Below are positions 1-64,000 of a stretch of DNA of 64,000 nucleotides, in pieces (the first letter of the stretch is position 1; every line of letters begins with the position of its first letter). Source of the stretch: Candidatus Omnitrophota bacterium (GTDB taxonomy: Bacteria > Omnitrophota > Gorgyraeia > Gygaellales > Profunditerraquicolaceae); assembly GCA_041662125.1 (NCBI GenBank), contig JBAZTA010000004.1:343-64342 (forward strand). Direction: 5' to 3'. The notes beneath the pieces are model-generated. The model saw only the letters and a program-made list of their open reading frames with translations. It was not told the origin of the DNA and ran no database searches. The translations under genes were made by a program, and so were the position numbers.

Positions 1-484
1 GTGTCGCCCCAGGAGAGGCGGTCCCATCCAACTGGGTTTCCATCTTTTGCTCAGCAGCTAAAGGTACCGTGCTGATCACGACTACGCGAGTATTAGGCTG
101 AGGAGCACCGGCAGTGTCATCCCAAGCATAAGTACCGACGAGTGCGTTTTCATCAGCAGCGGCATAATAACTATAGTTACCACTCCATCTGGCTAACGGC
201 GGCCATTTTTCAATATATGGGCCATCCCAACCGGCAATTCCGGCAACTGCGGCAGCAACACCAACAGGAGCAGTTCCAGCGGCAGCAGACGAAGGCGGCC
301 AAACACCGCAATCAGAGTAATAAGACATAACTGCCGTCTTGATCGACCTACAATCTTCAATAGTGCTGGCAACCTTTGATTTCTCAATCGCCTTGAAGGC
401 GTTCGGCGCGATGATCGCGGCTAAAATAGCGATAATAGCGATAACAACAATTAACTCGATTAATGTAAAACCTTTGTTTTTCAT
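1..484 (-). CDS. pilA: Type IV (major) pilin, class III signal peptide; 3' end runs off the window start
   Basis: Minus-strand translation from ATG at 484: MKNKG|FTLIELIVVIAIIAILAAIIAPNAF..., a canonical short prepilin leader ending in G, then F and E at +5. Continues without a stop to position 1 (..DCGVWPP..). Not in the ORF track because it is partial. G-rich RBS (GGGGGG) 5-10 nt upstream of the ATG. Confidence 0.8.
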   Translation of the reverse strand, partial: MKNKGFTLIELIVVIAIIAILAAIIAPNAFKAIEKSKVASTIEDCRSIKTAVMSYYSDCGVWPPSSAAAGTAPVGVAAAVAGIAGWDGPYIEKWPPLARWSGNYSYYAAADENALVGTYAWDDTAGAPQPNTRVVVISTVPLAAEQKMETQLDGTASPGAT

Positions 485-638
485 ATTCCCCCCCCTCACT
501 ACTCTTTATATTATGATAATTTTATGTAAAAACCTTCCCTCTCACCTCCTTCCACCAAATTAGGAATAAAGCCCTACATAAAAAAGTGTAGCATATACCC
601 CTGGGAAATTCAATCCTTTTAGTCAAACCTCAATTCTT

Positions 639-2372
639 TTAGCCTGATTCCAAGGTAACCCGAAAAACTTCTTCGGTTGTTGTAACACCCAGTATCAATT
701 TATCTAACGCAGCTTTACGCAAGGTCGTTAAACCTTCTTTTACGGCAACCTCGCGGATAACTTCAGCTGAAGAACGCGTCAGGACCATTTGTTGAATTCC
801 TGGCGACATCTTTAAAAGCTCATAAATACCGATCCTCCCCTTATACCCTGTTTTATTGCATATCTGGCAGCCGCGGCCGCGGCTGAATTTAATATCCTTG
901 CCTATTTTTTCTTCTAACCCTAAGCTTTTAAGCAATTCAGGCGCCGGAGCGTAATATTCTTTACACTTTTCACAAACCCGCCTGACTAAACGCTGAGCCA
1001 GGATACCCAATAACGATGAAGAGACTAAAAACGGCTCAACGCCCATATCAATTAAACGCGTAAAAGAAGATGCAGAATCATTCGTATGCAGCGTCGAGAA
1101 AACAAGATGGCCGGTAAGCGCGGCCTGTACCGCGATCTCAGCGGTTTCCTTATCTCTAATTTCTCCGACCATAACAATATCAGGGTCCTGGCGCAAAAAA
1201 GAACGCAAGGCGCTCGCAAACGTCAAACCCGCAATAGGATTGACCTGAACCTGGCGCATTCCCTGAAACTGATACTCAACCGGATCCTCAACAGTCATAA
1301 TATTGACATCTTCTTTATTAAGCATCTGCATACTGGAATATAGTGTCGTAGTCTTACCGCTGCCGGTAGGGCCGGTAACCAGGACAATGCCATAGGGAGA
1401 ACTAAGGATTTCTTTAAATAAAGACATTTCCCGGGAAGGAAACCCCAGCGATTCCAACCCTAAGACCAGCCCTGTTTTATCCAAGATCCTCAAAACCACA
1501 TTTTCTCCATGAACCGTAGGGCATGTGGAGACGCGAAAATCAATATTCTTGCTGCCGATCTTCATCATAATACGGCCGTCTTGCGGCAGGCGCTTCTCAG
1601 CAATATCCAGGTTTGACATGATCTTAAACCGGGATATGATCGCGCCGGCCAAATCACGCGGAAGAGACGGCTGATGACGCAGGATCCCATCAATACGGTA
1701 ACGAACATTTAAAAGCTTATCTTCCGGTTCGATATGAATATCCGAAGCTTTCATCTGCACTGCCTGCACAATAAGATGGTTGACTATTTTTATGATCGGA
1801 GCCTCTTCTCCAAGTTTCTCTCCGTCAACAAGTTTGTCTTTATCGATTGAAGCAATGATCTGCTGTAAATTAAACGCTGAACCCCCGTAATATTGGTCCT
1901 GGGCTTTACGAATATCTAATTCTTCGGCTAAAACCGGTTCCACATTAAGCTTGGTTATACGCTGCAGTTCATCGATAACGAAAACATTCTTAGGGTCCTG
2001 CATCGCGACAGTAAGCGTATTCTCAACTATGAAAACAGGGATCAATTTATACTTTCTGGAAAATTCCTCGGGGATAATCTTGATAACATCAGGTTCAATG
2101 ATATAGCCGGCAAGATTGAATTTAGCGATACCGGATTGGGAGGCTAGCGCCCGCTCTAATTCCTCCTGGCTGACCAATCCATTTTTAAGCAAGATCTCCC
2201 CTATCTTCTCAGTAGAAAACTTCTGCTGATCGAGAGCTTCTTTTAACTGAACCGGCGTGATCAAACCGCGTTCAATCAGTATTTCACCTAATTGTTTATG
2301 AAAACCTTCTGCCATAGTATGTATGTAATTTTCACCACAGGACTTGACGCAGGCGAGCATCCATCTCTTCAA
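639..2372 (-). CDS. PilB/GspE/MshE-family traffic ATPase with N-terminal MshEN (T2SSE_N) domains
   Basis: Walker A GPTGSGKTTTLYS, Asp/His boxes and a C-terminal tetracysteine (CEKC...CQIC). The N-terminus QLGEILIERGLITPVQLKEALDQQ plus the tandem KIGEILLKNGLVSQEELERALASQ match the 24-aa MshEN c-di-GMP-binding motif RLGxxLVxxGxITxxQLxxALxxQ. The true start is probably the internal Met at 2315 (MAEGFHK), which removes the 41-nt overlap with the upstream gene. Confidence 0.9.
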   Translation of the reverse strand: MKRWMLACVKSCGENYIHTMAEGFHKQLGEILIERGLITPVQLKEALDQQKFSTEKIGEILLKNGLVSQEELERALASQSGIAKFNLAGYIIEPDVIKIIPEEFSRKYKLIPVFIVENTLTVAMQDPKNVFVIDELQRITKLNVEPVLAEELDIRKAQDQYYGGSAFNLQQIIASIDKDKLVDGEKLGEEAPIIKIVNHLIVQAVQMKASDIHIEPEDKLLNVRYRIDGILRHQPSLPRDLAGAIISRFKIMSNLDIAEKRLPQDGRIMMKIGSKNIDFRVSTCPTVHGENVVLRILDKTGLVLGLESLGFPSREMSLFKEILSSPYGIVLVTGPTGSGKTTTLYSSMQMLNKEDVNIMTVEDPVEYQFQGMRQVQVNPIAGLTFASALRSFLRQDPDIVMVGEIRDKETAEIAVQAALTGHLVFSTLHTNDSASSFTRLIDMGVEPFLVSSSLLGILAQRLVRRVCEKCKEYYAPAPELLKSLGLEEKIGKDIKFSRGRGCQICNKTGYKGRIGIYELLKMSPGIQQMVLTRSSAEVIREVAVKEGLTTLRKAALDKLILGVTTTEEVFRVTLESG

Positions 2373-5300
2373 GCTTATTTAACCAGCTTTTCACCGCTTT
2401 CTCTTTCTTCCCCTGGGCTGATTCCGAATATATATTTTCCTCATTACCAGATTGCCGTATCTGGTTTGTTTTCCGTTTAGACATTTGATACTCTAACTGC
2501 TCTTTATCGCGTAGCGCTTCTTTACGCCTTTCTACTGCTGATTGCTGCTGGTCAATCTTGGCTTTTGCCGCCGATTCCCGCTTATCGAGTAATGGCTGCT
2601 GACCTTGAGATCGTATAAAACGTTTTTGCTGCTTTAACTCTGCCTGAAGCAGCTGTTCTTCTTTAACCCGCTGGCGCTTTTCTTCTTTAGCCGCCTCCAA
2701 CTCTTGAACGCGTTCCAACTTCTCTTTTTTCGCTGTTATCCGTTGTTCATGAATTTGTTTTTGTTGCTGGATTTTCTGCTCTACGAGCTGGAGTTTAGCT
2801 TCCTCAGCCTGTTTCAAGCGTTCTTGTTTTTGCTGCAGGGCCTCCTGATGCTGCGCAAGGCGCTGTTTTGCCAATTCCTGATCCTGCGAAGCCATTTGGC
2901 GCTTTTGCTCTTCAAGCTGATGTATACGCTCCTGTTCCTGCTTCTCTGCTGCCAGGCGCTTCTCTTCTTCTTCCTTGGCCAGCTGTTCCAGGCGCTTTTT
3001 TTCTTCTTCCTGAGCAAAAATACGGGCCGCCGAAACAGCCTGTTTTTGCTCTAACAGTTCTTTTTGTTTCTCCGCGATTTTCAGTTTCTTGGCTTCAGCT
3101 AACTTTGCCTGTTCTGCTGCTGCCTGCTTCTCCGCTGCCAGCTGCTTCTCTTCCGCTTCCTTAGCCAACCGTTCTTGGCGAACATTCTCGTCTTTAAGCT
3201 TCTTCAAACGCTCCTGCTTCTGGGCCTCTAAAACCAACCGGTTTGCTTTTTTAATCCCTGCCTGCTCTTCTGCTATCTGTTTCTGCTTTTCCTGGGCTGC
3301 TTTTTCCGCTGCCAACTGCTTCTCTTCCGCTTCCTTAGCCAACCGTTCTTGGCGAACATTCTCGTCTTTAAGCTTCTTCAAACGCTCCTGCTTCTGGGCC
3401 TCTAAAACCAACCGGTTTGCTTTTTTAACCCCTGCCTGCTCTTCTGCTGTCTGTTTCTGTTTTTCTTGTTCCTGCTTCTCTGCTGCCAGACGTTTCTCTT
3501 CCTCTTCCTTAGCCAGCTGTTCTTGGCGTTTTCTTTCTTCTTCAAGCTGTTTAAAACGTTCCTGCTTATTGATTTCCGCTGCCAACCTCTTTGCTGCTTT
3601 AAGGCTTGCCTGTTCCGCTGCTATTTGCTTCTGTTTTTCCTGTTCCTGCTTCTCCGCTGCCAAGCGTTTTTCTTCTTCTTCCTTGGCCAACTGTTCCGTT
3701 GATTTTTTTTCTCCGTCAGGCTTATGCAAAGTTTCCTGTTTCTTTTCCTCTATTGCCTTATTCCCGATCTGCCCTTTATCTCCTTTAGCCTTCTTTTGCA
3801 ATCTCTGTTTACGCAATTCTTCCTTTTGTATCCGCGCTTCTTCTAAAGAAACCTCTTTTCTTTTCGCAAGCCAGGCAGAAACATCTTCTTGCGACTGTTC
3901 TCCTCCCGCAGCCTGCGGAGATTTTTGCAGCTTTATCAAGGCCTGTTCCTGGGCCGCTACCCCTTCCGGCTTAAGCGCTTCCTGAGGCTTTAAAACCTCA
4001 ACCGATTGTTGCAGAGGGGCTATTGACTCTGCTTTTTTTTTAGCCTCCAGGGCTATTTGTTTTATCTGATCCGCTTGCTCTTGTCGGCGCTTCTTGTCTT
4101 GCGCAGCCTGTTTTAAACGCGCCTCTTTTTTCTCTTGAGCTTCCCGCTGCTTTATTTCTTTCTGTTTTCCTAATTGAATCTTCTGTATTTCAAGGGCCTG
4201 CTTTTGCTCTTCGATCTGAGCGAGGTAATTTTGTTCCTGCTCAGTTAATTGCTGAGTGCATTCTTTTTTTAATTTCTCCTCTTGCTTCTTTTTTTCTTGT
4301 TTTAATCTTTCCTGTTCCGCGGCTTTTTGCTTCTGTTTTTCTTCTTCAGCACGAACAAGTTCAGCCGCGCGCTGTTTTTCTTCCGCTTGCCGCTTTAACT
4401 CTTCCTGTTTTCTTTCTTCAGCGAGAAGCTTTCTTTCTTCCCTGATCTTTTCTTTTGCCGCTTCCAATTCTTGCAGCCGTTCCTGTTTTTCTTTCGCGGC
4501 TTCAAGCCGTTCCTCTGCCTTCTGCTTGGCGAGTTCTTCTTTATTTTTCTTTGTTTCTTCAAGCTTCTTAAGGAGCGCCTGTTTTCTTTGTTCTTCTGAT
4601 ACCTGTTTCTCTGCTGCCAGGCGTTTTTCTTCCTCTTGCTGAGCCAAATCTTCCTGCCGCTTCTGCTCCTGCGCAAGCTGCTTTATGCGCGCTTCTTTTT
4701 GTTGCTGGGCGAGTTTCCTTTTATCTTCTTTGAGCTTTTCCTGTTCACTTAAACGCTGTTTCCGCGCGTCTTCTTTTTGTTTCTTGCTGAGCTGCTTCTG
4801 GCGTTCCTCTTCCTGCCGTACGGCCTCTAACTGTTGCCGCTGCTGCAGCTGCTCTAATGCAAGTTTTTGCGTGATCAATTCCTGTTTCTTAGCCTCGATT
4901 TCCGCAAGGCGAGCCTGAGCCATACGCTCACGCTCCAGATTCTCTTCATTCAAACTTTTTTGTTCTTTTTGTTTTGCCAGGTCTTCTTGGCGCCTGCGTT
5001 CCTCATCTTGGGCAAAGAAGCGGGCCTGCGTGGCGATTCTTTTTTCTTCCTCCAAAGCAATCTGCCGCTGTATCTGGTCCTCTTCCTTAATATACTGATC
5101 TATCCTGTTTACCAAAGCGTTGATTCTGCCGTCCTCACCCAGATATTCTGTCTGCATGCCCGGGACGGTTTTCTGTACTGCCGAAGTTTCCTCAATTTTC
5201 TTATCCGTTCTGCACCCGGCCATGGAAGGAGCCGGCAGGGAATCAACTATTTTACTCTTATCTACCTGTATACCTGCCGGTGACTGCTCTTTTAAGAAAT

Positions 5301-5529
5301 CTTGGATCGCCTGCTTGCGCCTCAAAACCTCTGCTTTTTTCTTACGCAGCGCCTTGATATATTCCTCTTCTGCTTTGACCTTCTGCCGCACATCTTTCAG
5401 GCGCATTTCTTTTTCAACCGCGTTATTATCTTGAGCATAAGAGGCAGCGCTTCCCCAAAACATACATCCCATTACCCATACACCCGCGATCATAAAGAAT
5501 AATTTTTTCATCAGATAACCCCTAAGCAT
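2332..5529 (-). CDS. Giant (1065 aa) secreted E/K/Q-rich coiled-coil or single-alpha-helix protein with internal tandem repeats
   Basis: N-terminal signal peptide MKKLFFMIAGVWVMGCMFWGSAASYAQ. More than 800 aa of charged low-complexity helix (EEEKRLAAEKQEQEKQKQ...). Exact 58-aa (174-bp) tandem repeats are visible in the DNA at about 3131-3650. Its start codon abuts the stop of the upstream secretin gene (5529/5530). Confidence 0.8.
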   Translation of the reverse strand: MLRGYLMKKLFFMIAGVWVMGCMFWGSAASYAQDNNAVEKEMRLKDVRQKVKAEEEYIKALRKKKAEVLRRKQAIQDFLKEQSPAGIQVDKSKIVDSLPAPSMAGCRTDKKIEETSAVQKTVPGMQTEYLGEDGRINALVNRIDQYIKEEDQIQRQIALEEEKRIATQARFFAQDEERRRQEDLAKQKEQKSLNEENLERERMAQARLAEIEAKKQELITQKLALEQLQQRQQLEAVRQEEERQKQLSKKQKEDARKQRLSEQEKLKEDKRKLAQQQKEARIKQLAQEQKRQEDLAQQEEEKRLAAEKQVSEEQRKQALLKKLEETKKNKEELAKQKAEERLEAAKEKQERLQELEAAKEKIREERKLLAEERKQEELKRQAEEKQRAAELVRAEEEKQKQKAAEQERLKQEKKKQEEKLKKECTQQLTEQEQNYLAQIEEQKQALEIQKIQLGKQKEIKQREAQEKKEARLKQAAQDKKRRQEQADQIKQIALEAKKKAESIAPLQQSVEVLKPQEALKPEGVAAQEQALIKLQKSPQAAGGEQSQEDVSAWLAKRKEVSLEEARIQKEELRKQRLQKKAKGDKGQIGNKAIEEKKQETLHKPDGEKKSTEQLAKEEEEKRLAAEKQEQEKQKQIAAEQASLKAAKRLAAEINKQERFKQLEEERKRQEQLAKEEEEKRLAAEKQEQEKQKQTAEEQAGVKKANRLVLEAQKQERLKKLKDENVRQERLAKEAEEKQLAAEKAAQEKQKQIAEEQAGIKKANRLVLEAQKQERLKKLKDENVRQERLAKEAEEKQLAAEKQAAAEQAKLAEAKKLKIAEKQKELLEQKQAVSAARIFAQEEEKKRLEQLAKEEEEKRLAAEKQEQERIHQLEEQKRQMASQDQELAKQRLAQHQEALQQKQERLKQAEEAKLQLVEQKIQQQKQIHEQRITAKKEKLERVQELEAAKEEKRQRVKEEQLLQAELKQQKRFIRSQGQQPLLDKRESAAKAKIDQQQSAVERRKEALRDKEQLEYQMSKRKTNQIRQSGNEENIYSESAQGKKEKAVKSWLNKLEEMDARLRQVLW
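3131..3650 (-). repeat. Coding tandem repeat, period 174 bp: two near-identical copies plus a diverged third
   Basis: 3131-3294 and 3305-3469 are nearly base-identical (differences e.g. taatccc/taacccc and gctatctg/gctgtctg). A third, more diverged unit follows. On the minus strand this encodes LVLEAQKQERLKKLKDENVRQERLAKEAEEKQLAAEK..QEKQKQIAEEQAGIKKANR. Confidence 0.85.
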
Positions 5530-6798
5530 CTATTGCTTCATTTTTTCTACAACTACTTTTTCCACTTCCTCTAAAACCCTGAGGTCCTGTTCTTGCCTGC
5601 GCAGATCCTGCTCCAATGCTTCTCTTTCTGAAAGCAGGGAAGAATGTTTTTTATTGAGCATCTCGACCTTAGTCGCGGTTTCTTTTTGTTTTTTCTTTTC
5701 CTGAGCCTCTGCCACTAACACATCCTTTTCCTGTTTCTGTTTTTCCTGAAAATAATGCTTTCCCAGGCCGTACCTCTCCTGCTGCCCCATTTTTACAAAC
5801 TCATTCGGCGTGATTATCGTAGGAGAGACAAAGATCATTAATTCTGTCTTATCAAACGTGTCTTTCTTGCTTTTAAACAAATACCCAAAGCCGGGGATAT
5901 CTCCTAAAAAAGGTATCTTCGTTTCTCCCTTGATGACTTTATCTTTGATCAATCCGCCGATGATCAATGTCTGCCCGTTACCAACAATGACCTTCGTCGT
6001 TGCTTCACGCCGGTCAATAATGGGAACATTATATGACACCCCGGAAGCAGTCAGCGGCAACTCTCCGGTCTTTTCGCTTATCTGTGGATACAATTCCATA
6101 GCTATGTTGCCAGCTTCATTGATGGTCGGAGTTACCTTCAGGCTTATACCAACTTGTTCAAAATGTACTACCCAGGTCACCGTGGTGACGCCATCAGTGG
6201 TTGTCGCCTGCGGCTCGGCCCAAGGGACACTTTGAATGATCTTTAATTCCGCTTCACGGTTATTCACCGTTGTTATCCGCGGCGCAGAAAGGATGCTCGT
6301 ATCCACCGCGTTAGCTAACGTTTGCAATACCACATTGATATTATCATCAAATATGGCAAAAGTAAACGGCGTTTCCGAAACTCCTGATGACGACACCGGA
6401 GGGTATAAAGTATTTTTGTAGGAAAGGCTTTGAGTTATCGGCCCTGGTAACGCTCCCAAGGTACTTGCTGAGCCGGACTTTAAAGTGCCGATAGGCAGAT
6501 ATCCTTTATCCGCGAATAACCGCCAATTCACGCCTAAAGAGTGTTCTTTCTGTAATTTTGCTTCAATGACCCGGGCTTCGATCAAAACCTGCTGAGGAAC
6601 AGTATCCACCATTGCCAGGTAATCTTCAACCCGCTGGACGTTATCAGGATAATCGATCACAACAATAGAATTCGGCTCATTGCCATAGAGAACCTTTCCC
6701 TCCGTAGATAACAACGATCTAATGTTATCACTGACTTGTTGAGCATAAACTACGGAAAAGCAAAAAAGAAAAAATAAAACGTATCCTAACTTTTTCAT
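5530..6798 (-). CDS. Secretin core protein (one N-domain plus secretin C-domain) lacking an N0 domain; C-terminal EK-rich coiled-coil tail
   Basis: Signal peptide MKKLGYVLFFLFCFSVVYAQ. N-domain motif NSIVVIDYPDNVQRVEDYLAMVDTVPQQVLIEARVIEAKL. Secretin signature IPFLGDIPGFGYLFKSKKDTFDKTELMIFVSPTII. About 90 aa of charged C-terminal extension. Confidence 0.8.
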   Translation of the reverse strand: MKKLGYVLFFLFCFSVVYAQQVSDNIRSLLSTEGKVLYGNEPNSIVVIDYPDNVQRVEDYLAMVDTVPQQVLIEARVIEAKLQKEHSLGVNWRLFADKGYLPIGTLKSGSASTLGALPGPITQSLSYKNTLYPPVSSSGVSETPFTFAIFDDNINVVLQTLANAVDTSILSAPRITTVNNREAELKIIQSVPWAEPQATTTDGVTTVTWVVHFEQVGISLKVTPTINEAGNIAMELYPQISEKTGELPLTASGVSYNVPIIDRREATTKVIVGNGQTLIIGGLIKDKVIKGETKIPFLGDIPGFGYLFKSKKDTFDKTELMIFVSPTIITPNEFVKMGQQERYGLGKHYFQEKQKQEKDVLVAEAQEKKKQKETATKVEMLNKKHSSLLSEREALEQDLRRQEQDLRVLEEVEKVVVEKMKQ

Positions 6799-6852
6799 GT
6801 ATTCTCCTTCTCACTGATAGCCACTTCTATCCATACTACAGCAGGCATACTG

Positions 6853-7806
6853 CTAATTCGTAGTAGTTGCCGATGACGAGGAAGACGCACTGCCGGATGA
6901 GGAAGTAGTTCCCGTCGAGGTACTGCTCCCTGCCGTAGTAACAACGCCTACTATATCAGAAGCTTTTAAATACTTCATCTTAAAAATTTTACTTGTCATA
7001 CGCTGATCGATCTGTTTTAAATAATCTTCGATTTGCGCGGCATTCGGAGGATAATCAATAATAATAATTGAATTCGGGAGCTGCCCTAAAAGGATCTTTC
7101 CTTTCTCAGAAATAAGGTCATAGATCGTGCTTTCTTCCTTTTTTGCCTCAGCCGGCAGAGCCGCGTTACCCGCAGGAGATGCTACCGTCTTTGATTGGGC
7201 GCCTTGCGCTGCTTTCGCAGCTTCAAGCAGCTTCTTAGCTTGAATATATTTTAAAACAACCATCTTGGTAACCAGATGAGGACTGACCCGGATAATCGAA
7301 CCTTTTTTCTCTACCACCAGATTACTGATCTCAGCAATTCCTTCAAGAGCCTCTTCTAATGAAATGTTCGTAAAACTGGCGGTGATTTTCCCCTTGATAT
7401 CTTTATCAACCAAAATATTCAAATTATAATCATGCGCAATAACGCGGAACAAGTCAGACAACTCCACATTCCTTAACTCAATCGAATATGACGGCTGCTC
7501 ACTTTCTAAACGCTTGATCTCTAATACCGGCGCAGGCGCAGTTAATTCTTTTTTTACAACGTCTTTCTTTCCCGCATCCTTAACATCGGCTTCTGCTTTT
7601 TCGTCAGCCGGCTCTTCATCCTTACTATCGTCAACGCCGGAATCTTTTTGCCCAACGCTGGGCACCGAAGGCTTCGGTTGAGCCGGTTTTTCGGAATCCT
7701 CATTTTCCATTTCTGTCTGCGGCCGGGCAAACAATGGATCTTGGTAATTATAAAGCATAAAAAAGAAACCGATTAATCCGATAAACGCTATTTTCTTTAG
7801 TGTCAT
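6853..7806 (-). CDS. Secretin N0-N1 domain protein (N-terminal half of a split secretin) with acidic linker and Ser/Thr-rich C-terminal tail
   Basis: Signal/TM MTLKKIAFIGLIGFFFMLYNY. Acidic low-complexity stretch. N0/STN-like block SIELRNVELSDLFRVIAHDYNLNILVDKDIKGKITASFTNISLEEALEGIAEISNLVVEKKGSIIRV. N1-like block LPNSIIIIDYPPNAAQIEDYLKQIDQR. Tail TTAGSSTSTGTTSSSGSASSSSSATTTN. Confidence 0.65.
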   Translation of the reverse strand: MTLKKIAFIGLIGFFFMLYNYQDPLFARPQTEMENEDSEKPAQPKPSVPSVGQKDSGVDDSKDEEPADEKAEADVKDAGKKDVVKKELTAPAPVLEIKRLESEQPSYSIELRNVELSDLFRVIAHDYNLNILVDKDIKGKITASFTNISLEEALEGIAEISNLVVEKKGSIIRVSPHLVTKMVVLKYIQAKKLLEAAKAAQGAQSKTVASPAGNAALPAEAKKEESTIYDLISEKGKILLGQLPNSIIIIDYPPNAAQIEDYLKQIDQRMTSKIFKMKYLKASDIVGVVTTAGSSTSTGTTSSSGSASSSSSATTTN

Positions 7807-9863
7807 TTTTTAAGTCCTTGTTCTGAATTCAAATCTTTGCCACCGATGATAGATTCGAATTCTGTTTTATCAAGCCCTTTTCCCCACATGACTGTTACCT
7901 GATTTTTTTGCACACCGTACGCGAACAACTCTTTCGTCGCAAGATTCGAGAAAAAATCGCCCCGGCCCTCCTTGAAAACCCCCCGCTTATTTTCCTCGAC
8001 GGATATGCCCGGGTATTTTTTCTGAAGCCACTGTTTTTGCCCTTGCGCAAATTCTAACGCATCATCAATCGTATCCCAAAACGACACAAAACGTATGAGC
8101 CGGTTGCCCTGGCTATTTTCATACACCATAACACGATCACCCTGCCAACCCGAAACGGATTTATCGGAAGTTTCCTTGTCTAACAAGGTATTTAAAGATA
8201 TAAGGAGCGTAAATTCACCAAGGGTAGTTTCATAGATCTTTTTCCATTGCAGGGGGACCTTAACGCTCTCTTCAACAACGGGAACATCTTTTTCTGACGC
8301 TATTTCCCTGCCCACATACTTATGAGGATGCATGATCTCCTCCATGGAAACAGGAGGCGTTGTATAAACAGCATTAATGTCGCTCCAATTGAACTGCCGT
8401 AAATACGCCTGTATGAACCGCGCCCCATAACCGTATACATTATACCGGATATTCTGCTTTGCGTACTGTGATTGTTTTAGAAATTTATCTTCCAGCAAGG
8501 TAAAAACATCTTCAAGATTCTGCAGTTTCTTATCATCCTTGTTCAAAATATACTCAAGCATTACCGCGGTAGCATCCCCCTCTATAAGGGACTGACGGGC
8601 AAACGCCAGGTCAAAATTATCCCTCGTATGAAGGCGGTCAGAGAATTTCTCAATATCGTAGTTTTTATCCTGAAACGCATGCGCCAGCTCATGGACCGCG
8701 ACTACTTCGGCAAAATGAGGAGGCAGCCAATCTCCGATAAAAATCGTCTTTGTTTTAGGGTCATATAACCCCGCGATCGAAGAAATTTCCGCATTAAGCA
8801 TGCTTTCAAGATAATCCGCATCTTGATGCACTAAACCCAGCCATTTCATGACAAAACCTTCATTATCCCTGATTTCTTCAGGAAAATCATTATCCGATGC
8901 TGTTCTTAAAAGCTCCCCGAACGACACACGGTCTTTATATTCGACTTGAATCGTTTCTGGTTTCACCCAGCCTCGTATCTGCATAACTGCCTGCGTCAAA
9001 CCAGGAAGCATTCCTTTAAGCTTTTCTTTTTCTTGTGTGACCTTTTCTTCAACAACCGCGGGAATTGCCGATACAACCGGAACACCGAAATCGGAATAGG
9101 TGACGGTCTGCAAAATATACATATCACCCAGCTTGCCTTCAGCACGCAACAGGCGCGGAAGGAACGTATTGGCATCTACCCAGGTTTTGACCTTGATCTC
9201 ACCAACCACATTCCAATACGTAAACATTTGAGCGCCCAGCCTATACTGCAGGACAAAACAATCTTTGCCATTCCTTTTTTCAACACCAACCAGCTCAAGA
9301 GTTAAAGCGTCAGCCGCGGCTGCATTGATTGAAGCAAGGCTGTTTAAAACCCCGTATTCAACCGCTTGTTGAGCGTCTTTTGCCGAGATCTTCAATTGCT
9401 CGCATTTCCATTCCCGTTTATTCAAATCCCAGGTAAAAGGGATCCCCCTGATCATATACGTTTGTACCCATTGCGAAGTTGAAATACCGTTAGATAAAAG
9501 CAATGATACACTGACTCTACCGGTCGTCCGATAATCATCATGATTGGTAATTTCGCTCTTAAAATCTGATTTGATATGGAAAAGGGGGTTTTCAAGCCAC
9601 GTTTCGATTTCCATGTGCACAGAACGTGCTTTAAAAAATGCTGAGGTGGTTTTTTCCAGGATTTGATACGGGCTAAGTTTAACGCTTACTTGAGGGAATG
9701 AAGAAATTATCTGATGTTCTTTTTGGCCTTGCGCAGCAGTATCCGGTTTAGGCCCCATACAATCAGTTAAATTGATCCGCTGCCAACCGGCAAGTAACGG
9801 TAAAGCAATAACGAAGAACATGCCGACAGAGATTCTTTTTAATCCTGACCCTGTTTTCATCAA
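7803..9863 (-). CDS. Secreted or periplasmic HEXXH zinc-metallopeptidase-like protein (686 aa)
   Basis: N-terminal signal/TM (MFFVIALPLLAGW). HEXXH motif VVAVHELAHAFQD with a downstream Glu (SLIEGDATAV). No closer family assignment is possible by eye. Confidence 0.5.
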   Translation of the reverse strand: MMKTGSGLKRISVGMFFVIALPLLAGWQRINLTDCMGPKPDTAAQGQKEHQIISSFPQVSVKLSPYQILEKTTSAFFKARSVHMEIETWLENPLFHIKSDFKSEITNHDDYRTTGRVSVSLLLSNGISTSQWVQTYMIRGIPFTWDLNKREWKCEQLKISAKDAQQAVEYGVLNSLASINAAAADALTLELVGVEKRNGKDCFVLQYRLGAQMFTYWNVVGEIKVKTWVDANTFLPRLLRAEGKLGDMYILQTVTYSDFGVPVVSAIPAVVEEKVTQEKEKLKGMLPGLTQAVMQIRGWVKPETIQVEYKDRVSFGELLRTASDNDFPEEIRDNEGFVMKWLGLVHQDADYLESMLNAEISSIAGLYDPKTKTIFIGDWLPPHFAEVVAVHELAHAFQDKNYDIEKFSDRLHTRDNFDLAFARQSLIEGDATAVMLEYILNKDDKKLQNLEDVFTLLEDKFLKQSQYAKQNIRYNVYGYGARFIQAYLRQFNWSDINAVYTTPPVSMEEIMHPHKYVGREIASEKDVPVVEESVKVPLQWKKIYETTLGEFTLLISLNTLLDKETSDKSVSGWQGDRVMVYENSQGNRLIRFVSFWDTIDDALEFAQGQKQWLQKKYPGISVEENKRGVFKEGRGDFFSNLATKELFAYGVQKNQVTVMWGKGLDKTEFESIIGGKDLNSEQGLKK

Positions 9864-10322
9864 CTACGCTTCTCCCGGGACAACTGCTTCGATTTTAATA
9901 ATATACTCCCCTTGAGTATCTTTTAAAATAACATCTTCGGCATTAATCGTTATCACCTGTTTATTATCAATAATATCTCCGACTTCATACACCTGGCCGT
10001 TAATGATTGCTTTACTTTTATTTTTAGGCGAATGCATAATCGCCGATACCGTTAAATAATCAAGCGGGATTTGCGCGCTTTTATTTTCAAAAGATGATTC
10101 CTCATCTGTGCTTAAAAAAGGGTTCTGCCGGGGCAACGCGTCAAAATAAGAAGACTGCGGCGCCTGCACCGGAGCATCACCTGTTACCGCAAGAGCGGCC
10201 TTCTTTTTTGGTTTTGGCTCAGAAGACTGATCTGCCAAATGCCCTATTTCAGTTTCAGAGCTGCAGCCTCCGCAAGAAAAAGCAAACAATAAAATAAGCG
10301 AAAGGATCCTTATCTTATTCAA
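9864..10322 (-). CDS. PilP/GspC-HR-like lipoprotein
   Basis: Lipobox LFAFSCGGCSS. C-terminal beta-domain pattern AIINGQVYEVGDIIDNKQVITINAEDVILKD resembles PilP and the GspC HR domain, and is paralogous to 19885-20355. Starts with TTG at 10322, overlapping the upstream HTH gene by 8 nt. Confidence 0.55.
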   Translation of the reverse strand: MNKIRILSLILLFAFSCGGCSSETEIGHLADQSSEPKPKKKAALAVTGDAPVQAPQSSYFDALPRQNPFLSTDEESSFENKSAQIPLDYLTVSAIMHSPKNKSKAIINGQVYEVGDIIDNKQVITINAEDVILKDTQGEYIIKIEAVVPGEA

Positions 10323-10506
10323 TGCTGCCCCTTATAATCTTACTTAACTCATTAAGGTTCTGTTGGCTATATTGCCGCCAATGATTAATCGAATTGCGTT
10401 TTGGCTTTGGGAAAATCCCTTTTCTTTCGTAGCGGAAAAGGGTTTGTTTGGAAATCCCAAGTTTTTCCGCGGCCTCCTTAGCAGTATATATTATTTCTTG
10501 ATCCAT
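10315..10506 (-). CDS. Small excisionase/MerR-type HTH DNA-binding protein (63 aa)
   Basis: YTAKEAAEKLGISKQTLFRYERKGIFPKPKRNSINHWRQYSQQNL fits the Xis/AlpA-type helix-turn-helix pattern. It is a paralog of the N-terminal domain of 25688-26341. The C-terminal tail KIIRGSIE resembles a truncated prepilin leader. Confidence 0.65.
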   Translation of the reverse strand: MDQEIIYTAKEAAEKLGISKQTLFRYERKGIFPKPKRNSINHWRQYSQQNLNELSKIIRGSIE

Positions 10507-10692
10507 ATGCTGTAACTAATTGTGACACAGCTAACAACGCTTAAAAAAGCTTACATAAATAACCAAGTTTTACCTAACCATACCTGATACTATTTGATGA
10601 TACTTTAAACTATTAGATATAAATTGTCAAGAATTATATTTTTTCCTATAGTATCGTAAGTTTTTGCCACACAAATATATTCAACAAATCCC
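10507..10692 (-). promoter_or_regulatory. AT-rich promoter region of the HTH-led secretin operon
   Basis: The minus strand contains cTTGACAa (complement of 10626-10633) with AT-rich -10-like hexamers 16-17 bp downstream. This is the largest intergenic gap in the pilus region. Confidence 0.4.
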
Positions 10693-11526
10693 TTAAACCC
10701 GCGCAAGCTTCAAGAGTTTACTCTTGCTATCCTCAGAAATTTCTGAGAATTTTATACCTAAATAATACCGCTGTCTTTCCTGAATATTGCAATAAACAAT
10801 CTCTCCCTGAACCGCAATAACCTCATCACCGATCCCGGGATTCGGCCTAAATTCTATATCCACCGTAAGGCCTTTAGGCAGAAATAAGCATACCTGTAAA
10901 CTAACAGCTTTCCCGGATTCCGATATATTACAGGACACCCCCTCAACAGAAAGAATAGAACGCAATTGCACTTCTGTTCCTGCAAAGATAACACGCACAG
11001 GAACAGTTAAACTGCGGCGGCCTGATTCCCTGCGAAACGGTACCCCTTGTAAAGGATTTTTCTTGAATAATAACTTCTCCAGTTTAAAAAAATCTGCTTG
11101 CGGGCCGTAATATAAATCAAGCGCTTGCAGGATAGCGCGGGGAGAAGCAATCAACGGCTCTATCGTTGCCCCGCTCAGAGAAGCTATGCGGTCAAGTAAC
11201 GCAGTATCAAAAGGGTCCCCGCAAGCCACATACAACGTATTCTTTATTTTAAATAACGGGATACACTCATACTCCCGGCAAAAAGATTCGCTTAACCCTT
11301 GGAAGACATGCGCGCTAATTTTATAGTCCGGAATAGTTACGTAATTGACCGCGCTTTCCTGTGAGAAAAATACAAAAATATCTTCTTCGGTAAGATACTC
11401 CAGCTTTACCAACACACTCCAAATGGACCTGCCTAACTTCAACGCTTCCTGCTTGGCGTCAAGCAGTTGTTGCGAAGTAATCAACGTACTGCGGACAAGC
11501 TTCAACTCAAACTCTTCCATCGGCAA
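10693..11526 (-). CDS. MshEN (T2SSE_N)-PilZ two-domain c-di-GMP effector
   Basis: The N-terminal 140 aa is GSPII_E-N-like (LITSQQLLDAKQEALKLG...ACGDPFD...DLYYG). The C-terminus is a PilZ fold with RRESGRRS (RxxxR) and CNISESGKAV (D/NxSxxG). Confidence 0.7.
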   Translation of the reverse strand: MPMEEFELKLVRSTLITSQQLLDAKQEALKLGRSIWSVLVKLEYLTEEDIFVFFSQESAVNYVTIPDYKISAHVFQGLSESFCREYECIPLFKIKNTLYVACGDPFDTALLDRIASLSGATIEPLIASPRAILQALDLYYGPQADFFKLEKLLFKKNPLQGVPFRRESGRRSLTVPVRVIFAGTEVQLRSILSVEGVSCNISESGKAVSLQVCLFLPKGLTVDIEFRPNPGIGDEVIAVQGEIVYCNIQERQRYYLGIKFSEISEDSKSKLLKLARV

Positions 11527-11530
11527 TGCG

Positions 11531-12103
11531 CTATCCTTTTTCTTGCTGAGGGTAATACTTTTTTATAAAATCAGCCAGGTTTTCCGAAATCTTCTGTTCT
11601 TCAATAATATACATGCCTCCCTTAGTTAACTCTTCCGGAGATACCTGCGGGTACTTTTTCTGCATTGCTTCAAGCCATTCTGCCTGCTGACGGGCAATTT
11701 TCAGCAATACCCGGTTATCGCGGACCACATCAAAATAATCAAGCGACTGCTTCACGATCATTTTCAATTCTTCGTTTTCCCAGGGTTTGGTAATAAAGCG
11801 GTATACCTGCCCCTTATTGATTGCCTGAATAGCAGCTTCCAGGTCAGGATACCCGGTAAAAAGGATACGGATCGAATCAGGATAGAGCTGTTTAACTTTA
11901 ACCAGAAAATCAACGCCCTGGCCGTCTGGCAGGCGGTTGTCGGAAATGACTAAATCCACACCTCCTAAACTCTTGAGTTTATCAAGGCCTTCCTGAACAC
12001 AACCAGCAATATTTATATCCCTGTCTTCAGCGCGCAGCAGCCTGCTTAAACTGCTTAAAATATTCTGCTCATCATCAACGATTAAAATAGTATGGTTAGG
12101 CAT
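11531..12103 (-). CDS. Response regulator receiver (CheY-like REC) with short C-terminal extension
   Basis: ILIVDDEQNI...DLVISDNRLPDGQGVDFLVKVK...FTGYPD...ITKPW: phospho-acceptor Asp and conserved REC motifs. Confidence 0.85.
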   Translation of the reverse strand: MPNHTILIVDDEQNILSSLSRLLRAEDRDINIAGCVQEGLDKLKSLGGVDLVISDNRLPDGQGVDFLVKVKQLYPDSIRILFTGYPDLEAAIQAINKGQVYRFITKPWENEELKMIVKQSLDYFDVVRDNRVLLKIARQQAEWLEAMQKKYPQVSPEELTKGGMYIIEEQKISENLADFIKKYYPQQEKG

Positions 12104-12455
12104 TCTTTTGCTCCTCTAAATTTTTAACATAGTGATCGATATACTCCTTTCCGGAAGACGGAAAGATTTTTGTAAACATGACCCCCATGCCCGCCGCCTC
12201 TGAGCCACCCGCGGGCCTGCTCCACTGCACTATCCCTTCCGCATGAATGATCTTCTTTTCTTTGCCGCCTTCATCAAACTCAAACATGACCTCGATCTTG
12301 GCATTAGCCGGCTCTACCTTATCGGTTGAAACAAACATCCCTCCCGCGGAAATATCGCGGGTTTCGACATACTGCCAAAAACTTTTTCCTCTGACCTCTA
12401 CTCGTAGCTTAACAAACGCCCGCTTATATTGCCTTTTTTCGTCAAAAGCCCCCAT
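12096..12455 (-). CDS. Standalone PilZ-domain protein
   Basis: RQYKRAFVKL (RxxxR) and DISAGGMFV (DxSxxG) motifs. Confidence 0.75.
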   Translation of the reverse strand: MGAFDEKRQYKRAFVKLRVEVRGKSFWQYVETRDISAGGMFVSTDKVEPANAKIEVMFEFDEGGKEKKIIHAEGIVQWSRPAGGSEAAGMGVMFTKIFPSSGKEYIDHYVKNLEEQKNA

Positions 12456-12528
12456 CGTTTCTCCTGGTTATTGTATACGTTTCCCCAACCCCGTCCTTGC
12501 GCGCTTTAAAAAACTAAAACAATCTTAA

Positions 12529-13380
12529 TCATGACCCTTGAGGCGCCCTCGGCAATTGCACCACAAACGTTGTCCCTGCTCCAACAGTACTCTCCACCTT
12601 CACATCGCCGCCATGATGCTTAACAATATTATAGCTGACTGACAACCCAAGCCCCGTGCTTTTTTTGGTCGAGAAGAACGGATCGAAGATCTTCGGCAAG
12701 ACATCTTTTGCGATGCCAGTTCCGGTATCAATTACTTTAACATATACATTCCTGGCATCTTCATAGGTGCTCATCGTGATCGTCCCTTTATCAACGATAG
12801 CCTGGCTGGCATTAATCAACAGATTAAGGAAAACTTGAGACAATTGCGTCGTATCTGCCAATATCTTGGATTTTGCCTGATAGTCTTTTATGACCGTCAC
12901 CTTATACTTTATCTCATTCCAGACGATCGCAAGCACCGACTCCAGGACATGATTAATCTCAACCGCAGCATTCTGCGTCTCGCTTCTGCGGGAGAAAGTA
13001 CGCAGGTCAGAGACGATTTTCTTGATACGTACCGCCCCGTCAAGCGACTCCTGGTTCATCGCCTTCATGTCTTCGATCAATACCTTATTTTCTTTTTCCG
13101 TTAAAGAAATCTTTCCCTCGATCTGCTGGGTATAATCTTTAAGGCTTTGCAGGTTGCTGATTAGAAAACCGAGCGGATTATTGATCTCATGCGCGATACC
13201 CGCAGCCAACGTTCCCAAGGAAGCCATCTTTTCCATATGCACGATCTGAGCTTCGGCATCTTTTACAAGCTTTGTTTTCTCATCGACTTTTTTCTTCCAA
13301 AAGCTGTTCATGACAACGGTATATACCACGCAGGCAATAACGCTGATCGCGATCACTATGAGCATTCCCCCGATATTCAT
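12529..13380 (-). CDS. Sensor histidine kinase (TM anchor + DHp + HATPase_c, no sensor domain)
   Basis: N-terminal TM helix. H-box HEINNPLGF. N, G1 and G2 boxes (LLINASQA, IDTGTGIAKD, GLGLSVS). Confidence 0.85.
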   Translation of the reverse strand: MNIGGMLIVIAISVIACVVYTVVMNSFWKKKVDEKTKLVKDAEAQIVHMEKMASLGTLAAGIAHEINNPLGFLISNLQSLKDYTQQIEGKISLTEKENKVLIEDMKAMNQESLDGAVRIKKIVSDLRTFSRRSETQNAAVEINHVLESVLAIVWNEIKYKVTVIKDYQAKSKILADTTQLSQVFLNLLINASQAIVDKGTITMSTYEDARNVYVKVIDTGTGIAKDVLPKIFDPFFSTKKSTGLGLSVSYNIVKHHGGDVKVESTVGAGTTFVVQLPRAPQGS

Positions 13381-13457
13381 CTGCTTAACCCGCCCCTTCC
13401 CTATCCCGGCAGCAGGATATCTTCACCCGGCCGGGTCTCTTGTATGGTATCTATTCC

Positions 13458-14696
13458 CTAGTTCCCTTTAATAACGCGGATCATATTCCACAACGGCAGG
13501 AATATTGCCAACGCCATCCCGATAACCACCATTCCCAAGACCGCGGTCATCACCGGCTCGATCATCGTCGTTAGGTTTTTTATCGCATTCTTTACTTCCA
13601 AAGTAAAATATTCACACAATGAATCAAGCATGAGCGGCAACGCACCGCTCTTTTCTCCCACGGAGATCATGTAACCGACCAGGCGGGGGAAAAATTTACT
13701 GTTCAATACCGCTCCGGAAATACCCTTTCCGTCGGCAACATCGCGTTTAATAGCTTCGATCTCTTTTGCCAAAACAACATTGCCCAGCGTCATTCCGACG
13801 ATATCGATCGTATTGAGCACCGGCAAGCCCGCCTGATACAAAACACTTAACATCGAGGCAAAACGCAACATCGTTATTTTCGTATATACCTTTCCATAAA
13901 TATAGATCTTAAATTTTAAGCCATCCCAAAGGAACCTGCCTGAAGCGGTATTAATATACCACTTCACGAAAACAACTAATCCGATTATCGCCGGGAAGAG
14001 GATATACCAATAATACCGCAAGGTATCGCTGATAACGATCATCACCTGTGTCGGCAGGGGAAGATCGACTTTTGCTGCTTTATAGATCTGGGCGAACTGC
14101 GGAATAACAAAGATCGAAAGCACACAGACCGCGATTACCAGCGAGATCACGACCATTAACGGGTAACGCAGCGCTGCTTTGATATTCGTCTGGGTCTCTA
14201 AATCTTCTTCCAGCATATGCGCCAGGCGCAGCAAAACCTTTTCTAAAACGCCCGCGCTTTCCCCGGCGATCACCGTATTCACGTACAAGTCGGAAAAAAC
14301 ACCCGGGTGCTTCGCCATAGCCTGAGATAAACTTGATCCCCCTTCCACATCGCGCACCACCTGATGCAGGGCGTCTTTGAGCACGGGATCCTCGCATTGT
14401 TCCCCTAAAGCGGTTAACCCTTCCAGGATAGGAACCGCGGCTTTTATGATTGTGGCGAACTGCCGCGAGAAAATAACCAGCGACTCTATTTTTACTTTTT
14501 TTGACTGAGCAAAAAGCCCCCCAGACGAAACCCTTGATTTGGAGATCGAAGCATCTTTGGCTTTAACGCTGACATTGACCGGAATATACCCCATCTTCGC
14601 CAGCTTCGTCGTCAACTCCACTTCAGTTGAAGCGTCCATTTCGCCTTTAACAAGTTTTCCGTCTGAATCGACTGCCCGATATGCGTACGTTGACAT
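13458..14696 (-). CDS. pilC: Type IV pilus / T2SS inner-membrane platform protein PilC/GspF
   Basis: About 400 aa with duplicated T2SSF domains and three TM segments. Conserved motifs: FSRQFATIIKAAVPIL..L and GEKSGALPLMLDSL. Confidence 0.9.
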   Translation of the reverse strand: MSTYAYRAVDSDGKLVKGEMDASTEVELTTKLAKMGYIPVNVSVKAKDASISKSRVSSGGLFAQSKKVKIESLVIFSRQFATIIKAAVPILEGLTALGEQCEDPVLKDALHQVVRDVEGGSSLSQAMAKHPGVFSDLYVNTVIAGESAGVLEKVLLRLAHMLEEDLETQTNIKAALRYPLMVVISLVIAVCVLSIFVIPQFAQIYKAAKVDLPLPTQVMIVISDTLRYYWYILFPAIIGLVVFVKWYINTASGRFLWDGLKFKIYIYGKVYTKITMLRFASMLSVLYQAGLPVLNTIDIVGMTLGNVVLAKEIEAIKRDVADGKGISGAVLNSKFFPRLVGYMISVGEKSGALPLMLDSLCEYFTLEVKNAIKNLTTMIEPVMTAVLGMVVIGMALAIFLPLWNMIRVIKGN

Positions 14697-14722
14697 ATTT
14701 TACGATGCCTTTTTAGCCTGCT

Positions 14723-16387
14723 TTACAACTGCTCCGAGGAAACCCTTGAGATTTCTTCAATAGTAGTTACCCCTAACAAGACTTTCGATAACCCGTCTTC
14801 GCTTAAAAGTTTCATGCCGTTTTCCTGCCCTTTTTTACGCAAAGCAAGCGCGGATGCCTGCTGCACGATCATCTCTCTCATTTCATCACTGATCACCAAC
14901 AATTCAAAGATGCCGGCCCGGCCGCGGTAACCAGTGCCTTTACAACTGTCGCATCCTTTCCCGTGATATAATGTCACGTTCGAGGCGTTCGTCAAGCCCC
15001 ATTTTTCTAAGATAACTTTTGACGGCTGATACGGCTCTTTACAATTCTCGCAGATCTTCCTGACAAGCCGCTGCGCCATGACGCCGATTAAACAAGCGGA
15101 AATGAGAAACGGTTCAACTCCCATATTGACGAGCCGGGTCACTGCGGAAGGAGCATCATTGGTATGAAGCGTCGAGAACACTAAATGGCCGGTCAACGCT
15201 GCCTGGACAGCAATAACGGCAGTTTCTAAATCCCTGATTTCCCCCACCATAATCACGTCAGGATCCTGACGCAGTATAGCGCGCAAGCCATTGGCGAAAG
15301 TGATGCCGGCTTTTGCGTTAACCTGGATCTGCCGGATAAGCCCTAAACGATATTCCACAGGGTCTTCAATCGTAATAATGTGCCGGTCGATCGTATTGAT
15401 CGTGGTGAGCGCGGAATAGAGCGTGGTCGTCTTACCGCTTCCCGTCGGACCGGTTGAAAGGATGATGCCGTATGGCTTGGAGATCAAGCCCCGGTAACGA
15501 TCCAGGTCTGTCTGTGTCGCAAAACCCAACCGTTCCAGGCCGATCCTGACTGAAGCGGTATCCAAAAGCCTCATAACCAGGTTCTCTCCGTAAATAGTCG
15601 GAATAGTCGAAACACGGAAATCAATGATCTTTTCATCTACCTTAACCTGGAAATGGCCGTCCTGCGGGACCCTGCTTTCAGCAATATCCATCCCCGCTAA
15701 CACCTTCAAACGGGAAAGGATCGCCGGTTCCCATTCTTTGGGAGGAGAAGGGATCTCGTGCATAATACCATCGATACGGAAGCGTATGCGGGTCATATCC
15801 TGTTCGGGCTCAATGTGAATATCTGAGGCCCGGTCATGGACTGCCTGAGCAATAACCAAATCTACCAACTTAATAATTGAGGTGCCTTCCGAACGTGACT
15901 CTTTGGAAGGGGCAGACTCTTTGGTATTTAACCCCTCAAGCAAGTTTTTAGTAATCTTGCGCTCAACATATAAACGCTGCTGCGCGTCTGCGATATCCTG
16001 AGTGCCGGCATAATAAACTTCAATAGGCATCCCGGTATGCATCTGTATCTGGTCAATGGCGTATAAATCATTCGGGTCAGCCATGGCAACGCGCAGCGTA
16101 TTATTATCGATCTTAACCGGAATTGACTGTGTCTGGCGGGCTAACCCTTCCGGCACGGTTTTAATGAGCTCCTCGTCAAACTCGATATTTTCCAGGCTCA
16201 CATACTTAAAACCCAGCGATCGGGCGATAGTTTCATGCAAGAGAGGGCGGGAAACAATATTCATATCAACCAGGACTTTATCCAGCGGCCGCTTTAACAT
16301 TTTCATTTCCTGGCTTGCCCTGTCTATGTCCGCCTGATTAACCAATCCCGAGCTTAACAATAATCCTTCCAGATCTTTATCATTCAT
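14723..16387 (-). CDS. pilB: PilB/GspE-family assembly ATPase (second copy)
   Basis: N-terminal GSPII_E-N domain. Walker A GPTGSGKTTTLYSAL. C-terminal CxxC...CxxC (CENC...CDSC). Confidence 0.9.
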   Translation of the reverse strand: MNDKDLEGLLLSSGLVNQADIDRASQEMKMLKRPLDKVLVDMNIVSRPLLHETIARSLGFKYVSLENIEFDEELIKTVPEGLARQTQSIPVKIDNNTLRVAMADPNDLYAIDQIQMHTGMPIEVYYAGTQDIADAQQRLYVERKITKNLLEGLNTKESAPSKESRSEGTSIIKLVDLVIAQAVHDRASDIHIEPEQDMTRIRFRIDGIMHEIPSPPKEWEPAILSRLKVLAGMDIAESRVPQDGHFQVKVDEKIIDFRVSTIPTIYGENLVMRLLDTASVRIGLERLGFATQTDLDRYRGLISKPYGIILSTGPTGSGKTTTLYSALTTINTIDRHIITIEDPVEYRLGLIRQIQVNAKAGITFANGLRAILRQDPDVIMVGEIRDLETAVIAVQAALTGHLVFSTLHTNDAPSAVTRLVNMGVEPFLISACLIGVMAQRLVRKICENCKEPYQPSKVILEKWGLTNASNVTLYHGKGCDSCKGTGYRGRAGIFELLVISDEMREMIVQQASALALRKKGQENGMKLLSEDGLSKVLLGVTTIEEISRVSSEQL

Positions 16388-16388
16388 C

Positions 16389-17033
16389 TTAATCCCTGAT
16401 AGTCAACAATCTTCCAACCCACGCCTTTACTGCGTTGGCATCATCTGCTTCAGGCGCGCATTTGAGATACTTCTGATAATACTCAACCGCCTTTTTATTA
16501 TCTTTCAATTGTTCTTCATAGATAACACCCAGGTTATAGCAGGCATCAGCCTGATTCTGATTCAATGCCAGCGATTTCAAAAACATTTTTACTGCCTGGT
16601 TGAATTGCTTGGTTTTCAAATACTCGATCGCCAGGTTATAATATAAATCACTGCTCTGCGGCTCGATCTCAATGGCGCGCAGATAGAGCGGGATAGCGTC
16701 TTTTGATTGCTCTTTCTGGGACAAAAGCCATGCCCTGCGGGCTGAGGACACAGTAGGTTCATCGGCTGCCGGTGAGGCTTGCGCCGGCGGCGCTGTGCGG
16801 GGAGGTATTCCCCCCAGGAGATCCTGCGCTTTTTTTAATTCTTCGTCAGCAAGGGCATAATTTCCTTCCTGCATATATTTTTCCCCCGCAGAATAATACT
16901 CTTTTGCTTTCTTGATCTTATCAGTGGGAGAAAAAGAAGCCGCCTGGTATTCCTGGGCAGCGGCAAACACAGAAACGAACAAAACCCCTATCAGCATTCC
17001 CAGCGGAACTATACACGCGCGATCTTTTTTCAC
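16389..17033 (-). CDS. TPR-repeat protein with signal peptide, PilF/PilW-like secretin pilotin candidate
   Basis: Signal peptide followed by TPR repeats (AQEYQ...YYNLAIEYLKTKQFNQAVKMF...YNLGVIYEEQ). Sits between pilQ and pilB. Confidence 0.6.
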   Translation of the reverse strand: MKKDRACIVPLGMLIGVLFVSVFAAAQEYQAASFSPTDKIKKAKEYYSAGEKYMQEGNYALADEELKKAQDLLGGIPPRTAPPAQASPAADEPTVSSARRAWLLSQKEQSKDAIPLYLRAIEIEPQSSDLYYNLAIEYLKTKQFNQAVKMFLKSLALNQNQADACYNLGVIYEEQLKDNKKAVEYYQKYLKCAPEADDANAVKAWVGRLLTIRD

Positions 17034-17036
17034 CTG

Positions 17037-18377
17037 CTATTCTCCACGATTTTTAGGCAGCAATTCAACATCGACTTTCTTTCCTGCAGCCGCTGCCGGA
17101 TCCGCAGTATCAGAAGAAAAAGATGGATCAGCCAGTTTGAACATAGCGCTGACCTGCTGGAATTTATTTTGTAATTCGTTTAATTTCGCCTTAGTCTGGT
17201 TTAAATCATTGGCCAGGGTTTCCCGCTCTATTTGGACAGAAACATTCTGTTCCCGCAGCAGCGTGGATTCTTTTTTCATCTCTTTATATTTTGAGTAGAC
17301 CTCAAATGTCTTGGCGTCTGCTTCTTCCAGCCGCTGCTTTATAAAAGCCATCTCTTCTTTGCGGCGAGACAGCTCAGCCTCATTCTGCTTCATGGCTAAC
17401 TGTTCAGTCGCATGTACATCACTCAGATCGGAATAATCTTTGCGCAATTTCTCCAGCTGCGACTTAAACGAATTCATCTCTTTTACCAGGTCTTGATTTT
17501 TCTTATTCAAAAGCGCTAAACTCATCTTTTGTTTCTCGGTACGCTGCGCATACTCCTGTTTTTCCTGTATCAGCTTTGCCTCTCGAGCTTGAGCATCTTT
17601 TAATTCCCTGTCCAGCTTTTCCATAACCGGTTTTAAATCAGGCCCGCCGAGGGAAAGTTCTTGTAATGTTTTCTCCAAATCAAGCGCCTTCTGCGCTAAC
17701 AATGCTTTTTCATTTGCCACGCTGAGCAGCTGCCCTGAAACAGAATTCAAGCTGCTCTGTAACGCTTCTTTCTGGGACTGCGCTTCTGCGAACTGTTTCT
17801 TAAACGCCTGCAATTCTTCTTCCTTGTGCGCCAGGCTTTCACGTAACCGCTCTGTTTGTTCTTTATATATTGCTACCTGGTTCAACAACGAAGGGATCTG
17901 CGAATTAACCGAATCAAGTTCTTTCCCTAAATTTTCTAATTGAGCGATAAATTCATTCCCCTTATCCGGCTGGAGTTTCAACTCCGTCAAAATACGCTCT
18001 AATTGAGAAATCTTTTCTTTTACCGGTAGCGAAATATCAGCGCTGCCTTTGAGCTTCGCCAATTCTTTCTCCAGGCCCTCCTTTTGCTGAACTGCATCTT
18101 TCAACTGTCCCTGCAGGTCAATGACCTTTGATTTTACATCGAGAGCCTTTGCTTTTTCTTCGTTAAACGACTGATGCAGGGTAAGATTAAACTTACCGAA
18201 GCCATTGACCACTTCCCGTAATTGCCGCACCTGAGATTCCAGCATTGAAACGGAAATCCCGTCCTTATCCACGCCGCTTGCCGGCCGGGCTTTTTTAGAA
18301 AGCTTGACCGCTTGGAAAAGCACAAAAGAAAGCAGCATGACTACGATAAAAAGGATGAAGAGTTTTTTATCCGTCAT
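17037..18377 (-). CDS. Membrane-anchored long coiled-coil protein (446 aa), unknown T4P accessory
   Basis: N-terminal TM (LFILFIVVMLLSFVLF). The remainder is heptad-rich, Q/E/K/L-rich coiled coil. Confidence 0.5.
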   Translation of the reverse strand: MTDKKLFILFIVVMLLSFVLFQAVKLSKKARPASGVDKDGISVSMLESQVRQLREVVNGFGKFNLTLHQSFNEEKAKALDVKSKVIDLQGQLKDAVQQKEGLEKELAKLKGSADISLPVKEKISQLERILTELKLQPDKGNEFIAQLENLGKELDSVNSQIPSLLNQVAIYKEQTERLRESLAHKEEELQAFKKQFAEAQSQKEALQSSLNSVSGQLLSVANEKALLAQKALDLEKTLQELSLGGPDLKPVMEKLDRELKDAQAREAKLIQEKQEYAQRTEKQKMSLALLNKKNQDLVKEMNSFKSQLEKLRKDYSDLSDVHATEQLAMKQNEAELSRRKEEMAFIKQRLEEADAKTFEVYSKYKEMKKESTLLREQNVSVQIERETLANDLNQTKAKLNELQNKFQQVSAMFKLADPSFSSDTADPAAAAGKKVDVELLPKNRGE

Positions 18378-19789
18378 TTAACCTCTCTCATTTTAAGCTT
18401 CACCGGCCGGGGCAACTCAGTAACCATATTGCTCTCGCTGGCGATCAACGGTAAATCATTGTCTTTAATAATATGCGCAGTAACAAATATCAACAAGTCA
18501 GTCTTCTCAGTCGGGTTTTCAGTCGAACCGACTTCTTTCCGCTTAAAGAGAGCCCCCAAGAAAGGGATGTCTCCCAAGAAAGGGATTTTTTTCTCAGTCG
18601 TCGCTGCTTCATCCTTTACCATTCCGCCGATGACAACCGTTTGGCCGTCTCTAATCTGGACTTCTGTCTGCGCGGAGCGCGAAGATGTGATCGGGCCTTC
18701 TTTTACCCCATCGCGCTCAGAGGCGTATCCAACGAGGCTGCTCACTTCAGGTTTGAGCTTTAATTTAATATGCCCGTCAGGGCTGACCTGAGGGGTCACA
18801 TCCAGTTTAACCCCGACATTATAATTGGTCCAACCGGTGATCTCTAAATTCCCGGTAGTATCATTACGCTCATACGTCGGCAATGACAACACCTTCCCGA
18901 CATTGATCACGGCATTCTGATTATTGATGGTGACAATACGGGGGTTCGCGACAAGTCTCGTTTTATTGCGTGATTTCAAGAAATCAAGGATGGCCTGGAA
19001 AGCGGAAAAATCAAGGGTCCCAAAGGTAAAATCGCCCAAAACGGTATAGGGGAACCCCGTAGGATTAGCCGCATTAAAAGCAGCATCCGTTGCAGCTGCA
19101 CTAGGCAAATAATTTTGTACGAGCTCATTGCCGCCTTTGGGGCTGAAAGGAAACGTTATTGCCCGTTTTGCGCCGGTAGCCTTAATGGTCGTCGTCCAAT
19201 CGATCCCTAATTTATCGTTGACCGTAAGCGATGTCTCGATCATCTTGGCTTCGATCAAAACCTGAGAAGTCAATTCATCGAGGGATGGGACCATAGCTTC
19301 GATCTTATTAATTACGGAGAGCGAATCAGTAACAATGATCGAATTGGAACGGCTGTCGGCTTCGATTGAGCCGTCTGAAGAAAGAACTTTGGCGAGAGTA
19401 ACCTTGAGGATGGCGGCATCGGCATTATTGAGTTTAAAAAGTTTTGTCTGATTACCCTGTTTGACAACTTCATCCTGTGTCGTCACTTTATAGACATTAT
19501 CTTTCTTGGAGTAAGCAAAGCCATTAACGGTAACAATGGAATCCAGCGCTTGCTCAATACTGACATTGTTCAATTGCACGGTAACCAGTCCCTTGACCGT
19601 TTCCGAGAAAATAATATTCAGGTTATATTGTTTAGCCAGCTGGCGCAAAACATCCTTAATATCAACCTCGCGGAATTCCAGCGTTTCAATCATCTGCTGT
19701 TCTTGAGCAGCAAGGAAGCCGGCCCAAGACAAAAACAGCCCCAACAAGATAACAACACATAATTTCAGCCTGACCCGATTCTTACTCAT
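18374..19789 (-). CDS. pilQ: Type IV pilus secretin PilQ (N0 + N1 + secretin domain in one polypeptide)
   Basis: Signal peptide. N0 block VDIKDVLRQLAKQYNLNIIFSETVKGLVTVQL. N1 block SNSIIVTDSLSVINKIEAMVPSLDELTSQVLIEAKMIE. Secretin signature IPFLGDIPFLGALFKRK...DLLIFVTAHII. Confidence 0.9.
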   Translation of the reverse strand: MSKNRVRLKLCVVILLGLFLSWAGFLAAQEQQMIETLEFREVDIKDVLRQLAKQYNLNIIFSETVKGLVTVQLNNVSIEQALDSIVTVNGFAYSKKDNVYKVTTQDEVVKQGNQTKLFKLNNADAAILKVTLAKVLSSDGSIEADSRSNSIIVTDSLSVINKIEAMVPSLDELTSQVLIEAKMIETSLTVNDKLGIDWTTTIKATGAKRAITFPFSPKGGNELVQNYLPSAAATDAAFNAANPTGFPYTVLGDFTFGTLDFSAFQAILDFLKSRNKTRLVANPRIVTINNQNAVINVGKVLSLPTYERNDTTGNLEITGWTNYNVGVKLDVTPQVSPDGHIKLKLKPEVSSLVGYASERDGVKEGPITSSRSAQTEVQIRDGQTVVIGGMVKDEAATTEKKIPFLGDIPFLGALFKRKEVGSTENPTEKTDLLIFVTAHIIKDNDLPLIASESNMVTELPRPVKLKMREVK

Positions 19790-19884
19790 TATGAATGCCT
19801 CTTGGATAACACCTGATTTTTTCCTGATAAAAAATTATACCACACTCCCAGCAATAGTTTGACTATTTTTATACACGCCAAAGC

Positions 19885-20355
19885 TCATTGGTTTTGTTCC
19901 CCGGGAAACGTCAAATAAAAACTCTGGCTTTCTTTTTTAAGCAACACCTTTGCTTTCTGAACTTCAACGACTTCATAACCGCCTACCGCGTCGCCTTGCT
20001 TCACGATCTCATTATTAATAAAAGCGTAACCTGCCCTGCCTTTTCCGAAAGAGATGCCCTGGAGTTTAAGTTCATCCATTTTAAATTCTTTATCAAACAG
20101 GGCAATAAAAGGGTCGCGTCCCCAGCTAAGCTTGCCTCGCTCCAGCTGCTGGATACGCATAGTATCGCCGGCAGCCGGCGTTGCGGCAGACATCGATGGA
20201 GACAATACTGCCACCGGAGGGGCCAGCGACACGGTTGTTTGCGTCTCGGGGATCGGCGCTTTAGAAGGCTTCTTCTTTAAATTCCCCAACGTAACAAAGG
20301 CTAAAACGACGATAAGACAACCTGTTAAGATAAATTGTTTTATTTGTTTAGACAT
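19885..20355 (-). CDS. pilP: PilP-like pilus assembly protein
   Basis: N-terminal TM/lipoprotein-like segment. C-terminal beta-domain LQGISFGKGRAGYAFINNEIVKQGDAVGGYEVVEVQKAKVLL is typical of PilP and the GspC HR domain. Confidence 0.65.
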   Translation of the reverse strand: MSKQIKQFILTGCLIVVLAFVTLGNLKKKPSKAPIPETQTTVSLAPPVAVLSPSMSAATPAAGDTMRIQQLERGKLSWGRDPFIALFDKEFKMDELKLQGISFGKGRAGYAFINNEIVKQGDAVGGYEVVEVQKAKVLLKKESQSFYLTFPGEQNQ

Positions 20356-20375
20356 ACGTATTTAAAGATTAACCG

Positions 20376-20993
20376 CTATATTTCTAAAACCATGTACGTG
20401 CTCAAAAGCAGCGTTGCCACCAGGTCCCGAGTCTTTGCCGGCTCTTTTTCTTTTAACGCAGTCTGCACAACAACAGAAATATCCTTAACTGCCTTTTTAT
20501 CAATGGTTATCGACTCCACGATAAAAGCTACCTGCAATTTCCCGAGATTCGCTAAATATTCCCCCAATTCCTGGTAAGAACAATTGAGCACTACCTCAAT
20601 ATACACTTTATTGACACCGGGAGGAAGGTTTTCACTCGATGACCGTATATCATCGCGCGGCCGTATCGAAGATACCGACATATTATACTGGCTTATCGAG
20701 TAACCTAACAACGTGACCAGCCGCGGGACCTGTTTTTTATTAATTTCAGCGTCTTTAAATTCCTCCGCCTTCTTAGCAATATCTTCCATGGCTTTTTTGG
20801 GGTCAGGCAGCGCGCGGATAAGCGCCTCTGATTCCTGAAGCTTAAACTGTTGTTCGCTGAATTCAGTTTTAAGCTTATTCGCCGCCTTTGCCAATGCCCC
20901 CCCTAAAAATATCTGGATAAGGGCCAAAATAACGGCAGAAACAATAAAAATAAGCGCTATATCCTTAAGAGTGTTCCCGATTTTCTTCGCCAT
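20376..20993 (-). CDS. pilO: PilO-like bitopic inner-membrane protein
   Basis: N-terminal TM (IALIFIVSAVILALIQIFLGG), then a coiled coil, then a C-terminal ferredoxin-like region. Lies between pilMN and pilP. Confidence 0.6.
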   Translation of the reverse strand: MAKKIGNTLKDIALIFIVSAVILALIQIFLGGALAKAANKLKTEFSEQQFKLQESEALIRALPDPKKAMEDIAKKAEEFKDAEINKKQVPRLVTLLGYSISQYNMSVSSIRPRDDIRSSSENLPPGVNKVYIEVVLNCSYQELGEYLANLGKLQVAFIVESITIDKKAVKDISVVVQTALKEKEPAKTRDLVATLLLSTYMVLEI

Positions 20994-21004
20994 GATACTT
21001 TTTG

Positions 21005-22798
21005 CTAATATTCCAATTTACAGGTTATTTCGAACGTTGCCGCAGGGATTGAAGAATATTTATCCGGCTCGCTGGCAACTAAAACAACATCCTTAAAAAA
21101 AGGTGATTCCTCCAGCACCATCTGATACTGCGATAATGCCAGATCCACGATAGTATACTGAGAAACGATCCTGCCGCGCAAACGTATTTCTTTCGGTTCT
21201 TTTGCCGCTTCGGTACTGACCATCGAGAGCACGACATTCTTCGGCGTAATATTGCTAAGCTCTTTAAAAACCCCCCACCAAAGGGGCTGTTTTCCTATGG
21301 CTTTTTCCAAAAGGTCTTTGCGCTGATCTAAGCGTGTTTTCATATCTAAATACCCTCTTACCTGAGCAACCGTCGGTTCCAGGCGCAAAATTTCCTCCTG
21401 GGTCGCCTGAATAAGGCTTTTATACCTGACGTTATTAAGGTAGCTAAACCCGTGCATTACTAAAAATAAAAGCAAGGTTACCGGGAAGAAGAGTCTAAGC
21501 AACAACCGTAAAAAGAGTGTTTTTTGCTCTAACTTTTCAGTATTCGGCAAAAGATTTATTTTCCCGCCGCTGCCTAAACAAAGGCCAAAGGCTACCGCCA
21601 AATGTGGCGCAGCCTGTTCCATTACAAAATCCTGTTTTAAAACTCCTTTTTCGGTCCACCCCTTGATCGTCTTAAGCACATTAAGCCGTTCCACCTTCTT
21701 TAACCGTTCAAGATTATACAAAAAAAACTTATCAAGATTCTTCAAACGGGAGCTGCCGCCGGTAATATACAACTCCTCGATATTTTCGGCTTTAAACGTC
21801 TTGGCGTAATAACTGACGGTACGAGTGATCTCCATGATCAGCCGCTCCAGGGTCGGCCGAAACATCGTCGATATCTGTTCGCCCAGTAAAGCCCCGTAAT
21901 CCGTCAAGAACTCAGTCCGGGACTCGTCTTCCAGAGGAATACCGCAATTACGCTTGATCTTCTCGGCGTCATCAAAGCTTAATTCAATGGTCTGGCTCCC
22001 GGAATCTATTGGTTTTGCCATTGCCCGGGTCAAGTGGTCGCCGCCGACAGGGATATCGCGCATAAATACCAGGTCCCTGCCTTTATAAAAATTGAGCGTT
22101 GTATTATTAGCGCCCACATCAAGCAGCATAACGGTCTTATTCGCGGGTGCCTCGACACAAAAAGACACCAGGTTACCGAGCGCGTCAGGGATAATATTGA
22201 TCGCCACCGGACGGATATTGATATCTTTGAGGAACTGCATCTGCTCATCGAGAGCCAAGCGGTCAACCGCAATACAGGTTACCTGCAGGTTCGGCCCCTT
22301 ATCGTCCTGCCCGCGGCCGGTAATAAAAAAATCAAAAGACACGTTGTTGATATCGACCTGAAAAGGCATCCGTTTCTTCAATTCCAGGCCGATCAACCCG
22401 CGTAAATCTTTTTTATTGATCACCGGGACGCTCAGAGAAAAGACAAATATCCCTTTCCCGGAAATGGCAAGGCGGGCAAAGCGTGTTTTAATGGGGCTCT
22501 CAGCGATAAATTTCTTAATAATATCCTGAATGAGTTTTTTCTTGGCAAGAGCATCTTCCCTGATATCCAAAGGGATGCTGCGGATAACACAATCTGTTAT
22601 CAGGTATCCTTTGCTTATCTTCTGCAGCTGCAAAACCTTGATATGGCTTGAGCCAATGTCAATCCCGATAACATGCTGCCCGGAAGCAATAAAATTCTGG
22701 AAAGACGCAGCAAACACAGTCCAGAAATCATGAGATGACGATTTCGGCTTTGCCGGTTTCACAGCGCCCTGATTTCCCTTCGGTTTCTGATCGCTCAT
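21005..22798 (-). CDS. pilMN: Fused PilM (actin-like ATPase fold) - PilN protein
   Basis: N-terminal PilM block (VIGIDIGSSHIKVLQL...LDVGANNTTL...ITGGSS). After residue ~400, a TM helix (LFLRLLLRLFFPVTLLLFLVM) and a PilN-like periplasmic domain. Confidence 0.75.
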   Translation of the reverse strand: MSDQKPKGNQGAVKPAKPKSSSHDFWTVFAASFQNFIASGQHVIGIDIGSSHIKVLQLQKISKGYLITDCVIRSIPLDIREDALAKKKLIQDIIKKFIAESPIKTRFARLAISGKGIFVFSLSVPVINKKDLRGLIGLELKKRMPFQVDINNVSFDFFITGRGQDDKGPNLQVTCIAVDRLALDEQMQFLKDINIRPVAINIIPDALGNLVSFCVEAPANKTVMLLDVGANNTTLNFYKGRDLVFMRDIPVGGDHLTRAMAKPIDSGSQTIELSFDDAEKIKRNCGIPLEDESRTEFLTDYGALLGEQISTMFRPTLERLIMEITRTVSYYAKTFKAENIEELYITGGSSRLKNLDKFFLYNLERLKKVERLNVLKTIKGWTEKGVLKQDFVMEQAAPHLAVAFGLCLGSGGKINLLPNTEKLEQKTLFLRLLLRLFFPVTLLLFLVMHGFSYLNNVRYKSLIQATQEEILRLEPTVAQVRGYLDMKTRLDQRKDLLEKAIGKQPLWWGVFKELSNITPKNVVLSMVSTEAAKEPKEIRLRGRIVSQYTIVDLALSQYQMVLEESPFFKDVVLVASEPDKYSSIPAATFEITCKLEY

Positions 22799-23055
22799 CT
22801 TCTGGTAGCCCTCACCTTTACAATCTCTAACTCTTTAAGTATCTTTTCCTGATTACTGACTACCACCGCTAATTGAACAAGGATTTTTTTGTCAGCCTCG
22901 CTCGTATTTGCTAATACCTGATCTAGTTTTGCTTCCATCTTGGCAAGTTCATCGCCGCCTGCCGGCTCAACGGGACGCTGGGCGCGTAAAGTTGCATGTA
23001 CACAAAAACAAACCAGAGCTATTATCCCTATACCTACAGCTATTTTCTTTCCCAT
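22795..23055 (-). CDS. Small secreted or bitopic protein (86 aa), unknown
   Basis: N-terminal hydrophobic segment (IAVGIGIIALVCFCVHA). Translationally coupled between the PilX-like gene and pilMN. Confidence 0.4.
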   Translation of the reverse strand: MGKKIAVGIGIIALVCFCVHATLRAQRPVEPAGGDELAKMEAKLDQVLANTSEADKKILVQLAVVVSNQEKILKELEIVKVRATRR

Positions 23056-23067
23056 ACCAACACCTCC

Positions 23068-24573
23068 CTACTGTTCCTGCCAGGTAATAGAATCAAAGGC
23101 TCCGATAAAACCGTTATCTTTGACAAACCTGGTCGAATACCGTATCCTCACCCGCCCGTCTAAATAAACATCATTGCCCATCACAGACCTTCCATCAATA
23201 TAGTTAAGGTATATCGTGCCGTTCTGCGTATAAATAAGCCCGTCGAAATTCCGGGCATCTCTCCTTTGTGTCTCATTATTGTCTGACGGAGTTTCATAAG
23301 AAAGTATATTTCCATATTGTGTTGCCAGGTTCGGATAGGTCAGGCGAATAACCCTGCGGGAACGCCTCCCGCGGGGAACCCTTTGGCGCGAAGCGACCAT
23401 AGAGATTGCATCTTCCCCTTTAATAACAATATCTCTTTCCGCGACGAGGCTGGTGCCGTTAAAGGTGAGATTATCGTCTCTTACATCAAGAAGTAAATCT
23501 CCCGTGACATACCAGAGATTTTCATTGTCATAATCATGGTTGGGATTACTATGGTTTGAGTCATAGTAAAACCGCCTGGTTAAAGCCACATCTTCGTTGG
23601 CCAGCCAACGGTCAGCAGGCCGGGAATTAAAGTTAATGCTTGCGTCAAATTCCAAGGTAACTGTATTATTACTGATCCGGTTTACAATTACTCCCCAGTT
23701 TCTATAGCCCCATTTATTGGCAAGAATAAGATCTTCCCGCTTATTACGCAGCACCACCTCCTGAGTCCACGATGAACCTGACGGCCCGGGAGGGGGAGTA
23801 GTAAAAACATCGCTCTTTAACCGCACCTGCAACTGCCGGGCAGAAACCACGCTCACGCTATCAATAACCGCATCTAACTGCAAAGCGGTAGGAGCCCAGA
23901 CGCGGCTGCCCGCCTGGTCGCGAAAATACTGCATATCAATCCCCTGGTAACCGGTATCTGTGGGCACCCTATCCCGCAAACCGCTTGAAACATCCGGGAC
24001 ATTCAAATCGGCGGTTTCATTATGGGTAGAATTATTGTTTCCTTCATAGCCGTCTGTCGTATCAGCCGGACGGTCTACAACAACAATATCCCCGTCTATA
24101 GAAGAGTTGTTATGCCAATCTGACCAGTCAAAAAGATGTTTGATCGCACTTGCTTCATTGATTGTTCCCGCGGAAACGCTTAATTTCAATTGCCGCATTG
24201 CCAAGTATGAAGTTTCAGTGGGGACATAGCCTCTGACTTCTATGATCGCATCGCCTGCTTCCCCTGTTTGCGGGTTGCGGCAGCAGACGGTATACTCACC
24301 GGGGCTCAAAAAATATTTCGGCCGCTCACCCGTATCATTACAGTCACGGTCATTATTAAGGTCGGTCCGCCAGGTTGCATCATTCATATAGCGCACCAGC
24401 GCCCATTGGCCGCCTGACTCTGCGAGATTCAGCGCGCGTTCAGATTCCAATAAACGGGATGAAGCGTCAAAATCAGTCGAGATCATCGATGACAAAGACC
24501 ACCCCAGGAGCGCAAACATAAGCATGGCAAAAATTACAATGACCAAACTCATCCCTTTTTTATTCACCGACAT
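23068..24573 (-). CDS. Large PilX-N-domain minor pilin / putative tip protein (501 aa)
   Basis: N-terminus KKGMSLVIVIFAMLMFALLGWSLSS...ALNLAESGGQWAL matches the PilX_N pattern. A large beta-rich C-terminal region follows. Confidence 0.6.
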   Translation of the reverse strand: MSVNKKGMSLVIVIFAMLMFALLGWSLSSMISTDFDASSRLLESERALNLAESGGQWALVRYMNDATWRTDLNNDRDCNDTGERPKYFLSPGEYTVCCRNPQTGEAGDAIIEVRGYVPTETSYLAMRQLKLSVSAGTINEASAIKHLFDWSDWHNNSSIDGDIVVVDRPADTTDGYEGNNNSTHNETADLNVPDVSSGLRDRVPTDTGYQGIDMQYFRDQAGSRVWAPTALQLDAVIDSVSVVSARQLQVRLKSDVFTTPPPGPSGSSWTQEVVLRNKREDLILANKWGYRNWGVIVNRISNNTVTLEFDASINFNSRPADRWLANEDVALTRRFYYDSNHSNPNHDYDNENLWYVTGDLLLDVRDDNLTFNGTSLVAERDIVIKGEDAISMVASRQRVPRGRRSRRVIRLTYPNLATQYGNILSYETPSDNNETQRRDARNFDGLIYTQNGTIYLNYIDGRSVMGNDVYLDGRVRIRYSTRFVKDNGFIGAFDSITWQEQ

Positions 24574-24608
24574 CTTTGCCTCTTTTGTAAAAAGAAATAT
24601 TTCCTATC

Positions 24609-25148
24609 CTAAAGGTTTCTAAAAAATATCTGCGCTGTCACGGTCTTATCTAAAGTCCTATCGGAACCACTTGAAACAAAAACCATGGCGATCTTGATAC
24701 GATAAATATCAGACTCTTGCGGATTAAGCAAGGGCGAAGCAATCGGCGCATTATTTGCGTTATAGTAGGTAAACGTCACCGCGCTGAGGCCGCTTACCAA
24801 AACATTCTCGATAGTATTGCTGCCCCGGATCAAAGCATTACCTGAAAATCGATAACGGATCATCGTATCGCTGACATCCATAAAGCGGAATTCCGACGAG
24901 CCTGCCGTATAAACCGATAAGGCATCTTTGATCTGCCGCATCTCCCGGGACATACGCATCAATGCCATCCGCCCCTGGCTGACCGATTCACTGCGAAAAG
25001 AAATAAAGCGCCATAAATCAATTACTCCTTTGACATATAGCGATGAAGTTGCAGTTAAAACACCGACGATCACCATGACCGTTACCAACTCTATCAACGT
25101 GACTGCTTTTTTACGCTGCACACAGACAGATATATCACGGGTAATCAT
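24609..25148 (-). CDS. Pseudopilin / minor pilin
   Basis: Prepilin-type N-terminus QRKKAVTLIELVTVMVIVGVLTA. Confidence 0.65.
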   Translation of the reverse strand: MITRDISVCVQRKKAVTLIELVTVMVIVGVLTATSSLYVKGVIDLWRFISFRSESVSQGRMALMRMSREMRQIKDALSVYTAGSSEFRFMDVSDTMIRYRFSGNALIRGSNTIENVLVSGLSAVTFTYYNANNAPIASPLLNPQESDIYRIKIAMVFVSSGSDRTLDKTVTAQIFFRNL

Positions 25149-25163
25149 TACGTGCTATCCCCT

Positions 25164-25706
25164 CTAATAAGCGCCGACAATAGTTGTTAAACTTATATCG
25201 CTTGCTAAATTATTGCTCCGGGAAACGTTCACCTGAATACGTTTATAACAGCACTGAGAGCAACTATTGCAATCCGTCTGCTCTACACACGAAGAAACCG
25301 CACCACAAGCTCCCCAGGCATTCCCGCTCAAATTCACATAATCGATCGCGATTGTGCGCGTGTACCCCAAAGCAGGTGTGGTAACCAAAGAGTCAGTGCA
25401 CCCGACAAAATCATCAACATCATTAAAAGTATCTTTATCATTCCTGTTTTCCCCGCTCTCCGCGCCAAAAGAAGCGCTGGGAGTCCAGGGAGAAGTATCA
25501 TTATTATCAAAGCTTTTTGACTTGACCTCTTCCATTAATTGCTGCGCGTAAAACGCCGCGTCCGCTAAAGATTCTGAACGGACTGACCGCCACGAAACAT
25601 CAGACCACATCGTCATTAATACCGGCACGCTAAAACCCAAGACCACGATTATGACGATCAACTCAATTAACGACATACCCTTATTATTCATTGCACCCTC
25701 ACCCAT
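25164..25706 (-). CDS. Pseudopilin / minor pilin (GspI/PilV-like)
   Basis: MNNKG|MSLIELIVIIVVLGFSVPVL: leader ending in G, Glu at +5. Confidence 0.7.
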   Translation of the reverse strand: MGEGAMNNKGMSLIELIVIIVVLGFSVPVLMTMWSDVSWRSVRSESLADAAFYAQQLMEEVKSKSFDNNDTSPWTPSASFGAESGENRNDKDTFNDVDDFVGCTDSLVTTPALGYTRTIAIDYVNLSGNAWGACGAVSSCVEQTDCNSCSQCCYKRIQVNVSRSNNLASDISLTTIVGAY

Positions 25707-26341
25707 CCGGTATTTGGCGAAACATAAACGCTCAAATCCTCGTTACGGCAGCTAAACCTGACCTGTCCGTCGGCAGCTAACGGATTGCCCGTGGCGTCTT
25801 GAGGGACACCCTGCCAATCAAAACAGAGGATATTAGAACTCCCAAAACTTGCCGTTGTAATGCTTATTCCTTTAAACTGCGGGTCATTGACAAAATCAAC
25901 CCTGAAATTATTACGGCCAAAAGGAGACAGGGCGAAACTATTATCTAATTTCTGGACATCATATCGATTCGTCGGATTATTATAGAATGTTATCTTGTAA
26001 GTCTGGTGGCGGGAAACAGCAAGCTGCTGCACATAGCGGATATCTGAAACTGTTTTTTGTACTGCGCTGGCGAGTTTCATGGAATAAAAACTATCAATGC
26101 GGGGAATTGCAAGGCCCACCATGATCCCGATAATAGCCATCACCATGATCAGCTCAACCAGGCTCATACCCCGGCCCAAGATCTGTTCCATCTTGCGAAG
26201 GTCATCTTCCGAATATTCCCGCCACTGATTGATACGATTTCTCCGCGGTGTTGGAAAAATTCCTTTCTTTTCATAGCGAACCAGAGTTTGCTTAGAGAGC
26301 CTTAATTTCTCCGCAATCTCTGAAGCGCGAAAAATGCGCAT
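25688..26341 (-). CDS. Excisionase-type HTH domain fused in-frame to a prepilin leader + GspH/FimT-like pseudopilin
   Basis: Residues 1-50: EIAEKLRLSKQTLVRYEKKGIFPTPRRNRINQWREYSEDDL (HTH, paralog of 10315-10506). Residues 51-58: MEQILGRG, a leader-like segment ending in G. Then MSLVELIMVMAIIGIMVGLAIP, the mature pseudopilin N-terminus with Glu at +5. No stop codon between the two modules. AGGAG RBS 7 nt upstream of ATG 26341. Confidence 0.7.
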   Translation of the reverse strand: MRIFRASEIAEKLRLSKQTLVRYEKKGIFPTPRRNRINQWREYSEDDLRKMEQILGRGMSLVELIMVMAIIGIMVGLAIPRIDSFYSMKLASAVQKTVSDIRYVQQLAVSRHQTYKITFYNNPTNRYDVQKLDNSFALSPFGRNNFRVDFVNDPQFKGISITTASFGSSNILCFDWQGVPQDATGNPLAADGQVRFSCRNEDLSVYVSPNTGWVRVQ

Positions 26342-26471
26342 CTAAAAGCTCCTGATATGGTTTAATACTATTTGTCATAATTTTATTATATTATAGGAAA
26401 TTGTCAAGATAAATATCATTTAAACACTTAAGATATATTGGGTTAAATAGAATATAACGGGTATTGGTTAA
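26342..26471 (-). promoter_or_regulatory. Sigma70-type promoter of the T4P operon
   Basis: Minus strand: cTTGACAa (complement of 26399-26406), a 16-bp spacer, TAAAAT, then AGGAGcttttagATG. Confidence 0.5.
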
Positions 26472-27902
26472 TCAGAGAATTTGATGATCGGGGATTTTTG
26501 TTAATAATTCCTTTGCCTCCCCTATTACAAACATAGAACCTGTAATAAGGATAACATCATCGCGCTGGGCAATTTTTTGAGCCAATGATAAAGCGGTTTT
26601 AACATTAACAACAACCCGGACACAATCGTCAGCGATCATACCTTCCATCCGCAAGAAAATATCCTGGGGCTTTGCTGCCCGGTTGTTCTGAGCTTTGGTA
26701 AGCATGACCTTCTGACTCAAAGGAACCAGGGCTTTACATATGCCGGCAATATCTTTATCCCGGGAAATCCCTAATACAAGAATTACTTTTTTGCCAGGGA
26801 ACAACTTTACCAACGACTGTTTAAGCATCTCTGCGGAAGCGGCATTGTGAGCGCCGTCTAAAATGATCCATGGCTCTCTCGATATGATCTCAAATCTTCC
26901 CGGCCAAAGCGTATTATATAAACCATTTTTACATGCCTTTTCTGAGACGCTTACGTGATAATATTTCTTGAGCGCCCCTACGATTCCCAGCGCCACTGAA
27001 GCATTGATCAATTGATGCTCTCCTAATAAAGGCGTACGCATCTTATGAAAATTCCCTAAACGGCCGCTGACTGAGAACTCCTGATAATCAAGCCGGCTCT
27101 GCAGTAATCGATATCTGATATCACTGCCGACTTTATAGAGTGGCGCCGGCAGGCTGGAACATTTTAGTTCAATCACTTGTAGCGCTGCCTTTTCCTGCGG
27201 CGCGGTAATCACGACAGGGCGTTTCCCTGCCTCTCCTGAACGCTCTGGCGCTTTAATAATGCCTGCTTTCTCTGTGGCAATCGCAGCAAGTGTAGACCCA
27301 AGTTTATGCGTATGGTCATAACTGATAGAAGTAATCGCGCAAACAAGGGAATCAACCACATTAGTAGAATCGATCCTCCCCCCTAACCCGGTTTCTAAGA
27401 CGACAAAATCGGCATGCTTCTCTTTATAATATACAAAGGCTACAATCGTCAGGACCTCAAAAAAAGTCAGCGGGCCGTATTTCGACGTACGGTTATACCG
27501 GTTTATCAATGGTTTTAAGCCTTGTGTCAGCCGCACCAGCTCTTTCTCGGATATCATTCCTTCAAAATCTTTTTTCACACCCCCGCGCATCCGCACAAGA
27601 GGCGGCTGCTTTGATCGCATAAGAACCCTGATCCTCTCCCTGACATTAAACAAATGCGGCGAAGTAAAAAGCCCGACAATATATCCTGCCTCACGCAGCA
27701 TATACGCTACCATCGCACAAACCGACCCCTTGCCCTTGGTACCGGCGACATGAATGATCTTAAGGCTATCCTGAGGATTATGTATGCTCGTTAAGAAATC
27801 CTTGATACGCTCCAGCTTCAAAGATTGCTTATACGGATAATGAACCTTTTTCTCGTAATTGATAAAAGAATTTAAATACTGCAGTGTCTGCTGATATGTC
27901 AT
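26472..27902 (-). CDS. folC: Bifunctional folylpolyglutamate synthase / dihydrofolate synthase
   Basis: Mur-ligase P-loop HVAGTKGKGS. TSPHLFNVRERI motif. Overall FolC architecture. Confidence 0.85.
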   Translation of the reverse strand: MTYQQTLQYLNSFINYEKKVHYPYKQSLKLERIKDFLTSIHNPQDSLKIIHVAGTKGKGSVCAMVAYMLREAGYIVGLFTSPHLFNVRERIRVLMRSKQPPLVRMRGGVKKDFEGMISEKELVRLTQGLKPLINRYNRTSKYGPLTFFEVLTIVAFVYYKEKHADFVVLETGLGGRIDSTNVVDSLVCAITSISYDHTHKLGSTLAAIATEKAGIIKAPERSGEAGKRPVVITAPQEKAALQVIELKCSSLPAPLYKVGSDIRYRLLQSRLDYQEFSVSGRLGNFHKMRTPLLGEHQLINASVALGIVGALKKYYHVSVSEKACKNGLYNTLWPGRFEIISREPWIILDGAHNAASAEMLKQSLVKLFPGKKVILVLGISRDKDIAGICKALVPLSQKVMLTKAQNNRAAKPQDIFLRMEGMIADDCVRVVVNVKTALSLAQKIAQRDDVILITGSMFVIGEAKELLTKIPDHQIL

Positions 27903-27920
27903 AACGGGGATATGAAGCGT

Positions 27921-29480
27921 TTAATGTTTAAAGTGGCGCACGCCTGTCAGGACCATAGCAATGGTATGTTTATCACAGGCCTTAATGATCTCGGGATCGG
28001 CGATAGAGCCGCCCGGCTGAATAATTGCGCGCACCCCTTTTTTTGCCGCTTCCAAGATTGAATCCGGCTTAGGAAAGAAACCATCGGAAGCCAGGCAGGA
28101 ATTGATAGTATTCTTGCCTGCTTTTGTTTTGGCGATAATAACCGAATCAACCCTCGAGCTTTGGCCTGCGCCAATACCGATAGTTTTTGTCCCTTTGGCC
28201 AAAACGATGGCATTTGATTTAACGTGCTTGGCGACTTTCCAGGCGAATAAAAGCGAGTTTAACTGCGCCTGAGTCGGTTTTTTACGGGTAACGGTCTTAA
28301 GATCTTCTTGACGAACGAGCTCAAGATCTTTATCCTGCAATAACAGCCCGCCGGATACTTTTTTAAAATCACAATCCTTGCGCATATCGATGTCTTTCAA
28401 TTCCAGAACCCTCAGATTTTTCTTTACGCTGAAAACCTTTAGCGCGTCGCGGTCAAAACCAGGAGCAATAATACATTCTAAAAACCCGCTCTCGACAATA
28501 ACCCGGGCAGCCTTTGCGTCGACTTGGCGGTTTAAACCCACAATCCCTCCGAACGCAGAAAGAGGGTCGCCCGCAAACGCCTCCTGATACGCTTTGGTTA
28601 TATCCTTTGCTTCGGCGACACCACAGGGATTATTATGTTTTACAATGACTGCTGCCGGAGATAAGAATTCTTTCAGCAATTCCCAGGCGCTGTTTAAATC
28701 AAGGATATTATTAAAAGAAAGTTCTTTGCCCTGTACCTGCCTCAAAGAAGCCATGCCACAAAGCGCCCCCTGGTCCCGGTAAAATGCCGCTGCTTGATGA
28801 GGGTTTTCCCCATAACGCAGATCCTGTATTTTAGTAAACGATAATTCCAGTTTTGCCGGGAAAGAAGTATTGGTGGCTCTGCCACCAATAGCTTTTTTAC
28901 TGAGGTATTGATAAATCGCTTCGTCGTATTGCGCAGTGCTCTTAAAAACCTGCGCTGCGAATCCCCGCGCGGTCTTTTCGCTGACACACCCCTGGGTTTC
29001 CTCCAATTCTTTGATCAATGACGGGTATTGAGAAACAGATGAAACTACCACTACTGAACAGAAGTTTTTTGCCGCCGAACGCAGCATTGACGGGCCGCCG
29101 ATATCGATATTCTCAATAGCCTCTTCTTCGGCAACACCGGGCTTTTGCACGGCCTTTTCAAACGGATAAAGATTAACCACCGCCATATCGATCAAACCGA
29201 TCCCCAAACTTTCAAGTTTTTGAATATGTTCGGGATTTTGACGCACCGCCAGAAGCCCGCCATGGATCTTCGGATGCAGCGTTTTAACTCTGCCGTCGAG
29301 TATTTCCGGAAAACCAGTATAATCGGAAACGTCTTTTACGGCGATACCCTTATCCCTCAATAATTTCGCCGTTCCTCCCGTCGAAAGGATCTCAACGCCG
29401 AACGCATTGAGCGTTTTCGCCAGCTCCACGATACTTGTTTTATCCGATACGCTAATGAGCGCTCTTTTTATTTTTATCAT
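27921..29480 (-). CDS. purH: Bifunctional AICAR transformylase / IMP cyclohydrolase
   Basis: MGS-like N-terminus KRALISVSDKTSIVELAKTL..GVEILSTGGTAKLL. AICARFT core. 519 aa. Confidence 0.9.
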   Translation of the reverse strand: MIKIKRALISVSDKTSIVELAKTLNAFGVEILSTGGTAKLLRDKGIAVKDVSDYTGFPEILDGRVKTLHPKIHGGLLAVRQNPEHIQKLESLGIGLIDMAVVNLYPFEKAVQKPGVAEEEAIENIDIGGPSMLRSAAKNFCSVVVVSSVSQYPSLIKELEETQGCVSEKTARGFAAQVFKSTAQYDEAIYQYLSKKAIGGRATNTSFPAKLELSFTKIQDLRYGENPHQAAAFYRDQGALCGMASLRQVQGKELSFNNILDLNSAWELLKEFLSPAAVIVKHNNPCGVAEAKDITKAYQEAFAGDPLSAFGGIVGLNRQVDAKAARVIVESGFLECIIAPGFDRDALKVFSVKKNLRVLELKDIDMRKDCDFKKVSGGLLLQDKDLELVRQEDLKTVTRKKPTQAQLNSLLFAWKVAKHVKSNAIVLAKGTKTIGIGAGQSSRVDSVIIAKTKAGKNTINSCLASDGFFPKPDSILEAAKKGVRAIIQPGGSIADPEIIKACDKHTIAMVLTGVRHFKH

Positions 29481-29513
29481 CTGTTCCCCTTAATTTTACT
29501 GTACTAGGTGCGG

Positions 29514-30245
29514 CTATTTATTAAACCTGAAATTGGCAAGGTCAGCATCCTGCATAATATAATCTTTCTGTTCAAGGCGCTGCTTTCCCGCCTGTTTCGC
29601 CTGCGTTTCACCGCCTGCCTGAATAAAATCATTGAACCCGATAATTTCCGCGCGGATAAAACCTTTCTGAATATCAGAATGTATTACTCCCGCGGCCTCC
29701 CAGGCAGTTGCCCCCTGCTTAAGGCTCCAGGCGCGGTTTTCTTTATCACCAACCGTAAAAAAGCTGATATAACCGCTCTCCTTATATGCCTTGGCTAAAA
29801 CGCTACTTATATCTTCCAACTCCTGTTTCTCGACGCAAACGACCGGTTTACCCGTCACTAAACCATAGCCGGACATCAATTCTTTTTCTTGCGGGGTTAA
29901 AGGAGAACTGAAAATAAATTCCTCTTTTTCCAGGACCGCTTTCAATTTTTGCAACAACGCTTTTTCATCATCTGAAGCGCTGCGGCCCAGGCGGCCTTCG
30001 ACAAATTCCAGGTCCTTGATGATCAAATCAGTGCGGGAATCAGAGAAGGTCAGAATAGCGTCAGCATTCGGGATTTCGTTTTCTCCGACCAACTCAACCT
30101 GGACAGAGGTCTTTTTCTTTGCCTTGACTAATTTATCCACCTGGTCAAGGCGGACATCTTTGATATTTTGTTTCCCTATGGTTATATCCGGGAGAGCATA
30201 AAGAGCGATTTTCATGTTTTTTATGCGTGCATAACTTATGAGCAT
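29514..30245 (-). CDS. YchF/Ola1-like protein lacking the P-loop (G1) region; coiled-coil + TGS (DUF933) C-terminus retained
   Basis: The C-terminus NRAWSLKQGATAWEAAGVIHSDIQKGFIRAEIIGFNDFI...AKQAGKQRLEQKDYIMQDADLANFRFN aligns closely with E. coli YchF [38 protein letters not shown]...KDYIVKDGDVLNFLFN. The N-terminus begins at about YchF residue 35 (DVRLDQVDKL vs DPRLDQLAEI). No GxxxxGKS is present. No upstream space remains, because the EF-G-like gene ends at 30294. Confidence 0.7.
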   Translation of the reverse strand: MLISYARIKNMKIALYALPDITIGKQNIKDVRLDQVDKLVKAKKKTSVQVELVGENEIPNADAILTFSDSRTDLIIKDLEFVEGRLGRSASDDEKALLQKLKAVLEKEEFIFSSPLTPQEKELMSGYGLVTGKPVVCVEKQELEDISSVLAKAYKESGYISFFTVGDKENRAWSLKQGATAWEAAGVIHSDIQKGFIRAEIIGFNDFIQAGGETQAKQAGKQRLEQKDYIMQDADLANFRFNK

Positions 30246-30293
30246 ACTAGCTCACCAAGCTATCAACGCGGTTAAATACCTTTTCGTTTTTAA

Positions 30294-32270
30294 TTAGTGG
30301 TGCTCTGCGTGCGCGTGATCCTCTTCGTGTTTCTTGGAAGCCAGGTATTGGCTGATAATCGTAGACGCAATCTTATGCGGGGCTTCTGCGTAATGGGAAA
30401 ACCGCATAGTATAGGAACCGCGGCCGCCGGTAATCGAACGCAGATCATTGGCATAGGTAAACATTTCAGACGCCGGCACTTGCGACTTAACGACCTGGGA
30501 TTTCCCCAAAACATCCATCCCGATCATATGCCCCCGGCGGGAATTGATATCTCCTGATATTGCGCCAAGAAATTCTTCAGGAATAACAACTGCTACATCC
30601 ATAACCGGCTCCAGTAAAACCGGGCCTGCTTCAGCAACCGCTTTTCGCAGAGCCATGGCTCCTGCGATCTGAAAGGCCATGTCGGAGGAATCAACATCAT
30701 GATACGAACCATCGACAAGCGTGACCCTGACATCCACAATCGGATATCCCGCCACCGCCCCTTCGGCGCACGCCTGGCGTATCCCTTTTTCAGCGGAGGG
30801 AATAAAATTTCTCGGGATCGCCCCACCAAAGACTTTATCAAGGAACTCAAAGCCTTTACTTCTTTCTAAAGGCTCGATCTCAATCCACACATCGCCGTAT
30901 TGGCCGCGGCCTCCAGACTGGCGTTTAAACTTCCCCTGCACCCGCGCTTTTTTCGTAATTGTTTCTTTATAGGATACTTTCGGGATGCCGAGGTCGACCT
31001 CGACGTTAAACCTCTTTTTCATCCGCTCAACCATGATCGCCAAATGCAGATCGCCTAACCCGGAAACGATCAACTCTTTAGTCTGCTGATCATGGGTAAC
31101 TTTAAAGGTAAGATCCTCTGCCGCCAGCTTATGCAGGGCATTGGCGATCTTATCCTCGTCATTTCGTGATTTCGGGTTTACCGATGCTGATATCGCCGGC
31201 TCAGGGAACGCAACCGGCTCAAAACGAACAGGGTCTTTTTCGTCAGCAAGCGAATCTGATGTGACGGTATCTTTTAATTTAGAGATAGCGACAATATCTC
31301 CGCAGGATGCAAAATCAACCTGCCGTTGTTCTTTTCCCTGCAGGATATAAATATGGCCGATGCGCTCCTTAACCTGCTTACTCACATTATAGAATGCGGT
31401 ATTGGATAGTAAAGAGCCGGAGAATACGCGCAGAAGCGTCAAATGGCCGACGTATGGATCAGATATCGACTTAAAAACAAAGGCGGAAAAATGAGCTTCA
31501 GGAGAAAGGACGATCTCCCTGGTTTCTTCCGGCTTTAACGGATTACTCGCAGTTACTTTCGCGCGCTCCAAAGGATTCGGGAGATATTTAAGGATCGCAT
31601 CCAAGAACTCCACCACCCCTGTATCAGTAGTAGCGGAACCTGTAAGCACCGGAAAAATCTTTCGTTTGATCACTGCCTGCCGCAGGCTCACCGTTAATTC
31701 TTCCGCTGATAACGCGGCACCGTTCAAATATTTCTCCAGGAGCGTATCATCGCTTTCCGCAACAACTTCCACCAATTCAGGGGCACTCAAATCAGCAATG
31801 ATCACCGCTTTTTTTGAAAGCCTGTTTTGAATATCAGCAACTACCCCTGTAACATCAACCCCTTCTTTATCAGTTTTATTGATAAAAATAATACAGGGTA
31901 ATCCGGCATCCTCTGCCATCTGCCATGCCCGTTCAGTCCCCACTTCAACGCCGGCGGTCACATCGATAACGATCCCCGCGCTATCGACCGCCCGCAGGCC
32001 CGAAAGAACTTCTCCGAGAAAATCCGCGTAACCGGGAGCATCAACAATCTGGATCCGGGAATCCCTGCAATCACAAAACACAAAGCTTGCGTTAATCGAA
32101 CTCTTGCGCGCTATTTCATCAAAACTATAATCGCTCGTGGTAGTTCCGTCGGCGATCGCGCCCTTTCGTGTCGTCGCCTTACAGAGGAAAAGCATGCTTT
32201 CCGCAAGAGAAGTCTTCCCGCACTGCGCGTGGCCTAACAAAATGAGACTGCGCTTATTTTTTACGTCCAT
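30294..32270 (-). CDS. EF-G-family translational GTPase paralog (658 aa) with His-rich C-terminal tail
   Basis: G1 GHAQCGKTS, G3 DAPGYADF, G4 NKTD, G5 GSATT. EF-G domain II-V-like remainder. Ends KKHEEDHAHAEHH. Confidence 0.75.
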   Translation of the reverse strand: MDVKNKRSLILLGHAQCGKTSLAESMLFLCKATTRKGAIADGTTTSDYSFDEIARKSSINASFVFCDCRDSRIQIVDAPGYADFLGEVLSGLRAVDSAGIVIDVTAGVEVGTERAWQMAEDAGLPCIIFINKTDKEGVDVTGVVADIQNRLSKKAVIIADLSAPELVEVVAESDDTLLEKYLNGAALSAEELTVSLRQAVIKRKIFPVLTGSATTDTGVVEFLDAILKYLPNPLERAKVTASNPLKPEETREIVLSPEAHFSAFVFKSISDPYVGHLTLLRVFSGSLLSNTAFYNVSKQVKERIGHIYILQGKEQRQVDFASCGDIVAISKLKDTVTSDSLADEKDPVRFEPVAFPEPAISASVNPKSRNDEDKIANALHKLAAEDLTFKVTHDQQTKELIVSGLGDLHLAIMVERMKKRFNVEVDLGIPKVSYKETITKKARVQGKFKRQSGGRGQYGDVWIEIEPLERSKGFEFLDKVFGGAIPRNFIPSAEKGIRQACAEGAVAGYPIVDVRVTLVDGSYHDVDSSDMAFQIAGAMALRKAVAEAGPVLLEPVMDVAVVIPEEFLGAISGDINSRRGHMIGMDVLGKSQVVKSQVPASEMFTYANDLRSITGGRGSYTMRFSHYAEAPHKIASTIISQYLASKKHEEDHAHAEHH

Positions 32271-32464
32271 ATGCTTAGCACTCCTTTGTAATAATAACGT
32301 TTATGTTAATTATTATTGAGTCAAAGAAAAAAGCAGCATAAGTAGTAAAATATCCGGATTGTATTATATATAGGTAAAATTATATCTCAGAGCCGAAAGG
32401 CGGTCAAGGAAATAAAACATACACGAATTCAACCAGGGAGCAAAAGTTTTTGGTTGATTTTAGA

Positions 32465-33652
32465 TTACTCGAGATAGGTATAGATTTTCCCTTTATAGTT
32501 ACGCAAAACGTACTTGCCTTTTGCCTGGGAAAGCACATAATTGGAACTGATAGGGATCTTTCCACCGCCACCAGGGCCGTCGATAACATAGGTCGGGACA
32601 GCATACCCTGAAGTATGGCCGCGCAGTTTCTCCATAATATTAATGCCCACTGCCACGGGAGTGCGGAAATGGCCGCTGCCCTTTACCGGGTCACATTGAT
32701 AAATATAATACGGACGAACCCTGATCTTGAGCAGATCATGCATCAGTTTACGCATAATATAGGGCCGGTCATTAATACCCTGCAACAAGACAGTCTGGCT
32801 TCCTAACGGGACCCCTGCTTCAGACAGCATGTCGCAAGCGATCTTACAGCGCCTGGTAATTTCTTTCGGATGGTTAAAATGAATACTCATCCAAATCGGT
32901 GAATACTTCTTCAGTGTGGAGATCAACCCTTCAGTAATACGCTGCGGGAGAGTTACCGGAACCCTGGTACCGATGCGCAAGAATTCGACATGCGGTATCG
33001 CGCGCAGTTTCTTCAGCAGGTCACCCAACACATCATCCTCAAGCAATAAGGGATCGCCTCCGGAAATCAATACATCACGGATCTTTTTATTGCCGCGGAT
33101 ATAATCGAGGGCCGCATCCAGCTTATTTAATGAGCCGACCGCGCCGCTATCTTCCTTTCCCACTAACCTTCTTCTGGTGCAATGGCGGCAATACATAGCA
33201 CATTGTTCAGTAACCAAAAGTAGAATACGGTCCGGGTAGCGGTGCACTAAATGGGGAGCGGGAGAATCACGGTCTTCCGCGCATGGATCAACCATTTCGT
33301 AGGGCCCGATCTGAAATTCACTCAACGTAGGAACTGCCTGGCGCCTGATAGGGCAGCGGGTATCTTCCTGATCGATCAAAGTCGCCCAGTACGGGGTAAT
33401 AGCCATTGCCATTCTCCCCTTGGCATTTTTGAGACCTTCTTCCTCTTCAGGAGTAAGCTTAATAATCTGGCTGATTTGCTCTATCTTGGTAACACGGTTT
33501 TTTAACTGCCACCGCCAATCTTCCCAATCCAGCGGATTAACATCCTTATACAAGCTTATCTGCTGGTAATCCCTGCCCCTTTTTCCCGGCCGGGGGGCTG
33601 TTAAACTTTCTGGCAGTAATTTTTGGCTTTCTGTTACCACCGGATTATTCAT
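32465..33652 (-). CDS. KamA-family radical SAM aminomutase (lysine 2,3-aminomutase-like)
   Basis: Radical SAM CxxxCxxC as CAMYCRHCTRRR (KamA: CSMYCRHCTRRR). KIRDVLISGGDPLL. 395 aa with C-terminal Cys/His residues. Confidence 0.85.
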   Translation of the reverse strand: MNNPVVTESQKLLPESLTAPRPGKRGRDYQQISLYKDVNPLDWEDWRWQLKNRVTKIEQISQIIKLTPEEEEGLKNAKGRMAMAITPYWATLIDQEDTRCPIRRQAVPTLSEFQIGPYEMVDPCAEDRDSPAPHLVHRYPDRILLLVTEQCAMYCRHCTRRRLVGKEDSGAVGSLNKLDAALDYIRGNKKIRDVLISGGDPLLLEDDVLGDLLKKLRAIPHVEFLRIGTRVPVTLPQRITEGLISTLKKYSPIWMSIHFNHPKEITRRCKIACDMLSEAGVPLGSQTVLLQGINDRPYIMRKLMHDLLKIRVRPYYIYQCDPVKGSGHFRTPVAVGINIMEKLRGHTSGYAVPTYVIDGPGGGGKIPISSNYVLSQAKGKYVLRNYKGKIYTYLE

Positions 33653-34652
33653 CTTTTGATTTCCTCCTTTTATACGCGCTCATTAATATCGATTCGATCA
33701 AATCATCATAGGTCATTCCCGCCGCATACGCCATGATCGGGAAATTCGATTCTTTGGGATTAAGCCCGGGCAACGGATTTATCTCCAGGACATAGGGGAT
33801 ATTATCCTCACTTAGCCGTATATCCGTACGGGAAATATCGAGGCAGCCAACCGCCCGATGAGTACGTAACGCGACTTCTTTAATTTTCTTTTCTGTTTCT
33901 CTATCCAGGCGTGCCGGGCAATAGAATGTCGGCGTCAACCCCATTTCGACATTCCCCTGGAATTCTTTCATGCGCCAGGAATAAAAATATTCACCGCTCT
34001 TAGCGCAACTCGAAAAATCTATTTCCAAGATAGGCAAAACTTCTGTTTTACCGTTTTCTAAGACACCGACCGTAAACTCTCTGCCTTCGATAAATTCCTC
34101 TACCAATACTTCCTGCTTATAAAAAGAAATGATTTCATTTGCTTTATCAAAAAGCTCTTGCGGTGAATGGACCACGTTTGATTTATTAATGCCTTTGGCG
34201 GAACCTTCGCAATTCGGTTTGAGGATCAAAGGAAAACGCAAAGAGGGATCGAGCTTTTCATTGCCTTTTACTAAGATCTGGAAAGGCGGCGTGGGAATAT
34301 TTTCCGCTTTCAGGATCTTTTTGGTAAGCGCCTTATTTAAAGCCAGCGCCAACGAAAGGGTATTAGAACCGGTATAGGGAATATTCAAATAATCCAAGAT
34401 CGCCGGGACCTCGGATTCACGGAACTTACCGTGGTTTCCCTCGGCAATATTAAAGACCATATCAGCGCTATGCTTCTTGAAGAAAGAGAATAGGTTTGAA
34501 CGCTCCACATCAACATAGTCGACACTATGCCCCCGGGACCGCAGCGCGGACGTGATCGCGTGGATAGTCTCTTCGGAATCAAATTCGGAATAATAATCCG
34601 CAGGCTTTGTTTCGTCTTCTTTTTTAAGGTTACACGTCAGGGTAATCTTCAC
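33645..34652 (-). CDS. ATP-grasp ligase, D-Ala-D-Ala-ligase-like (copy 1)
   Basis: Ddl-size (335 aa). ATP-grasp motifs FPLILKPNCEGSAKGI, EEFIEGREFTVGVL, YVLEINPLPGL. Confidence 0.75.
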   Translation of the reverse strand: MKITLTCNLKKEDETKPADYYSEFDSEETIHAITSALRSRGHSVDYVDVERSNLFSFFKKHSADMVFNIAEGNHGKFRESEVPAILDYLNIPYTGSNTLSLALALNKALTKKILKAENIPTPPFQILVKGNEKLDPSLRFPLILKPNCEGSAKGINKSNVVHSPQELFDKANEIISFYKQEVLVEEFIEGREFTVGVLENGKTEVLPILEIDFSSCAKSGEYFYSWRMKEFQGNVEMGLTPTFYCPARLDRETEKKIKEVALRTHRAVGCLDISRTDIRLSEDNIPYVLEINPLPGLNPKESNFPIMAYAAGMTYDDLIESILMSAYKRRKSKDE

Positions 34653-34672
34653 CCTGCCCTTCCTTTCCTTTT

Positions 34673-35665
34673 TTACGTAAGATTATAGCGTTTCAAGGCG
34701 CTTCTTAAAATCCTGCCAATAATTTCATTGTACGAAATGCCAAGAGCCTTGGCGACGGCCATAAACACATCTTCCGAAGATAGCGACGGCAGCGGATTGA
34801 TCTCCAAGACATAGGGTTTACCTTTTTCATCAACCCGGAAATCAATCCTGCCAAAATCCTGGCATTCGATCGCGTTATAGGTGTCAAGCGCCAGGCTGCT
34901 TAATTCAGCAGCCAATTCCGGCTTTATTTTTGCCGGGCAGACATATTCTAAAGCATCCGACTTAATATGCCCAAACGTATAGAATTTATCATTAAGTTTT
35001 AATTTCCCGTCGATCTTGATCTGCACGATCGGCATGACTTCCGGAGGGTCGTTGCCGATGATGGCAACGGTAAATTCTTCCCCGCGGATGAATTCCTCAA
35101 CCAGCGCAGGCTGCTTATACGTATTAATCACATACTCAACCTGCTTTTTTAATTCTTCCATATTCTCCACGCGCGAATTATCATTCATCCCTTTCGAAGA
35201 CCCTTCAAACCTGGGTTTAACGATCATAGGAAAACGAGCATGGTCCATATCCGGAAAAGGGTTGTCATCAGGCTTGACTTCAAAAGATTTCGGCGTCCTG
35301 ATATCATCGGCAATAAAGATCTTTTTTGCCATCAGCTTATCAAGCGATAATCCCAAACTCAAGGCGTCAGCGCCGACAAAAGGAATACCCGCCATCTCAA
35401 GCAAAATCGGGACCTGCGACTCACGGTTCCTGCCGGAAATCCCTTCGGAGATATTAAAGACAATGTCAACTTTGAGATCGCTGATATTATCCAAGAGATT
35501 CATTACATTGCCGATCTTCTTTACCTTAAACCCCTGAGACTCAATCGCCTTTGCGATAACATCGATGGTCGAGGGGTGGTCAAATTCGGCATTCGCGTCC
35601 GGAGGATCGCCCTCTTTGAATTCGTAATCAGTTTTTAAATCGTATGTTAAGCCGATTGTTTTCAT
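34673..35665 (-). CDS. ATP-grasp ligase, D-Ala-D-Ala-ligase-like (copy 2, paralog of 33645-34652)
   Basis: FPMIVKPRFEGSSKGM, EEFIRGEEFTVAII, YVLEINPLPSL. 330 aa. Confidence 0.75.
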   Translation of the reverse strand: MKTIGLTYDLKTDYEFKEGDPPDANAEFDHPSTIDVIAKAIESQGFKVKKIGNVMNLLDNISDLKVDIVFNISEGISGRNRESQVPILLEMAGIPFVGADALSLGLSLDKLMAKKIFIADDIRTPKSFEVKPDDNPFPDMDHARFPMIVKPRFEGSSKGMNDNSRVENMEELKKQVEYVINTYKQPALVEEFIRGEEFTVAIIGNDPPEVMPIVQIKIDGKLKLNDKFYTFGHIKSDALEYVCPAKIKPELAAELSSLALDTYNAIECQDFGRIDFRVDEKGKPYVLEINPLPSLSSEDVFMAVAKALGISYNEIIGRILRSALKRYNLT

Positions 35666-35882
35666 CGCATATAAAAAATAAAGGCTCTTCCCATATAGAG
35701 CCTTTTAAAGTTTTTACCTGATTTTTCCAATGTCCCTACCTATCCTCCCTAAAAAAATTAATAAATACTACACTGTTACATTTAATTTTTTATCACATCT
35801 ATCAAGTTTGTCAAGTATTTTCTATCGACGGGAAAAAAGCGCGGGGAAAAAATTTTTTCACCACAGCGAATTATATGAAGTA

Positions 35883-36620
35883 TTACGCCGTAAATTCAAT
35901 ATTTCCCCAGCTGGCAAAACGATCGCCAAACACTATAACAGCGCCGCTGATACCTTTAAGCGACCGGGCAAAATCGATTGCAGCGGGCAAATCTTCCTGC
36001 GTATGCACGCGGTTACCGACCGCAGTAGCAGCGGCATCAGCCAATGACGCATCTGCGGCAATAATAACAACGCTGTCGGCGCAGCCAAAACTTAGTGAAT
36101 GCCCGACGGTACCTGATGACGTACAAATTCCCATCGGTTTAATCCCTGGCTTTATTTTAAGACAGATCTTTTGCGATAACACAGAACTCCCCGAATAAAT
36201 ACTCAAAATTCTAGGTTGAGTTGTTTTTAAGAAAATGTCCCCCCCATTTTCAATAATAACATCTCTATACCCCTTACGCAGGAGGGATGTTCCCAAAAAC
36301 TTTGCGATTGCACCTGCGACTGCCGCCATTGGCCCAACATTTGCCTGGAGAGCGGCCCGGCCCATATCCCTGACGATCAAAGGAGCCGTTTTTTCCACAG
36401 CAAGCGGAGAGAGGCTCGTCAGGAAACGATGGTCTTTCTGGATATAGCCTTCAATGTGCCGGCGAAGCAAACGGATCTTGTCCTCAACGAAATCTTTATC
36501 AACCGGTTTATCGGTCAAAATATGCAGGTCGGTCTCTTGCACCGCAACTTCGGCCTTGCATAATCCCGAAGCCTTCACCCAATCCCGATAAGATCTTTTC
36601 TGGTATTTATCGCTTTTCAT
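35883..36620 (-). CDS. UPF0280-family (ApbE-superfamily-like) protein
   Basis: 245 aa with Gly-rich core GPMAAVAGAIA, resembling the archaeal/bacterial UPF0280 family. Recognition is weak. Confidence 0.4.
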   Translation of the reverse strand: MKSDKYQKRSYRDWVKASGLCKAEVAVQETDLHILTDKPVDKDFVEDKIRLLRRHIEGYIQKDHRFLTSLSPLAVEKTAPLIVRDMGRAALQANVGPMAAVAGAIAKFLGTSLLRKGYRDVIIENGGDIFLKTTQPRILSIYSGSSVLSQKICLKIKPGIKPMGICTSSGTVGHSLSFGCADSVVIIAADASLADAAATAVGNRVHTQEDLPAAIDFARSLKGISGAVIVFGDRFASWGNIEFTA

Positions 36621-36673
36621 TTATTCGTTAGTATCGTTATGTTCGTTTAAATCGTTGAACGACATTAACGATA

Positions 36674-37312
36674 TTAACCCTTTATCTCTTCTATCGTAAT
36701 GCCGCAGACAGCGAGATCTTTTATAAGCTGCGCAGTGCCCTGGTACACAAATGCCCGGATGCCCAGCGTACGGGCCTTGGCGACTAAATCCGCCCGATCG
36801 TCGAGGTAAAACGCCTCCGACGGGATCACTCCCAATACGGACATTGTTTGAGCATAAATCTGAGGATGGGGTTTCGTCAATCCGGTCTCAAAAGAAGTAA
36901 CGATGTGGGGAAAAATATCAAAAATCTCAAATTGTTTTTTGATATACTCAAAATGCAAAATATTGGTATTAGTGAGAACCGCCACTTTATAATCCTGCCG
37001 CAGGCGCGCCGCTATTTGCGCCGTAGACACATTATCTTCTGTCAAAAAAAAGATCTCGTTCCATATCGGCTTGAAAGCTTTATAGCTAAGAGAAAGTCGC
37101 AGCGTTTTTTTTATCTTTAAGAAAAACTCATGCGGCCTGACCCTGCCTTCTTCAAAAAACTTCAGAAGTTTAACCGATCCAAACACAAGCGAGGAAATTT
37201 GCTCGGGATTTTTGTCCGTAAAAGCGGATATCCGGGACACCGCCCGCATAGTATCAAAACTGACCAAGACATTACCCAAGTCAAAAATAATAGCTTTGAT
37301 ACGAACGCTCAT
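36674..37312 (-). CDS. HAD-superfamily hydrolase/phosphatase
   Basis: Motif I IIFDLGNVL (DxG), motif II LTNT, C-terminal YLDD. Confidence 0.75.
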   Translation of the reverse strand: MSVRIKAIIFDLGNVLVSFDTMRAVSRISAFTDKNPEQISSLVFGSVKLLKFFEEGRVRPHEFFLKIKKTLRLSLSYKAFKPIWNEIFFLTEDNVSTAQIAARLRQDYKVAVLTNTNILHFEYIKKQFEIFDIFPHIVTSFETGLTKPHPQIYAQTMSVLGVIPSEAFYLDDRADLVAKARTLGIRAFVYQGTAQLIKDLAVCGITIEEIKG

Positions 37313-37329
37313 AGTATGCTGAATAAGGG

Positions 37330-38301
37330 TTAATTATTGATATCCCTGGATTTCTTAAATAAGTCGAGGAACCGGTCTTCGTATTCCCGGTAGACATTCC
37401 ATTTATCCAGTTCAGCTTTTAATTGATGGGCTTTTGAGATATCCGTCTTTGCATCAACAAAAAGCTTTTCAATTTTTTCTTTCACGGACTGCGGAAGCTT
37501 GGTGAGCTGGCTTAAACTTTTCCTTATCATTTCAATCTCTTCTTCATTGATAGGGGCAGGGGATGCGGAGCCGCCGACTTTTAAGAAATCCATCAGCTTG
37601 TTGATTTGTTCCTCTACCCCATGGATCTGTTCAACCAGGCCGGTGAAATCTATCTGCAGGTTAATGATCTTGCCGACAGTCTCCAAAAGGGCAAGCGAAG
37701 CACGGGGGTTCTCGATCTGAATAGTGTACAGAGGGATTTCACCTAAAAGGCAGATCCCATCCAAACCTTCTCGTTTTGCCAGGCCTAAAAACAGGCCATT
37801 CAAACCGCTGATCTGGCCTTCGGATAATACCTGAAAATCGAACTTTTTCAAACCGGCGTTGAGCTGCGGCGACGTCGCGGTTAACCATACGTTCGGCGCT
37901 TGGTTATGGTCAATGGGCTGCGGCATAGCAGCAAAACCGATCACCATCTTGACTTTATATGCCTTGGCCAAAGAAATGATCCGTTTACAGTATTCTTCGG
38001 CCTGTTCTAAATCCGGCTGCGAATCACTGGCAAAGATGATCAGGTCATTTTTACCCGTTTTATTCTTCCAGAAATAAAATTTGCTTTTCGGCAACTCCGG
38101 CAACCGCAAAATTCCGTCTACAACATTACTTCCCGTTAAATAAAAAAAATCTTCCGGGGGGATCTCTGCGAATTCCGAAGCCATGAGCTTCTCAATAAGA
38201 TACGTTGCCGCTTTGATCGCGACCTCTCCCATTCCGGGCCATGCTACAATTAAATACGGGCTCTTCAGCCGCGGTTTTTTATGTACCGTAATACCTTCCA
38301 T
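37330..38301 (-). CDS. PAC2-family protein (COG1938/DUF75)
   Basis: LIVAWPGMGEVAIKAATYLIEKL and the later GLNGLFLGLAKREGLDGICLLGEIPLY match the PAC2 family pattern G.PG.G.VG..A, then GLL.G.A...G. Recognition is by pattern only. Confidence 0.5.
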   Translation of the reverse strand: MEGITVHKKPRLKSPYLIVAWPGMGEVAIKAATYLIEKLMASEFAEIPPEDFFYLTGSNVVDGILRLPELPKSKFYFWKNKTGKNDLIIFASDSQPDLEQAEEYCKRIISLAKAYKVKMVIGFAAMPQPIDHNQAPNVWLTATSPQLNAGLKKFDFQVLSEGQISGLNGLFLGLAKREGLDGICLLGEIPLYTIQIENPRASLALLETVGKIINLQIDFTGLVEQIHGVEEQINKLMDFLKVGGSASPAPINEEEIEMIRKSLSQLTKLPQSVKEKIEKLFVDAKTDISKAHQLKAELDKWNVYREYEDRFLDLFKKSRDINN

Positions 38302-38334
38302 AGCAGAGGCTCCTTAATAGCCAATACGTTAAGG

Positions 38335-39459
38335 CTAAAATTTAAAATCTGTTAAAAACTTCTCTAAGACTACCGTTCCCTGATAAAGGTTATCCAGCGA
38401 AACATATTCATTACTGATATGGGCGCAACCTTCGGAACCAAAACCCGTTGCCACCGCCGGAATTGACTGCTCCTGAAAGAACGTAATGACGGTCGCTCCT
38501 TCTGAACCGCAAATCCTCGGTTTTATCTTACAGGCGCGCATTGCCGCAGTCAAATATTTTACCAACGGATGCCCTTGATCGATACAATACGGTTTTTGGA
38601 TCCCTTCAACTTCTATTACGAATTTCCGGCTGTGCTTCTTAACAATATCTTTTACCATGCGCAAAAGAGAACCGGCCTCTGTCCCGGGCAAAAACCGGAA
38701 ATCAAGCTCAAGTTCACACCAATCGGCAACCACATTGACTTTATCACCGCCCTTAATGGTTCCGACATTGAGCGTCGGAGGCAACAAATACCGGTTTTTT
38801 CTAAAACGCATTTTCCTGCTTTTCAACTCTGCAACTATCCTGACCGCGGCATCAATAGCGTTATCGCCGCGCCACGGATAAGCACCATGAGCTCTTTTGC
38901 CTTCAAGTTTGACCTTGACGTGCAAAAGCCCCTTCTGGGCGACAATGATCTCAAATTCTTCTGTATCAAGCACGACAGCCGCGTCTACTTTGATTATACT
39001 CTTTTTAAGCAAGGGAATCAATCCCCAGGTAGACCCGCTTTCTTCGTCAGCTGTGGCAGCAAGCACCAGATTATAATACAAACCTGCCTTATTTTCAACA
39101 ATACTATGTATTGCTTCTACTGCGCAGGCAAGGTTTCCTTTACAATCGGTTGCACCGATGCCATAGAGTTTATTTTGCACAACCACGCCGGCAAAAGGGT
39201 CACAACGCCATTTTCTGCCGGCAGGAACCGTATCTAAATGCGGAGTTACCAGTAATGAATGGTGCGTATCCTTACCCAGTAAATACGCTATCACATTAGG
39301 ACGGTTTTTCTTAAATGCAACTATTTTTACGCGCAGGCCCAATTTTTCAAGATACGTTTTTAGGAAACAGGCAATTGCCGTTTCATTACCCGGAGGATTT
39401 TGAGAATCAATTTTTATTAACTGCCGAGTAAGATCTATCAATCGTTTCTTATTGATCAT
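38335..39459 (-). CDS. M20-family metallopeptidase/deacylase (ArgE/DapE-like)
   Basis: HLDTVP, GATDCKG, ATADEESGS and a dimerisation-domain insert. 374 aa. Confidence 0.8.
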   Translation of the reverse strand: MINKKRLIDLTRQLIKIDSQNPPGNETAIACFLKTYLEKLGLRVKIVAFKKNRPNVIAYLLGKDTHHSLLVTPHLDTVPAGRKWRCDPFAGVVVQNKLYGIGATDCKGNLACAVEAIHSIVENKAGLYYNLVLAATADEESGSTWGLIPLLKKSIIKVDAAVVLDTEEFEIIVAQKGLLHVKVKLEGKRAHGAYPWRGDNAIDAAVRIVAELKSRKMRFRKNRYLLPPTLNVGTIKGGDKVNVVADWCELELDFRFLPGTEAGSLLRMVKDIVKKHSRKFVIEVEGIQKPYCIDQGHPLVKYLTAAMRACKIKPRICGSEGATVITFFQEQSIPAVATGFGSEGCAHISNEYVSLDNLYQGTVVLEKFLTDFKF

Positions 39460-39487
39460 GCTTTCCTTCCGGGGGAAACGACAACAC

Positions 39488-42309
39488 TTAGAACGCGTGG
39501 CTCAAACCCACCCAAAAATGCGTGCTCTCTTTTGAGTCATTAATAGGCCGGGCAATATCAAAGCGAAGCACCACCTTTTCCAGAAACCCGACGATATCAA
39601 AATGCAGGCGCAGCCCTACCCCTGCGTTTTTCTTAAAGTTGGCTGATCCAAAATCGTTATACCAGGCCTTAGCGATATCAAAAAACCCGACTGCCTGGAT
39701 CTTATTCAGGCAAAAAACATTATCCAAGAAATACATTTTCATATCGCCGCAGAGCGGAAAACGGTATTCCGCTGACCCTAACATCATGCGCGAGCCCTCT
39801 ACCGTTTCCCTGCCATACCCTCGCAAACCATCCGCGCCGCCGAGATCAAAAAGGCCCTTTTCACCCGAACCTCCCCATCCAACCTTCAGGCGTGTCGCTA
39901 ATTTCTGTGAAAACTTAGGTAAAAGCAAACGGTAAGTATCTAATTCTAAACTCGTGCGCCAAAAAGATTCATTTCCTCCCAGGAAGTGGCCTGCGAATTC
40001 CTGCTGAGGGATTAATTTCCAGCCATAATCCGGGTCTGAATACGGGCCATACCGGCACAACGAAGCAGCCAACCCCAGGATTGTTTCATCAGTCTTCCTA
40101 TAGACGATATTACGCGCGTCTTCTGCGCCATTAACACTGACCTGCTGGTCAAGTTTTTGATCCTTCAAAAGATACAAGGTAACATGATCATTCAGGTCAA
40201 AAATACCATAGCGCGCCGGCCATAATTCGCGCCGGATATACAGCTTGCCCCCAGATACATCTTGACGGCCCAAACGATACTGGCGGTTAAAAACATCCAC
40301 TCCTACAGATACCTGTTTATTAAAAAGATGGGGAAATTCATAGCCTGCCGTATATTCTGATTCTTTATCATTAAAATTATAGAGAGAAGAAACTTTCACT
40401 AATCCGTCATAGGGTTTTGCCGCAGATGCCGCCGCCCCAAGCCACTGTCCACGCAGATCAGGGCCAAGAACCACATTATAAGATCCATCCGGCATAAGCG
40501 AAGGTATCTCATAGGCGAAAAAGTACCAGGGGACTGGTTTAAGGAAAATATTCCTCGGCCACGAATTGTTTACCCGGTCTAAATCCAGGATGATCTTTTT
40601 ATCAGGGTCTACAACGACTTTTGAAACAGTTTTCCCCCCGGTAAGAGGTATGGGTATATTTTTCCCCGCCCCATCCCACGGGAAAATGCTCTCTGTCCCG
40701 TCATGATAGGTGATCTTTGTTTCTACCGGCATTACTATCAAACCGCGGTTTTCTAAAATAAATGCGCCGCGGGCAACCGGCTTAACAGCGTAATCGCAAG
40801 CCTGCTTAGTCTTAAGCCATCCGTGAAAGAACAGCGTAAGATCTTTCCCCGACTCTTCATTACAGATCCTCATAAAATCATCAAAACTAAAATTCTTAAA
40901 CCTGAATTCCCCGGTATAACGTTTCATAACACCTTCAAATACCTGGCTGCCAACCTCGGCATTGAGCATCTCTAAAACAGCTGCCCCTTTGCCATAGGTC
41001 AAAGCAAATATTGATGACGGCTCCTGAAAACTCGAAAGGTCGCTCACAACCGGCCCGTCGAGGCCGTTTTTCGCTAAATACAGGTAGCGAGCGACTGTTG
41101 AGCCGTGAAAAGAAAAGTTGGGAACAAGCCATCGTATCCCTGGCGGTAAGGTCAAAACTTGAGCATCAGGCCCATAGGTATGCTCTAAATAGCGCAATAT
41201 CCAATATGAATTCATACCTTCATCAAGGAACATCTCCCTGTATTCATCAGAACCAATGATATTATAAAACCACTGATGGCCGGTTTCATGCGCTATCAAG
41301 AAATTAAAATACCGCTCTAAGAATCCCGGCACGCGATAAACACGGGTATCAATAAATATAAAACAGGAAGACTGGCATCCGCCGTAGCCTAAATAACTAG
41401 GGACTATGGAGAATGCTTTATACGGATATGACCCAAAACGCTCGGCGTAATACCGCATTAATGAGGCCGCGTACGAAGCCGCAGCAACAGCTCTTTTTTC
41501 GTCACCTTTAAGATAATATGATTGGATCGTCACCTCACCGGAAGCTATGGAATGGACTAAAAAAGATTTGCTGACTCCCAAAGCAAAATCCCTGACCGGG
41601 AATTCAGTCTCCATCATCAGGGTTTTTGTCCCGTCAGGATTGTCTGTTTTGGTTTTTACCAAAGCCGTAGAAGCTACAACTTCATCCTGAGGAAGCGTAA
41701 GGGTAACTTTGTAGTAAGAGGCTTCACTGAAATACGGCTGATGATAGATATAAAAAGGATAATTGTGCCAGCCGGACTTATCCACTACGCTTAAAAGCGG
41801 ATACCAGCGGGCAAGGCTGGTGATCCCCTGATGCCAGCCGAACCTGCCGTACGCATGGGGGATATCTACCTTAAAATCTAAGATGATCTCTTGTGAATCT
41901 CCGGGTTTAAGCGATGAATCAAGTCCAACCTTAAGAATTGTCTGATCATCCCCTTCCATACGATAAGAAAGAACATTGCCGCGAGAGGATATTTTTTCTA
42001 TTTTTAAATCGCCTCCCTGAAACCCTTCAGGGAAAGGATCCATCTTAAAATAACCGGCATAGCGGTACATAAAGCCAATTTCTTTCTTTGTATACCGGCG
42101 ATGAGGATAAACGTGAAAATACAGGGCGTCAAGGGCCGTATCGGAATTATTGGTAAATATTACTTTCTGGCTTGCGGTGATCGTGTGATTTTTGGTATCA
42201 AGCCGTGCGGTGATCTCATACCGGGGACACTCAGCGGCGAAAGAAAGCAAAAAGTTAAAGAGGCAGAAAAAAAGTGAAAAAAATAATACCACCTTTAAGC
42301 TCTTATTCA
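39488..42309 (-). CDS. M1-family (aminopeptidase N-like) zinc peptidase domain fused to a C-terminal Omp85/surface-antigen beta-barrel
   Basis: Signal peptide MNKSLKVVLFFSLFFCLFNFLLSFAAE (probable start near 42309; the longest ORF extends to 42481). Gluzincin motif HETGHQWFYNIIGSDEYREMFLDEGMNSYW, i.e. HExxH...W..N..(18)..E. C-terminus DLGGADGLRGYGRE...GVGLRLHFDIVG...WVGLSHAF ends in Phe like outer-membrane barrels. Confidence 0.7.
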
Positions 42310-42347
42310 TGCTTATCCTCATTCTATAATCCCACAATTGTGATCCC

Positions 42348-44300
42348 TTAGTTCTCAAGTTCCAAAGGATTATAATTATAATACGCGAACAACGTATACA
42401 CCGTGCCTGAAACAGCTCCTGTCTTTTTTCCCGCCGGAGTAGACCATCCATGCCCGGTATCAACGGATTCCGCAGAAGCATACGGCAGGCATCCTTCCCC
42501 CTGGCCTGAAGGCGAAGGGCTAGAAATTATCAACGTACACAAATCGACCATATATTCATTTGCTTTCTGATCATAGACTTTGGCCTTGCCCAGCATATCT
42601 TTTTTCTTATAATAATTTGACATTATTTTAAACGACAAGATCATCTGAGCGGTCCATTCGGTAGAAATCACTCCTCCCCGGGAGAGATGCCTCTGTGGAG
42701 CAAAATCAAAGCCTTTGATCTTAATCGCTTCGCCTGACGGACCGACCGAGGGGACTTCGACCACGCAATTTTCCTCGGCAAATTCAATGATTTTATCGGG
42801 ATGCATCCTATTCTCTTCCAATTTTTCAGGGCCCAGCGCCGCGATCGCCCAGGCATACGTATCGGTAGCGATCGTTGAATCTCCTTTACCGCGGATAATC
42901 GGAATATCTACCTTATCATAAATATGCCCGATCAACCAACGAAACACCCTGTCCCGCGCCTCTGCGTACAACTGATTTTTGGTTATGGTATACAACATAT
43001 CGAAAAACGCGTAAGCATCCAGGTTATGCTCGGTAGAATACCAGCTGATATTAGGGCCGCCGCGGATGCCGCCTTCTTCATCTTGGCCCTGCAAAGTAAT
43101 CATCACCTGAGCGATTTCCTCAGCTAACCGCATATATTTGGTATCCTGTGTTTTCTTTGTATAGTGCAACACCGCGATCCCCAGCCAGATATTAGGGCCG
43201 CTGTGCACAATATATTCTGCGGGGCTGCCGTCTTTAGCATCATAGGCATTGACAAATAACCCCTCTCTTCGCTTTGCTTTGTGCGCGTAGAATTCCAATG
43301 TTTTCCTGGCGCGCTCATAATCGGAAAAGTTCGTGTAAGCCTGAATTGCCAGAGACTGGTCATACGTAAACGCCCAGCCGTCAACTTGCGCATCGCCTTC
43401 AAAGCTCATCACCAGGCCTGTCCGGGGATTTTGATGCAACGCCAGCCATTGATACATTTTATTGAAATTTTCTTTCTGCAAAACAGATTTCTTCTCATCT
43501 AAACGCAATAATTCTTCCGTCACCGTGGTCTCACGGTGTTGCAAATCGATCAGCTTCTCCTGGAGCGGAGCTTTTTCCTGCCTCAACTGCTCAATTAATT
43601 TCCTAAGCTCTTCTACTTTCTTGCCGGTCTTGGCCTCCTCTAATTTAGTACCTTCTTCAAGAAAAGTTTTCTCATCTTCCACGGTCTTAATACGCACCTG
43701 TAACGCTTCTATCTTACGCTGCAAATCTTCTTTATCTTTATTAATGGAGGTGATCTTTTGTTTGGCGATAATTGATTCCTGCAAGATATTAACCAGCTGA
43801 CTGATCAAACTTTTATTGCCCTGAATGAGTTTTGCGTTGACATAGCTGTTAAAAACGAGTGCTGCGGAAAAAATAAGAATTATCGAATAGACTACAGGAA
43901 TGAATAATTTTTTCATCCACACATAACGCATGAGCCGAGTATTACCGCTGCGTTCGATGGAATCATAATTTAAACCGATAAGGTACTTATTGGCATTAAC
44001 CGCGACATCTTTGATCCAGGAAACGCTTGCCCGGGCAAAAACCGGCTGCCGGCCTAAAGGGCTTTCGATTTCTAAGATAACCCGGGTTGATTGGCTCTTC
44101 ATCGTCTGAATCAACTCAGAGGAAAGGTTATTAACGCGCAGGCACAAGCCTCCTTTTCCTATATCATTCGTAAAACCCTGCAGCCAAACAGAAAGAAAAG
44201 ACTGCTCATCGGCAGCACCTACTAACCGGAACTGAACCGGAAATACCGAATCAAGCCTGACATATTTTCGACGGTTGAGAGCTTCGTGATCAATCTCCAT
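42348..44300 (-). CDS. PilZ - TM - coiled-coil - (alpha/alpha)6 glycoside-hydrolase/epimerase-like domain protein
   Basis: N-terminal RRKYVRL and DIGKGGLCL (PilZ). One TM segment (LFIPVVYSIILIFSAALVF). An approximately 120-aa coiled coil. The C-terminal 350 aa carry a six-hairpin-like repeat pattern; the family is uncertain. Confidence 0.55.
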   Translation of the reverse strand: MEIDHEALNRRKYVRLDSVFPVQFRLVGAADEQSFLSVWLQGFTNDIGKGGLCLRVNNLSSELIQTMKSQSTRVILEIESPLGRQPVFARASVSWIKDVAVNANKYLIGLNYDSIERSGNTRLMRYVWMKKLFIPVVYSIILIFSAALVFNSYVNAKLIQGNKSLISQLVNILQESIIAKQKITSINKDKEDLQRKIEALQVRIKTVEDEKTFLEEGTKLEEAKTGKKVEELRKLIEQLRQEKAPLQEKLIDLQHRETTVTEELLRLDEKKSVLQKENFNKMYQWLALHQNPRTGLVMSFEGDAQVDGWAFTYDQSLAIQAYTNFSDYERARKTLEFYAHKAKRREGLFVNAYDAKDGSPAEYIVHSGPNIWLGIAVLHYTKKTQDTKYMRLAEEIAQVMITLQGQDEEGGIRGGPNISWYSTEHNLDAYAFFDMLYTITKNQLYAEARDRVFRWLIGHIYDKVDIPIIRGKGDSTIATDTYAWAIAALGPEKLEENRMHPDKIIEFAEENCVVEVPSVGPSGEAIKIKGFDFAPQRHLSRGGVISTEWTAQMILSFKIMSNYYKKKDMLGKAKVYDQKANEYMVDLCTLIISSPSPSGQGEGCLPYASAESVDTGHGWSTPAGKKTGAVSGTVYTLFAYYNYNPLELEN

Positions 44301-44303
44301 AAA

Positions 44304-46718
44304 CTACTTTTTCCTTTCTACAACCACTTTCTGCTTAATTTTCTGGGCAAGAAGCTCATATATTTTCTTAAAATCAGCGTATTGTTCCTGAGGGATGAGC
44401 GTTTTCTTTAATTCAATTGACTGTTTAAAAGAAATACGCTTATTTTTATACGCGTATCCCACGCTGAAACGAAACCAACTATTATCCTCAAAGATATTAT
44501 CCGGCAGGAACTTTACGTTAAAATCAGCGGGGAGCTGGATCTCCATCAGAGTCTCTTTATTATTCAAGAACCCGAAATCCAACGCATACCTGCGGCTATC
44601 TTGAGCGACTAATGAAAGGTCCAGGTACGCCAGCTGAGGCAATATACGCAATGCCCCGGCGATGGTCGCGTATTCGCTGCCGCTAAAAGCATACTCAAGC
44701 ACTAACGGCTTATTGAAATCATCCGTATTCTGTATAGCATATTTTCCCAAACGGGCCCCTACGGATATTTCCTGTATTTTTTCTTCCAGGTGCTGGCGGA
44801 TCAATTCCGGAGGCGTATACAAAACCCAATACCGCTGCATCTGGTTATAAACCCCCGCAGCAGAAATTATTTTTTCTCCCGTAATACGGTCATCGCTTTG
44901 TATTGCAAGCGACAAATCCTGCCTGAGCTGATTATGCACCGCTTGATAGAGCGGCGTCACGAGGACCTCAAAACCCTCATCTTTGCATACTAAGACTATC
45001 CGTGACTGGTCATCCTGGGGCAAATCGCCAAACGCGCACGTCTCAGCAGTAGGATCAACAAAAACTAATTTTCCCTCCCATACAACCGCCGCGATGGCAT
45101 GATTAAAAAGTATCGAAGGAAAATCTTCACTGGCGTTATAGGAATCTTTTGTCGCGATAAGCACCGGATAGGCTTCAATACCGACCTCTCGCAGCATCGT
45201 CACTAACAAGACCGCTTTATCCTTGCAATCGCCATATTTATTCTGAAAAATATCCGCTGCCTTATGCGGCTCATACCCTGCCTGGCCGTATTCAACCGCG
45301 ACATAACGGATCTTCGTAGCGGCAAAGCTGCAGAGCGCGCGTATTTTCTCTTCGGCAGAAACGGCATGAGACAATAATTCCTTCACCTTATTCTTAATCG
45401 CAGCGTCCGCCTGGATCTTATCCCGGGCAAGCTGCCACCACCAATCATAAATCTCCTTCCACGACTCAAAAGTTGAAACAAGAAACGACGGATTAATCTC
45501 TGAAGCCGCAGGCATATCAGATTCCGGGATCACCTGAGGAATATCCTTGAATTGCCACGAATACACCAGCGCGCCTTTTTCCTCACTGATCACCGGTTCC
45601 AGAGAAGCACCGAAATCATTATATTTTTCATTGATCTTTTTAATATGCAGCTCTGTATTTTTCGGTATGGTAATGGAAAATTTCGCCTGGATCACAGGCT
45701 CAGAGGTCTGGAGGGGATACGGGAAAGCAAAATCTTTTTTATTCACCAACCGGTTACGCGAGATCTTTACTTTATATTCAATGATAGAGCCTTCGGCTAT
45801 CTCAGGAAAAGAAATAATAAAGATCCGCGCGTTGCTGTAAAGCGGGAAATTAAGGTATTTGGAGACATCGCGCATATGGCGGCTGCCGACATCGACCAGA
45901 GTACCGTCAGGCTTAATGGTCCGCGCGTATTCCACCTGAAGTTTTTCGTACGTCGAATCGTACTCTATATGCGCCTCGGAAAACGCATCCTTACCCCTCT
46001 CATTTAAGATCTTAATCAGATAATGCTCATAGGAGACCTGGGTATTTTCCGCAGAAACTTCGATACTTTCGTCGGCAAGCAGGATCAATGCGCCTGCCTG
46101 AGGGTATTTCTCCGACGACGGCGCGCTGACCAAGATCGTGTTGATCTCGGGGCTGACATCTTTTATATGCAGGCCTTCCACCTGCTTTTCTATTTGACGG
46201 ATACGCTCACCCGCGAGGGAGCTATAGGCCTCAAGGGCAGGCAAAGACAAGCCGGCTATCTTTTTATACGATTCAAGGGCGCTGTCAAAAAGATTGAGTT
46301 TTTCACAGGTTAAACCGCGGTAATATAAATATTGGGCATCTGAGTTAAGTTCCTGCTGATTAAGAATCCCCAGGGCATCAGTATAACTGCCCATCATATA
46401 GTATGAGATCGCCAGCCACTTCTTCGCTGCGGCAGTAGGCAGCCGCTTAAACTCTCCCGCAGCTTCCAGGAATTTTCCCTGACGGTAATACAATTCCCCC
46501 AGCTCAAACCCTATAGTTTCGGAATTGCTGCCGGCAGCAAGCAAACTCTTATACATATCCACCGCTTTCTGATAATCTAACTGGGATGCCTGGGCATAAA
46601 TCCTGGCTTGCTCCAACTCAGATTTCTTAGGAGTGCAGCCGCAAAAAGTTAAAAGCACAAGAGCATATACAAATGACCTTAAGAATCTCTTTCGTATGAT
46701 TTCTTTGGGTTTATTCAT
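44304..46718 (-). CDS. Transglutaminase-like cysteine protease family lipoprotein with N-terminal TPR and DUF3857-like region
   Basis: Lipobox LLTFCGC. TPR repeats. Transglutaminase core QNKYGDCKDKAVLLVTMLREVGIEAYPVLI with the catalytic Cys. Confidence 0.7.
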   Translation of the reverse strand: MNKPKEIIRKRFLRSFVYALVLLTFCGCTPKKSELEQARIYAQASQLDYQKAVDMYKSLLAAGSNSETIGFELGELYYRQGKFLEAAGEFKRLPTAAAKKWLAISYYMMGSYTDALGILNQQELNSDAQYLYYRGLTCEKLNLFDSALESYKKIAGLSLPALEAYSSLAGERIRQIEKQVEGLHIKDVSPEINTILVSAPSSEKYPQAGALILLADESIEVSAENTQVSYEHYLIKILNERGKDAFSEAHIEYDSTYEKLQVEYARTIKPDGTLVDVGSRHMRDVSKYLNFPLYSNARIFIISFPEIAEGSIIEYKVKISRNRLVNKKDFAFPYPLQTSEPVIQAKFSITIPKNTELHIKKINEKYNDFGASLEPVISEEKGALVYSWQFKDIPQVIPESDMPAASEINPSFLVSTFESWKEIYDWWWQLARDKIQADAAIKNKVKELLSHAVSAEEKIRALCSFAATKIRYVAVEYGQAGYEPHKAADIFQNKYGDCKDKAVLLVTMLREVGIEAYPVLIATKDSYNASEDFPSILFNHAIAAVVWEGKLVFVDPTAETCAFGDLPQDDQSRIVLVCKDEGFEVLVTPLYQAVHNQLRQDLSLAIQSDDRITGEKIISAAGVYNQMQRYWVLYTPPELIRQHLEEKIQEISVGARLGKYAIQNTDDFNKPLVLEYAFSGSEYATIAGALRILPQLAYLDLSLVAQDSRRYALDFGFLNNKETLMEIQLPADFNVKFLPDNIFEDNSWFRFSVGYAYKNKRISFKQSIELKKTLIPQEQYADFKKIYELLAQKIKQKVVVERKK

Positions 46719-46773
46719 AGGACTCCCTCGTAAACTAAAATTATATCGCTTTTACTCATCCGTGCATAGCGCT

Positions 46774-47610
46774 TTATTTTAACCTTAGCTTCATCAACCG
46801 CCTTGCATACTGTGCCATTAAATCTTTTGTTATATTCCCCGCAGCGCCTTTTCCGATATCGCGCCCCTGAAGCGATACCAACGGCATAATACCAATAAGC
46901 GAGTTTGTCAAAAAACCCTCATCAGCGGATCTTAAATCATCTAAACAAAATTTCCCTTCATCAATTTTATACCCGCTTTTTTTCCCGAGAGTAATAACCA
47001 GTTGACGGGTAACCCCCGGCAAACAGCCGCACGTCAGCGCAGGAGTCATGATCTTTTTTCTTTTCACCAAAAAAATATTTGACCGCGCTCCTTCTGCAAT
47101 AAAACCCCGGGTATTTAAAATAATCGCCTCATCACAACCTTTCTTTCGAGCTTCTTGGGCTGCTAATTGAAACAAAAGCCGGCTGGTTGTTTTAACCTGC
47201 GCGAAGGCGTACTGTTGGTCCTGCCTTAATGAGGAAACACAGGCAGAAAAACCTTTCTGGTATTGCAAACTCGTATACGCCTTATAGGGCTTGACCGTAA
47301 CGACCGTATAAACCCCTGGCGCTGATTTATAGAGGCTCAACCTCACAACGGCATCTTGGTAACCATTGATCCTTATGGCGCGGCGGATGATCCCTGACAG
47401 ATCGGAACATGAATACGGGACCGCCAGAGTAAGCTTGCGGGCAGCGCCCAAGATCCTCTTGAGATGCTGCGGCAGGCAGACAATAGTGCAACCTATGGCG
47501 CGCATGGTTTCAAAAACCCCCCAACCGTACAATAATCCGGGCTCTGAAACAGGGATAACTGCTTGAGCGGGGCTCACAAATTTCCCATTTATAAAAATTT
47601 TCTCGCTCAT
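46774..47610 (-). CDS. pabC: Class IV aminotransferase, aminodeoxychorismate lyase-like
   Basis: Fold-type IV PLP enzyme (FINGKFV...GVFETMRA...). Assigned as pabC because it overlaps pabB by 4 nt and folC is nearby. Confidence 0.65.
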   Translation of the reverse strand: MSEKIFINGKFVSPAQAVIPVSEPGLLYGWGVFETMRAIGCTIVCLPQHLKRILGAARKLTLAVPYSCSDLSGIIRRAIRINGYQDAVVRLSLYKSAPGVYTVVTVKPYKAYTSLQYQKGFSACVSSLRQDQQYAFAQVKTTSRLLFQLAAQEARKKGCDEAIILNTRGFIAEGARSNIFLVKRKKIMTPALTCGCLPGVTRQLVITLGKKSGYKIDEGKFCLDDLRSADEGFLTNSLIGIMPLVSLQGRDIGKGAAGNITKDLMAQYARRLMKLRLK

Positions 47611-49016
47611 GTAATTGCCTCAAACATGGCCCGGGCTTTAACCAATGTTTCCCGGTATTCTTTTTCAGGATCTGAATCAGCGACGATCCCCCCACCAACG
47701 CCAAAATATACCTTATTATTTCTTTTAACTATCGTTCGGATCAAAATATTAAAATCCATCTCTCCTGAAAAACTGAAATACCCCAAACTTCCCGTATAGA
47801 GAGAACGCCCGAGCGGCTCTAATTCATCAATAATCTCCATGGCGCGGATCTTAGGGCAGCCGGTGATCGATCCGCCCGGGAAACAGGCTTTCATCAAATC
47901 AACCCTGTCCTTATCGTGCCTAAGCCTGCCCTCAACCGTAGCAGTAGTCTGAAAGACAGTAGTGTACTCTTCCAGGGTTCGCAATCTCTTGACTTTCACC
48001 GAACCGTATGCGCAGACCCTTCCCAGATCGTTCCTTTCAAGGTCCACGATCATCACTAATTCCGCCCGGTCTTTATCGCTTGAGAGTAATTCTTTCTTTA
48101 ACTTCAAATCATACGCCTTGCTCTTTGAACGGGGACGGGTGCCTTTCATAGGAGAAGTTTCAACCCTATCCTTGCGCAGGCTCAAGAATCGTTCCGGGGA
48201 AGAACTCAAGACCTGGAAATCACCCGCGTCAAAATATGCGCTGAAATTCGACGGGCTGATACGGCGCAACCGCTCGTAAATACTCACGGCATCATCGCGG
48301 CAGGGGCCGCAAAACCGCTGCGACAAATTAACCTGATAAATATCCCCCCGTTTTATATATGCCTTGGCTTTCTTGACTGCCCGGCAATATGCTTCTTTGC
48401 TGAAATTTGACCGAAACCCTCCGGAAACGCGGCGTTGAGAGTATTTTCGCGGGACAGAATGATACGCAGTCACCCGCGAGAGCATCGAAACAATTTTCTT
48501 GAAATTACTTTCACACAATGCTTTTGCTGCAGAGAGCTTCTTCTCCGGGAATCCTGCGGAGAAAATAAAAAGTTTACGCGTAAGGTTATCAATAATCACC
48601 ATGGTATTATAAAAAGCGAAATAGCTTTCCGGGATCGCCAAAGATTCCTTTTGTCTTCGGCATACGGATGTTTCAAAGCCCACCCCGAGATCATACGTAA
48701 CGTACCCCAGCGCGCCTCCTAAAAAAGGGATACAGTTGCCGGGGATCGATAAACGGTATTCATTAAGCCTCTTGCGGAGATCAGGTAACGGGTCACGCCG
48801 GCCACTTTTAAGAACATAAAAAGGGTCTGCGCCTATGAATGAATACCGGCCGGCTCCCCCGCGCGTAAGGCTGCTGTCCAGAAAAAACGAGTTTTTTTCA
48901 TCCTTAAACGCGGCAAAAACAGAAAAAGGGTCAACGCGTAATTTATATGATTTCAAGATGTAATATGCCATCGATCCTAAATGTCCGTTCTTCATTACGT
49001 AAACAACAAAACCCAA
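47607..49016 (-). CDS. pabB: Aminodeoxychorismate synthase component I (chorismate-binding enzyme)
   Basis: GGALGYVTYD, PGGSITGCPKIRAMEIIDELE, RSLYTGSLGYFSFSGEMDFNILIRT. The true start is probably an internal Met, since it overlaps the upstream exonuclease gene. Confidence 0.8.
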   Translation of the reverse strand: MGFVVYVMKNGHLGSMAYYILKSYKLRVDPFSVFAAFKDEKNSFFLDSSLTRGGAGRYSFIGADPFYVLKSGRRDPLPDLRKRLNEYRLSIPGNCIPFLGGALGYVTYDLGVGFETSVCRRQKESLAIPESYFAFYNTMVIIDNLTRKLFIFSAGFPEKKLSAAKALCESNFKKIVSMLSRVTAYHSVPRKYSQRRVSGGFRSNFSKEAYCRAVKKAKAYIKRGDIYQVNLSQRFCGPCRDDAVSIYERLRRISPSNFSAYFDAGDFQVLSSSPERFLSLRKDRVETSPMKGTRPRSKSKAYDLKLKKELLSSDKDRAELVMIVDLERNDLGRVCAYGSVKVKRLRTLEEYTTVFQTTATVEGRLRHDKDRVDLMKACFPGGSITGCPKIRAMEIIDELEPLGRSLYTGSLGYFSFSGEMDFNILIRTIVKRNNKVYFGVGGGIVADSDPEKEYRETLVKARAMFEAIT

Positions 49017-49767
49017 CCAGATACTGGCGGCGTTTGTCCTGTTTTATTGAACGCGGGATCACTTCCCTCTCGGAAACTGCCGCGGCAGAGCTGGAGAAAT
49101 ACCGGATTTTCAATTTAACGCCAAGGCCGATCGCCTCCTGGATCTCTGCCACTTTTTGATTATTGTTATCTTCAAGAAAATCCGCCTGCACACCAAAAAG
49201 GCTGACAAAATCACGAAAATCAGTTATTCCTTTTTGCTCCAGAGCAAGGCGCAGCTTCAAAAACACTTCCCACGTCATTTCCACATCGGAGAACGCGCGA
49301 TGTTTTTGCTGTGTATGAATCCCTAATTTCTGAGAAATAAACCACAACGCATAGCGTTCCTGCCCCGGAAGCAGTTTACGCGCCATAGAAAGAATATCGA
49401 CAATGACCGTTTCTTCGGGAAGACATGCTCCAGCCAATCCCAATTCGATCTTCAAGAACTCCAGGTCGAACGGGGCATTATAAGAACACAGGCAGCTGCC
49501 GCGTATAAAATTGAGGAATTCAGGTATAACCTCGAGCATGCGGGGCGCGCCGCGTAATTCTTCCTGCGTGATCTGGTTAACCAGGAAAGCTCCGGGAGAA
49601 ATAAGCCTTTGCGGATTAACCAGTGTCTGAAAAACCGCTATTTTTCTCTCACCCAAAAATCGCAGGCCCGCGATCTCCACGATCCGATCGCCAGAGCGGG
49701 GGTCCAATCCGGTAGTTTCAGTATCAAAAATAGTAAACTCGACTTCTTCCAGCTTTTTACGCATCAT
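48943..49767 (-). CDS. DEDDh 3'-5' exonuclease (DnaQ/epsilon-like) with C-terminal extension
   Basis: Exo I FDTETTGLDP. Exo II and Exo III (H...D) present. Confidence 0.75.
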   Translation of the reverse strand: MMRKKLEEVEFTIFDTETTGLDPRSGDRIVEIAGLRFLGERKIAVFQTLVNPQRLISPGAFLVNQITQEELRGAPRMLEVIPEFLNFIRGSCLCSYNAPFDLEFLKIELGLAGACLPEETVIVDILSMARKLLPGQERYALWFISQKLGIHTQQKHRAFSDVEMTWEVFLKLRLALEQKGITDFRDFVSLFGVQADFLEDNNNQKVAEIQEAIGLGVKLKIRYFSSSAAAVSEREVIPRSIKQDKRRQYLVGFCCLRNEERTFRIDGILHLEII

Positions 49768-49788
49768 CGTTACCGTTATCCTATCCGC

Positions 49789-50682
49789 TTAAGGTTTCCT
49801 GGCTATATAATTGGGGATTACCCGCAGCGGATGATATGACTCTTTTACTTTTTTAAGGTTCTCCAGCCCCGAATCATCCATGATATTGATATAGCGGTAC
49901 TCTTTTAATTCTTCAGAGAACCGGCGAAAAATGAATTGGCTTAATCCTTTTACTGAAAGATCGCTTACCTCATAGGCTACACAAAACGTATCGTCGCTTA
50001 GTTTAAAACCAAACGTGAATGCTTTAACCTTTGAATCGATCATAACCAGCCTCCCCGTCATTTTAAACAGAGGGTATTCTTCTAATAATACCATCAAGCT
50101 CTTCAGGCTATCGCCTAACATACCCTGATACACCGTATCCTGATTTCCGAGGCTGCGGGATCGCATCCAATACCGGTAGAGCTCCAGGCAATCTTGCTTA
50201 TCTTCTGCCGTATAGGGCTGGTAAGAAGCACTCGAATGTTTTTCAAAGTAATTAACCGCCGCGCGTTTTGACTTAAACTGGTTCCCTTTTAACGCCGCCA
50301 GGTCTTGGCGCAAACACAGGTAATCGCCGAATTTCCTGCTGCACGCAAACCCGTGATTCCGGTAAAAAACGCTGTCACTTTCTTCAATATTCTCAATGCG
50401 CGAAACACCCGGCGCGGTATTACGCCGGGCCATTATCTCAAAGGCTGCATCGATAACCGCAGGCTTGATTTCCGCTGCCAGCGGCGGCAGATACATAAAA
50501 GTGCCAATGTTATCAGAAAAGAACACACAGAGGGATCCATTGATAATACCCCACGAGATTGAAAAAAGGGCTTTCCAGATATAAATATTCTCAAAAGCAT
50601 AGGCGCTCAAAACATGAGGCTTAAGAGCGAGGAACTCATCAAAGATCAATCTATCTTCCGCGGCGAGTGTTTTAAGCTCCAT
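49789..50682 (-). CDS. DUF2156/MprF-C-like putative aminoacyl-tRNA-dependent transferase fold protein
   Basis: About 300 aa, resembling the standalone LPG-synthase C-terminal domain (ALKPHVLSAYAFENIYIWKALF...). Recognition is weak. Confidence 0.3.
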   Translation of the reverse strand: MELKTLAAEDRLIFDEFLALKPHVLSAYAFENIYIWKALFSISWGIINGSLCVFFSDNIGTFMYLPPLAAEIKPAVIDAAFEIMARRNTAPGVSRIENIEESDSVFYRNHGFACSRKFGDYLCLRQDLAALKGNQFKSKRAAVNYFEKHSSASYQPYTAEDKQDCLELYRYWMRSRSLGNQDTVYQGMLGDSLKSLMVLLEEYPLFKMTGRLVMIDSKVKAFTFGFKLSDDTFCVAYEVSDLSVKGLSQFIFRRFSEELKEYRYINIMDDSGLENLKKVKESYHPLRVIPNYIARKP

Positions 50683-50685
50683 AAG

Positions 50686-51171
50686 CTATAATGCTATCTC
50701 GAAAATATCCAACACGTTTTCGTATGACTGGATCAACTGGGGATTTTCTTTAAGGGTTTTCTTAACATCGGAAGAATTAAAAAAACTTTTTAAATAGGCG
50801 CAGTAATCCTTGTATTGCGCCAAATGCGTGTTTTCTTTCATATAGGGGCAGCGCAGGTCAACAGCAAGAAAGACCCTCTTGCCTTGCCGATTAATCAGGA
50901 ATGGGTAAAGCTGACACTCAAAAGGATGGACACTGTAGATCTTGCACCGGCTATCTTTCTGGTTCAGGAACTGGCAGGCAAAATTCCCCTGCTCGGAATT
51001 TACGATCAGGCCGATCTTCCTGGTATGAGGAGCTAACCGTATTTTTTCTTCTTCTAAAAGCTGCGGCTCCCAGATAGTTTCCTCTCCGGCAAACCTGCAG
51101 CATCCCTGACAGCGCAAACAATAGCCCTGGACAATAAACGGTTGTAATTTCTCCATTTCATTTAACGACAC
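50686..51171 (-). CDS. YkgJ/UPF0153-family Fe-S or zinc cluster protein
   Basis: CxxCxxCC motif CLRCQGCC plus additional conserved Cys (CKIY...ECQLY...LRCPY). Confidence 0.65.
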   Translation of the reverse strand: MSLNEMEKLQPFIVQGYCLRCQGCCRFAGEETIWEPQLLEEEKIRLAPHTRKIGLIVNSEQGNFACQFLNQKDSRCKIYSVHPFECQLYPFLINRQGKRVFLAVDLRCPYMKENTHLAQYKDYCAYLKSFFNSSDVKKTLKENPQLIQSYENVLDIFEIAL

Positions 51172-51478
51172 TTCCCAATTTCATCTCCCGCCCGGGAGAA
51201 ACAACCGCGATCCCCGACTCATCAGAAGCGGCTAAAATCATTCCCTGGCTTTCCACACCCCGAAGCAGTGCCGGCTCTAAATTGTCGATCACAACAACCT
51301 GCTTACCCAGTAAATCTTCTTTTTTATAGGAATTCCTGATGCCGGCGACAATCTGCCTGGTCTTATCCCCCAGATCGACAATCAACACATACAGCCTATC
51401 CGCATTGGGATGTTCATTAACTTCTTTTATTGTAGCAACTTTGAGCTCTAATTTCTTAAAATCTTCTATGCTGACCAT
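51158..51478 (-). CDS. tRNA-binding domain protein (CsaA/Trbp111/EMAP-II-like OB fold)
   Basis: FKKLELKVATIKEVNEHPNADRLYVLIVDLGD..RQIVAGI...GMILA matches the MetRS-C-terminal/CsaA tRNA-binding fold. Confidence 0.8.
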   Translation of the reverse strand: MVSIEDFKKLELKVATIKEVNEHPNADRLYVLIVDLGDKTRQIVAGIRNSYKKEDLLGKQVVVIDNLEPALLRGVESQGMILAASDESGIAVVSPGREMKLGSVVK

Positions 51479-51508
51479 ATACCCTCCACTATCTCGATAT
51501 ACTAAGTA

Positions 51509-52153
51509 TTACGGTTTATTTTCGTTATGCGGCATTGTATGCTTATCCTGAGGGGAGTTTGCCGGGTTGATCATTCCTCCGGAAACAATCAATTTTATGG
51601 CGTCTTTAATACTGATATCAAGGAATACTACTTCGCTGCGGGGGACAAACAATAAAAATCCAGTCGTCGGATTTGGGACAGTAGGGACAAAAACTGAAAG
51701 CAGCTCGCTCTGAGCCTTTTCCTGCGCCTCCGGCAAACCTTGATTGGTTACAAATCCGATCGTCAAAGTATTATTAGGCAAACAGCGTACCAGCACCGTT
51801 TTCTTAAAAGCAACCTTTTCTTCCGAAAACAAAAATTCAAATATCTGCTTAAGCGGCGAATAGATATACCCCATAAAAGGGAACCTGCTGATCATTTGCC
51901 CGAAAAAACGGTGCGTCAGCCTCCCGATAAGGTTTTTACTCAAGAAGCCTATTGCAGTAATCAAGGTCAAAAAAAGGATAAAGCCCAGCCCGTATATCTG
52001 GATACCCCAGGCCCTTTGCAGTAAAATATTGATGAACCTGCCTAAAATATTGTCAATAGAGATAAAAATGATGAAAAGGATATAAATACTTAAATACAAG
52101 GGGAGGATTACAACCAGTCCGGTAATAAAATATTTTTGTAAACGCTTAATCAT
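51509..52153 (-). CDS. DUF502-family membrane protein
   Basis: Two N-terminal TM helices, then the conserved cytoplasmic domain pattern (..RCLPNNTLTIGFVT..). Confidence 0.6.
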   Translation of the reverse strand: MIKRLQKYFITGLVVILPLYLSIYILFIIFISIDNILGRFINILLQRAWGIQIYGLGFILFLTLITAIGFLSKNLIGRLTHRFFGQMISRFPFMGYIYSPLKQIFEFLFSEEKVAFKKTVLVRCLPNNTLTIGFVTNQGLPEAQEKAQSELLSVFVPTVPNPTTGFLLFVPRSEVVFLDISIKDAIKLIVSGGMINPANSPQDKHTMPHNENKP

Positions 52154-52159
52154 AAGATG

Positions 52160-52462
52160 TCATCGTAGCCGGTCCGCAATATCAAATAAGGTCCGGACCA
52201 GGAATGATTGCAAAAACATAATTAATAAAAAGGCAATAACGGGGGAAATATCAATGCTCAATTTCAGCCGGAAAGGAAGCAGCCGGCGGATCGGTATTAA
52301 CACCGGTTCGGTTACCATATGTAAAAACTGGACAATCGGATTATGGGGATCAGCATTGACCCAGCTTATCAAGGCACGGATCAAAATAAGCCAATAGAAC
52401 GCCGTCAAGACGAAATTGACAATATATGCTATTGCCTGAATTAAATTTGCCAGCACAAACAT
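52160..52462 (-). CDS. yggT: YggT/Ycf19-family membrane protein
   Basis: 100 aa, two TM helices. LIRALISWVNADPHNPIVQFLHMVTEPVLIPIRR is the hallmark YggT motif. Confidence 0.8.
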   Translation of the reverse strand: MFVLANLIQAIAYIVNFVLTAFYWLILIRALISWVNADPHNPIVQFLHMVTEPVLIPIRRLLPFRLKLSIDISPVIAFLLIMFLQSFLVRTLFDIADRLR

Positions 52463-52618
52463 CGTATGCCTCCTTCGTCAGAAAAACTAACACCAGCGCC
52501 TTTTCAATTAAGCCAGGTGTTTCTAATATTTTGTTAGTTTACTTTACCATAAAAAATCAAAACAATCAATTACTGTCGCCTCTGCATGGCACGCATATAA
52601 ACTCTGTCATAAAAGATT

Positions 52619-53776
52619 TTACTGCGCAGGGGGATGCTGTTGCAGTGATTCCAGAAAAGCAGGATCGAACGCATATCCCAAAGACTCGGCATGACGAACA
52701 TCTGCCCACGCCAAATCATATTCTCTTTGAGTAGTATAAATCTTCGCGCGAAGAGCATAACTGACTACATGCTCCGGATTAACTGTTAACGCTTGATTAA
52801 GATCTGCCAAGGCACGCTCATGGTCTTCCTTCTTAAAATAGATTATCGCCCGTTCATAATAAGCCCAATCCAAAGGCGATTTCTTTACTTCCAGGGCAAT
52901 GACATTAGTATAATCATCCATCGCTAAATCAAAATCCCCTTTTTGATAATACGCTGCCCCGCGATTAAAGTATGCGTTAACAGCATAACGGTTTATTTCA
53001 AGAGCCTTATTACAATCACTGATGGTTTGATCATACTCCCCCATCTTACGAAAGGACCATGCCCGTAAGACCAAAGCAGGCACATGAGCTGGTTTAATAG
53101 TTAAGACGTAACTACAATCCTCAATAGCCAGAGCATATTCTTTTTTCTCAAAATATGCTTGAGCCCTGCCTTCGTAAATTTTGGCAATTTCCGGAGCAAG
53201 TTTTATAGCATCATTAAAATATGCAATAGCCTGATCAAAATTATTATTATTTAAGGCCTCGACCCCAGCTTCATAAAAACCTGCGGCAGCAGATTGCATA
53301 CCCTGGTTTTTGAGATCATTTTTAACAGTCTTTCCCTCTTGACTCTCTGGGACTGTTCTCACCATTTGAGATTCTTCAATAGTACTTACCCAAGTATTGT
53401 TTAAGTCCTCCTCCTTATCTTCCTTATCTTCCTTATCTTCCTTATCCTCCTTATCCTTATCTACGGAGACAGTTTCAAGGTCCTGGGCTTGTACTTCAGT
53501 TTCAACAGTTTCGCTACTCTCGTTCTTTAAACCTATGGTATTTGAGGGAGGCTCTTTAACAAAACTTAAAATTTCTGAGTTAAAATAGGTCAAAAGAACT
53601 TTATTGACTTTAATGGTAATGTACTCGGGGGTCATTTCGATAATAGTGCCTTCTTCTCTCTGTCCAGAGTTCAGGATAACAACGTCGGCAAAAACAAACG
53701 GTATACACCCAAAGACGCAAAGTATCACGATACCAGCTTTTACCTTATTAAATACCCTTCTTTTCATTTCACACAT
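52619..53776 (-). CDS. Secreted TPR-repeat protein with acidic (DKE)n microsatellite-encoded linker
   Basis: Signal/TM. DKDKEDKEDKEDKEDKEE encoded by a 9-bp tandem repeat at 53401-53460. Five or more C-terminal TPR units. Confidence 0.7.
   Translation of the reverse strand: MCEMKRRVFNKVKAGIVILCVFGCIPFVFADVVILNSGQREEGTIIEMTPEYITIKVNKVLLTYFNSEILSFVKEPPSNTIGLKNESSETVETEVQAQDLETVSVDKDKEDKEDKEDKEDKEEDLNNTWVSTIEESQMVRTVPESQEGKTVKNDLKNQGMQSAAAGFYEAGVEALNNNNFDQAIAYFNDAIKLAPEIAKIYEGRAQAYFEKKEYALAIEDCSYVLTIKPAHVPALVLRAWSFRKMGEYDQTISDCNKALEINRYAVNAYFNRGAAYYQKGDFDLAMDDYTNVIALEVKKSPLDWAYYERAIIYFKKEDHERALADLNQALTVNPEHVVSYALRAKIYTTQREYDLAWADVRHAESLGYAFDPAFLESLQQHPPAQ
53401..53460 (-). repeat. In-frame 9-bp microsatellite (tccttatct-like, about 6 units)
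   Basis: The DNA reads ctccttatcttccttatcttccttatcttccttatcctccttatc directly. Confidence 0.85.
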
Positions 53777-54060
53777 CCTGCATACTTATTATTTCTCATC
53801 AGGAATGCTCTTACTGCATTCTCACTCCTGTAAGAACGCCTCCATAATTGATATATTATAACATAGCCGGCAGATAAAGATAAATTAGAATGATTCCCCG
53901 ATATAGATACTTCTTTTATAAAACGGCTTGGCTTACCGGAAAGCGCCCTCAAAACTTTTACTGTACCACTAAAGAAAAGTTTCCAAAAGGGGAAAAATAT
54001 AAATACTCAAAAGGCTTAAGGATTATCTTAGAGAAGGGAAGAATGTGGAACAACAAGGCT

Positions 54061-54097
54061 GCGAAAAACCATCTCTTTACGGTTGATGGTTTTTCGC
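54061..54097 (-). terminator. Perfect 13-bp inverted repeat hairpin immediately downstream of tRNA-Asp
   Basis: GCGAAAAACCATC-tctttacggtt-GATGGTTTTTCGC. No clean U-tract follows, so intrinsic-terminator function is only probable. Confidence 0.5.
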
Positions 54098-54112
54098 CAT
54101 AGGCAGAAACAA

Positions 54113-54188
54113 CGGGGTCGACGGGATTTGAACCCGCGATCTTCGCCGTGACAGGGCGACGTGTTAAACCGAGCTACACCACGACCCC
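54113..54188 (-). tRNA. tRNA-Asp (anticodon GTC)
   Basis: Minus strand: GGGGTCG..GTGTAGCTCGGTTTAACAC..TCGCC-CTGTCAC-GGCGA..GCGGGTTCAAATCCCGTCGACCCCG. The 7-bp acceptor stem pairs. Anticodon loop CU-GUC-AC. CCA is not encoded. Confidence 0.85.
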
Positions 54189-54293
54189 AAAAATAGTCTA
54201 TATCCTAAAGCAGAAATGCTATTGTAAATCAATTTCCGATCTTTTTCAATACTTTATTTTCCAAAGCCTAGCGACCATCGACTATAGACTAAA

Positions 54294-54370
54294 TGGTGGG
54301 CGATAGAGGACTTGAACCCCTGACCCTCTGCGTGTAAAGCAGATGCTCTAACCAGCTGAGCTAATCGCCC
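54294..54370 (-). tRNA. tRNA-Val (anticodon TAC)
   Basis: Minus strand: GGGCGATTAGCTCAGCTGGTTAGAGCATCTGCTTTACACGCAGAGGGTCAGGGGTTCAAGTCCTCTATCGCCCACCA. Acceptor GGGCGAT/ATCGCCC. Anticodon loop TT-TAC-AC. CCA is encoded. Confidence 0.85.
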
Positions 54371-54389
54371 TTCTACGCTAATCAACAAA

Positions 54390-54495
54390 TAAAACCCTCG
54401 GTGTAGCTTCGAAGGGCTTTGCCCTTCTACACAATTCAATCAGTAAAACTCCGGTGTAGCTTCGAAGGGCTATTTCTTCGAAGCCCTACCATCTC
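54390..54495. repeat. Two tandem ~53-bp units, each with a strong hairpin, between the V-ATPase operon end and tRNA-Val
   Basis: Unit 1 contains cggtgtagcttc-GAAGGGC-ttt-GCCCTTC. Unit 2 contains cggtgtagc-CTTCGAAG-ggctattt-CTTCGAAG, where the octamer is self-complementary. Confidence 0.6.
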
Positions 54496-54565
54496 CTGCT
54501 TTATCAATGGGCGAAGAAGAACATCCGAAGATTATAAATCAAAATAAACTATTAGGCAAGAACTC

Positions 54566-55024
54566 TTATACCCCTGCCAACTTTCCTAAAATGCCAAGTG
54601 TAAAAGCCATGACAAAAAGCGCCACGGTTTCTGTCATACCCAAAATAACTAAATAATTACCAAACCCCTTGCCTGTTTCTCCCATGGCATCGCAAGCGCA
54701 GGCTGCGCATTTACCCTGCCAATACGCTGACAGACCGATCGCTATTCCGGCAAAAGCGCCTATACCCCATAAATACTGGCCCTTCGCGGCTAATTCATAC
54801 ATTTTATTCATAACGATCATCCCGTAGATGGTCTGGGTCAACGGAGCGCCAACAAAAGCGACTAACATAAATGAAGCTGTTTTATTCTGCGCGTAATTCT
54901 TCTTCCAGGCGCCTATCGCGCTCATACCGGCAACCCCTGCCCCGACCCCTGAACCGCACGCGGAAAAAGCAAGAACCAGGATCAACCCCAGATCTTTGAA
55001 TTGTGAAGCTAAACTTGTATCCAT
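54566..55024 (-). CDS. atpK: V-type ATPase proteolipid subunit K (c-ring)
   Basis: 152 aa, four TM helices, Gly/Ala-rich GSGVGAGVAGMSAIGA, with the conserved acidic residue in the last helix (MTETVALFVMA). Confidence 0.85.
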   Translation of the reverse strand: MDTSLASQFKDLGLILVLAFSACGSGVGAGVAGMSAIGAWKKNYAQNKTASFMLVAFVGAPLTQTIYGMIVMNKMYELAAKGQYLWGIGAFAGIAIGLSAYWQGKCAACACDAMGETGKGFGNYLVILGMTETVALFVMAFTLGILGKLAGV

Positions 55025-55041
55025 ATCCTCTCCTTTTTAAT

Positions 55042-56811
55042 TTATTGTTTTAACGGTTTATACGCGCTCCCGCTCCAGGTCACGCTCGCGTGCCCGGAAA
55101 ATTCCAATACATTTAACCTGACACCGTGCACTAACACCGACATCGGGCCTAAAACAATATTTAAACCATGCCCGACAATAAGGATCATAACGCCCACCAG
55201 CGCAGCCGGCCCGCCGCCTTTGCCTAAACTTGCCGACATACTATTACATGTTTCGGCAATTGCCATTCCCGCCATCCCTACCGCGAAAAGACGGACATAC
55301 GATACCACATCAGTAAAATTATTCATCAGGCTTAATGCCACTGCCCCTAATCCCTCGCCGACACTTTTAAACATATTTCTTTGAGGATTAGTAAATAAAA
55401 CCACCAACATAATACCTGAACAAAGGATCCAGGGGACAAAGACCGGCAAGGTATCTGCCAGGATAAGCATTTTAGCGAAAAAATAAGAGCTCCAAAGAAC
55501 GCAGATCCAGCCAACATCAGCCAGAGCGGTCAAAGAAGGCCATTTTAATGCTACCCGCCACGAATGCGCAATCGTGAGATGAAGCGCTCCGAGGAAAAAA
55601 CAAAATGCCTGCATGAATTTAGTGTCATTTAAAATCGGGACAAGGGGTCGTAAACCAATTTTTACAAACCATTCCTGGCCAAAGAAAGCCCCTGTTAATA
55701 ACCCCCAGATAATGGCACAGGAACTTAAAACATAGAGAAGAGGAAACAGATGTTTATCTTTTATCTTAGCCCCTAGTTTTTTCTGCGCGAACATGGTTAA
55801 AGCAAAATATGCCAGCCCGTACCCGGCGTCTCCTATCAGTATCCCGAAAAAAACACTAAAGAAAATAAAGAACACGGCACTGACATCCAGTTCGCGATAG
55901 CCGGGGATAATTTCCAGAAGTTTAAAAACAGGATTAATAAGAGAAACCCAGCGGGGATTACGGATCAACACCGGAACTTCCTCCTCATCAGCAGGCGTAT
56001 CGATCGCGATGCCCCATTGTTCCTTTCGGGCAGCCGCAGATACTATTTCAACGGTATCAACCGGGATAAAACCTTCTAAATAAACGATGCTCTTCTCCTG
56101 CCCCATCCCGCGTAAAGCTTCCTGGAATTCCATCTCTTTTTCCAATTCGCCTTTAATATATTGCAAACGCTGCCGGATACATATAAATTTATGGATATCC
56201 TTACGAATATTCTCCATTGCCGCGTTATCCTGTGCCAACCGCGCTTTCATTGCCGCAAGGCCCATTTTCGGCAGGATAAGCTCCTTAAAGGGAATATCTA
56301 TTTTTTCACGGGAAATAATCGCGCAATAAATCATGCCTTTTTCAGCCGATACTGTCTTAACGACCGCTTCTGCCGGAATACGGGACAACTCAGGGGCTGG
56401 TATTTTATAGAGGCGGATATAAATATTCTTTTCAGCTAAATCCTTGAAAGCATCGGGATTAAAGTCGCCCCATGGTTCCCATTCGCTGATATTATGTATG
56501 ATACTCTTAGAATATTCCTGCAGCTGGTCCATACGTTTGTGCAAATCAATGATATGTTTAGCGGTATATTTCCAGTCAAGGGGCTCCTGCGCCATCTCCA
56601 TACACGCTAAATCCTTAATTTCATATTTGAACAATATCTCTATGGCTTCACCGATAAAAGTAATATCTTCCTGAAGGCTGACAATATCTTTCCCGCGGGG
56701 AGCCTGGATGTGCCGCACATGCACTATTCCCAAAGAACGCAGCATACGCAAAGCAGAAAGGTTATCCTTCTCTTGCACCAGTAATGTGATCTTTTTCATT
56801 GGGACTATCAT
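55042..56811 (-). CDS. atpI: V-type ATPase subunit I (a-subunit, stator/proton channel)
   Basis: 589 aa. Soluble N-terminal half with coiled coil, then a C-terminal polytopic membrane domain with the conserved Arg-containing helix (..YVRLFAVGMAG..). Confidence 0.85.
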   Translation of the reverse strand: MIVPMKKITLLVQEKDNLSALRMLRSLGIVHVRHIQAPRGKDIVSLQEDITFIGEAIEILFKYEIKDLACMEMAQEPLDWKYTAKHIIDLHKRMDQLQEYSKSIIHNISEWEPWGDFNPDAFKDLAEKNIYIRLYKIPAPELSRIPAEAVVKTVSAEKGMIYCAIISREKIDIPFKELILPKMGLAAMKARLAQDNAAMENIRKDIHKFICIRQRLQYIKGELEKEMEFQEALRGMGQEKSIVYLEGFIPVDTVEIVSAAARKEQWGIAIDTPADEEEVPVLIRNPRWVSLINPVFKLLEIIPGYRELDVSAVFFIFFSVFFGILIGDAGYGLAYFALTMFAQKKLGAKIKDKHLFPLLYVLSSCAIIWGLLTGAFFGQEWFVKIGLRPLVPILNDTKFMQAFCFFLGALHLTIAHSWRVALKWPSLTALADVGWICVLWSSYFFAKMLILADTLPVFVPWILCSGIMLVVLFTNPQRNMFKSVGEGLGAVALSLMNNFTDVVSYVRLFAVGMAGMAIAETCNSMSASLGKGGGPAALVGVMILIVGHGLNIVLGPMSVLVHGVRLNVLEFSGHASVTWSGSAYKPLKQ

Positions 56812-57422
56812 ACCAGAGCCTCTTCCAACTCAGCTTCTTCTATTTTTCTTTTCGCGATCTTACTGCGGCCGACCGCGTTTGCCATCTGGTCTCCGATATA
56901 GATCTTGATCAACCGTATCGCTTCTTCCGCTTCAGGGATCTTGACTTTTTCAAAAAGATTGACCCGCTGTGTAGTAACGCGCAACTCCTGCCTTAAGACC
57001 TGGACACCTCTTTGAACCACGATGATCTCCTGCTGCAAAGAAACAAGGGTTTTACATGCCTCGACTGCCGCATCAACCCATAAGGGCGCCAAGAACAGAT
57101 CATATTCAAGGACCTCAAAATCAACACTGCTCAATACCGGAACATCGACTCCCGCGATATTCTTAGTATCTCTATTCACGCGCAGAAGCTTTACCAGAGA
57201 GCCGATCTTGACCCCTTGATCAGCAAGCACCCCTGCCCATGGCTCAAAAGCCTTGCGCTTGAGTTCTAATGCCAAGAGCTTTTCAGCCAGGAGGCTGTTC
57301 TGCCGGATGATCTCTATCTGCAATTGCTGTTTCTTAAGTTGCAGCGTAGGGAGATAGCGCGCGTACTGTTTAAGCGCATCCCGCTGTTTCTTGAGCTCTC
57401 CCTTAGTTAATTTAATCTTCAT
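56808..57422 (-). CDS. atpD: V-type ATPase subunit D (central stalk)
   Basis: MKIKLTKGELKKQRDALKQYARYLPTLQLKKQQLQ is the classic subunit D N-terminus. 204 aa. Confidence 0.85.
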   Translation of the reverse strand: MKIKLTKGELKKQRDALKQYARYLPTLQLKKQQLQIEIIRQNSLLAEKLLALELKRKAFEPWAGVLADQGVKIGSLVKLLRVNRDTKNIAGVDVPVLSSVDFEVLEYDLFLAPLWVDAAVEACKTLVSLQQEIIVVQRGVQVLRQELRVTTQRVNLFEKVKIPEAEEAIRLIKIYIGDQMANAVGRSKIAKRKIEEAELEEALV

Positions 57423-57445
57423 ACATACACCTTATTACCTATGGA

Positions 57446-58738
57446 CTATTTCGGCCAATACTCCTCAATCAATGATTTCTTGATCCCGGTTTCTTCAGGA
57501 GCAAAACATTCCCGCAATATCATCCATGCCTTATCCAAAGCTTTTTCCAGGGGGATATTCAACTTAAGCGACATCATTTCCTGTTCAAATAGAACCCCGT
57601 ATTTCAAAAGTTTTTTATCCCAGCTGCTCATCTGAAAACCCATTGATTGTTTCTCGCGGGTCTCCCGATAATTGGCAAATAACTGGATCAGGGTATCCAT
57701 AATAACGCGATGGTCGCTCCTGGTATTGCCGTTTACCTGCTGCTTTAAACGGCTGAGCGACCCAAACGGTTCGATAACTCCGTTCTTCAAATAAAACTGC
57801 CCTTCGGTTATATAGCCGGTATTATCAGGGACCGGATGAGTCACATCATCCCCGGGCATGGTGGTCGCAGCGAGGATAGTAATGGAGCCGGCGGTATCAA
57901 AATCAACCGCTTTTTCATAACGGGAAGCCAGTTGGCTGTAAAGATCTCCGGGATATCCTCTATTGGAAGGGACCTGCTCCATCGTGATCGCGACTTCTTT
58001 TAAGGCATCACAAAAATTAGTCATATCGGTCAAAAGCACCAAAACCCGCTTATTGGCAAGCGCGAACTGCTCGGCGACCGCTAAACAAATATCAGGGACA
58101 AGCAGGCACTCGACCGTCGGATCTGCCGCGGTATGCATAAAAAAGATAGAGCGCGAAAGCGCGCCGTGCGCCTGCAACGTTTCTTTAAAAGAAAGGTATT
58201 CGTCGTATTTAAGGCCTAGGCCGCCTAAAATAATAATATCGATCTCCGCCTGGATGGCGATACGCGCCAGTAATTCATTATACGGCTCACCCGCGATAGA
58301 AAAAATGGGCAGCTTCTGCGACTCGACCAATGAATTAAAGACATCGATCATGGGAAGGCCGGTACGGATCATTTTATTGGGAATGATCCTTTTAACCGGG
58401 TTGACCGGCGGCCCGCCGATATCAATGAGATTTTCCGAAAGAGCCACGCCCTTGTCCAAAGGAACGCCGCTTCCGTTAAAGATCCTGCCGAGCAGGTTCT
58501 CTCCGCTTGCGATACGCATCGGGTGTCCCAGAAAACGGACCTTATCTCCCGTCGAAATACCCTTACTCCCGGCAAAGACCTGCAACGAGACTTTTTTGCC
58601 GTCGAGCCTGATGACCTGGGCAAGCGAGACTTCCCGGCGGGTCGTGACTTCGGCGATATCCATATAACCGACGCCTTCGGCTTCCACGGTGATCACATCG
58701 CCGGCGATCTGAATGATATTCGTATATACCTTATGCAT
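57446..58738 (-). CDS. atpB: V-type ATPase subunit B (regulatory)
   Basis: 430 aa. A3B3-family fold without a canonical P-loop (..[16 protein letters not shown]..). Confidence 0.85.
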
Positions 58739-60479
58739 AGGTTGCTTCCTTCTTGCCTTTACGCTTACAATCGATTTCAGCGGTAATTTCCTGTTCTATT
58801 TTTTTGAATTCTTCACTCTGCCACTCTGAAGAATTCCACCCTTTAAAAAGCTGCCTTAATTTTTGAAAGAATTGCAGCGCTGCCTCTTTTTCATCAAAGG
58901 CGAATTCCGCGTCTAAGATCTGCTGGATGAAATTAAAAATGTATTTTTGCCTCTCGGCGGGAGTGGCCTCATCAACCGAATCAAATGCATCCTGCTGCAA
59001 ATAGACAGAATCAAAAAACTCTCCCTTGAGGTATTCCAGATAATCAGCTAAAGAAGTCCCTTCTTCGCCGATAACTTTCATCATCTGAGAGACATCATGA
59101 CTCTTGCGCAAGATATCATGCCCCCGCGCTGCCTGTTCTGCAGCGACAAAACTGGGATATTTACTCCAGCTGATCAAAGGGTCTATAGCCGGATACCTGC
59201 GGGCATTGGAACGCTCGCGGGAAAGGCCGTGGAAAGCGCCAACCACCTTAAGGGTTGCCTGGGTCACCGGCTCTTCAAAGTTTCCTCCGGCAGGGCTTAC
59301 CGTCCCTCCAATAGTAACAGACCCTGTTTTACCGTTGTATAAACGAACAACCCCTGAGCGTTCATAAAAAGAGGCGATGCGCGATTCAAGATACGCGGGG
59401 AACGCTTCTTCTCCGGGGATCTCTTCGAGCCTCCCGGACATCTCTCTCATGGCCTGGGCCCAACGGGAGGTAGAATCGGCCAAAAGCAAAACCTGCAGGC
59501 CCATCTGACGGTAATACTCAGCGATGGTCACCGCGGTATATACGCTTGATTCCCGGGCAGCCACCGGCATAGAACTGGTATTACAAATAATGACCGTCCG
59601 GTCGCTTAACGGTTTACCCGTGCGGGGATCGGTGATCTCAGGGAATGTTTTAAGCGTCTCAACGACTTCCCCTGCCCGCTCACCGCAGGCGGCGATAATA
59701 ACGATGTCGACTTCCGCGTGGCGGCTGGTAAGCTGCTGCAAAACTGTCTTTCCCGCGCCGAAAGGCCCGGGGATACAATAGGTGCCGCCGCGGGCAACCG
59801 GAAATAATGAATCGATCAAACGCATCTTCGTGACTAAGGGTTCTGTCGGCCTTAATTTCTCCTCATATGCCCGGATGGGAAGCTTCACCGGCCAGGTCTG
59901 TTTTAGATAAGCGTCATGGATTTTTCCGTCACGGTCTTTGAGTTGAGCGATACTCTGGCTGAAATTATATTTTCCCGGCTTGGCAATAGAAACAACTTCC
60001 TGCACACCGCGCAAATTAAACGGGACCATAATATAATGTGTAAACACCTTTTCCGAAACAAACCCCAGGGTTTCTCCGGGACGCAGGCGCTCTCCTATTT
60101 TACAGGCAGGGCTGAATTGCCAGTCTTGTTGGCCTGACAAAGCTTCCAGATACTCACCGCGCTTCAAGAAAAAACCCTGCTTCTGGGCGAGCAATGGCAA
60201 CGGATTCTGCAATCCATCAAATATCTGCCCCAAAAGCCCCGGGCCCAATTCTACGGAAAGCAGTTCATCGCTGAATTCAGCTTCATCTCCAATCAAGAGC
60301 CCCGCTGTGTCTTCATAAACCTGCATTTCCGCACGCGCTCCCCTGACACGGATCACTTCAGCTTTCAGGCGTTCTTGCCCATGAAGGATAAAAGCAACCT
60401 CGTTCTGAATAATAAACTCTTTTGTCTCAACGGTAACCATATTACCGTTTATCTTTACGATCCTTCCTTTTCTTTTCAT
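58731..60479 (-). CDS. atpA: V-type ATPase catalytic subunit A
   Basis: Walker [10 protein letters not shown]. 582 aa with the non-homologous insert region characteristic of A subunits. Confidence 0.9.
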
Positions 60480-60507
60480 AGTCTTCTGAGCCTTTTTAAC
60501 GTACGAG

Positions 60508-61056
60508 TTAAGCTGGTCCTGCCTCTATATCCTTGAGCGTTTTATCCAATAAAACGCCCCTTTCGGCCAGGCGGATATTTTCCCAGCGAAGCAAAATTAA
60601 AAGTTTAAGCGCATACACGATCAAAAAATCAAAATCAAAGAAATGCCCCCCGGCTATTTCTTCTAATTTATTCCATCGCTCTTGGTCAAGGGTTTTCTCC
60701 GCTTCCAAAACTGAAACATTCCGGTACGCATGGAGCGCGATATGAGTAATATACGGCTCCACATATCCGTCATCCACACGCATATATTTTAACGGGTCGA
60801 TCTTTTTTCTCCCCGCACGGATTTTGACCAATTCATTCCTGAGGTCCCGGTCAAATTCATACCAGGTATCAAGCGTCGAATGGATACCGCCGTACGGATG
60901 CTCATCCATATGCGGGATTTCCGCAAGCACCAGCCTTTCCTTCTCAGGAATAAACCCCTCGCACAATTGCAGAAACCGCTCATAGGAAAAAGGTGGCTTA
61001 GCCCCAAACATAAGCATCGGGAGACTTGCTATAACATACGTATAATACTGTGCCAT
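60508..61056 (-). CDS. Conserved hypothetical protein of bacterial V-ATPase operons (DUF2764-like; position of subunit C/F)
   Basis: 182 aa between atpE and atpA. This is the gene order of Chlamydia/Bacteroidetes/Spirochaete-type V-ATPase operons. No motif was recognised. Confidence 0.4.
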   Translation of the reverse strand: MAQYYTYVIASLPMLMFGAKPPFSYERFLQLCEGFIPEKERLVLAEIPHMDEHPYGGIHSTLDTWYEFDRDLRNELVKIRAGRKKIDPLKYMRVDDGYVEPYITHIALHAYRNVSVLEAEKTLDQERWNKLEEIAGGHFFDFDFLIVYALKLLILLRWENIRLAERGVLLDKTLKDIEAGPA

Positions 61057-61059
61057 ATC

Positions 61060-61662
61060 CTAAACGTCCTTCAGGACCGCTTTCAGCGCCGGCTTTAAAT
61101 ACGCGCCGATATATTCGGCGAGCGCCTTATCGGTAAAATCAAAATGGGATTTTCCCCCGTCATAACTGATCACAAACCCTCCTAAAACATCTTCTGAAGG
61201 CTTCAGAGTGATCCCTGCCTTGAACTGGTCCTTAAGCTTCTCAATAAAATATTTTTCTAACGCCGCGCAATCTTCTTTTTTCAGCGAAACAATTGTCTGC
61301 GCATTTTCTTTGGCGCTTGCTTCCTTGATCAGTGACGCCAGGATCTTTGCCAACTCTTCAGGCGAAAGCGCCTGACGGATATTCGAGACAATCAGGGCAT
61401 CGAGGGTAGCAATAATCTCTTTCTTCAATCCCAAGAGCATATCCCGCGCTGCCTGGCCCAAAAGCGCTGTAGTATTTTTTTTCAGGAGAAACACCTCATC
61501 TTTGGCTGCCAAAACGATCCCATGAGCTTCAACAGTAGCTTTTTCAATGATCACCGCGGCCTTTTTCACAGCCTCTTTTTTTATTTCCCGCGCGTTTTCC
61601 TCGGCGGCCCTGACCCCTTCCTGGTTTATTTTTTCTATCAAATCTTTGATCTGCTCTGCCAT
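61060..61662 (-). CDS. atpE: V-type ATPase subunit E (peripheral stalk)
   Basis: 200 aa. Long N-terminal helix (MAEQIKDLIEKINQEGVRAAEENAREIKKEAVKKAAVIIEKA). First gene of the operon. Confidence 0.75.
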   Translation of the reverse strand: MAEQIKDLIEKINQEGVRAAEENAREIKKEAVKKAAVIIEKATVEAHGIVLAAKDEVFLLKKNTTALLGQAARDMLLGLKKEIIATLDALIVSNIRQALSPEELAKILASLIKEASAKENAQTIVSLKKEDCAALEKYFIEKLKDQFKAGITLKPSEDVLGGFVISYDGGKSHFDFTDKALAEYIGAYLKPALKAVLKDV

Positions 61663-61686
61663 AGTTATCTCCTACTCTCAATAATA

Positions 61687-62400
61687 TTATGCTTTACGAT
61701 GGATATCCCTGAGATATTCCTCGACGGCTTTTAACGGATCAGCCGCCTCCAAGATCGGACGGCCGACAACTAAAAAATCGCTTCCTGCTTTGACCGCCTC
61801 CGCCACAGTCGCGGTCCTTTTTTGGTCGTCAGCTGATTTTATATCAGGGCGGATGCCCGGGGTGACAATAACAAATTGCTGTTTAAGCTCTCCGCGCAAA
61901 AAAGCAGCCTCACGCACTGAACAAACAACCCCCCCTAACCCGCTTTCCAGGCTCTGCGCTGCTAAACGCAAAACTTCTCCCGGAGCCGCTTCCTGACTTG
62001 TCAAAACAGTGACCCCCAACAAAACAGGTTTTCTTATTTTAAGTTTTTCTGATTCCTCGGTTGCGGCACGGCTTGCGGCCTGAAGCATTACAGCCCCGCC
62101 GGAAGCATGCAACGTCATCATCTCTACCTGTTGCCCCACTGCCTGCCGGACCGCGCAGGCAACAGTATTCGGAATATCATGGAATTTCAAATCCAGAAAA
62201 ACACCCGCCCCTTTTTTACGAATATACTCTATGATAGACGGGCCTGCTTGTGTAAAAAGCTGTAAACCGACTTTAAAGATCTTGACCTGAGGATACAGGA
62301 TACTGATAAAATTGTGCGCCTTAGAAATAGTATCAACATCTAAAGCGAGTATAAGCTCAGGCGCGGCAGGTTGTTGGCCAGAAGAAGGCATTTGGCTCAT
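61687..62400 (-). CDS. pyrF: Orotidine 5'-phosphate decarboxylase
   Basis: LILALDV, DLKFHDIPNTV and VTVL motifs of the short-type OMPDC. Confidence 0.85.
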   Translation of the reverse strand: MSQMPSSGQQPAAPELILALDVDTISKAHNFISILYPQVKIFKVGLQLFTQAGPSIIEYIRKKGAGVFLDLKFHDIPNTVACAVRQAVGQQVEMMTLHASGGAVMLQAASRAATEESEKLKIRKPVLLGVTVLTSQEAAPGEVLRLAAQSLESGLGGVVCSVREAAFLRGELKQQFVIVTPGIRPDIKSADDQKRTATVAEAVKAGSDFLVVGRPILEAADPLKAVEEYLRDIHRKA

Positions 62401-63326
62401 AATTGTAATGACCCTCGCAATAATGAAATATCATTCATATTATTCTCTACAAGGTATTGCTTAATACCATCAATAATTTCTATACTGACGCCGGGATTAA
62501 TAAAATTCGCCGTGCCTATGGCGACAGCAGATGCACCGGCAATAAAAAATTCCAAGGCGCTTGCAGTATCCATGATCCCGCCCATCCCGATGACAGGGAT
62601 CTTTACCGCGCGAGAAGTTTCCCAAACCATTTTCACCGCAACCGGCCTGATAGCAGGCCCGCTTAATCCGGCAACACCAGCGGCAATTTTAGATTTCCGC
62701 GTATTAACATCAATACTCATCCCGGTAAGCGTATTGATCAAAGAAACCGCGTCACTTCCCGCGGTTTCGGCGGCAAGCGCTATATCACCGATACAGGTAA
62801 CATTAGGAGACAATTTAGTAATTAAAGATTTTTTGGTAACCTTACGGACTGCCCTTACTAAATCATAGGTCGCTTGAGGGTCTTGAGAAATCAAATGCCG
62901 CGCCTTTTCCACGTGAGGCTTCACATTGGGACAGGATATATTCAGTTCAATTGCGCCGATTTCTTTTACCGCATCAACAGCATCTACGATCTTAATAAAC
63001 TCATCAATGCCGCCTTGGGAAGCGACGCTTAAAATAATCGGAACCCCTGTTTTCTTTAAAAATCCCAGTTTGTCGCGCAAGAAAACATCTAATCCGGGAT
63101 TTTCTAATCCTATAGAATTAAGTAAACCCGCAGGCGTTTCACAGGTACGGGGCATGGGATTACCGGAACGAGGGAACAACGTTACCGTCTTGGTAACAAG
63201 AGCTCCCAGCTTCTTCAGATCAATAAAATCCTGGAATTCCTCTCCATAGCCAAAGGTGCCTGAACAAACCATTACCGGATTCTTCAAACACAACTTTCCT
63301 ATTTTTGTTGCAAGAGACGGATTCAT
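62397..63326 (-). CDS. pyrD: Dihydroorotate dehydrogenase catalytic subunit (class 1B)
   Basis: LKNPVMVCSGTFGYG, ENPGL, catalytic-Cys region NISCPN, IGMGGI. 4-nt overlap with pyrF. Confidence 0.85.
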   Translation of the reverse strand: MNPSLATKIGKLCLKNPVMVCSGTFGYGEEFQDFIDLKKLGALVTKTVTLFPRSGNPMPRTCETPAGLLNSIGLENPGLDVFLRDKLGFLKKTGVPIILSVASQGGIDEFIKIVDAVDAVKEIGAIELNISCPNVKPHVEKARHLISQDPQATYDLVRAVRKVTKKSLITKLSPNVTCIGDIALAAETAGSDAVSLINTLTGMSIDVNTRKSKIAAGVAGLSGPAIRPVAVKMVWETSRAVKIPVIGMGGIMDTASALEFFIAGASAVAIGTANFINPGVSIEIIDGIKQYLVENNMNDISLLRGSLQL

Positions 63327-63354
63327 GCGTTATTCATACTCCCTTTTACCCCTG

Positions 63355-64000
63355 TCACCAAACAAGAGAACCTGCCTCAAAGACAGGCCCGTCCTTACAG
63401 ACCCGTTTATATCCATTGGTAGTCTTGACCACGCACCCTAAACAGGCGCCGATACCGCAGGCCATATGCTCCTCTAACGATAGCTGCGCGGAGATATTTT
63501 TTTCACGGGCAATACGGCTTACTTCTTTTAACATCGGCTTGGGGCCGCAGGCATATATCGTAACAGGTAACTTGTAACGAGTAACTCGTAATACCTTCTC
63601 TAATAAATCGGTGACATAGCCTTTAAAACCAAGAGAGCCGTCGTCAGTAGATATCTTCACAGCATACCCAAATTTCTCCAATTCCTTTTTGCACATGATA
63701 TGTCTTTTAGTCTTACATCCGATTAAAACAAGGTTCTTTGCTTTTTGCTCACTGAATTTATCGCGCGCCAACTTTTCTGCAAGATAAGCAAGCGGAGCTA
63801 CACCCATACCCCCTGCTACAAGTATCGAGCATCGAGCATTCTGTATTGAGAAACCGTTCCCTAAGGGCCCAAGGATATCACAAAAATCTCCGGGTTTCTT
63901 TTCTGATAATGCTTGAGTACCCTTGCCGCGGACTTCATAAAGGATATCCACGGTTTGTTTTCTTTGATTAACCGCATGAACCCCGAACGGCCTGCGCAAT
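63355..64000 (-). CDS. pyrK: Dihydroorotate dehydrogenase electron-transfer subunit (FAD/NAD-binding, 2Fe-2S); N-terminus probably beyond the window end
   Basis: C-terminal CGIGACLGCVV and YKRVCKDGPVF give a 2Fe-2S Cys cluster. Ferredoxin-reductase-like fold (LVAGGMGVAPL). The ORF reaches 63999 of 64000, so it is likely truncated. Confidence 0.75.
   Translation of the reverse strand, partial: LRRPFGVHAVNQRKQTVDILYEVRGKGTQALSEKKPGDFCDILGPLGNGFSIQNARCSILVAGGMGVAPLAYLAEKLARDKFSEQKAKNLVLIGCKTKRHIMCKKELEKFGYAVKISTDDGSLGFKGYVTDLLEKVLRVTRYKLPVTIYACGPKPMLKEVSRIAREKNISAQLSLEEHMACGIGACLGCVVKTTNGYKRVCKDGPVFEAGSLVW

Follow-up and report, generated by a model that had tools for sequence, protein, structure and literature searches.

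An M1 peptidase module fused to an Omp85-type outer-membrane barrel is conserved across several little-studied bacterial phyla

Introduction

Omp85 proteins are the universal scaffold of outer-membrane assembly and translocation, and to our knowledge PlpD is the only fusion of an enzyme with an Omp85 barrel that has been studied. The patatin domain of PlpD most likely sits on the periplasmic side, the type Vd secretion model has been overturned, and the lid of the protein binds barrel strand 1; this work suggested that the Omp85 scaffold has been reused to keep enzymes on the inner side of the outer membrane (PMC11116518). Omp85 subfamilies without POTRA domains are likewise recognised (Heinz & Lithgow 2014, PMC4104836). 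For the WD40-like subfamily, Table S3 of that study gives Phyre2 'best aminopeptidase' matches to the M1 structures 1z5h, 4kxd and 3qnf, so that a gluzincin-like domain beside an Omp85 barrel has already been logged, and the main text holds no discussion of this aminopeptidase-like part (PMC4104836). The 'Metallo' Omp85 subfamily is characterised by PF00149, a metallophosphoesterase, and PF01433 appears nowhere in the domain tables (PMC4104836). An aminopeptidase tethered to the cell surface is known from Pseudomonas aeruginosa in the form of the autotransporter AaaA (PMC3426542).

The gene described here, M1-Omp85, lies in a 64-kb window (the whole stretch of DNA that was analysed) of an Omnitrophota genome and joins an M1 peptidase module to an Omp85 barrel. 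It adds a further case to the enzyme-Omp85 theme, one of which a literature search found no published account.

Results and discussion

Gene and domain layout

The M1-Omp85 gene is complete and lies on the minus strand, as do all features described below, at 39488-42310, encoding 940 aa and a stop codon (39488-39490). Its start had been placed at 42309 in the first-pass annotation, which is one base off; the ATG is at 42310, with a GAGGA Shine-Dalgarno sequence (42316-42320) 5 nt 5' of it. In a Pfam search, Peptidase_M1 and Omp85 both scored well over their gathering scores within the protein, and AF2 modelled the full length as a single chain with a pLDDT of 90.1 and a pTM of 0.89 (pLDDT 88.8 for the C-terminal part alone). 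The three-part layout proposed earlier, namely a signal peptide, an M1 gluzincin module with intact catalytic residues and a C-terminal Omp85 barrel, is borne out, and each motif quoted in its support is present (the signal peptide, HETGH followed by 18 residues and E364, Y439, LGGADGLRGYG and the terminal SHAF). The proposal had also called this a non-standard M1 architecture, and indeed no characterised M1 enzyme is built in this way. Sequence and hydropathy define a Sec signal peptide at aa 1-26 (MNKSLKVVLFFSLFFCLFNFLLSFAA; 42233-42310), which has an SFA-A cleavage-type site, lacks a lipobox in its sequence and appears in the AF2 model as an N-terminal helix of low pLDDT.

Peptidase module

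The mature protein begins with an N-terminal beta-sandwich corresponding to M1 domain I (about aa 27-268, 41507-42232; AF2 strands 30-266), and phmmer aligns the protein to LTA4H from aa 101 onward. The thermolysin-like catalytic domain II follows at about aa 269-500 (40811-41506; AF2 helices 271-499) and carries the Peptidase_M1 match (PF01433, aa 332-498, 74.2 bits, E 1.5e-20, gathering score 27.7). A PDB profile search with the M1 module gave matches at E 6.5e-25, and Foldseek with the full model returned IRAP/ERAP at E 1e-25 over ~590 columns. The zinc-binding and catalytic motif HETGH-X18-E occupies aa 341-364 (41219-41290), and its spacing, which had been singled out for checking, is exactly 18 residues from HETGH (aa 341-345) to E364. 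Among 67 orthologues with 46-83% identity, from which all conservation columns were taken, H341, E342, H345 and E364 are invariant (67/67), as is Tyr439 in the motif YGKG (40994-40996); aminopeptidase A and PSA have the Tyr of ISYSKGS in the same alignment column. A Tyr at this position stabilises the transition state in M1 enzymes. Judged by these residues, the module is probably a catalytically competent zinc metallopeptidase.

One motif departs from the family pattern. The strand GGCQS (aa 310-314, 41369-41383), aligned to GAMEN of glutamyl aminopeptidase, is the equivalent of GXMEN, and in the window protein Gln stands in place of the exopeptidase Glu of this motif. In the Omnitrophota sequences this column holds Q in 58/67, E in 8/67 and N in 1/67, and the Gemmatales clade retains the Glu (NGNEC). 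The GXMEN Glu binds the substrate amino terminus (10.1101/2023.05.30.542994). Because it is Gln in 58 of the 67 sequences, classical aminopeptidase activity is uncertain, and M1-Omp85 may instead cut as an endopeptidase or have a different kind of substrate.

Domain II is followed by a small all-beta domain equivalent to M1 domain III (aa 501-570, 40601-40810), for which AF2 predicts six strands and zero helices. The helical domain IV, which typically, if not universally, caps the active site in M1 enzymes, is absent from the AF2 model, where the chain runs from domain III into a linker and then into the barrel. Without this domain, substrate selection would be expected to differ from that of all characterised long M1 enzymes. 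The closest stand-alone relatives of the module are secreted proteins of ~500 aa in the short two-domain M1 subfamily, and a tblastn search against plasmids matched only stand-alone short M1 metallopeptidases. This subfamily includes proteins of Firmicutes and Bacteroidota named 'M1 family metallopeptidase'. For M1 enzymology, M1-Omp85 is a naturally occurring variant, without domain IV and in most sequences with Gln at the position of the exopeptidase Glu.

Barrel, linker and orientation

The C-terminal part (aa 611-940, 39491-40480) is a BamA/TamA-type Omp85 barrel matching PF01103 at aa 645-937 (59.5 bits, E 5.2e-16, gathering score 24), with the match spanning positions 14-322 of the 325 in the profile. 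Two independent AF2 runs predict 16 strands, and the top 50 Foldseek matches of the C-terminal model are all TamA/BamA at a probability of 1.00. A barrel had been expected here and is found, its size being ~330 aa (611-940) instead of the ~300 aa given earlier. It terminates in a beta-signal-like GLSHAF with a C-terminal Phe, and its last strand (16) is short in the AF2 model. A search for POTRA domains, which had been suggested as a check, came back negative both in Pfam (no PF07244 match, and no match of any kind for aa 499-620 even at E 10) and in the two AF2 runs, in which an all-beta domain instead of a beta-alpha-alpha-beta-beta unit lies between enzyme and barrel.

Two motifs associated with the lumen are conserved. 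The L6 motif LRGY (aa 829-832, 39815-39826), part of LGGADGLRGYG (aa 823-833), lies between strands 11 and 12; L829, R830 and G831 are invariant, 64/67 sequences have Y or F at position 832, and the L6 Arg does not vary in the Gemmatales clade either. The FxDxG lid-lock motif of strand 13 reads FFDIA in the window protein (39671-39685) and FFDxG in the family consensus, with F876 invariant, D878 kept in 65/67 and G880 in 64/67, the window protein having Ala at 880. As the L6 Arg and the beta13 Asp of the lid-lock are kept in the Omnitrophota and Gemmatales clades alike, the barrel lumen is probably plugged. The position of the motif also bears on topology. In BamA and TamA, L6 connects strands 11 and 12; as the LRGY loop lies between the same strands, strand 1 (aa 611) should start on the periplasmic side, and the N-terminal module should therefore be periplasmic as synthesised.

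The same orientation is suggested by conservation on the two faces of the barrel. Periplasmic turn T3 (about aa 697-709, WPARYGIFDLNDH; 40184-40222) is with its 13 residues the most conserved inter-strand segment (mean majority frequency 0.80), and R693, L696, W697, P698, N707 and H709 in or near it are invariant. Extracellular loops range from 0.41 to 0.71, those other than L5 and L6 being the less conserved. That T3 exceeds every extracellular loop would count for a periplasmic enzyme, as would, by analogy, the periplasmic patatin domain of PlpD, and the peptidase module may dock on T3.

On balance, we favour with some confidence the reading that M1-Omp85 is a zinc peptidase anchored in the outer membrane and facing the periplasm, its orientation, activity and substrates being inferred from such comparisons. 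Sec would export a single polypeptide, of which the last 330 residues would form the 16-stranded BamA/TamA-type barrel in the outer membrane and the first 570 the M1 zinc metallopeptidase of domains I-III, with no capping domain IV. The peptidase would take the position that the POTRA domains have in BamA, at the periplasmic face beneath the barrel, tied to it by the conserved linker of 40 residues and probably resting against conserved turns of the periplasmic side. The barrel would mainly be a permanent outer-membrane anchor, and the enzyme would cut peptides or unfolded polypeptide ends beside the inner leaflet, the likely purpose being periplasmic peptide scavenging or the turnover of envelope proteins.

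The first-pass annotation had offered two roles for the barrel, as a tether or as a passage in the manner of two-partner or autotransporter systems. The tether is supported; passage of the enzyme is unlikely because the barrel is of the BamA/TamA type, the lid-lock is kept, a long helical linker is lacking and the PlpD enzyme is periplasmic. The idea of passage amounts to a type V-like scheme, in which the peptidase would reach the surface by threading, either while the barrel assembles or later, and would serve as an extracellular, cell-bound enzyme in the acquisition of nutrients or in interactions with a host or prey, a functional analogue of AaaA. The order of an N-terminal enzyme passenger and a C-terminal barrel is indeed autotransporter-like, there is the precedent of AaaA at the surface (PMC3426542), and the pilus/secretin machinery in the window would fit a surface-active lifestyle. 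The linker lies at aa 571-610 (40481-40600; aromatic-rich, containing NNSWPR and KPVPWYFFAYEIP); its 40 residues are conserved in the alignment (mean majority frequency 0.65; N581, N582, W584, V593, Y596, Y600 and P603 near-invariant) and long enough to cross the barrel, yet AF2 gives it only 4-residue helices and none that spans the lumen. Threading is also at odds with 16 strands of Omp85 type where an autotransporter barrel has 12, with a conserved L6 motif occupying the lumen, with a passenger that is a 570-aa three-domain globular zinc enzyme instead of a beta-helix, with the lesser conservation of the extracellular loops except L5 and L6, and with the fall of the secretion model for PlpD (PMC11116518). 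Surface display is thus less likely than the periplasm-facing arrangement, and we regard it as improbable.

Alternatively, the barrel could do more than anchor, as full lid-lock motifs are conserved and the last strand is short. A BamA-like lateral gate would then engage unfolded polypeptides or beta-signals, and degradation of stalled or misassembled outer-membrane proteins (OMPs) would fall to the tethered gluzincin, a covalent version of the BamA-BepA partnership; in a variant, its substrates would be polypeptides that the barrel imports. BepA itself is a zinc protease active at BAM. The L6 Arg, the beta13 Asp and the short strand 16 are all kept, none of which a mere anchor needs, the peptidase substitutes for the POTRA domains exactly at strand 1, and the YFFxYEIP segment of the linker resembles a beta-signal, recalling the PlpD lid bound to strand 1. 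Against this, M1 enzymes are typically exopeptidases with short peptides as substrates, the POTRA domains that receive substrates in BamA are absent, and both gating and substrate binding are hypothetical. Lid-lock motifs are, moreover, retained in Omp85 proteins that have no assigned function (PMC11358297). Such a built-in protease seems to us quite unlikely. Much the same low expectation attaches to its fullest form, a self-contained "engage-and-digest" machine in which stalled OMPs, or foreign proteins and peptides being imported, would be captured at the lateral gate or in the lumen and passed directly to the gluzincin; in the clade of the window, a c-di-GMP-sensing PilZ protein of the inner membrane would be coupled to it across the periplasm. 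If true, Omnitrophota, Gemmatales and several candidate phyla would share an Omp85 protein of a new functional class.

Distribution across genomes

The possibility that adjacent M1 peptidase and Omp85 genes were joined by a sequencing error had been raised at the outset. A frameshift or assembly error of this kind is exceedingly improbable. The frame is continuous, the single-chain AF2 model is confident (pTM 0.89), and an identical protein is present in an NCBI Omnitrophota MAG. Homologue clusters were drawn from NCBI, JGI, ENA and Logan assemblies; the Omp85 + Peptidase_M1 fusion occurs in at least 120 full-length orthologue clusters, the best 120 of which are all ~900-1000 aa with both Pfam domains and come from independent assemblies, and in 80 species-level loci, mostly from Omnitrophota. 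Further homologue searches placed a sister clade in Gemmatales, i.e. in a second phylum, and traced M1-barrel fusions of greater divergence to Bipolaricaulota, Zixibacteria, KSB1 and WOR-3. The fusion is thus conserved across several little-studied bacterial phyla. Searching with the barrel profile of the family revealed no second Omp85 barrel in the window or in 84 loci.

Gene neighbourhood

Directly upstream of M1-Omp85 lies a gene for a 650-aa PilZ protein (42348-44300), and further upstream one for an 804-aa transglutaminase-like protein (44304-46718), both identified by Pfam and sequence, with gaps of 3 nt and 37 nt between the genes. The first-pass annotation had made M1-Omp85 the last gene of this operon. 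A gene for an M20/M25/M40 peptidase without a signal peptide (38335-39459; Pfam, sequence) begins 28 nt past the stop codon, so the fusion gene is not the last in the unit; PAC2, HAD and other genes come next, and a promoter and terminator scan, otherwise uninformative, detected no terminator-like site between the genes before 35705-35680. All genes called in the window (ORFs ≥150 aa that do not fall within longer ORFs of the minus strand) are on the minus strand.

These neighbours had led to the suggestion of a c-di-GMP-controlled surface-remodelling module, in which the PilZ protein of the inner membrane would sense c-di-GMP and, by means of its periplasmic domain, regulate or partner M1-Omp85 and the transglutaminase-like lipoprotein in remodelling the envelope or surface. 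What stands of this is that all three products are envelope proteins; the module itself rests on adjacency. The PilZ protein has an Alg44-like layout, with a cytoplasmic PilZ domain (aa 9-127), one TM helix (132-150), a coiled coil and a large, alpha-rich periplasmic domain for which a PDB sequence search returned zero matches. The transglutaminase-like protein combines a lipoprotein-type signal, TPR, DUF3857, a transglutaminase-like core and DUF3858. The small gene gaps would suit a module, and the PilZ gene lies directly upstream in some loci whose neighbours otherwise differ (L004, L052-L054, L067). The PilZ match is nevertheless marginal (PF07238, 24.3 bits with a cut-off of 22.5), and while RxxxR is present (R11-KYV-R15), the second motif, DIGKGG, has Gly for the Ser of (D/N)xSxxG.

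Comparison of loci weighs further against such a module, as does the shared direction of the entire window. A PilZ protein is encoded upstream in 31 of 67 informative loci, with all 23 loci of at least 50% identity having it and only 8 of the 44 more distant ones, and the association is clade-limited; the transglutaminase-like gene is upstream in 27/67. Many relatives have an HhH-GPD glycosylase gene between PilZ and M1-Omp85, and about 43 loci show a different conserved neighbourhood (AsnC, aminotransferase, a small TPR protein, M1-Omp85, YjbQ, PfkB and Era), in which the small upstream protein (43 loci) is a cytoplasmic TPR protein. Clustering of neighbours across loci yielded zero universally conserved partner genes. 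The neighbour met most often, in 47/84 loci, is a cytoplasmic HhH-GPD DNA glycosylase, so synteny in this Omnitrophota lineage is no guide to function. Control of M1-Omp85 by c-di-GMP is accordingly very doubtful.

Comparison with known systems

The WD40-like and Metallo subfamilies of Omp85 (PMC4104836) resemble M1-Omp85 in lacking POTRA domains and in carrying non-canonical N-terminal domains. For the WD40-like proteins the resemblance may extend to a peptidase-like domain, to judge by the published tables, but they have a TolB-like propeller (PF07676), of which neither Pfam nor AF2 gives any sign in M1-Omp85. AaaA shares the principle of an aminopeptidase whose own C-terminal barrel holds it covalently at the outer membrane. 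It differs in being an M28 enzyme that is exposed at the surface on a 12-strand type Va barrel, whereas M1-Omp85 has an M1 enzyme on a 16-strand Omp85 barrel, is probably periplasmic and lacks the classical type Va features (no PF03797 match, no long linker helix). On the enzyme side, the short two-domain M1 proteins, such as M1dr of Deinococcus (PDB 6a8z), likewise have no domain IV. These proteins, soluble or lipid-anchored, have retained the Glu (GGMEY), while M1-Omp85 adds domain III, the linker and the barrel and mostly has Gln at the Glu position.

On the barrel side, the best Foldseek matches are 4c00, 4n74 and BamA entries, and M1-Omp85 shares with BamA and TamA the 16 strands, the L6 motif (L/V)RG(Y/F), the beta13 FxDxG and a C-terminal aromatic residue. 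Its N-terminus, however, is an enzyme where BamA has five POTRA domains, and it scores 32.7 bits against the NCBIfam BamA model TIGR03303, far under the cut-off of 297.

The closest parallel in overall design is PlpD/FplA, in which a single chain likewise combines an N-terminal hydrolase with a C-terminal 16-strand Omp85 barrel that anchors the enzyme. The hydrolase there is a patatin phospholipase, here an M1 zinc peptidase whose substrate is likely a peptide instead of a lipid, and the POTRA of PlpD-like proteins between enzyme and barrel is lacking in M1-Omp85, which has neither PF01734 nor PF07244. As a single gene expressible in E. coli, M1-Omp85 would offer a tractable way into proteolysis at the envelope or feeding on peptides in phyla with hardly any cultured members. 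A second, unrelated enzyme class on an Omp85 barrel, with the POTRA replaced, would generalise the principle seen in PlpD, which would then be no one-off.

Gene structure and peptidase half

The longest open reading frame (ORF) of the M1-Omp85 fusion spans 39488-42481 on the minus strand. The gene starts within it at an ATG at 42310 (one base from the 42309 of the first-pass annotation), which has a GAGGA upstream at 5-nt spacing and lies 37 nt past the stop of the upstream gene. A typical Sec signal peptide (MNKSLKVVLFFSLFFCLFNFLLSFAA) opens the 940-aa product, which matches Pfam Peptidase_M1 at aa 332-498 (74.2 bits against a cut-off of 27.7) and Omp85 PF01103 at aa 645-937 (59.5 bits against 24). 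The union of M1 peptidase and Omp85 barrel noticed earlier is confirmed, with both Pfam domains above their cut-offs and both M1 and barrel features found. NCBIfam models for PepN, LTA4H and BamA all remained sub-threshold, placing the protein in neither equivalog.

Residues 100-510 align to solved M1 enzymes by phmmer and with the family profile: aminopeptidase A (E 6.5e-25), PSA, ERAP1/2, IRAP, LTA4H and tricorn factor F3. Among 67 aligned orthologues of 46-83% identity, H341, E342, H345, E364 and Y439 never vary (67/67), indicating selection on three elements: zinc site, general base and transition-state Tyr. Where aminopeptidase A has GAMEN, the aligned strand of the fusion has GGCQS, and the position of the exopeptidase Glu, which binds the free amino group of the substrate (10.1101/2023.05.30.542994), holds Gln in 58/67 orthologues, Glu in 8/67 and Asn in 1/67. 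The M1 fold and catalytic site were recovered, and a strict GXMEN motif was not. The enzyme is clearly an M1-fold gluzincin, yet with Gln mostly at the Glu position its sequence does not assure classical aminopeptidase specificity. Like the two-domain enzyme M1dr, the fusion lacks helical domain IV, which caps the active site of long M1 enzymes.

Predicted structure and orientation

The full-length AlphaFold2 model (67-sequence alignment; pLDDT 90.1, pTM 0.89) comprises a beta-sandwich domain I (aa 30-266), a helical catalytic domain II (aa 271-499), a 60-residue all-beta domain (aa 507-567), a linker (aa 568-610) and 16 beta-strands (aa 611-936). In a Foldseek search against the PDB, the best 50 matches of the whole model were all M1 enzymes, over ~590 aligned columns that cover M1 domains I and II and the small beta-sandwich domain III. 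Residues 491-940, modelled separately (pLDDT 88.8), had only TamA and BamA structures among their best 50 matches, including 4c00 at 1.2e-9 and 4n74 with a TMt of 0.63. L829-R830-G831-Y832, of which L, R and G are invariant among the 67 orthologues, lies in the loop that joins strands 11 and 12, F876-x-D878-x-G880 sits on strand 13, and the C-terminus ends in GLSHAF, with F940 in 66/67 orthologues. These are the L6/beta13 'lid-lock' of Omp85 proteins and a beta-signal-like C-terminus (compare PMC11358297). The protein falls within Omp85 by its barrel and outside the definitions of BamA, PlpD, autotransporters and WD40-like proteins. A POTRA between enzyme and barrel was considered and rejected: Pfam gave no PF07244 match in the fusion and nothing of any kind on aa 499-620 even at E 10, and the beta-alpha-alpha-beta-beta unit is absent from both AlphaFold2 models.

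As the LRGY loop is L6, strand parity is as in BamA, and strand 1 (aa 611) would begin at the periplasmic rim, leaving the N-terminal module periplasmic as made. Display of the peptidase on the cell surface is unlikely: retention of the lid-lock in two phyla implies a lumen occupied by L6, no linker helix in the model is long enough to span a barrel, and the passenger, a globular metalloenzyme of 570 aa, has three domains. PlpD, a patatin-like fusion and the only experimentally studied enzyme-Omp85 fusion, was long believed to secrete its enzyme, but in fact the enzyme stays periplasmic (PMC11116518). In the barrel, conservation between strands peaks at the periplasmic turn T3 (LWPARYGIFDLND), which is unusually long (majority frequency 0.80, against 0.41-0.71 for the extracellular loops), a pattern that would fit a conserved surface for docking on the periplasmic side. 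A more active part for the barrel, in BepA-like quality control or in import and digestion, seems less probable still than surface display. Taken together, L6 parity, lid-lock, linker, passenger, T3 and the PlpD precedent favour, on balance, an outer-membrane-anchored zinc peptidase that would face the periplasm.

Distribution across phyla

An identical protein is on record from an NCBI 'Candidatus Omnitrophota' MAG, and the best 120 clusters of 345 matches, drawn from NCBI, JGI, ENA and Logan assemblies, all measure ~900-1000 aa and contain both Pfam domains. When one genome per GTDB species was scanned, 80 loci with the fusion came up, most with Omnitrophota record titles, ~25 being TPA bins titled 'uncultured Planctomycetales' or 'Planctomycetia' and a few carrying other labels. 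The 'uncultured Planctomycetales bacterium' titles belong to TPA binchicken bins (loci L005, L025, L030, L033-L036 and others), whose genes are 43-82% identical to Omnitrophota orthologues, with synteny common to both; on such close orthologues these titles seem to be taxonomic placeholders.

HMMER, run exhaustively on 1.84 billion representatives, returned 1,419 proteins at E <= 1e-30. Of the 149 top-scoring ones, 36 combine the M1 module with this barrel, and another 36, of 860-1030 aa, carry an M1 module and a C-terminal region, unrecognised by Pfam in those scanned, that ends OMP-like (RWSIGF, GISF). Aligned with hhalign to the barrel profile of the fusion family, the unrecognised region gave 98.2% probability (E 3e-14). 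This divergent-barrel group derives from Bipolaricaulota/Acetothermia, Zixibacteria, KSB1 and WOR-3; its members (representatives P0156, P0161, P0163 and relatives) are M1 metallopeptidases of ~880-1000 aa annotated only as 'M1 family metallopeptidase', with a C-terminal region that ends in F, is homologous to the fusion's Omp85 barrel and is missed by Pfam in those scanned and in most precomputed annotations. A clade of ~980-1070-aa M1+Omp85 proteins belongs to Gemmatales/Gemmataceae (Planctomycetota); it keeps both HEXXH-X18-E and the Glu (as NGNEC), has an L6 Arg that never varies and reads FYDVG on beta13. Pipelines name the fusion proteins 'M1 family aminopeptidase', 'BamA/TamA family outer membrane protein' or hypothetical. 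The spread over many clusters, species and phyla marks an established family and not a one-genome oddity.

Gene neighbourhood

Pfam found the domains of both upstream genes as they had been described. The adjacent gene (42348-44300, minus strand) encodes a PilZ domain at aa 9-127, just above the Pfam threshold, a single transmembrane helix (aa 132-150), a coiled coil and an alpha-rich domain predicted to be periplasmic, an Alg44-like layout with cytoplasmic PilZ and one helix. The coiled coil measures ~130 residues and the following domain ~360 residues, the latter with a faint GH76-like signal only, and a PDB sequence search with this terminal domain found no relative. The protein belongs to an uncharacterised family whose members would be trans-membrane c-di-GMP receptors. 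Further upstream (44304-46718, minus) lies a transglutaminase-like protein with a lipoprotein-type signal, TPR, DUF3857, a transglutaminase-like core and DUF3858.

The fusion gene had been taken as the last of an operon; an M20 peptidase gene follows 28 nt downstream, then PAC2, HAD and others, and a terminator scan found no terminator-like site between the downstream genes before 35705-35680. Leaving aside ORFs nested in longer minus-strand ORFs, every ORF of 150 aa or more in the whole 64 kb is on the minus strand, and in such a co-directional array with very short intergenic gaps same-strand adjacency says little about operons. GC skew is negative over 1-64000.

The proposed c-di-GMP-linked module found no support. 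Of the 67 loci whose upstream sequence is long enough, 31 have the PilZ protein upstream of the fusion and 27 the transglutaminase-like protein. Another conserved neighbourhood is shown by ~43 loci (AsnC regulator, aminotransferase, small cytoplasmic TPR protein, M1-Omp85, YjbQ, PfkB, Era). By identity, PilZ is upstream in 23/23 loci at >=50%, 5/24 at 45-50% and 3/20 below 45%. The commonest single neighbour is an HhH-GPD DNA glycosylase (47/84 loci), its gene often lying between the PilZ and fusion genes. It does so in L001 (8384-9019), L002 (8367-8999) and many relatives; the window has no such gene at 42311-42347, and its PilZ and fusion genes are 37 nt apart. Because neighbours depend on clade, synteny at these loci is largely phylogenetic inertia. 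The PilZ gene is directly upstream in L004, L052-L054 and L067, though other neighbours differ there. Functional coupling of the PilZ protein and the fusion is possible but unsupported, and we consider it improbable. The earlier interpretation is therefore supported in part: the fusion and the upstream domains stand, the operon end does not, and the module is unsupported.

Other genes of the window

The PAC2-family protein (37330-38301; the family of proteasome assembly chaperone 2) occurs here in a bacterial genome, and the run of M20 peptidase, PAC2 and HAD hydrolase is conserved in ~20 related loci. The stretch 32465-35665 holds tandem D-Ala-D-Ala-ligase-like ATP-grasp genes (33645-34652 and 34673-35665) and a 395-aa ORF, a trio kept in related loci; the ORF's counterpart in L001 and L002 has Radical_SAM and LAM_C domains (lysine-2,3-aminomutase-like). 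Type IV pilus/type II secretion genes (639-2372, 5530-6798, 14723-16387 and 21005-22798) include two T2SSE+MshEN ATPases, a secretin and a single ORF with PilM and PilN domains. Between a T2SSE ATPase gene and a secretin gene lies a 1065-aa ORF (2332-5529, minus) with a signal peptide, no Pfam match and an extreme composition of E 18%, K 16%, Q 15% and A 12%; its sequence is rich in repeats (such as EEEEKRLAAEKQEQEKQKQ), resembles a coiled coil and gives rise to a strong AT skew of -0.40. A 686-aa ORF at 7803-9863 has as its sole Pfam match a marginal DUF6782, a putative metallopeptidase family.

Comparison with known systems

A literature search for M1-Omp85 fusions found no paper. The survey of Heinz & Lithgow (PMC4104836) distinguishes ten Omp85/TpsB subfamilies, of which the 'Patatin-like', 'Metallo' (PF00149), 'WD40-like' and 'noNterm' groups are POTRA-less. 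PF01433 does not appear in its domain tables and its main text does not discuss an aminopeptidase-like domain. Its Table S3 gives, for most WD40-like members, M1 structures (1z5h, 4kxd, 3qnf) as the Phyre2 'best aminopeptidase', so a gluzincin-like domain beside an Omp85 barrel has already been logged. The WD40-like proteins differ in carrying a TolB-like propeller, which the fusion lacks. The fusion is real and conserved and adds an uncharacterised variant to the theme of an 'enzyme on an Omp85 scaffold'; it extends the PlpD principle to a protease, over several uncultured phyla.
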